From contig CM097885.1 in NCBI GenBank assembly GCA_044892525.1, positions 13,642,001-13,706,000 on the forward strand: a stretch of 64,000 nucleotides of DNA. Reading direction: 5' to 3'. Both the position numbers and the translations under genes were made by a program. This document shows, one piece after another, positions 1-64,000 of the stretch. Origin of the DNA: Schmidtea polychroa. Lineage: Eukaryota. Below the pieces are notes generated by a model that was not told the origin of the DNA, did not search any database, and saw nothing but the letters and a program-made list of their open reading frames with translations. Each line of letters begins with the position of its first letter. Within the stretch, counting starts at the first letter, position 1.

Positions 1-2314
1 AGTTTATTATAGCATATTTCAATCTCTTAGGTATAAAAAAGCAAAGCAAATTAATAAAAAAAATAGCTCCGCGGTGCTGTCGATGTGTTTCTCCAAAATG
101 AAATAAGTGAAGAAAGGAAAAAGAAACGAAAGGGGAATCTTGCAATTTTATCATAAAAATACTCAATGTTTCTTTGGTGAAACGAATACTTTTAATTGCG
201 CGATATGGAATAAGAATGGGTTTATTAAACGTGATTCCTTTCAATGAACTTCTTAAGCTCGGTATTTCTAATAACTCATTTAGCGTTCAATAATGAACGT
301 TTATGGTGTTTTGATGAGTTATTTTTTGGCATGACAATTGATTTCTATTTTTTGTCGAATTTAGAAAAGAGTTTAGCACTTTTCTCCTGAGTTTTTTCCT
401 GATTTCATTTTGAATGAACTTGAGTCTGTAGATCAAATTTTTGCCATTGAGATTGACAATTTTAATAGACGACAATTTCTAAGTTTTAAGATAAGGTTCT
501 GGCTTAGAGAAATTAAATAAAGTAATAAATAATTAAACGAAAAATGTAAGCATAATTATTAAAGTTTTCGATGATTCAATAAACATATAAGATGTCATTA
601 AAAATCATCAATAAAAGTAAATTTAAGTGTAAAAGTCCAAAGTTTTGTAAGGATTGTTGGCACTTTCATGACTATTTTACTTCCTACAATCCGTGAACCT
701 TTGACAATGACCATGTTGGTAAAATACACAGTGGCTGAAAATTAATGGTGAGCTCCATTGCTACTCTTTATTACATTTTCACATTATTACACATTCATTT
801 CTAAGATAATTTATCCTTCTTGTTCATTATGATATGCTTTTCATTATCTGATGTTAATTAATGTTAATTCCAAAAATTTTCATCGAAGGTCTGTCATTAT
901 TTCTTCTTTTACTAATTTATTCCTGGATTGTTACTGGCTGAGTATGATTTTCTTTGTGAGCGTATATGCGAAAAAAAATGTTAGACATCCGACAGCCAGA
1001 CTTTGACGGTGATTTACTCTATTTCAAATCGATCTTGAATCTCAAGTCAAGCTCTCCGAAACTATAATTTCTCCTTATAGTCAATCAATCATAAATCAAT
1101 CTTTGAAGTTTGTTCTACCTAGATCCGAATCGAAGTTCCTATCACCAGCCCAACTCCGATAATTCGGTAAGTCAAGAACAGGTGCTTACCATCGGGTTGG
1201 AAAATTTCTGGTCAGTCGAAATATGATGGGCTAGTATGGCAGTCACTCGCTCTAGCATAAAGTTATAATAAGATTATACTTAAATTTACTAATTCACATT
1301 TGAGAGTTATATAGTATAGAATCGAATGGAGAACAATGGAAATTAAAAACTAGTTCGTGGATCTTTATCGGGAATAAATGAAAATAATTTCGGGAATGGT
1401 ATGATGTCATTAAGGGGTATATATCTAAATTATGAATACGTTTCAGATTATTTAACGCTCCTGGTGTGACACTGAAGGAAAATGAAGGAATTCCTGTCAG
1501 TCAGTTTGAACTTAAGAGAATATAAGGTTTAAGCCTTCTGGCAACCGTAATTCGATTTTCTCTAAACTCAAACTAGTTGTTACAGTTCCAAAGCCACTTT
1601 GTGACAGATACTATTTTGGCGGATCAAGTTGTGCGGTTTGTTGGTAGTATTCTACAAGAACTCAGCACAATCAACAGTTTGATGGCCGATAATATTGCGC
1701 TGCATAAAAAATATGAATTTTATAAAGCGTACAGAAGGCTAGCTCATAAGGTGGTCGGCACTCAGATCAACAATGTAACGTCTCGAACAAATGCACAACG
1801 CGTATAGAACTATCATGTAAAAATCAGACGGTTAAAGCTGTAACTATTTGTCTTTATTTCTAATTTTCAAACATGTGAAATTACTTTATTTGCTATAAGT
1901 ACCCCATTTTGGATTAACAAACAATCCCTAAGATTTTTAGTGGCAATTAATTTTCTAATTGTTATAAAAACGAAAGAAATTACAATATTTGAATTTTATA
2001 ATAAATTCAAAATTGAAGTATGAATCATAAAAAATTAATTTAACATACTTTTGTAAATTAAAAAACTGGTGTAATTTATATGATAAAATATTTGAAAAAT
2101 TTCATTTACAATATAAACATTTGTAATTTTTATTTGTTTAATTGAACTACTCAATTAGTATCCTAAGTTAAAAGTTTGAACCAAATTAAAAGTTTCACAA
2201 TTAAACATTTATAACATTAATTTTTATTAAAGATTTAATTTTCCAATAAACATTGATTGTCTATTGGATTTTCATAATTAACTGGAAACTTTTTATTGTT
2301 CACAAAAGTTAATC

Positions 2315-28911
<26,597 letters not shown>

Positions 28912-29279
28912 AATGTAAATATACAATATTTTTTGTTAGTTGAATTTAGTTATTATTTTTATCATTATCTTTATAAACATTATTATTCAATTGTGTATTA
29001 CTCTACACGCATTCACCCGAGCTGTACCGAGACAGTTCATTCATTTACTCAGCCGGGCTCTACAAACCTCCTCACAACACACGCATAAACGAACAAAAAC
29101 ATAAGATACATATTTATAATAATATACGTATATTTAATCACAACTTAGTTATATAACGTACCAACATATAATCGAGAACAAATACTTAAGCGAGAAAATA
29201 CCTCATAACAGTTACAATTTCGATTATCCGATAATAGTTTTCAACAAAAGTAAGTCACTTTAGTATTGGCATTTAAGAA

Positions 29280-29610
29280 ATGTCAGGGCCCTACAAGTTC
29301 AAAAAAACAAGATTTTGAGAACTCAAAGTTTATCTTTGACAGGTGGTCCTAATCTCTCATTTTTTGCTACAAAGCTTTCTTCAAATGAAGCTGACTTGTC
29401 CAGATAGTTACCATTAATTTTAGCCCAGCCATTACTAACCCACTTGACTATTTCTTGTAGCTTCGGTTTTACAAAGTTCCCCTTTTCGTTTCTCATGGTT
29501 ACGAAATTTACTACCGCTTATATTCGGAGGGTCGCTTATTTTTTTTACAAGCAAAAAAACACGCTACCTCTTATATTCGGGATGCCGCTTATAAAAAGAA
29601 AAACACGATA
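29280..29610 (-). pseudogene. pogo/Tigger-like transposase C-terminal relic
   Basis: GNFVKPKLQEIVKWVSNGWAKI, next to repeated CGCTTATATTCGG subterminal-type motifs. Confidence 0.5.
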
Positions 29611-30443
29611 AGGAGGAAGTTAGTGTATCTCTACAGCATGACCATCCGGTGTACCCTTACCTAATATTTTTCGACTATATTACCGAATTTCATATTGTGG
29701 TATGTTGGGAGGCATGGTGTAGAATGCAAGAATTGAATTAATAATCGTGGTAGCTCAATGGTGTACACTGTACATCAACCGAGGATGGCAGATCCCCGTA
29801 AAATTATGTTTCTATTTTATGAATGGCTAAAATTATGGAGTTTTTCGAATATTGATTCATGATATCAATTATTGTTTGTTTGGTCTTACTAAAAATTATT
29901 CTACTATAAATAGATCAATGAAATTATTAGTAGCTTAATCGGTTATTTTGAATGTTGAGTACAGGTTCGTTCTACGGGGTCGAAATATTTCTTCGTTATA
30001 ATCGATAGTTAATCGCGGAACAATTGAGTCAGAAAATCTTTCTGGTTATTATCAACCCACTTAAATATAATTAAACTTTGATTCAAATCCAACACTGGGT
30101 TATAGTTTGAATAATTGGCAATCTAAGATAACATAAATTTTAATGTTTGACTACGTAGATTATCCTAGAGTATCTTATAATAAATACACATAATATATCT
30201 ATGATACCTAACTATCATTTCGTTTTGGTTCCAGAATATTATTTTGGTAAATTCTTCTCATTAAATTACAAAGATCTTGTTTTAACCCAGATTAGTTGAT
30301 TCAAGGGAAGAAAATTCTACTTATGAACAACGATCAGCAATCTTTCTATCATCACACATGAGTCTCTTAGTCAAACAGGGTTGAATACCAAACGAATTGT
30401 TTTAATTTCTTATTAATTGATTAAAATTACGACATGAGTAATA

Positions 30444-30543
<100 letters not shown>

Positions 30544-30900
30544 CATGAGTTATTGGGCATAAATTGTCGGGAGCCGCAAGAGCATTTACATTTTAATACT
30601 AAAACTATTAGAAAAAATGTCAGCTAAACGACCGACTGAAGGTACTTAACGAGCAGGTCCCGAAAATGGCAGGACATGGGTCCGTCCCAAGGCTTTGCAG
30701 AAAAGTACAGCTCAAGCAACAAGGGACTCGGAAGCATCAGTACTTTATCGGCCAATACATAGTCGAAAAGAGTGATGACAAAGATGGTGAGACAACTACT
30801 GGACCTGAATGCACCGCCTACCTCCAACTCTCGAATGATGATCAATTGGAGAAAAGCGGTAAATTACAATAAGTCGAAATTTATAACGAACCTAACATTT

Positions 30901-30918
30901 TGGTGAGCCTGACGTGAT
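30901..30918 (+). promoter_or_regulatory. Primer binding site, tRNA-Trp-like
   Basis: TGGTGAGCCTGACGTGAT, two mismatches from the canonical Trp PBS TGGTGACCCCGACGTGAT, 3 nt after the LTR-terminal CA. Confidence 0.7.
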
Positions 30919-33199
30919 AAAACTATATCAGTGGGCAGAATCTTGATAATAACTAGATCCAGAATAAAAATCAATAACTAAATGGCAGAAAACCATAACG
31001 AGAGTGCATCTTCTAGATATCCCGCTCTGCCCGTAAAGGCATTCAGTGGTGATCCAGGAGCATTTACAGAGTTCATGTCAGAATATTATCAGATGGCAAG
31101 AGCATATGCCTATCCAGATAATATTATGATACAGAGATTACCCATATATTTGAACGGGCTTGCTAGAGAAAATTACAATGATATAATAGCATTGCCAGCT
31201 GTTCAAGTACCTAAAACATGGGCTGAAATGAAAGAAGCAATGACTGCTCGAATATTGCCCGGGGATGCGGGAAGAATTTTCAGACAACAGTTTTATCATC
31301 TAAAACAAAATGCCAATGAACTTGGGGGAGAATTTGCACACCAGTTATCATTAATTGTGGAAAGGGCATTTGGTCCAAAAATCACATGAGCAAAGCCAAC
31401 AGAATTATTAGTCAAGAATCATTTATTGGCAGGACTTACTCCTACAATGAATAGCGCCCTAATATTGCACACCAGTGATGATTTTGACGAATTGACCTGG
31501 AAAGCAGTCATAATCGAAAGTAGCTTTGAGAAATTAACTAAGTTCATGGTAAACAGCTAGAGGACACCAGTAGACAAGGGAATAGAAAAGAGCATATAGC
31601 GAAAGACTGTACCAGTAGGAGAGCGATGGACAATTGAAAAGGTATACAATATACCAAGTGTGGTCGAAATAACCACGTCGTGGAAAACTGTAAGGTTCGA
31701 AATTTACAATATAGAAAGTGTAAACGCAAGGAGCACACGTTGCTAGAGTCTGCAAGACTAGAGGTCCTCAGAATAGCAAAGGTTTTAGTACGATAAAAAG
31801 AGATGAATTTAAATTCGTCCGGTAAGATAAAGTGTTACGGATGCAGAAAATTCGGACATGTGATGAGGTTATGTTCTCAGAGTTGGAGTAACAACACAGG
31901 GCAGTTCAATAAACATACTTATAAGGGTAATTTGAATAAATCAAAGACGACATTTATGGTTAACCAGGGTCAAGGATTGACCTATTTGCAACCACTGGAA
32001 ATGGAAATCCAGGAGGAAAAGAATAGATTAGCGAGACTGACAAACCAAGAAGATAGCATCTTCATGGTAAATGTTGGGAAAGATGAAGTTAAAGCATTTA
32101 GAAACATGGGCTCCGATAGAGAGACCTATGAGGAAACTGAATCAGAAAGTGATTCCGATAATGAACCTAGTATGTGAAAGCAAGGTAAAAGCAAAGGTAA
32201 AAGAAGGGTCGGACTCCCTAACGAAATGTATGAAACTGGTGGATTCCAGATACGAGTACTAGCAGTAGCTGGCCAGACAATTAGAAAAATTGGGAGAAAC
32301 AGAGATTAGAACTAATGAGATCGATACAGTAGTGAAACTGATATCGCCGGTCGAAGATAACCCAAGGTCATAATCTGGGTTAATTATTATCTCGGCATTT
32401 GGATGACGGCAAACAAATTTTGAGAAAGGGAAAATACTCCCAAAAACAATTTATGAAGTCGTAGAAGAAGCCATAAATAATGGCAACCCAGGAACAGGAA
32501 ACATGAAAAGCATGATCCTGATGTTTTTAGTAATGATGGGTATTAAGAAGTTTATAATTATGTACTTGTATATCGTAAAAACTATATTTATATATTTATA
32601 TACTTGTATATTTTTGTGTTAAAAGAAATTTGTGAGAACCCATCAGAGTCTCCTTTAAAACTTGTTTTGGGACTTCTGGGATGCTTGTATGTAGAATGCT
32701 TGTAGATGATTTAGTGACAATTAAAATAAATATTTACTATAACAGAAAATAAAAAAAAATTTAGTTAAATTAATTTAACAAACTTTTATTCAATAAATCT
32801 TAAAAACCTTAACTCGCCAAGGGCGCCCTTCAATAATCGTCCGATTGAAGTAATTACAATTAGTATAGTAATATCCAGGCTTGAATAATTTACGATTTTA
32901 TTAATCCGATCTTCGTGAGTTAATTTTCTTTAATTTGATTATCGTTTTCTTTTTTTAAATTTATTTCGTTTCTGGTAGCTCCTTTTATTCTTTTCGTATT
33001 GCTTAGTTTCTTCTTTCTATGGTAATTTTCACTTTCAATTTTTCTATTGATTGTTTGTTGATTTAGTTTTTAAAATTTTATTTTTTTGTAGTTTGTAATT
33101 TTAATTCTAATTATAAAAAAAACAACAACAAATACACAATAAAAATAAAAACTCACATTACAAAAGCGCACATCACAATGTGATATATTGAAACAAACC

Positions 33200-33662
33200 A
33201 ACTTACTGACAACATTTGAATGTAGTAATCCCAAACTATCTCGGATCTATTCGCTAGTAGATGCAATTGAGTGCAAAGAGGCGTATCCGGAGAAAGTTCA
33301 TCAAGGTGAATAGGTGGAATATTACTTATATCAGGAAAACGAGTTCTATAGAACCAGATAAAGGAATGTAGAGTTCAGAGAGCCACGTTTGAATATTATT
33401 TCGTAAGCCAAAGCTGTTTGGCTTTCTATCAGCAACATTAATCTCAAGGCCGGTAAATATTTTGCCAGAAGACTGTCTTGACGCATTTTGAAAAGGAAGT
33501 GTGAGAACAGATAATGAAGTGTCGATCTCGGCGGAAATTGGAAAAATGTTAGGAATAACGATTACTCGAGGTGGAACAATTGCCTCGGAAAGAACTTGCG
33601 AAGGAAGAAAGAAATTTCGCGGTAGCAATCTAGTTGATTTTGTGGAAGATATCAAAGACTAG
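33200..33662 (+). pseudogene. Envelope glycoprotein-like relic (chuvirus-G/gB-type N-terminal cysteine pattern)
   Basis: TFECSNPK...YSLVDAIEC...YLYQE...KECRVQR...ILPEDCLDAF*KG...GGTIASERTCEG; stops and frameshifts. Confidence 0.5.
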
Positions 33663-36651
33663 TCAGTGAACTACGGGAGTGTTGGGGTGCTGCTTGGTCG
33701 ATTTCAACTTTTAATACTTGTCAAGAGGATGGCGGTCTCTTACATTAACGTCTCTCGCATTTTCGTCAACCTCAAGCAGTACTCCAAATGACTGCTCTCA
33801 CGGCATGATACCCATGAATTTCTTCACGTTGGTACTGTATCATGACGGCGAGGTATCAGAAAACAGGTGAGTCCCTGCCTTAGGACTACTCTTTCCTGAT
33901 AACTCGATTTACTCTTCCCAGACGGCCGATAGAAGGACTTATGTCTGATTTCCCTCACACATTACCGACGACCTTGATTTCCTATCCCCTCTGAACACAC
34001 TTTCGTCCACCAGCCGATATCTAAGTAAATTAATACAAATTGTCATCACCATTAGAAATGCTAAGCTTAACAGTTAACGTGACAAGACTCATTCCTAACG
34101 AAACAACAATAAAAATAAAAGTTAATCGACATACCGTTAACGCAATGATCGATTCAGGAGCAGATGGTACCATAATTGAGGCAAAAAGGTTGAACCAACA
34201 TGAATTGCAGTCTTTGAAACCGGCAGGAGTATTATTAACAGGAGCATATGGATCCTCCCTAAACTTAATAGGATCATTATCATGTCAGATTAAGCTGAGT
34301 GACCAAGAGCTTCATCACGATATCATAGTGATGAGAAGCTTTCCAGGAGCGAAAGTCTATTGGAAATGAACATCTTAAAAAGATTAAAAGGAGTAGTATT
34401 CGATTGTGCAACTGGTTTGCTAATCCAAGCAAAAGAGGAAAATGTACAATGATGAAACAGCATAATTAGACCATACGACTATCATACCACCCAGAGCAGA
34501 AATCGTATGCTTTGTACCCACAAGTAATAGTTGGGAAAGTGAAGTTGTATTCGAACAAGACGAGAAGTTCTCGGAGAAATGCAATATACCAGTTATTCAT
34601 ACCGTAAGTATAATAGTCAATGGCAGAATTGAGTTAGCCAATTTGGACGTAAGGCTAATATACTTGTGTAGAGTTTCGAAGCGGAATGAATCACAAGCCA
34701 CTGGAGAAGGATCGATACTCACAATAAAAGCAGAGGTAAGAGACCCAGATATCGATTATTATGATACTCCTACGTCCAGTAGCAAGATTCTTACCAGAAA
34801 AGAAAACATCCAAGTGAATATGTTATTGCGAAAATACGACTAAGTGTTTGCTTAACACGAATATGATCTGGAAAAGACAAACTTGCTAGAAAATGACATT
34901 GTTCTCACCAAAACGAAACCTATCTCAACTATCATGATAGAAAACCGAAGGAGCATGGCATGATGGTCAGATATAGATATGTAGATAGAAAGTCACTACA
35001 ACAAGTAAGGCTTATCACCGAAACTTATGTGGAATATTAAAGGGCCTTACTAGGTACCGCGAACTATAGATACAAGTTTCATTTTACAATTAGTAGCCAA
35101 CCAAAAAACCTAACCAATAATGGTACATGCCAACCGGCGCAAGAAGTGTATAGTTCAAACAAAGGAGATTCCCACAAATTCAAAAGCGAAATCTAAAGAT
35201 ACACCGGTAAAACATAAACCGATATCCGCTGCGGTCGCGTGGTGTTTCTAAATCATTCACTTTTATAGTGATTCTAAACTGCATGATAATGATAGGACAA
35301 GCGGATAATTGAGCATTCCTTCGACCTATTGCAACAACTTGCATTTTACCAGAACCTAACAAAGAATCTGCATTTCATAACGTGTGATAACAAAACGAAA
35401 TTCAATCTTACGATGAATACCTAAGGGCACGCAAATTAAATTCTGATAACCTAGAATGGTTTGTCAAAGACTTGAAGTTCCGTGAAGATTACAAGAGGCA
35501 TATTGTAGTATCGCGGTTCGTGTGGAACAGTTGGGCCACTTCCCTGGCATCTCGTTGGATACTTACAACTGTGGATTTCGCAAATCTCATATCGATACAA
35601 TATATATATTATACATCTATTGTTTTTAAGATTACATTTTATGTGTCAATTACTCCAATTACTTGAACACTTTCAATTGTTGAATTTTATGGAATCTTTT
35701 TTAAGATCCGAAATTTCTTTCTAGTGACTATTTTTCTAGCTATATACCACTTATTTTATTCTAAATGTAACGCCAAAAGATTTGTGTGAAATAGTATTGT
35801 CGAAATTCTACAGTTTTCACATATCAAAATATTACTTCGTAAGACTTATTAACTTTGAATAGAACGATATTCATATAATAGTAACCTTAAGTTTCGAATT
35901 AAAATATGTTACTTGTACATTTCATTGTATATTTAGATCAAATTTAAATTATGTATGTAGCATATATAGCGAAATTTTTTATCTATTAATAATGTATACC
36001 AAATTTTCCACGCGCAATTCTTCACCAACTCAACTTCCGAAAATAACCACGAATAGAATAACACGATATATTTCACCTATCCGTTTAAACTTACTCAATT
36101 TCAATCGATTTTCTAAATATTATCAAATTTTAATAAACAAAAAATCAATACAGAGTGCTAATTCAATCTCGATCGATAGTAAAACTAAATTATCGGATTT
36201 TAAACAAACAACCAAAACAAAATCGAAAAACAACAACAGTAATAAAAAAAAATTCACTCAATTCTATTCATGAAATTTCCGCGCCGCAAAAAATAAATCG
36301 ATTATTATTATTATTAATAATAATAATTATTATTATTGACCTTTTGAATAAGGAAAAATGCATTGATTAAAATAAAAATATTTTTCGTTCATATATTGGA
36401 AATCTTCAGTTTGGTATTATAATATTCTCGAACTCAATTCAATTGCAAAGAACCTGAATATTTTTAAGGCAACAATTTATATAAATTAAAAACTTGTACA
36501 CAAGATAAATTACAATTTAATAGAATGCATAAATTAATTTTCTTTTAAATTAATTCTGTCACAGAAAGTGATGTATCACGACGCATGTATATAATATATA
36601 TGTATATATATGTGTATATATAATATATATGTATATATAACTTGCAATTAA

Positions 36652-39600
36652 TTATGAGCTGCTGCTGCTGCTGCTGTGGCTGTTGTTGCTATCTTTCTGC
36701 TTTTCACTAAATGATGGTTCAAATGATGAGCGGTCTTTTGAATAAGACGCTAGATATTCTTGTCTAGAATTTTCCAGCACAATCGCCAACACATCCTCCT
36801 CATCCATATCTAAGATTAAATATATCCAAATAACAAATCCAATCAATGAAATTCTCTACCGAGCATTTCAACTGGCATATGGCGAAGGATATTGTCATCG
36901 ACGCTTTTAATTACTCTAGAGTGATCTCGTGCATCTCCTCCAGAGTAACTACACGAGGCTGAGCTTGATGAAGGTGATGTTGGTCTTTTATGCTTTTCTT
37001 TAATGGGTTTTTTAATCAAATTAGATTCGTCGGACTTTTTATTCTGAAATTGCATCCATCAAGTTAATCATGTCAATTGCAATTTAAATCGCGATTGGAA
37101 GAAATAAATATTAGAAAATAATTACATTACATGGGTTTTTAGTTTTTATTGAAAATTGAATTTATTTATAATTTGTAATAGATTTTCACTAATATTGAAA
37201 TAAAAATATCAATTTGTCGATTAAAATTAATGTTATTATAAAAATCCAATAATTTAGCATTTAAATTAAAAAAATTTTTTATTGATTTTAATTGCAATTT
37301 AACTATAGTCAGGTATTTCTGGCTATTTAGTTCAGACATCCTACACGAAAAAGATGTATTTTTTGACGACAAACAAGAATTCTTACAAAAAATTGTGGAA
37401 AGGATTTTTTAGTCTTTTTTCGTTTTAAGGAACATTTTGAACGCAACATAATTTATCGAGACATCCTTCATAAAAAGTTCATAATATATGTCAATTGCAA
37501 TTTAAATCGCGATTGGACGAAAGAAATAATAGAAAATTCTTTTTTATTATTTTTTTAATTAGTTTTTATTGAAAATTGAATTTATTTATATTTTATAATT
37601 GATTTTCAGATAATATTGAAATAAAAATATCAAGTCGATTAAAATTACATTTATTAAAAAATGAATAATTTAGTATTCAAATCATTTTAATTAAAATTTT
37701 AATTTATTGATTTTAAGTGCAATTTGATTATAGTTTTTGGTTTTCTTCATTTTCTTAATATTGAGACTATATTTGGTCCAGACATTCTACACGAAAAAGA
37801 TATTCTTTGACGACAAATAAGAATTCTTACAAAAATTGTAGAAAAGATTTTCGATTTTCGTTTTAAGGAACATTTTTGGGAACATAAGGAACGCGACATA
37901 ATTTATAGAAACATTCTTCATAAAAAAGTTGCGTCTTGATTCAAATAAGAAAATTCCTTAAATAAATTCTCCGAAAGTTTCTTGGTTCTCCTATATATCA
38001 AGAAAATGCAATCAATCTTTATTTTTTGCTATCTTGAGAACGCGACATAATTTATCGTCAGATAATTGAGTTACAATTTTAAAATTAGGCCTTTTTCAAA
38101 GTGAAATAAAACATTGAAGTTGAAAGAAAAATTCATGAAACATAAATTGTTTGATTGAAAAAATATCGATCATATATGGGTAGAAAAACTTCTTACAAAA
38201 TTTAAATAGAACCTGAATTTTTTCTTATAAATTTGAATAATTTAGAAATCTTTGAACCAAATTTAGCTTTTAAGACTTCCTAGAAAATTTTAAAATGAAA
38301 ATGATTGGTCATTGGATATATCGTTGGTTTACAAGCAAAATTCACTAAGTACATTTTCCAAGATTTTGATTTTTTGTACTAAATTAAATCATTATAATGC
38401 CAACTTTTTTTATAAGTCGTAAATTGATATTGTTGAGGTTTTTAGGCGGACATTTATTGCACTAAGTCAATCGTGCTATTATAATACAATCAGAAATATC
38501 GATTTACTAAAAACTATGTTTTTTGACTTAGTGATTTCTGCTTTTAAACCGACGATATGAAATATGTCAAGAAATCGATTTTATGATATTTTGAGATGTT
38601 TTTTTTTAAATTTTTTAAATGTGTAAAATGAAGTAATATTTCAAATAAATTTAATTAATAATTTGATTATTTGACTGATTTGAAATTTTGGACTATTTGA
38701 AATTTTGGCACCTATTCAAAAATCATATTTCAAATTTTAATATTTTTCAATAAATATTTGAATTGCAATATCAATTTTGTCATTAAATAATCAATATTTT
38801 TCAAATTATTTCCTACCAATCGGAGTCAACATTAAAAGTATAAGATGATGCAAATTACGAGTCCATATTGATTTTATATGCGTAATTGTTGCATTTGTTT
38901 TCTATGTTACTATTTATAGACGTGCCAATTTATGTAATTCTTAACAATAACACTGAAGAGATTTTCGGCTTCTATTTGGGTTTCTGTTGCTGAAAGGTGG
39001 TTTCGATATTTTTGAAGGTGCTAAGGAATATTTTCTCCCCCCATAGCAACGGTTCCATTTAGCATGACAACTAGATATTCACCCTTCATACGTCAATTAT
39101 TCATTATCACAATGCCCCCTTGATATTTTCTCCCTTAGCAACGGTTCCATTCAGTATGACAACTAGATTTTAGAAATTTTGAGTGGCATTGAAGGAATTG
39201 TAATCAAATAGAAAACTCAAATGTAAAAGAAATCACTCAAGATTTACCAAAAATCAATAAATGTCTCCTGTTTATTGTATATTTTCACTAATCAGAACAT
39301 CGTTAGATCAATGTGAAATTTTAAAGCGGTATTTCAAAAGCCAGTTTGATTGCCACCAATATGTGATGGCGATGATATTTAGATCAATAAATTCAATATT
39401 ATCACAAATTTTCCGCACACCCTTAATTGGTCATATATATATATATATATATATTGGAATGATAATTATAATGATTACTATTAATATAATATGAATATTT
39501 TATTAATAATTAATCATTAAAATTTAAATTGATTCCTAAAATTAAATATTAATTAATATAATTATTACAACCATTCCTTTCTTATCACCGTTTGATAATT

Positions 39601-41452
39601 TCTATTTATTATCCTCCGCTGAGAGCACCCAATATGAAAATTTGGATCAATGGATTTAACAGTGGAATCCTTACTGTTGTTCTTCGTGTAATACAAATGA
39701 ACTTAATTGAACCGTTGATCCTACTAATGGTAGTTTATATCTAATTTCCAACAACCATTGCAATAGTTTCATCCAAAATTTATATTATTTAATCACCTCC
39801 CATTGATCAACTATTCATTATCATAATTCTCCCTTAATATTTTCTCCCTCATGGCAACGATTCCAACTAAATATTCACCTATCATTGGTCAACTATTCAT
39901 TATCACAATGCCATCTTAATATGTTCTCCCAAATATCAACGGTTCCATTAAGCATGACAACTAAATATTCACCCTCTCATTCGTCATAATGTTCCCAAAT
40001 ATGTTCTCCCTACCCCATAGCAACCGTTCCATCCCACATCACTATTGATTATGTGTATACATAAATAAAACATATAGCGCAAAAGCCCTCTTGCTGTCAT
40101 CATCATATATTATCAATAATAATCACCTTAGAGCTCAAAAACTGTAAATATTCCAAATATGATTCCTTAGCTACTTGCTCCGCTATGCTTCTTTCTATTG
40201 CTTGATTTTCCGATTGCAAAATTCGATTCTGTAATATCGTTTCTTCAATCTCGATATTTTCTGATTCGTTCTTCGCTTTTTCTACTAATTCCGGCTCAGA
40301 AAGCTGAAGTGAAATTTTCTCCATAATATGCATGAAATTAATTCGTATTTACCCTTGGTTGATAATTAGGCATTCCAAGGCCTTCTCCGAAAGTAGGATT
40401 TTGTGGATCGACTATTGAATTATAATGAATCCCACCGTGATAACTCAATCGAAGTGGTGGTAAATCATTATATTCCCGATGAAAGACATTAATAGGTTCC
40501 AAGGAATTGTGATATATTTCAACAGGACGATTGTACAACTCAGAAATGGCTTGAATTTCCACGTGATTTCCATGAGTATGGGAATCGAGTTTTCTAATTA
40601 AATAATGTTCAAAATCTTCTGAAATAAATTGTGAAAAATGTTCTCGATTTTGTTTCTATTAATAAATTAATAACGATTTTTTTTAATTTATCCCAACCAT
40701 GTAATTAATAACTTGTTCCCTAATAATCATATGTTTTTCTTCATCACCAAAAATCTGATGTGCTAATAAATAAATATTCTCACAAAGAATACACAAATAA
40801 ATTACTTACCAACTGCTCTAAATAAGCAAGCCCCATCTGATCCAACAACGATAATTTTCCATCCTTTCTTTTCTTTCAGAAGAGTGCTCATTTGACTTTC
40901 TTCAACTTGAAATGGAACTTGAGAACGACTACCAGTAGCCATATAATACTCATCTTCACTGTTGTTGCCACTATTCTCATTAAAAATATCAGTGACTTTA
41001 TTACGCCTATCAGTTAGTTTTTGTGGGTTAATACAATCACCTTGAAACAGTGATCTCGGTCTCTTCGGCAAACTTGGCTGGGAATCATAGTTATATAAAC
41101 GTAAATCAGGATTGAACGAAAGAACATGATTATCAACCGGAAGCTGTCTTCTTGAAACCGGGAAATGTGAATTCGAATCACTTGCCGTAGCACCGTAATT
41201 AAAGTGATTGTGGGGATATCGAGAACCTTTGTCATTTCTGTCATTCTCTGATGGCCTTTCATGTTTTGAACGCTCTTTTTTGTATTTTTTTATAGTCATT
41301 TCGTCCTCGTCTTCAGATTTATATACAGATAAATTTGCAAGTAAATTGGATATTATATTATCTAATCTATCGTCACTATTTTCACAATCAGATGAATTTG
41401 AAGAATCTAAATCAGGCTGTGTTAGTTTGGCGTCAAAATATGAATGGACCAT
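36652..41452 (-). CDS. OTUD5: OTU domain-containing deubiquitinase 5 (DUBA); predicted exons 41452(or 41299)-40810, 40762-40698, 40655-40353, 40303-40127, 37043-36860, 36809-36652
   Basis: Catalytic DGACLFRAV, GNHVEIQAISELYNRPVEIY, LSYHGGIHYNSIVDP, GEGLGMP, EQVAKESYLEYL and C-terminal UIM DEEDVLAIVLENSRQEYL; GT-AG introns in phase. An extra small exon in the 3-kb intron cannot be excluded. Confidence 0.92.
37068..37930. repeat. Tandem duplication of a ~420-bp dispersed repeat (related inverted copy near 10500-10660)
   Basis: ATGTCAATTGCAATTTAAATCGCGATTGGA at ~37070 and ~37488; ACACGAAAAAGAT...GACGACAAA..AAGAATTCTTACAAAA in both units and reversed near 10600-10650. Confidence 0.7.
39025..40035. 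repeat. Degenerate ~80-95-bp repeat units in two clusters within the OTUD5 intron
   Basis: Recurrent TTCTCCC...AGCAACGGTTCCAT...ATGACAACTA and ATTCATTATCACAATGCC at 39030-39170 and 39810-40030. Confidence 0.65.
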
Positions 41453-42877
41453 CACATATCATACGCCATAATAAAATAAAATCTTTAATTTACAACAACA
41501 ATTAATGTTAAATTATATTAAACAAATTTAAACAAGATATCGTAAATATGATTGAAAATTTAATTTAAGTTGATTTATTTTAATATATTTTTAATTTATT
41601 TTAATTGAAATTATGCTAAAATGATGTTTATTCTGATACGTTTTTATAGTATGTTAAAAATTTCATTGATTTCTAAATTTATTTCTAGAAAAAAGAAAAA
41701 TATTTTATTCAAAAACCCAAGGCTGTTTTCAATATGCCGTACATATATTAACTCAGAAGCATCTATTTTGACACATTTCTAAGCAATGTCTTAATATACT
41801 TAACTTAACAATTATTTTAATATTAATGCTGGGGTTGGAGTGTTAAATTACCTAAATAATTTCTCTAATAGCTATACATAAAATATTTCTATTACTTAGC
41901 AGCTGTTGCTAGGCAATGTTAAAATTGCAACAGCAAAATGTGACCTCCATTTCCGGAACTGCTAAAATTTTGATGCGCACTGAACTCACATACTAATGTT
42001 ATAAGGTTTATGGCTGTCTTACTCACCTTCTCTTCTATGATTTACTATCATCTTCTAAAAATATAACTATTCCTAATCAGTCAGAAAACGTCTCATATTT
42101 AATTTACAATAAAAGCATAAAAAAGCAATAAAAGTTTTATTTTCTGCACCTTAAAGGAATTTTCATGTTTGTCCAATGGTTCAAGCTTCATTTCTTTGAT
42201 GGCGACAATTCATTTCAATCTTCTTAGGCTTGTCTTTTTTTCCCCAACAAGTGTATTGAATGTGAATAGTGGGCTTCAGAATAACTTCTTCATCGGCTAA
42301 AACAACTCTTCTTCAGAATAAGCTCAGAATTGAATTATGGGACAAGCTATGCAACCGTGTCTTCGAAATTTGTTCACTTTAATTTGGAACTTGCGAATCT
42401 TCAATTTATAGAATTATTTCGTATTGTTCAATTATCTCAGAGAAATATGGTAGTCCCAATACTTTCTGAAGTAAACGATTGATTGCAAAGAAGTTAACAA
42501 ATAATCCTATTCTTATGGTAATTTAGATCCCATTATGACTTCTACACTTATGTAGAATATTTTGTTGGTGATAATCCAGTAGTGTGGTTATATACCCAAC
42601 CAAAACAGCCCCCCAACAAAAACATGCCTCCAAATCACTTAAGCTATTAGAAAAACAACCTAAAACTTATACTTTTATAGTATTTTAACCCTATATTTTG
42701 AAAACAACCACCCTTAATGACTCTAACTGTTTTAATCTTTAAAGCCTCAAACTCAAAAGCTTCAAACTAAAAAGAGAATAGAAAAGAAAATGGCATTATG
42801 AAAAAGCTAGAGGGCTATTTGATCTTTATCAGATTATTGATTTTAAATTATATAAATTAAAAAATAAATGAAAAATA

Positions 42878-44531
42878 TGTTGGTTACTTAGGGGTGTGTC
42901 CTTTTTACAATTTAAAATACGTTAGGGGTAATCATAACCGTTCGACTCTTTCCTAAGCACCTCCATAACTATTGCAATTTAAACCATTTGTGTACCCATG
43001 GCGACGACCATGTTGGTACTGTACACAAAGGTGAAAAAACAATGAGCAGGTGAGCTCTATTACTAAAACTACTCCCCATTGGATTTTCTTTTCGGGTTCT
43101 AGACTGCCGATAGAAGGTCTTACGTCCTTATTCACTATATAGGCTATTTTTGGATCGTTGTTGGTCCTCAATTACGGGTATTTCTAATTGTTCTCTTATA
43201 AAATTTTGTGCAGGGATCCGTCCTTATTTCCCAGCTAGTAATTATTATTCTACACTTCCTACAATATTTAAATTATCCTTTGAAAAATTTGCGCAGGGAT
43301 TGGCCCTTATTTTCAAGTTAATCCACACTTGCCATAATATTTAAATTGTTCTTCAAAGATTTTGAGCAGGGATCTGCCTGTGTTTCAAATCATGAGCTGT
43401 CGGAAAAATTACATAAATCTAACTTTATCCATCTTCAACTGGTCTCAACTATTCCATCTTTACTCCTAACTCACTTATGTCTATAAAACATAAAGGTGAC
43501 TAAGCCACCTACATTGTCTAAATCTAAATAAAATTCTAAACGGCCTAAAATGACATTACACTCCCTAATCATTCCTATCACTATCACTGTCCTCTAACTC
43601 GATGGACTCAACCGGCGAAATATCTGCCGAACAACAGCACGTAGTGCCGCCCGTCCACAAACTTTTCCCCAGCCCAGACCATCGACACAATCAACAAATA
43701 ATATAATTGAATTCAATGAGACTATGAATTAGAATAAATGAATTTAAACCATTAAAAAGGATCACTAAAGAAAATTGAACCGAGACATTTATTAATTAAA
43801 TTTATTAATTAAAATACTTCATAAAAATTACAGAAAACAATAACAAATAAATTACCACATCCACGTTGGCATAAAATCGAAACTGAGAGTTCTGCAAATT
43901 AAGTGGCTATGTTGAAAAAAGAGAGAGTGTTTTTCAATTGAATTTGTGATCAGTATTTATACTGATTTTGAATGCGTACTCTATCCAATCAGAGTGCGAG
44001 AATTATTGAATTGATTTTGCACACATGCATGAATGTGTGTAATTATTTATTTGTTTTAATTTCATAAATTTAATTAATTTCTTATTTAATTTTTATTAAT
44101 TTTAATTTTACAAATTTTATAATTTAACTAATTTGAGTTATATTAATTTTTATTAATTTAAACATTTTTATTCTTTAAATTTAATAAGTTAAATAACCAT
44201 TTAATTCTATAAACTTTACAATTTACATAATGCTAATTAATTTTATTATTTTTGACGATTTAATTTTTATATTGTTTAAATAATTTTCAACTAATTCCAT
44301 TTTATATTTTATTATTTTTCTATTTAAATTTTTAAGTGTTGAATTTTCTGTTAAATTTATTTATCTCTTTATTCTATTATACGGGGTTTATTGATTCTTA
44401 ATGTGTGATGTAGTTTATTTTATTTATTTTAAATTAAACCTTGGTCATAAATTTTTTCAACTTTGCGGTTTTTGTGTTAGGTATTTTCGATCGATTAAAA
44501 CAAACTCTCAGTTCTCGTTTTCAGCCCAACA
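42878..44531 (-). repeat. 3' LTR (1654 bp)
   Basis: Same length as 56625-58278 and no differences seen on spot checks; constant offset 13747. Confidence 0.95.
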
Positions 44532-45558
44532 AATCACTCCGGGACCCGTTAAAATTGCGTCCCGCAATTCTGTTAGACATACGAATTTCCCAGGTCATAG
44601 TCTATTACATTCCCATTAACCTATAAACATACTATAATAGTTTAAGACACGTTAGAATTCAATTAGCAGAAAAAGGTCTAAGCTCAAATTCAAGCAGTTG
44701 TCACATACAGTGACTGGTCATAATACACATACATACTGATACAGTGTCCAAACTCAAGTACGAGTCATATGCAAAAGTTTTATTTCTGGATCAATTCTTC
44801 AGTTGGTTGTTTCTTATCTTTTCTGGGTTCGGTTTTCAATCTTTCGGCTGGGTTTTGTAGGCATGTTTGATTCCTGTTGTTGATTTTCATATTAGCTCGT
44901 AATACTTACTGAAGATCATAGGATTCTCTCTATCGGGGTTTGACTGTTTTCCCATATTCTCTTTGGATTTTTAGGTTGGGATTCTGATTTTCTGGATCAT
45001 TTGATGGTATTGACGGACCTTGCTCCAGGGTTTTCGGAACTTTTGTTCAACTGGGTGACTTGACACATTGATTTTTCTTTTGGTTTTTCTTGGTGGTTTT
45101 GTTTACGGTATTGCTCTTATTAAGGGGTTTTCTTCCTCTAGTGGGTAACTTGAATTATTTTCGATTTTGGTCTAAGTTCGCTTGATTTGATTAAGTTTCT
45201 AATGTCACTGGGTCTGTGACTTTCGTCTCATTTATCAGGATCTTTTACCGTTCTTTGTTTAGGGGTTCCAAATTAGGTATTATTTTTAGATATTCGTTTA
45301 ACTCATTCTTTCTAGGTTTGCATCTTTATCTTTCTTCTGGATTTATATTCTTTCTTCTCATTTGAGCCTCTGTTCTCCTTTACCATTGTAAGGGTTCAAA
45401 TTTTGTATTTTTCCCAACTGATTACTTGATCCATTTCTATTTATACATCGATCTTTTGCCACATTATACATCAATTTATACCTATACATCTAGTACATTT
45501 AGTTTGCTATTTATACATCAATTTTTACATATGTTCACTTCCTTTTTACTATTTTCAT

Positions 45559-48120
45559 CTACACTTCCACGTTAATTTCCACTACATCCTTTGGACTACC
45601 CTTCTGCTTTTCCTTGGCTATCATCATTTGTGTCTCTTCTGCCATATCTTTACATTTTTCTTGATTACTCGTTATTTCATTGATTCTTAATTCGGCTGAC
45701 CTTGCTTCTTCTTTTAGTCGGAGTATCGTTGTCTTGAGTACTTCATTTTCTCTTGTTCTGTTTTCTGCAACCTTTCTCCATATCATTATCAATTCATCCT
45801 GTCTCGTTTCTTTTACAACTAGTTCCATTATTAACCTGCACTGTTCCACACATTGTCTCCTCAATTCCTCGTATGCGTTGGGTTTCACCTGTTCCTTCAC
45901 GTCATTTGTCCGTCTCTGTACATTTGTCGACTGTTGTTTTATTAGCATTGGAGATTGGTGTTTTCTTATTTCTGGCTGATAAATTCTGTTTTCGACATAT
46001 TTTTTATTGTTCTGTTCTGTGACGTATTCTCGTGACTGATCTCTCACTGGGTTTGTCCCATTCGGACAGTTATTGACTAAATGTCCAGTTCTTTTACATT
46101 CGTAACACCTCTTTATGCGGCGATATTTATTTTTTCTGTGCTCATTTTTCTGACAATTCCCATACGTCTTATCGAAGAACCGATAGCGCTCATTGTGTCC
46201 TTGTGGTTGGTATTTGTTCCAGTAATTGTTTGTACTCGCGTCCCATTCGATATCTGGTTCGCACCCGCTTTCAATTTTTAACGTGTTTATGTCATGGTAC
46301 TTTTCTTGCGTTTTTTCATTATTTCGTTTTTCGTGATTTTCGCCATTCTTCGATTCGCGCTTTTCCGGGATTACTGCAATTCCAACCTGACTATCGATGC
46401 CGGTATAATCTCTCTGATTGTCCTCAAATGTTTTGATGTTTTGATGGTCTAATATTACCTGTTCCAGTTTTTCAATTATTTCGCTTTCGATCCTTGAGTC
46501 CGGAATTTTTTGTAAATCTATTTCGTTGCTCGTTATCATTCTCATCATATTGATTTGTATTACTCTTTTTTGTTCTCTTTCCCATATTCCTTTTATCTTT
46601 TCCCTCTGGTTGTCGTTGTTGGTTAGTCTCATTATATCCAATTTTAAAAGTTCTTCCTTTCTCGTTTTCCAATATTTTTCTTCTCTTCTTGCCTGAGGTT
46701 CTTTTCGTTTACTCCATCTTTCTTCCGCTTCTCGTGCTTCCGCGATCTGTAAGGTATTCCATTCTCGTTGTTGTGTTGTTCGGATATTTTGAATTTGTAA
46801 TGTGCCTCCCACACATTGTAATACATTTATTCTTGATTGTTGTTTTCCTTCCGCTTGAAACTGATAATCGATCATGTTACTGCACAGTCCTGTGAGAATT
46901 GTTATTTGATTTTGCATTTCAGCTAGTTGCTTTGCTGACGTATCCCTATTGTCACTCCGTTGTTGGTTTCTTTTATTCGTACATGCAACTGCTAGATGGT
47001 CTCCTTGTCCGCACGAAAAACATTTTTTGGATACTCCACATCTTACTGCGGTATGTCCTTTCTTACCGCAATTCCAACATCTTCTTTGCCCATGACATTC
47101 ATCGAGCCAGTGTCCTTGCCTCTTGCAGTTATTACAAAACTTTCCAATGTTTCCATTATTCGACCTCTTGCTTTTGTTGTCATTTTCGTTCCTTCGATTA
47201 TTGTTGTTATGACTCCACTGTCTGTGATGCTGGGGTTGATTATCTGCGATAGGCCTCCTACTTGGTGGTTGTGTTACTTTGGTATACATTTCGCTTACAT
47301 TCGCTGCCTCTACTGCTTCGTCCAGCGTCTTGCAGATTTTGCATCCGACTACACCTTTAATGTCATCTCGTCGCAATCCTTTTACAAATTGGGTTACTAG
47401 TTGTGTTTCCATATCCTTTTCACTGAATAGCGGTTTGGCTAGACGTCTTAGTGCGCTTGCGTACAGTATATTTGATTCATTCACTGCTTGTCCTCGATTG
47501 AAGAATTCTAGAAATTTGTATTGTGCATCTTTTGCTTCTCCAAATGTTTTTATCAGAGCTTCCTTAACTTCTTTCCAGGTTTTTAGTGGGGTTGTACACT
47601 CTTTTATTCCGACGTACCAATTAAACGCGTCGTCTGCTAGATATAGTGGGAGTCTTCTCACTATCATTTCGTTTGTCCATTTTAGAGCATCGCAATAAGA
47701 TTCAAAATGTTGGATAAAGTTTGATAGTTTGTTCGGTTTTCCGTCGTATTTTTCGCCATTATATTTTCCCTGGAAATTGGGTATCTCCATTTCACTGAGT
47801 CTCTTGTTGATCGCTTCCATTTGGGCTGTTGTATCTACCATCTTTAATTGTATTCTTTTTCCGTTTGTGTTTTCTTTTATTAGGTTTATGTCACTTTTAT
47901 TATTTCTGTTTTCAGATAGAGTTTTTCCTTCCTGAGGTTCTGATACGCGTATTACGCTTCTTGGCCGATTGTTTTCGAAATCCTTTTCACTGCTTCCTTT
48001 TATGGATCGACCTTTGGTCTTTGAGATGTCTTTTTGATTTTGCTTTTCGATTTCTTGTGCTTGCGTGGGTTTAATAGTTCGTCTTCCTTTCTTTGCAACT
48101 TTTAATTCTTCTTCTTTCAA
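45559..48120 (-). CDS. gag: Gag-like protein: capsid domain, three tandem plus one distal CCHC zinc knuckles, C-terminal coiled coil; first in-frame ATG at 47841
   Basis: YDGKPNKLSNFIQHFE...LPLYLADDAFNWY...WKEVKEALIKTF...QFVKGLR; CNNCKRQGHWLDEC, CWNCGKKGHTAVRC, CFSCGQGDHLAVAC, CYECKRTGHLVNNC. Confidence 0.92.
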   Translation of the reverse strand: MKEEELKVAKKGRRTIKPTQAQEIEKQNQKDISKTKGRSIKGSSEKDFENNRPRSVIRVSEPQEGKTLSENRNNKSDINLIKENTNGKRIQLKMVDTTAQMEAINKRLSEMEIPNFQGKYNGEKYDGKPNKLSNFIQHFESYCDALKWTNEMIVRRLPLYLADDAFNWYVGIKECTTPLKTWKEVKEALIKTFGEAKDAQYKFLEFFNRGQAVNESNILYASALRRLAKPLFSEKDMETQLVTQFVKGLRRDDIKGVVGCKICKTLDEAVEAANVSEMYTKVTQPPSRRPIADNQPQHHRQWSHNNNNRRNENDNKSKRSNNGNIGKFCNNCKRQGHWLDECHGQRRCWNCGKKGHTAVRCGVSKKCFSCGQGDHLAVACTNKRNQQRSDNRDTSAKQLAEMQNQITILTGLCSNMIDYQFQAEGKQQSRINVLQCVGGTLQIQNIRTTQQREWNTLQIAEAREAEERWSKRKEPQARREEKYWKTRKEELLKLDIMRLTNNDNQREKIKGIWEREQKRVIQINMMRMITSNEIDLQKIPDSRIESEIIEKLEQVILDHQNIKTFEDNQRDYTGIDSQVGIAVIPEKRESKNGENHEKRNNEKTQEKYHDINTLKIESGCEPDIEWDASTNNYWNKYQPQGHNERYRFFDKTYGNCQKNEHRKNKYRRIKRCYECKRTGHLVNNCPNGTNPVRDQSREYVTEQNNKKYVENRIYQPEIRKHQSPMLIKQQSTNVQRRTNDVKEQVKPNAYEELRRQCVEQCRLIMELVVKETRQDELIMIWRKVAENRTRENEVLKTTILRLKEEARSAELRINEITSNQEKCKDMAEETQMMIAKEKQKGSPKDVVEINVEV

Positions 48121-48984
48121 TAAACTTGGTTCTATTATTAACTGTTTTGATCTGGTATGCTTTGTTATTGGTTCAATATTTCTGAACTTGGCTTAATTGT
48201 TTGACAATAACTTCTAGTTGGTTGCTGATACTTGGCTGTTGGCTTGTTTGATTGATTTACCTGAATAGAAAAATATCACTTCTCCCTATCGTTTATTATA
48301 TTTATAAATTGTAATATATATATTATATAGTGCAATTGCAATATTTTTACTTTGGTTTCTTTGGGTGCCGGCATATCTTAATATTCATTTCGTCGTTAGT
48401 TTTGTTTACACATTGGTTCTCAAATTCCTACGTAATTTTTTCGATCCTTCTTATTTAATTCACACTCCTTTTCTTCGTTTCTATAGTTTTCTCTACTTTA
48501 ACTGTCTTTTTTTCCTTGGCTTATCTCTATCTATTGACTTACATTACTTGTATTCTTGTTTCTATCTTAGTTTTCTTCATTGATGTTGTCTTTATTCTGT
48601 TCATGTTTGTTTCCGATTTTTATAATTTCCTCCGTTTACCTTATTGGTCGTCCTTTATATCTCTCTTTTTCCATTATCGTTGCCAATTTTTAGACTTATT
48701 TATTATTCTTGACTCGGTTCTCCATTATTCATTCTATATTCTCATCTATTCTCCTACACGGTTGTCTATTTTCAATTCGTTTTTCGTCTTTTTCCTTCAC
48801 GATCTTATTTATTTTCAGTTATATATCTGTCAATGACTTCGTATTCTCATTTATATTCCCGTCTATGTTTCTTTCTAGGTACTCATCTATATTCTCGTTT
48901 ATCTTTCCTTTTACCTCATCTATATTCACGTCTGTTATTTCCGTTCCTATTCGTAGCCATTATTCTCATTTATATTCGTATCTC

Positions 48985-49340
48985 TTATTCGCATCTATTA
49001 TTCGCATCTATTATTCGCATCTATTATTCGCATCTATTATTCGCATCTATTATTCGCATCTATTATTCGCATCTATTATTCGCATCTATTATTCGCATCT
49101 ATTATTCGCATCTATTATTCGCATCTATTATTCGCATCTATTATTCGCATCTATTATTCGCATCTATTATTCGCATCTATTATTCGCATCTATTATTCGC
49201 ATCTATTATTCGCATCTATTATTCGCATCTATTATTCGCATCTATTATTCGCATCTATTATTCGCATCTATTATTCGCATCTATTATTCGCATCTATTAT
49301 TCGCATCTATTATTCGCATCTATTATTCGCATCTATTATT
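48985..49340. repeat. 13-bp minisatellite (GCATCTATTATTC), ~27 copies
   Basis: Direct observation; near-perfect units, no spacers. Confidence 0.95.
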
Positions 49341-50034
49341 TGTCTACTGGTTATCTTATGAATTTAGTCTTTAAGCTCTAATTGTTTCTCTTTACTTCGC
49401 TTTGTCTTTTTCCAGTTACTTGGTCTTCCTTTTATTTCTCCTGCATGCTTCTTTTTACTACTCTTCCAGGTTTTCCCCACTCTCCTGACTCTGGATGCGA
49501 AACACTCGCACTGGTCGATCTCCGATCGTGTGGTGATCAGTCACACGCAGAGATGTTCCAGTATATGCGATGGGCCCTGTTCCACATCTTTCGTCAGGAC
49601 AGTTGGTACTTTCCTGGTCTTATCCGTACTACGCTGAGCGTAGCTCATAGGTTGTGGATGTCCTAAATCCTAACAGAAAAATTTTCCTTATTCATTTGCT
49701 CTCAATTTTCATAATACTTTATTCTCATTTTTACGTCGTGCTCTTAATCTACTTATCTCGATTACTCTTGGTCCTTCTTCATTATTCTAAATATATCCAC
49801 GTCTCTTGTCTAGTTGACGTCTTATTGCTATCGCTTTTACTCTTACCGCTTTGGTTGACTTGTTTCTCGTTAATATGCTCACTATTTCCTCAGGCAGATC
49901 CCTCTCGCATTACTCGTAATATTAGTTTATCCATTTTATTCGTTACCCTTCTATTCGTTAATGGTTTATTTACGAAACATCCCTGCTCAATTTTGTAATT
50001 TATCGCTTCCGTATTTGTACATTTTCCTCAGCTT

Positions 50035-50075
<41 letters not shown>

Positions 50076-52867
50076 GACCTCTCACTGATTTCCCCGTCAT
50101 AATGTTTCTCATTTCGTATATTTTACTTTTTCAAAATTTGTTTGTTGTTTTTCTGTTTATGGGCCTCGTTGTTCCTCTCCCTGTATTTTAAATTTTTACT
50201 TATTTCCGCATCTATTTGCTATTTTACTTTTGGCGCGTAACTTTGATTGGTCATTTATTTTCATTATCTCATTTAATTGTTTATCTATGTCTACATATAC
50301 ACGCATATACTTATACATATACCCTTATCCATAAACATATATTCATATACATATATCCACCTATATCTGGATATCTACATCTGTACGCATTTCTCCCTAG
50401 CTGTTCCTGGAGTGGTTGATATTATTGTTTCTATTATTTCTGAATTTATTCAAATTTATCATTGAAATTCCCACGATTGTATCTTTTTGTTTCGTAATAA
50501 AAGTAGACAGTCCGTTCGTTTTTCATTATTGTAACTTTTTGCTCCATAGTAAAAGTAGGCAGTATGTTCGTTTTCCATAACTAAAACTTTTGTTCAATGT
50601 TTCTAATTTGTCTCATTTTTGTTAGTGTCTCTTGTTATTCTAATTTTCCGTGTCATGATGTTAAGCTTTCACTTTTGTTCTATTATATTGTATCGCGTTT
50701 CATTTTATATTTGTTGTTTCTCGTAATTTTGATTTTTCATTCAAATGTCTTTGACCTTGCTTTTTTTTCTGTGAATTTGTTACTTATTGTTTCCTGTTTG
50801 TTCATTTCGTTTTGTGTTTTCCTTGTCATTTTATCGTGTTTATTTATTCACATTCTATTTTGATATATGTGCGCTCTTCATTTTCTGTCAATCATGTTTT
50901 TGTATAATTTTTCCCGATTGTTCCTATTATTGCTCATGTCCATTTTGACTTTCATATTGGTCTCCCGTTTGTTGTTATCTTAGTTTGTAGTTTGTTCTCA
51001 TTTTCCTCCGCATCTTCGCCAAATGTCGTCCCCGACATTCATTATTTGATTTATTTATTATCTTGTGTTCTCTCGGTTCTCACTATTTTGTTCTCGTGTC
51101 CTCTCTACAATATTTGCCAAACGTCCATTTCTCTGATTGATTTTCCTTACTCTTAACTAAGCGTAGATTTTGATGTTTTGATTTTTCGCATTATTTTATC
51201 TTTGTTTATGGTGATCGGTCCTCTACTTTTATTATATATCATTTTGGTTGGGGTGTATACACCGATATATACAATTATTTATATACAATTAGTCCTCTTT
51301 TTGGCACTCAGTTCTGCCATTACCGTCTCTTTTCAATGTTATGACCATGCTAATAGTTCGTTGTTTTTCTCCTTTACGCAACAGAAACCACCGGTACAAG
51401 TGTTCTTCTACTCATTCCACCTCCATCTCGGTATATTTTACTCCTCATCTTATAACAATTTTCAATGAATACTATGCTGGATTTGTTATAACTATTTGTA
51501 CTTCATCTTCAGCTTACTGCATTTTCTTTTTCCCGTTTCCTTTTTACGTCTGATATTCTCCGTTACATTCTGATCATTTCTTTCTCTCCTTGATTTCCCC
51601 AGCTATTCCTATTAGTTCATTTACTTGCATTTGGCTTTATCATTTGATTTGTTCTATTTCTCTTCCACTTAGTTCAATTTTTCTTCTCTGGTCCTTGATT
51701 ATTCTTTCACGAACAAATTCATTGTTCAAAGTTTCGATTAGATTGTTCCTCCATGAGATTCCTTGCATGTTATTTGCGATAGTATGGCGCTTTTCTGCTT
51801 CCATACTTTTCCTGTGGTGGTATTGGGATTGATTTCCATTGTGATCCGTTTTATCCTATTAATTCGCCTACATTGATTCCTAATCTTTTATCTGAATTTT
51901 ATTTCATCTTACTTCCCGAAGTTATATACTAATTATACCGCGCTGATATATATACATATATTTTTATATAATCATATACCTTTATATATTCATTGTTCAC
52001 ACTATATATAGTCATAACCCTTTCTATGTATGTGGGTTCGTAATTCGTGATACTTTCTAGATCTCTCCCCACTGGTCTTAGTTTAGTGTTCTGTACTCTT
52101 TCATTTACTGTATATTTCACCCGTCTGGTTCTAATTGTTTCCCATTCTCTATCGTTGACGTTGGATAATTTTTCATAGTTCGTTCCGGTTATTAATATGA
52201 GCATCGTACGTATAACTGTCTTGTATATTCATATTACTTTGGCTAACCTTGGGCTTCTTGGTTTCTTTCGCTGGATCATTTGTCGATATCCACCACGTTA
52301 TTCCGGTGTCTTGTGTATTTATTTTCATTAATTTCTGTATTTATTTTGTTAACTTCCTGAGCCGTTCTACATAAATTTTAAAATTCATTTTCTACGTATC
52401 CTTGATGTCTGTGATGTTCGCCTATTTTGCAAAGTTTTTCACTGCCTTTTAACTTAGTTCTCGTGCCTTTGTCACGAAGATTTTATTTCGATTTGTTTTT
52501 GCTCTATTTTTGTACCGTGATTTTATTTTTTCGCAGTTATTCTCGATTGTCTTTGGTTCAGATTTATTTTTCGAGTTACCGGCAAGTTTAGTTCTTGTTT
52601 TTGTTCTTTTACTTAACGCTTTTGTTCATTTTGTTCATTTCTATTCGTGATGTTTCGATGTCTTTTCTTGTCTTTACTTTCTTTTACTTTCAGTAGAATC
52701 TGTTGACTCGCTCGGTTTCGTCTGGTAAACTCATCTCTTTATCTATAATGTTGTTCGTCTCAGATTCACATTTGCATAAGCTAAGACATGGTTATCATTT
52801 GCTTTATTTATCGTTTGGTACTTTGTTATCTGTCGAGTTTTATCGTATTTTTCATTTGGATTTTTAT

Positions 52868-53104
52868 TCAATCGTTTTTATGGTTTGGTCTTTCCATTTT
52901 ACCGATGCATTTAACATCCTTGGGTACTCTACCCTTGGGTTGGTATGCGTAGAAGGTATTACCTGTAGGGTATAATTGGTTTAAATAGTCCTTATCATAC
53001 ACTGTATGTATCGACAACTCAATACCAGAATCATATATAGCTTGCTTTTTCCTAAACCCCCTAATCCATACATTCTTATATATCATTTGCATATAATCAT
53101 TCAT
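52868..53104 (-). pseudogene. Retropepsin-like aspartic protease relic
   Basis: VWIRG...AIYDSGIELSI...LYPTGNTFYAY...VKCIGKM resembles the retroelement protease pattern with a DSG motif. Confidence 0.5.
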
Positions 53105-54301
53105 ACCATTACATATTCATTTATCAGTATATTCTCAAAAAGTTCCCCTTCTAAAGCCGCTATCATTCCCTCGGTTTATCCATTCACTAATCAACGTAAT
53201 AACAATTAACATTTAATAATTCATTGACATAAATATTATCAAGAGCCTGCATAACCAATCCTCAACCAATTGCTGGCCCATCATTCAACCATTCAACCAA
53301 ACAAGGACAAATTATCAAGGAGAAGACTTATTTATTTTCATAAAATTAGCTTAGCTTACTTATCCTATTGTCAAACCCTGAATTTACTAAAATCCGGATG
53401 TAACGATATTCATACATTATTCTTTTGTTCTGGGCGTATCCAATCATTTTTAGCAAAGAACATTCCGTCTATCTTACAAAATAGAGTAATTTTGTCGAAA
53501 CCAATTAATTACGATTTGCTACTCCGTATAATTTATAATTTCCTAATAAATTCCTCAATGCACTGCTAGCAATTTCCTCGAAACAGATTATTAATTCCAT
53601 ACACGCGATAATTGATTTTTGATTACGCCTAAGATTTATTTGCAAACAACCGCCTGTAACACAATATCATGATTTTATAGGAGTCAATAATGCACCATTC
53701 GATCAAGCTCCAATCACGAGCACTCGATGTATAGAAGAGTGTCAATTAAAATCATTGCCAAGATGCGCACCAACCGAAATATATTTGTAAAAACTTATAG
53801 TTGCAAGTGTCTTGTCTTACCGGTGTATCTACATGCTCTCCGGGTGTATGATTTCACCCGCCCTTTCGTCTTTACTATCATCATAATTTGTAAATAATTA
53901 CACCGACCGGCAGCCGATCACCATCGAATGGGCACTGATTTGGGTTTTTTATAATATAAACCTTAGCTTACCTATAATAAATGTGCGTATGAATTAGCAA
54001 TGTGAAATTAAATTGGCAATTATATTATACAAAAATAGGAAACAAAATCGATGTTAATAATATATATATTATAAACAAGCACAAACAAACACGGCTCACA
54101 AGACACATGCAACAGGATATTGATTCAACAAGGGCATTTAATCAGCTGAAATTTTCCAATTTAAAATTAACAACAACAAAAAAAAAATGTACGAGGATGT
54201 CTGTAGTCTCATCAGAATCGACTATTTCGTTTCGAGAAATTCATAGCCAAATGTGTAAGCTTTTCATTTAAACTTCAGACATTTTATAAAATCTATATGG
54301 A

Positions 54302-54427
54302 ATGACCATTGCTGACAACGAAAGAATCATCAAATCCATGGCGGATGGCCATGATTATCACGAATCAGGCCGCATTCTCGGAATCCAACGGAATACAATA
54401 ATCGGCACCATAAATAAAATCTACTAA
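54302..54427 (+). pseudogene. Short HTH ORF resembling a Tc1/IS630 transposase N-terminus
   Basis: MTIADNERIIKSMADGHDYHESGRILGIQRNTIIGTINKIY*. Confidence 0.4.
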
Positions 54428-56599
54428 CATTTTTAGAATAGAAATTCCACTACAGTTGTTTAGGACACTTGTGATATTTTATTACAGACAAGGCAGACCA
54501 ACATATAGAGTCAAGTCAATAGTACTAAGACGCATAAATCAACACTACTTATACAACACACGAATTTATAATGGAATATTTTACGCATATATAAAAAATT
54601 TTAAAATTACCACTATCCTGAGATTAATAACACCAAATAAATTGATGGTTCTGACCAGTGGACATGATTTATTAATACATTGATTATCCCATTACTGACT
54701 AATAATAATTATTTAAGTGCATATAAATTTGTATACAAGTACAAAATGCCATAGTAACATAATTAAAAATCATTTTCATACATGCAAATTTGACAATTTT
54801 CTGTTTTATTTTAACCAATTAAATCAAAAATAGAAAGCCATACATAATTTTATTAAAAACTGAATTTTAAAATACTTATAAAACATACTTGATTTAATTA
54901 GTAAAGTCCATAAAATCAATAAAAAATATATATAACCATTCCAACTATACTGCACTGAAAAGTCGCTCAAAGTTTTACTCGACATCGACAAAAGCAACGA
55001 AACGAACCGAGAGAAATTGCAATGAATCGAAGAACTAATCAAATTTCCAGCATCATTTTCAAAAGTAAATGTTCGAATTATTATTCCAATTGATAGACAT
55101 GGTAAAATCAATAAAAACGTATTCCATTTTCGTTCTGTCAATCTCATATCATTTCAATTTCATCTGAACATTACAGCAACAATCCAAATCCAAAAGAAGT
55201 GAAATCTAAAAACGAAAAACAAATAACTGTAAAACATCTCGTTTCTGATTGGCTGATTTTCATGAACGTAGAAAACCAATTGCACACGCATTGTACAGAA
55301 CACGCATGCACACATGCCATGCCATACCGCCGGCACACACACTATACAATTATATATTCAATCTAGACTGTCGTAGAGCTTGAGTAGTAAAATCCGGAAT
55401 ATTTTATTACTACACACACATACCCATTTTTCAGATATCACCTCAAACCGACAACAGACAGCAGGTGTTGTCGGCAAATTTTTTCAGTCTTTAATCTTGA
55501 TTTTGAATCATTCAACAACGCCAGCGGTAGACTTAAAAGCACTGAGAAAAAAAATCATTGACTATGCACCACCACACCAGTCGTCAAATACCAACAAGCT
55601 ATCGCTGGAAGCACAGTTACAATCAACTCTCACAGCCGCCCAGGAATTATAAACACGTTTATACCGATTCCAGATACTTCACAACCAATTCAACTCCATT
55701 CATTGACATAAGGCTAATTTCGACTCAAATATGCAAGTTCAAACAAAAAAAACATTTCAACACTGCTCTGCAAAACAAATCATCATGTACACAATTTTCA
55801 GGCAACTACTCAAACATGTTCTATTACAACATTGTGTTGGCATTTTCTCAAGTGTTCTGGTTGCTATATTTTTTCTTTTTGGTCGATTATTTTTTACCAG
55901 CAATTTGTCAGTGGACGATGACATGATTTATCGAATAAGTTTAAACCTGTTTAACCGACTGCTCAACAAATAAATGTGATAATTCTTGTCAGCAAATGTA
56001 AGCACAACACAGATATAAATCACATCCACACGCAAGCCAACCGAAACAAGCACAGCGTGCACGTTTGAGTTTCTTGCAAATAGACACTTTTCTGGTTCAT
56101 CAAATAATGTTTTAGTTACCCTATAAGTTTAGTGATTTTATAAGTTCTCCGAGGTTTATTTAGCATTATTATTCATCAATATCTCACTAAAAATATGCTA
56201 ACAAAGTCATTCATAGAATTGTCTAAAGTGTACAAATTCATTGATTGTAATGTGCATGCAGTTGAATAAAATTGGATACATAAAGGCAATAATAGCTCTG
56301 TATTTCAAGTTTATTTTCTATTCATTTTTAACTACGATTTTCTTGATGCATATAAAGTCAATTATAATAATGTGATATAGTGAACCTGTGAGTTATAAAT
56401 AATGAAATCATCCTGGCTTTTAGTAAATTATAAAGTTATTGATATAAAAGTGCTGAAATAATTGATTGAATTGTGGTATGATCTTGATATTAATTAAATA
56501 CGAAAATGTCAATTTATCTAATCAATTAGAATCGTATTTATTTTGTTGTAAATATTTCGTCACTTTCACTTGTATATTTTTGTCAGATTTTTTGATTGA

Positions 56600-56617
56600 A
56601 TCCCGGCTGAGCCCCCA
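56600..56617 (-). promoter_or_regulatory. Primer binding site, tRNA-Pro
   Basis: Minus strand TGGGGGCTCAGCCGGGAT versus canonical Pro PBS TGGGGGCTCGTCCGGGAT, 7 nt downstream of the 5' LTR end. Confidence 0.85.
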
Positions 56618-56624
56618 AAAATCA

Positions 56625-58278
56625 TGTTGGTTACTTAGGGGTGTGTCCTTTTTACAATTTAAAATACGTTAGGGGTAATCATAACCGTTCGACTCTTTCC
56701 TAAGCACCTCCATAACTATTGCAATTTAAACCATTTGTGTACCCATGGCGACGACCATGTTGGTACTGTACACAAAGGTGAAAAAACAATGAGCAGGTGA
56801 GCTCTATTACTAAAACTACTCCCCATTGGATTTTCTTTTCGGGTTCTAGACTGCCGATAGAAGGTCTTACGTCCTTATTCACTATATAGGCTATTTTTGG
56901 ATCGTTGTTGGTCCTCAATTACGGGTATTTCTAATTGTTCTCTTATAAAATTTTGTGCAGGGATCCGTCCTTATTTCCCAGCTAGTAATTATTATTCTAC
57001 ACTTCCTACAATATTTAAATTATCCTTTGAAAAATTTGCGCAGGGATTGGCCCTTATTTTCAAGTTAATCCACACTTGCCATAATATTTAAATTGTTCTT
57101 CAAAGATTTTGAGCAGGGATCTGCCTGTGTTTCAAATCATGAGCTGTCGGAAAAATTACATAAATCTAACTTTATCCATCTTCAACTGGTCTCAACTATT
57201 CCATCTTTACTCCTAACTCACTTATGTCTATAAAACATAAAGGTGACTAAGCCACCTACATTGTCTAAATCTAAATAAAATTCTAAACGGCCTAAAATGA
57301 CATTACACTCCCTAATCATTCCTATCACTATCACTGTCCTCTAACTCGATGGACTCAACCGGCGAAATATCTGCCGAACAACAGCACGTAGTGCCGCCCG
57401 TCCACAAACTTTTCCCCAGCCCAGACCATCGACACAATCAACAAATAATATAATTGAATTCAATGAGACTATGAATTAGAATAAATGAATTTAAACCATT
57501 AAAAAGGATCACTAAAGAAAATTGAACCGAGACATTTATTAATTAAATTTATTAATTAAAATACTTCATAAAAATTACAGAAAACAATAACAAATAAATT
57601 ACCACATCCACGTTGGCATAAAATCGAAACTGAGAGTTCTGCAAATTAAGTGGCTATGTTGAAAAAAGAGAGAGTGTTTTTCAATTGAATTTGTGATCAG
57701 TATTTATACTGATTTTGAATGCGTACTCTATCCAATCAGAGTGCGAGAATTATTGAATTGATTTTGCACACATGCATGAATGTGTGTAATTATTTATTTG
57801 TTTTAATTTCATAAATTTAATTAATTTCTTATTTAATTTTTATTAATTTTAATTTTACAAATTTTATAATTTAACTAATTTGAGTTATATTAATTTTTAT
57901 TAATTTAAACATTTTTATTCTTTAAATTTAATAAGTTAAATAACCATTTAATTCTATAAACTTTACAATTTACATAATGCTAATTAATTTTATTATTTTT
58001 GACGATTTAATTTTTATATTGTTTAAATAATTTTCAACTAATTCCATTTTATATTTTATTATTTTTCTATTTAAATTTTTAAGTGTTGAATTTTCTGTTA
58101 AATTTATTTATCTCTTTATTCTATTATACGGGGTTTATTGATTCTTAATGTGTGATGTAGTTTATTTTATTTATTTTAAATTAAACCTTGGTCATAAATT
58201 TTTTCAACTTTGCGGTTTTTGTGTTAGGTATTTTCGATCGATTAAAACAAACTCTCAGTTCTCGTTTTCAGCCCAACA
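56625..58278 (-). repeat. 5' LTR (1654 bp) with CCAAT (57732-57736) and TATAAATA (57708-57701)
   Basis: Adjacent to the PBS; TATA and AATAAA motifs are oriented on the minus strand. Confidence 0.95.
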
Positions 58279-58815
58279 AATAGTAAAACTGCTCTGAGAG
58301 GACAGTGGTATTTTTTTTTTTTTTTCACTGTCCTCTCAACAGTTTTTTTGATCCGGATCATTTTTGTTTTATTCAACCTCTTTCGTTTATCGAATCTCTT
58401 CCAATATACAAGCTGGCCAGACTCATACATCAGAATCAATCCGATAATAGCAGCACACCTTATTATTCGCTTCTCGCTCGAATACGATTTCATCGGCGTT
58501 TTAAGTGTGCTGCTCGAAAGTACAAATGAATTCGAAAGCGAATTCGAAAGAGGTCCGAAAACAACTGAGAAATAAATGTGCACATTAAAGAATCGATCCG
58601 GGGGTGTTCGAAAGACAGGTGGCGATAATTACCGGTTCGCCACCATCACCCGTTTCAATATTTTTTTTTCATATTTATGTTTAAAAAATAATTAATTAAT
58701 AAAAAAATAAAATAAAATAAAATAAATGAAATAAAATATACAAGTACTTTATAAATATAAGATACCCACACTATTTTCAATATTATTTTCAAATTTTTAA
58801 TATTATTTTATGTTG

Positions 58816-58899
58816 AAAAAAAACTAACCTCAGATGTGATTTGAACCGCTATCCATTTGAACCACTGTGCCAGTCTATTCCCACTGCGCCATCAAGGTT
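58816..58899 (-). ncRNA. Putative Pol III tRNA-like small RNA, copy 1
   Basis: A box TGGCGCAGTGG (58891-58881), B box GGTTCAAATC (58847-58838), partly complementary ends AACCTT/GAGGTT, T8 terminator. Confidence 0.55.
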
Positions 58900-59048
58900 T
58901 GAATTTTTGTCATTTTTTTAATTTTTAATTTATAAAAAAATAAAATAAAATAAAATAAATAAAATAAAATATACAAGTACTTTATAAATATAAGATACCC
59001 ACACTATTTTCAATATTATTTTCAAATTTTTAATATTATTTTATGTTG

Positions 59049-59131
59049 AAAAAAAACTAACCTCAGATGTGATTTGAACCACTAGCATTTTGAACCACTG
59101 TGTCAGTCTAGCCCACTGCGCCATCAAGGTT
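59049..59131 (-). ncRNA. Putative Pol III tRNA-like small RNA, copy 2
   Basis: A box (59123-59113), B box (59080-59071), T8 terminator; within the RNA-like unit, differences from copy 1 lie between the boxes. Confidence 0.55.
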
Positions 59132-59198
59132 TGGATTTTTTGTCATTTTTTTAAATTTTTATTATAAAAAATGAATAATATAAATCTTAAAAAATAAA

Positions 59199-62100
59199 AT
59201 GAAAACAGGGTATCCAATAAAAAATTTTTTTCTAAAAATGAATTGTAATATTTGCAATAAAGTTTTTAAAAATAAAACTGGATTAATTTCTCAGTTAAAA
59301 TCGAAAGCTCATTTATTAAAAGAAAATAATCTTAATGATACAAATTCAAAACTTTGTCTTAAATGTAAAGGAAGATTTCTACATTCTGGATATAATAAAC
59401 ATTTTGAAAATTGTATCGGGAAAAATAGAGAAATATTTACATGTCCTCATTGTAACTTTTCAACAAAACTAAATTTCTATTATTTAGAACATATAAAAGA
59501 ATGTAAAAATAAAAAACAAAATTCTGACGATGAGGAATGTCATTCAGAAGGAGAGCCTGATCATGTTGAAAGAGAAAAATATAACTGGGATAATTTTAAT
59601 CATATAGATGAATTTCAATTAAAAATTAATGGGCCTGCAACTCCTGGAGAATATATAAATAAAAATAAAAAAAATATTAAAAATTCTTTCACTGAAGCTT
59701 TAAAAAATTATAAACCGACAAGGTATAATGTTATAAAATATAAAATTATAATCAAAGCAAAATACTGGCGAGGAGCAGAAGAAAAGACAACACCCTTAGA
59801 TGTTGAAATTGGAATACCTTTTAAATATTTATTTTCAATTAAAGGATTTGATAAAACCATCAAAGAAATAATTAAAGCAGCAGAAGCAAAACAAGAGGAA
59901 GTAGAAAATGAATTAGGAGATTCAAACTTAGTATTCAACTCTTTCCAAACTTTAGTGATTGATTATTGGAGAGGATTACCACCCAATCCTAAATCTTATA
60001 TTCCTACACCCTTTAAATCTAAAAATGTTATAAATGTACAGAATAATGATAACAAATGTTTCATCTGGTCAATACTTGCACATTTACATCCTCAAGCAAC
60101 AAATCCCCAAAGAGTTTCAAAATACAAACAATATGAAAATGAATTAATATTTCCCAAAGGATTCAAACACCCAATGAAACTAGAAGACATTCCAGAATTT
60201 GAAAAATTAAATAATCTTAAACTTAATATTTATGAACATGTTATAGGGAAAGAAATTATTCCAATTTATATTTCAGATAGTGGAACCAAGGATAACGGAG
60301 CACAGGACAACGAGATATATCTTTTAATCTTGGAACAAGAAAATAATCAACATTATGTTTTAATAAAAAACTTTCAAGCTTTTACATCTCCAGAGAATCC
60401 AACTAGTGGAGGAGGAACATGTAAAAGATGTCTTCATTATTCAACAACTAAAAACTCTATGATTAAACATACAAGATTTTGTGAAAAAGATGATCCAGCT
60501 TTAATTAAAATGCCTAATAATTCCAAGATGTATTTTAAAAACTTTTCAAATTTACTACAAACAGTTGGAGTTCTTTATGGTGACTTTGAATCTATAAACC
60601 ATAAACAAGATTTGGTTTATCAATATTTAAAAATAATAGAAAAAAATAAACTCATGGATTTATGGAACTCCTCAGGAGAGAAGATGAAACCAGAGAGGAT
60701 GAAAGCCTTTCTAAGAAAAAGAAATAAACCTAATAGTGTTAAAAAAACTAAACAATTACCATCTGCTTATAAATTATTATTTAAAAGTAATTATCCTGAA
60801 CTCATAGAATCTAGAGAATATTCAATTCTAGGAGGTACCCCTGAAGAAGTCTTGAATCATTTTACTAAAAATATAAATGATCTAGAACATGAAATATTTA
60901 AAATATTAAAAACAAAGTATCCTCAAAATATTTCTAATCAACAACAACAAGAATATGAAAATACTTCCAACTGTTGGATGTGTAAACAGAATATTCTTCC
61001 TGATGAAAAAGTTATAGATCATGATCATTTAAAAAAGGAAAATAATTATCGAGGAGCAGCTCATAAAAATTGCAATCTTAATTGCCATACTCCTAAATTT
61101 ATACCTGTTATATTTCATAATCTTTTTGGATATGACATACATCTATTTATTAAAAACCTCGCAGCAAATGCTAAAAACTCTTTCAAAGTTATCGGCTTAA
61201 CAAAGGAAAAATATAAATCAATTGAATATGGAAAATTAAAATTTATAGACTCGTTAAACTTTCTCCAAATGTCTTTAGATGCAGTAGCAAAAACAATGAA
61301 ACCAGAAAATTTTAAAATCACTCGAGAATTCTTGGAAAAAAATAATATTCCTCTAGAAGAATATCCTACATGTTTAGCAAAAGGAATATATCCTTATGAC
61401 TATGTTGACTCGTTTGAAAGATATAATGAAACAAGTCTTCCTAGCCAAGAAGATTTCTATTCACAACTTCAAAAAAATCATATTACAAATCAAGAATATT
61501 CTCGAGCAAATAAAATGTGGGAATTATTCAAGTGTAAAACTTTAGGAGAATATACAAGTATGTATTTATCCTTGGATGTTTATATTCTAGCAGATTGCTT
61601 TGAAGAATTTACAAACTCTTTTGTTCTTAAACCTTATAATTATATAACTGCACCCTCTTTAGCTTGGGATACTATGTTATATACCATTTGGACTTCAAAT
61701 ATAGAAGATGCTGATAAAATTATAGATCTTTTAACTAACCTCGATATGTTTAACCAAATTAAAACAAACATTAGAGGAGGAGTCTTTTCAGTAATGGGGA
61801 ATGGAGAAATAAAAGCTAGAAATGCAATAACTACTAGCCGAAGACTATCTAAACACCCTGATGATCCATATATGAAAATTAACAATGAGGAATTAAAAGA
61901 ATTATTAGAAACAATGAAAAATCCTATATTTATACTTTATATAGATGCAACAGCTTTATATTCAGGAATTATGACTCAATTTTTACCAATGGGTGATTTC
62001 ACTGAAATAGAGAACCCAACAGATGACCTTATGAAAGAAATACTTTCAACATCGAAAGATTCTCCAATAGGTTACTTTATAGAATGCGACCTCGACTATC

Positions 62101-63518
62101 CAGATGATATAAAATCAGGAACAAGATATTTTCCTTTAGCTCCCATAAGAGGAAAGATTGATATCAACGAACTTTCTGAATGGCAAATCTCACAAGATAA
62201 ACCTCCAACAATGAAACTTCTTTGTGATCAAACAGATCGAAGGTTTTATCTTTGTCACTATAGACTCCTCCAATTTTATCTTTCACGAGGTATGATATTA
62301 AAAAAAGTTCATAGTGTCATAAGATTTAAACAAGCTCCATTCATGAAAGCTTTTATCGAGGAGAACATTAGGTGCCGAAACATTGCAAAAAGAGAAGGTA
62401 ATCTTTTTAAAGATAATAATTATAAAATTTTAAACAATTCAGTCTTTGGGAAAACAATGGAGAATGTTGATAAATATACTCATATTGAACTCCTAACAAA
62501 TACTACCAAAGATATTAAGCGTTATAATCGCATGCTAGGAAAGTCTACATTTAAAAACGCACAAGTATTTTCTGAAAATCTTACTGCAGTAGAATTAAAA
62601 AATTATGAGAAAACATATAACAAACCAATATTTATAGGGTTTACAATTTTAGAACTTTCAAAATTACAAATGTATGAAACATATTATAACATCTTACAAC
62701 CTATATACGGAGCAAATATATCAATGCATGCAATGGATACAGATTCAATGTTTTTAACAATAAGAACTCATGATTTACAAAAAGATATGAAAGAAAATCC
62801 TATACTTTCAAATTTAATAAATTCATCTGGAGAACTATTTTCGTTTAAAGATGAAAAACCTTTTACTCCTATAGAAAATGGAATATTTATTCGTGCTAAA
62901 CAATATTCATACGAAACATTTAGAAACCCTGAATTTATAACTAGATCATTTATATTTAAAACTCCAGAAACAGAAGAAACCATTACACATAGATATCCTA
63001 TATTTCCTAAAGAAGAAAAACCTGTAAAGGATAACAGATGTAAAGGAATACAGAGAGTGGTTGCAAAGAATCTTTCTCATCAAGATTATATAGATACATT
63101 GAATCCAAATCATAAAGATAAAATTGATGAAATACATCAACTTAAATGTGAAAACCATGATATTCACTTGATAGAATCTCAAAAAGTATCATTATCAAAT
63201 TATGATGATAAGAGATTCATACTAAGTGATTTAAAGACAACTCTACCTATTGGAAATAATTTAATCCCTATAACAAAAAATCTAGAAAAGTTGAATAAGT
63301 TATATGATACAAAGATTACTGATCTTGATATTTATAATGTTGAAATTATTTATCCCGAGAGAGAAATCAAGAAACCTTTATATTCTCAAGTTTTTAATCC
63401 TATATGTTTAGAACTTAAATATTTTAATACTGATCCTGAATATATAAAAGGTCTAAGTGATAAAGAATTTAAAGATCATAAATTAATGATTCATAGGTTG
63501 GCTTTCAACCATAACTGA
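59199..63518 (+). CDS. Polinton/Maverick-type (protein-primed family) DNA polymerase B with N-terminal zinc fingers and embedded endonuclease VII-like domain, 1439 aa
   Basis: Exonuclease YGDFES, FHNLFGYD, KGIYPYDY; polymerase YIDATALY, KILNNSVFGK, MDTDS, YDDKR; CWMC...DHDH...RGAAHKNCN insertion. Intact and intronless. Confidence 0.93.
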   Translation: MKTGYPIKNFFLKMNCNICNKVFKNKTGLISQLKSKAHLLKENNLNDTNSKLCLKCKGRFLHSGYNKHFENCIGKNREIFTCPHCNFSTKLNFYYLEHIKECKNKKQNSDDEECHSEGEPDHVEREKYNWDNFNHIDEFQLKINGPATPGEYINKNKKNIKNSFTEALKNYKPTRYNVIKYKIIIKAKYWRGAEEKTTPLDVEIGIPFKYLFSIKGFDKTIKEIIKAAEAKQEEVENELGDSNLVFNSFQTLVIDYWRGLPPNPKSYIPTPFKSKNVINVQNNDNKCFIWSILAHLHPQATNPQRVSKYKQYENELIFPKGFKHPMKLEDIPEFEKLNNLKLNIYEHVIGKEIIPIYISDSGTKDNGAQDNEIYLLILEQENNQHYVLIKNFQAFTSPENPTSGGGTCKRCLHYSTTKNSMIKHTRFCEKDDPALIKMPNNSKMYFKNFSNLLQTVGVLYGDFESINHKQDLVYQYLKIIEKNKLMDLWNSSGEKMKPERMKAFLRKRNKPNSVKKTKQLPSAYKLLFKSNYPELIESREYSILGGTPEEVLNHFTKNINDLEHEIFKILKTKYPQNISNQQQQEYENTSNCWMCKQNILPDEKVIDHDHLKKENNYRGAAHKNCNLNCHTPKFIPVIFHNLFGYDIHLFIKNLAANAKNSFKVIGLTKEKYKSIEYGKLKFIDSLNFLQMSLDAVAKTMKPENFKITREFLEKNNIPLEEYPTCLAKGIYPYDYVDSFERYNETSLPSQEDFYSQLQKNHITNQEYSRANKMWELFKCKTLGEYTSMYLSLDVYILADCFEEFTNSFVLKPYNYITAPSLAWDTMLYTIWTSNIEDADKIIDLLTNLDMFNQIKTNIRGGVFSVMGNGEIKARNAITTSRRLSKHPDDPYMKINNEELKELLETMKNPIFILYIDATALYSGIMTQFLPMGDFTEIENPTDDLMKEILSTSKDSPIGYFIECDLDYPDDIKSGTRYFPLAPIRGKIDINELSEWQISQDKPPTMKLLCDQTDRRFYLCHYRLLQFYLSRGMILKKVHSVIRFKQAPFMKAFIEENIRCRNIAKREGNLFKDNNYKILNNSVFGKTMENVDKYTHIELLTNTTKDIKRYNRMLGKSTFKNAQVFSENLTAVELKNYEKTYNKPIFIGFTILELSKLQMYETYYNILQPIYGANISMHAMDTDSMFLTIRTHDLQKDMKENPILSNLINSSGELFSFKDEKPFTPIENGIFIRAKQYSYETFRNPEFITRSFIFKTPETEETITHRYPIFPKEEKPVKDNRCKGIQRVVAKNLSHQDYIDTLNPNHKDKIDEIHQLKCENHDIHLIESQKVSLSNYDDKRFILSDLKTTLPIGNNLIPITKNLEKLNKLYDTKITDLDIYNVEIIYPEREIKKPLYSQVFNPICLELKYFNTDPEYIKGLSDKEFKDHKLMIHRLAFNHN

Positions 63519-63612
63519 AACCAACGATATTTAATTTTTTAATAATAAAATGTCGACAATTAATTTAAGCAACTATAGCAACCTGATCTACTTTTTTTAA
63601 AATACACCCATT

Positions 63613-63999
63613 TTATAAGTAAGAATTCTTTAACCATTTTTCTCGAGATGTTTTTTTATTACTTATAACATTAGCCACCATGCCCTCCCTTTTTAATCTT
63701 ATAACCTCATTCTTTATATCTTGTATTATTTGATTTGATTTCATTATTTCTTCGTCTGTCAGGATTCCATCTTCCAAAGCTTTTAATTGAAATAAAAATA
63801 ATTTAGAGATTCCTAATTCTATTGATAAACAAACTTCTCTATATAAACTTTTCTTTTTAGAAGTATAAGATAATGAAACTATTTCAGTTAAGAAACCATC
63901 AGCCACAGAAATACTTCCAAGTATTACAGGTGCAAGAGTAACAACTGGTAAAGTTATGGGTAAAATAACTGTTAATATTGCAGATGCAAATCCTAAAGA
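63613..63999 (-). CDS. Polinton accessory membrane protein (3' part; frame open to the window edge)
   Basis: SLGFASAILTVILPITLPVVTLAPVILGSISVADG hydrophobic stretch followed by KALEDGILTDEE; convergent with PolB. Confidence 0.65.
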   Translation of the reverse strand, partial: SLGFASAILTVILPITLPVVTLAPVILGSISVADGFLTEIVSLSYTSKKKSLYREVCLSIELGISKLFLFQLKALEDGILTDEEIMKSNQIIQDIKNEVIRLKREGMVANVISNKKTSREKWLKNSYL

Positions 64000-64000
64000 A

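What the first reader, a model, noticed from the sequence alone, without database searches (positions are those of the whole stretch)
42878..58278. Large, young LTR retroelement whose only intact gene is Gag
Seen: 15.4 kb with apparently identical 1654-bp LTRs, a clean TSD and a tRNA-Pro PBS, so it transposed recently. The 12-kb interior has one intact ORF (Gag with four CCHC knuckles and a coiled-coil tail) and no RT, RNase H or integrase motif that I could find. About 8.5 kb of mostly non-coding, strongly A-biased sequence separates PBS and gag. Known: gag-only non-autonomous elements (TR-GAG type) are described in plants, and giant Gypsy elements (Burro) in planarians. Inference: a parasite family that keeps its own capsid and borrows Pol from an autonomous partner.
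Basis: partly seen in the sequence, partly recalled or inferred. Interest (0 to 1): 0.75.

Follow-up and report, generated by a model that had tools for sequence, protein, structure and literature searches.

The report
Gag-only jumping gene in a flatworm
This is a young, multi-copy 15-kb retrovirus-like jumping gene in what is likely a planarian flatworm; it carries an open gene for its coat protein but no detectable copying enzymes, so it likely borrows them from a related element, an arrangement already known from plants and fish.

Summary
The element (minus strand) has 1654-bp LTRs with 0 differences, a 4-bp target duplication, a PBS-like site and one 877-codon ORF. The ORF is a Ty3/Arc-fold capsid, three knuckles, then a charged tail with a fourth. 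No protease, RT, RNase H or integrase was found by six-frame Pfam or by tblastn with Pol queries, while both methods found a decayed protease in a neighbouring element. Contigs of 4 runs (3 studies) cover gag and the 1-kb stretch behind it; one listed contig joins the gag stop to that stretch, so the Pol-less 3' end is not private to this assembly. Closest Gag relatives include models with protease or integrase domains. The host is likely a planarian. Best reading: a gag-only non-autonomous Ty3/Gypsy family mobilised by a helper (0.68). The helper, the leader in sister copies and selection on gag are untested; no genome was held. Gag-only LTR families are published for plants and zebrafish; size and host are what is unusual. 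The scan noted a Pol-less gag-protease gene on other DNA, not this family.

The parts
42874..42877 (.). Target-site duplication, left copy (AATA)
42878..44531 (-). 3' LTR, 1654 bp, TG...CA ends
   Evidence: identical to the 5' LTR
44532..44550 (-). Sequence at the polypurine-tract position; not purine-rich, likely a plus-strand priming signal shared with other LTR families
   Evidence: 8 contigs of run X2 fit from 44533 on but carry another LTR end, and that bin is far deeper than its neighbours; function inferred
44551..45558 (-). About 1-kb non-coding spacer between gag stop and 3' LTR, where pol would normally lie
   Evidence: 25 stops in each of 3 frames; no Pfam or NCBIfam hit; covered in 4 of 4 runs
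45559..48192 (-). Extended Gag ORF, 877 codons stop to stop; first ATG at 47841; similarity to relatives starts at 48180, upstream of that ATG
47281..47787 (-). Capsid domain, predicted Ty3/Arc-type fold
   Evidence: Retrotrans_gag E 7.7e-4, below the curated cut-off; 36-42% identity to 9 proteins at E<=1e-30; model mean pLDDT 83.4 matching dArc, Arc, PNMA2 and Ty3 capsids
46981..47136 (-). Three tandem CCHC zinc knuckles
   Evidence: all cysteines invariant in the 8-sequence alignment A1
45562..46980 (-). Charged tail of about 470 residues with a fourth CCHC knuckle (46066-46107) and recurrent I-N-V/M motifs (46830, 46554, and at the ORF end), candidate protease sites
   Evidence: no hydrophobic segment (maximum 19-residue hydropathy 0.68); no family found; cleavage role inferred
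48193..53000 (-). A-rich non-coding leader (48% A) with a 13-bp tandem array of 30 copies at 48948-49340 and an A34 run at 50038-50071
53001..56599 (-). Non-coding 5' part of the leader, not A-rich (32% A, 37% T)
   Evidence: no Pfam, PHROG or Rfam match of note
56600..56617 (-). Primer-binding-site-like 18-mer, 7 nt after the LTR; tRNA-Pro assignment recalled
56625..58278 (-). 5' LTR, 1654 bp
58279..58282 (.). Target-site duplication, right copy (AATA)
42578..42873 (+). Insertion site, left part: high-copy repeat starting AGTAGT, likely the end of a Polinton that continues after 58282 to a DNA polymerase B ORF (59184-63518)
   Evidence: depth step and contig ends at 42577-42604; sequence; PF03175 E 1.1e-12; Polinton end motif recalled

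Best explanation
This is a recently inserted, multi-copy LTR retroelement with one open Ty3/Gypsy-type gag gene and no detectable pol, and it is likely a non-autonomous family that packages its own RNA in its own capsid but takes protease, reverse transcriptase and integrase from a related autonomous element. Shown: identical LTRs, 4-bp duplication, one ORF, no Pol by profile or tblastn search, related sequence in four runs, and one contig that runs from the ORF's end into the same 1-kb spacer. Predicted: the Ty3/Arc capsid fold. Inferred: a transcript of about 14 kb starts in the 5' LTR; Gag is made and co-assembles with a helper's Gag-Pol; the helper's protease cuts the long Gag at the I-N-V/M motifs; a host tRNA primes at the PBS; the helper's integrase recognises the TGTTGG...CCAACA ends. 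Also inferred: the family arose by loss of pol from a planarian Gypsy lineage whose Gag already had three knuckles and a long charged extension.
For: 0 of 1654 LTR differences; 95% upper bound on divergence 0.0018. Six frames read through stops gave only zf-CCHC in Pfam, while the same method found a protease at E 2.5e-4 in the decayed neighbour at 34.1 kb. Six Pol-part queries gave best E 0.16 on the element against 1e-5 on the neighbour. In one search, gag and spacer bins are covered in 4 of 4 runs from 3 studies; spacer depth is not lower than gag depth in any run; X2 contig 12 (613 nt, 8 differences) spans the stop with 150 nt of ORF and 462 nt of spacer; the share of contigs running on into unlike sequence is 0, 0.04, 0.01 and 0.14; three listed X5 gag contigs have depth 947-1073 against 34.5 for a flank contig, roughly 30-fold. 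Of 11 close relatives scanned, one model has a protease and one an integrase zinc domain, so the lineage includes pol-bearing elements. P0151 has the same Gag, three knuckles and long tail and aligns at 31% over 532 residues. The motif [IV][NH][VM][LMI] occurs 2 times in the ORF (0.11 expected) and 5 times in P0151 (0.15 expected), against 6 in 62,867 residues of distant Gags. Of the 9 displayed ORF variants, 3 of 3 in capsid and knuckles are synonymous. None of the 12 displayed indels is in the ORF.
Against: No autonomous partner was found and no genome was held. Contigs are short, cannot phase a whole element and drop rare variants; only 32 of 28,530 pieces, 24 of 1,632 loose ends, 40 of 642 variant sites and 12 of 57 indels were displayed. 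Only one displayed contig bridges the gag stop by 31 nt or more on both sides, and none bridges spacer and LTR by that rule. Overall 3 of 9 variants synonymous does not differ from neutral (P 0.25-0.43), and 6 of 6 in the tail are non-synonymous; the capsid-versus-tail split (P 0.012) is post hoc. The cleavage motif was defined after looking at these sequences. No RNA holder is on record. The translation start is unresolved. Nine of the 11 close relatives show no Pol domain and none shows RT, and they are unnamed gene models.
Confidence: 0.68

Rival explanations
1. A recent deletion derivative of a still-present autonomous member of the same family. It amplified passively, and gag is open only because the deletion is young.
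For: Close relatives include protease- and integrase-bearing models. Gag variants only about 86-89% like the window exist in runs X1, X5 and X8 and could belong to pol-bearing masters. Displayed ORF variants are not significantly biased to synonymous.
Against: No Pol remnant at all, where a recent deletion usually leaves ends. The spacer itself has variants about 9-11% diverged (X2 contig 11, X5 contig 18), which suggests it is old. Few contigs leave the structure.
Confidence: 0.2
2. A one-off deletion in this copy, or an assembly collapse that removed pol and homogenised the LTRs.
For: Perfect LTR identity can be produced by assembly; the duplication is only 4 A/T letters; no long read spans the element.
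Against: The gag-to-spacer junction is present in a contig of a run labelled as another organism, with 8 differences in 613 nt. Spacer depth matches gag depth in all four runs. The window has no N.
Confidence: 0.05
3. The Gag serves the host, as reported for zebrafish Bik-1 and Bik-2, and the family persists partly for that reason.
For: Precedent in PMC12067270 (passages) and PMC13269885 (passages); capsid variants displayed are synonymous.
Against: No expression or function data here; a young multi-copy insertion inside another transposon fits selfish spread.
Confidence: 0.04
4. The element is autonomous, with a pol too diverged or too finely spliced to detect.
For: 8.4 kb of leader has no assigned role; the host has introns of 40-50 nt.
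Against: No RT, RNase H or integrase signal in any frame read through stops; leader stop density is close to expectation and there is no sustained three-base periodicity.
Confidence: 0.03

Closest known systems
TR-GAG elements of plants (PMC8704663 and PMC13570524, passages)
   Same: Two LTRs, a single gag ORF, no enzymes; transposition in trans was shown for one Arabidopsis element with a 562-aa Gag.
   Different: Animal host; 15.4 kb with an 8.4-kb leader; Gag extended to 760-877 residues with four knuckles. The Arabidopsis example is Copia-type and has an identified partner; here none is identified.
BHIKHARI Bik-1 and Bik-2 of zebrafish, and chicken ENS-1 (PMC12067270, passages)
   Same: Animal LTR families described as non-autonomous; Bik-1 and Bik-2 encode gag but no pol, are recently active, and their partner is inferred.
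   Different: Those are classed as endogenous retroviruses of vertebrates with shown developmental roles. This Gag matches the Ty3/Arc fold and no host role is known.
Burro / GYPSM1 giant Gypsy-like elements of planarians (PMC6431247, section 7 read whole)
   Same: [quoted passage not shown]
   Different: Half the size; no protease, RT, RNase H, integrase, env-like, BIR, MATH, BCL2 or ankyrin domain found. Sequence kinship to Burro Gag was not tested because no named Burro sequence was available.
LARDs and non-coding LTR elements with internal tandem repeats, such as the 38 Culex families (PMC3286476, passages)
   Same: Long, mostly non-coding interior with a tandem array between intact LTRs and a PBS.
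   Different: Those lack coding sequence; this one keeps an open gag.
Unnamed Gag proteins P0001-P0009, P0151 and P0152
   Same: 36-42% identical capsid domain, three knuckles in the complete models, same motif after the knuckles; P0151 has the same long charged tail and no Pol domain.
   Different: P0152 and P0008 include protease or integrase domains; none of the 8 sequences in alignment A1 other than the window's shows the separate fourth knuckle, apart from a duplicated piece in P0007.

Membership tests
Ty3/Gypsy LTR retrotransposons | Two LTRs with TG...CA ends and a short target duplication | tested here: met
Ty3/Gypsy LTR retrotransposons | Ty3-type capsid with CCHC nucleocapsid | tested here: met
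   Pfam, model and fold search, profile match to Ty3 Gag E 6e-16 (profile of 100 sequences)
Ty3/Gypsy LTR retrotransposons | Pol in the order PR-RT-RH-IN and RT phylogeny | tested here: not met
   no Pol; so it is Gypsy-derived by its Gag, not an autonomous member
Ty3/Gypsy LTR retrotransposons | tRNA primer-binding site and polypurine tract | tested here: inconclusive
   PBS-like 18-mer present but not matched to a host tRNA; no purine run before the 3' LTR
Gag-only non-autonomous LTR elements (TR-GAG type) | Single gag ORF and no enzyme domains | tested here: met
Gag-only non-autonomous LTR elements (TR-GAG type) | Structure shared by several copies at different sites | tested here: inconclusive
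   multi-copy and shared gag-spacer junction, but no second full-length copy seen; no genome
Gag-only non-autonomous LTR elements (TR-GAG type) | Mobilisation in trans by an autonomous partner | not testable with these tools
   no partner retrieved
Burro / GYPSM1 | Over 30 kb with a polyprotein of about 4,900 residues holding Gag, accessory domains, env and Pol | tested here: not met
   15.4 kb, 877 codons, no such domains
Burro / GYPSM1 | Gag with three CCHC knuckles after the capsid domain | tested here: met
   not diagnostic alone
Burro / GYPSM1 | Sequence kinship of Gag or LTR to a named Burro element | not testable with these tools
   no named Burro sequence among the hits; original paper not held
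LARD | Over 4 kb and non-coding | tested here: not met
   open 877-codon gag ORF; definition from PMC13570524
Retrozymes | Hammerhead ribozyme in the LTR | tested here: not met
   no such Rfam match among 5 weak hits at E<=5

The most novel reading that the evidence does not exclude
A long-lived satellite of the giant Burro-type planarian retroelements: it dropped all enzymes but keeps under selection a multi-segment Gag with four knuckles and cut sites for the helper's protease, builds capsids that favour its own 14-kb RNA, and uses end signals shared across many LTR families so that it can draw on more than one helper.
Probability: 0.2. Interest if true: 0.6.

Novelty: new member of a known kind. 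Interest (0 to 1): 0.38.

Why it matters
Whether gag-only LTR elements are passive wrecks or parasites that gain from keeping their own capsid is open; this family is young, abundant and variable enough for a direct selection test. Its shared end motifs give a handle for finding the helper. Pipelines that classify LTR elements by RT would miss it. If the Gag is made in planarian stem cells it would be a flatworm counterpart of the zebrafish BHIKHARI families. As a category it is not new.

Tried and rejected
No whole genome was held, so copy-by-copy comparison was not possible. Word-based protein search with the 760-residue Gag scored 7,999 candidates and found none; with alignment A2 among longer proteins, none of 5,760 at E<=1e-10. 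Related-locus scans: 0 of 588 pattern matches in metagenomes and 0 of 296 in viral contigs confirmed. The PBS pattern had no match in metagenomes. Rfam: 5 weak hits, none near its gathering score. PHROGs and NCBIfam: one weak hit each, E about 0.2. Atlas search of the tail: best score 0.84, uninformative. A decayed antisense ORF in 53-56.6 kb was considered; stop density and periodicity do not support it. A decayed polyprotein tail in the 1-kb spacer was considered; stop count is as expected (P 0.26). An in-frame fusion of gag to a post-integrase coiled tail was considered; no significant alignment to the tails of relatives. No RNA holder listed; run X8 is only guessed to be RNA, so nothing is concluded on expression. 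A 27-residue hit at 51.2 kb (E 0.002-0.007) was set aside as compositional. Summed depths were not used as copy numbers. Look-ups of earlier findings by sequence and relatives gave nothing.
Full report
Observation. The two repeats at 42878-44531 and 56625-58278 are identical over 1654 bases, which bounds their divergence at 0.0018 (95%). They end TGTTGG...CCAACA and are flanked by AATA on both sides; a 5-bp duplication does not fit. The element reads on the minus strand. An 18-mer beginning TGG lies 7 nt after the 5' LTR (56600-56617); its match to tRNA-Pro is from recall, and the window holds no such tRNA to test it. The bases before the 3' LTR are not a purine run. Of 46 stop-to-stop ORFs of 80 codons or more in 40-61 kb, the only long one inside the element is 45559-48192, 877 codons; the next two, 226 and 222 codons, lie on the other strand over a 13-bp array. 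The PBS is 8,425 bp from the ORF and the stop is 1,027 bp from the 3' LTR. The leader has two parts: 4.8 kb with 48% A next to gag and 3.6 kb with 32% A and 37% T next to the PBS.

The protein. Pfam finds four zinc knuckles (E 1.8e-8) and Retrotrans_gag (E 7.7e-4, under its cut-off). HMMER over 1.84 billion representatives with the first 220 residues gave 308 hits at E<=0.001 and 9 at E<=1e-30, 36-42% identical; these nine are unnamed records. A model of residues 1-294, built on a 100-sequence alignment, has mean pLDDT 83.4. Its best solved matches are dArc1, dArc2, Arc, PNMA2 and Ty3 capsids, 7 at E<=0.001, with low whole-chain TM-scores of 0.24-0.35. So the capsid gene is real and of Ty3/Gypsy type. 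Similarity to relatives begins at 48180, over 100 codons before the first ATG (50% over 34 residues, E 0.007-0.05), so the true start is unresolved. After three tandem knuckles comes a charged tail of about 470 residues with a fourth knuckle and no hydrophobic segment; it matches no family.

Absence of Pol. All six frames of 44532-56624, read through stops, gave only zf-CCHC in Pfam at E<=10. The same method on 28-42 kb found a protease at E 2.5e-4 in a decayed Gypsy-like neighbour. Six Pol-part queries cut from relatives gave best E 0.16 on the element and 1e-5 on that neighbour. Motif scans found no protease or RT catalytic motif. Stop density in the leader is near expectation and periodicity is not sustained. 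The spacer has 25 stops in each frame.

Copies. No genome was held. Eleven of 18 listed runs, from 5 studies, hold part of the gag region, four of them 70-73% of the sampled words. I laid four runs (three studies) on 42200-48900, which covers the left flank, 3' LTR, spacer and gag but not most of the leader. Contigs laid: 23,042, 308, 4,528 and 359. Three listed X5 gag contigs have depth 947-1073 against 34.5 for a flank contig, which suggests tens of similar copies. Spacer bins are covered in 4 of 4 runs, at depths not below those of gag. X2 contig 12 runs from 150 nt inside the ORF to 462 nt into the spacer with 8 differences; X2 carries a different organism label from X1. The share of contigs running on into unlike sequence is 0, 0.04, 0.01 and 0.14. 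At several sites all four runs differ from the window, so this copy is not the majority type in them. Limits: only 32 of 28,530 pieces, 24 of 1,632 loose ends, 40 of 642 variant sites and 12 of 57 indels were displayed; only one displayed contig bridges the stop; contigs drop rare forms, so a minority pol-bearing master is not excluded. Of 9 displayed ORF variants, 3 are synonymous, no different from neutral (P 0.25-0.43). All 3 in capsid and knuckles are synonymous and all 6 in the tail are not (post hoc P 0.012). None of the 12 displayed indels is in the ORF.

Lineage and host. An exon of the neighbouring OTU-domain gene matched 36 of 61 candidates: two unnamed proteins at 97%, then 19 named flatworm proteins at 67-73%. 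The first Atlas hit for the Gag is a 263-member cluster whose commonest phylum is Platyhelminthes (score 0.95). A planarian host is the likely reading, not a shown one; earlier notes on this genome point the same way. Of 11 close relatives scanned, P0152 has a protease, P0008 an integrase zinc domain, none has RT and 9 have no Pol domain. They look like automatic gene models, so their structure is uncertain, but the lineage includes pol-bearing elements. P0151 (1345 residues) has the same Gag, knuckles and long tail without Pol and aligns at 31% over 532 residues, though the tail alone aligns only weakly (E 0.016). Following that lead, I counted [IV][NH][VM][LMI]: 2 in this ORF (0.11 expected), 5 in P0151 (0.15 expected), 6 in 62,867 residues of distant Gags, 0 in the window's PolB. 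The pattern was chosen after seeing the sequences, so it is a lead. If these are cut sites, a protease-less element keeping them implies processing in trans.

Shared end signals. In run X2, 8 contigs fit from 44533 onward but carry another LTR end, and groups of 9-17 contigs share only about 40 bases at 43040-43080; both bins are many times deeper than their neighbours. Other LTR families therefore share short motifs at the plus-strand priming position and near the U5 end. That is where a helper should be sought.

Mechanism. Shown: structure, youth, open gag, no Pol, multi-copy status, shared gag-spacer junction. Predicted: capsid fold. Inferred: transcription from the 5' LTR, Gag co-assembly with a helper's Gag-Pol, tRNA priming, helper integration. 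I put 0.68 on a gag-only non-autonomous family, 0.20 on a young passive deletion derivative, 0.05 on a one-off or assembly artefact, 0.04 on a host role and 0.03 on a hidden pol.

What is known. Gag-only LTR elements are described in plants as TR-GAGs (PMC8704663, passages; PMC13570524, passages) and in zebrafish as Bik-1 and Bik-2 (PMC12067270, passages; PMC13269885, passages). A gag-only mosquito element appears as a reference title in PMC3286476 (passages). Burro is described in PMC6431247 (passages and section 7 whole) and mentioned in PMC11410931 and PMC8532177 (passages). The listings of searches showed no paper on a gag-only planarian LTR family. The original Burro paper was not held, and its supplement and Repbase were not seen; either may already list this family. 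Verdict: a real, new member of a known kind, unusual in size, Gag length and host. Interest 0.38.

Noticed in passing
window 42578-42877 and 58283-63518: The element is nested about 300 bp inside a likely Polinton end (starts AGTAGT; 233-bp repeats at 58692-59200 with a tRNA-like look; PolB ORF of 1444 codons). One X5 contig fits only up to 42577 and then runs on, possibly the site without that Polinton.
   Followed up: partly
window 42996-43045 and 56743-56792: Inside each LTR, about 133 bp from the U5 end, CCAACA is followed by TGG, like an embedded older LTR end and primer site; it folds into a hairpin, though the 301-nt region folds only modestly better than shuffles (z -1.69).
   Followed up: partly
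window 44534 to 42878: One X5 contig of depth 1448 joins an LTR end to an LTR start across about 12 bases: tandem LTRs or a two-LTR junction.
   Followed up: no
window 30900-35100, + strand: Decayed Gypsy-like element: gag pieces, one knuckle, a protease at 34.1 kb and a GPY motif at 35.0 kb, no RT found and no LTR pair seen.
   Followed up: partly
window 40100-41470, - strand: Compact OTUD5-like host gene with introns of about 40-50 nt, roughly 1.1 kb from the Polinton-like end.
   Followed up: partly
window 48261, - strand: A pyrimidine run ending in AG just upstream of the gag ORF looks like a splice acceptor; untested.
   Followed up: no
window 4951-6297: An (AAT)n microsatellite of about 445 copies, followed by an ARAGORN tRNA-SeC call at 6578-6664.
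   Followed up: no
window 19172-19554: Inverted repeat with 118-bp arms, 95% complementary, 147 bp apart, MITE-like.
   Followed up: no
window 15612-15977, 25068-25460, 26464-26856 (- strand): Short ORFs that look like fragments of DNA-transposon proteins (resemblance recalled, not searched).
   Followed up: no
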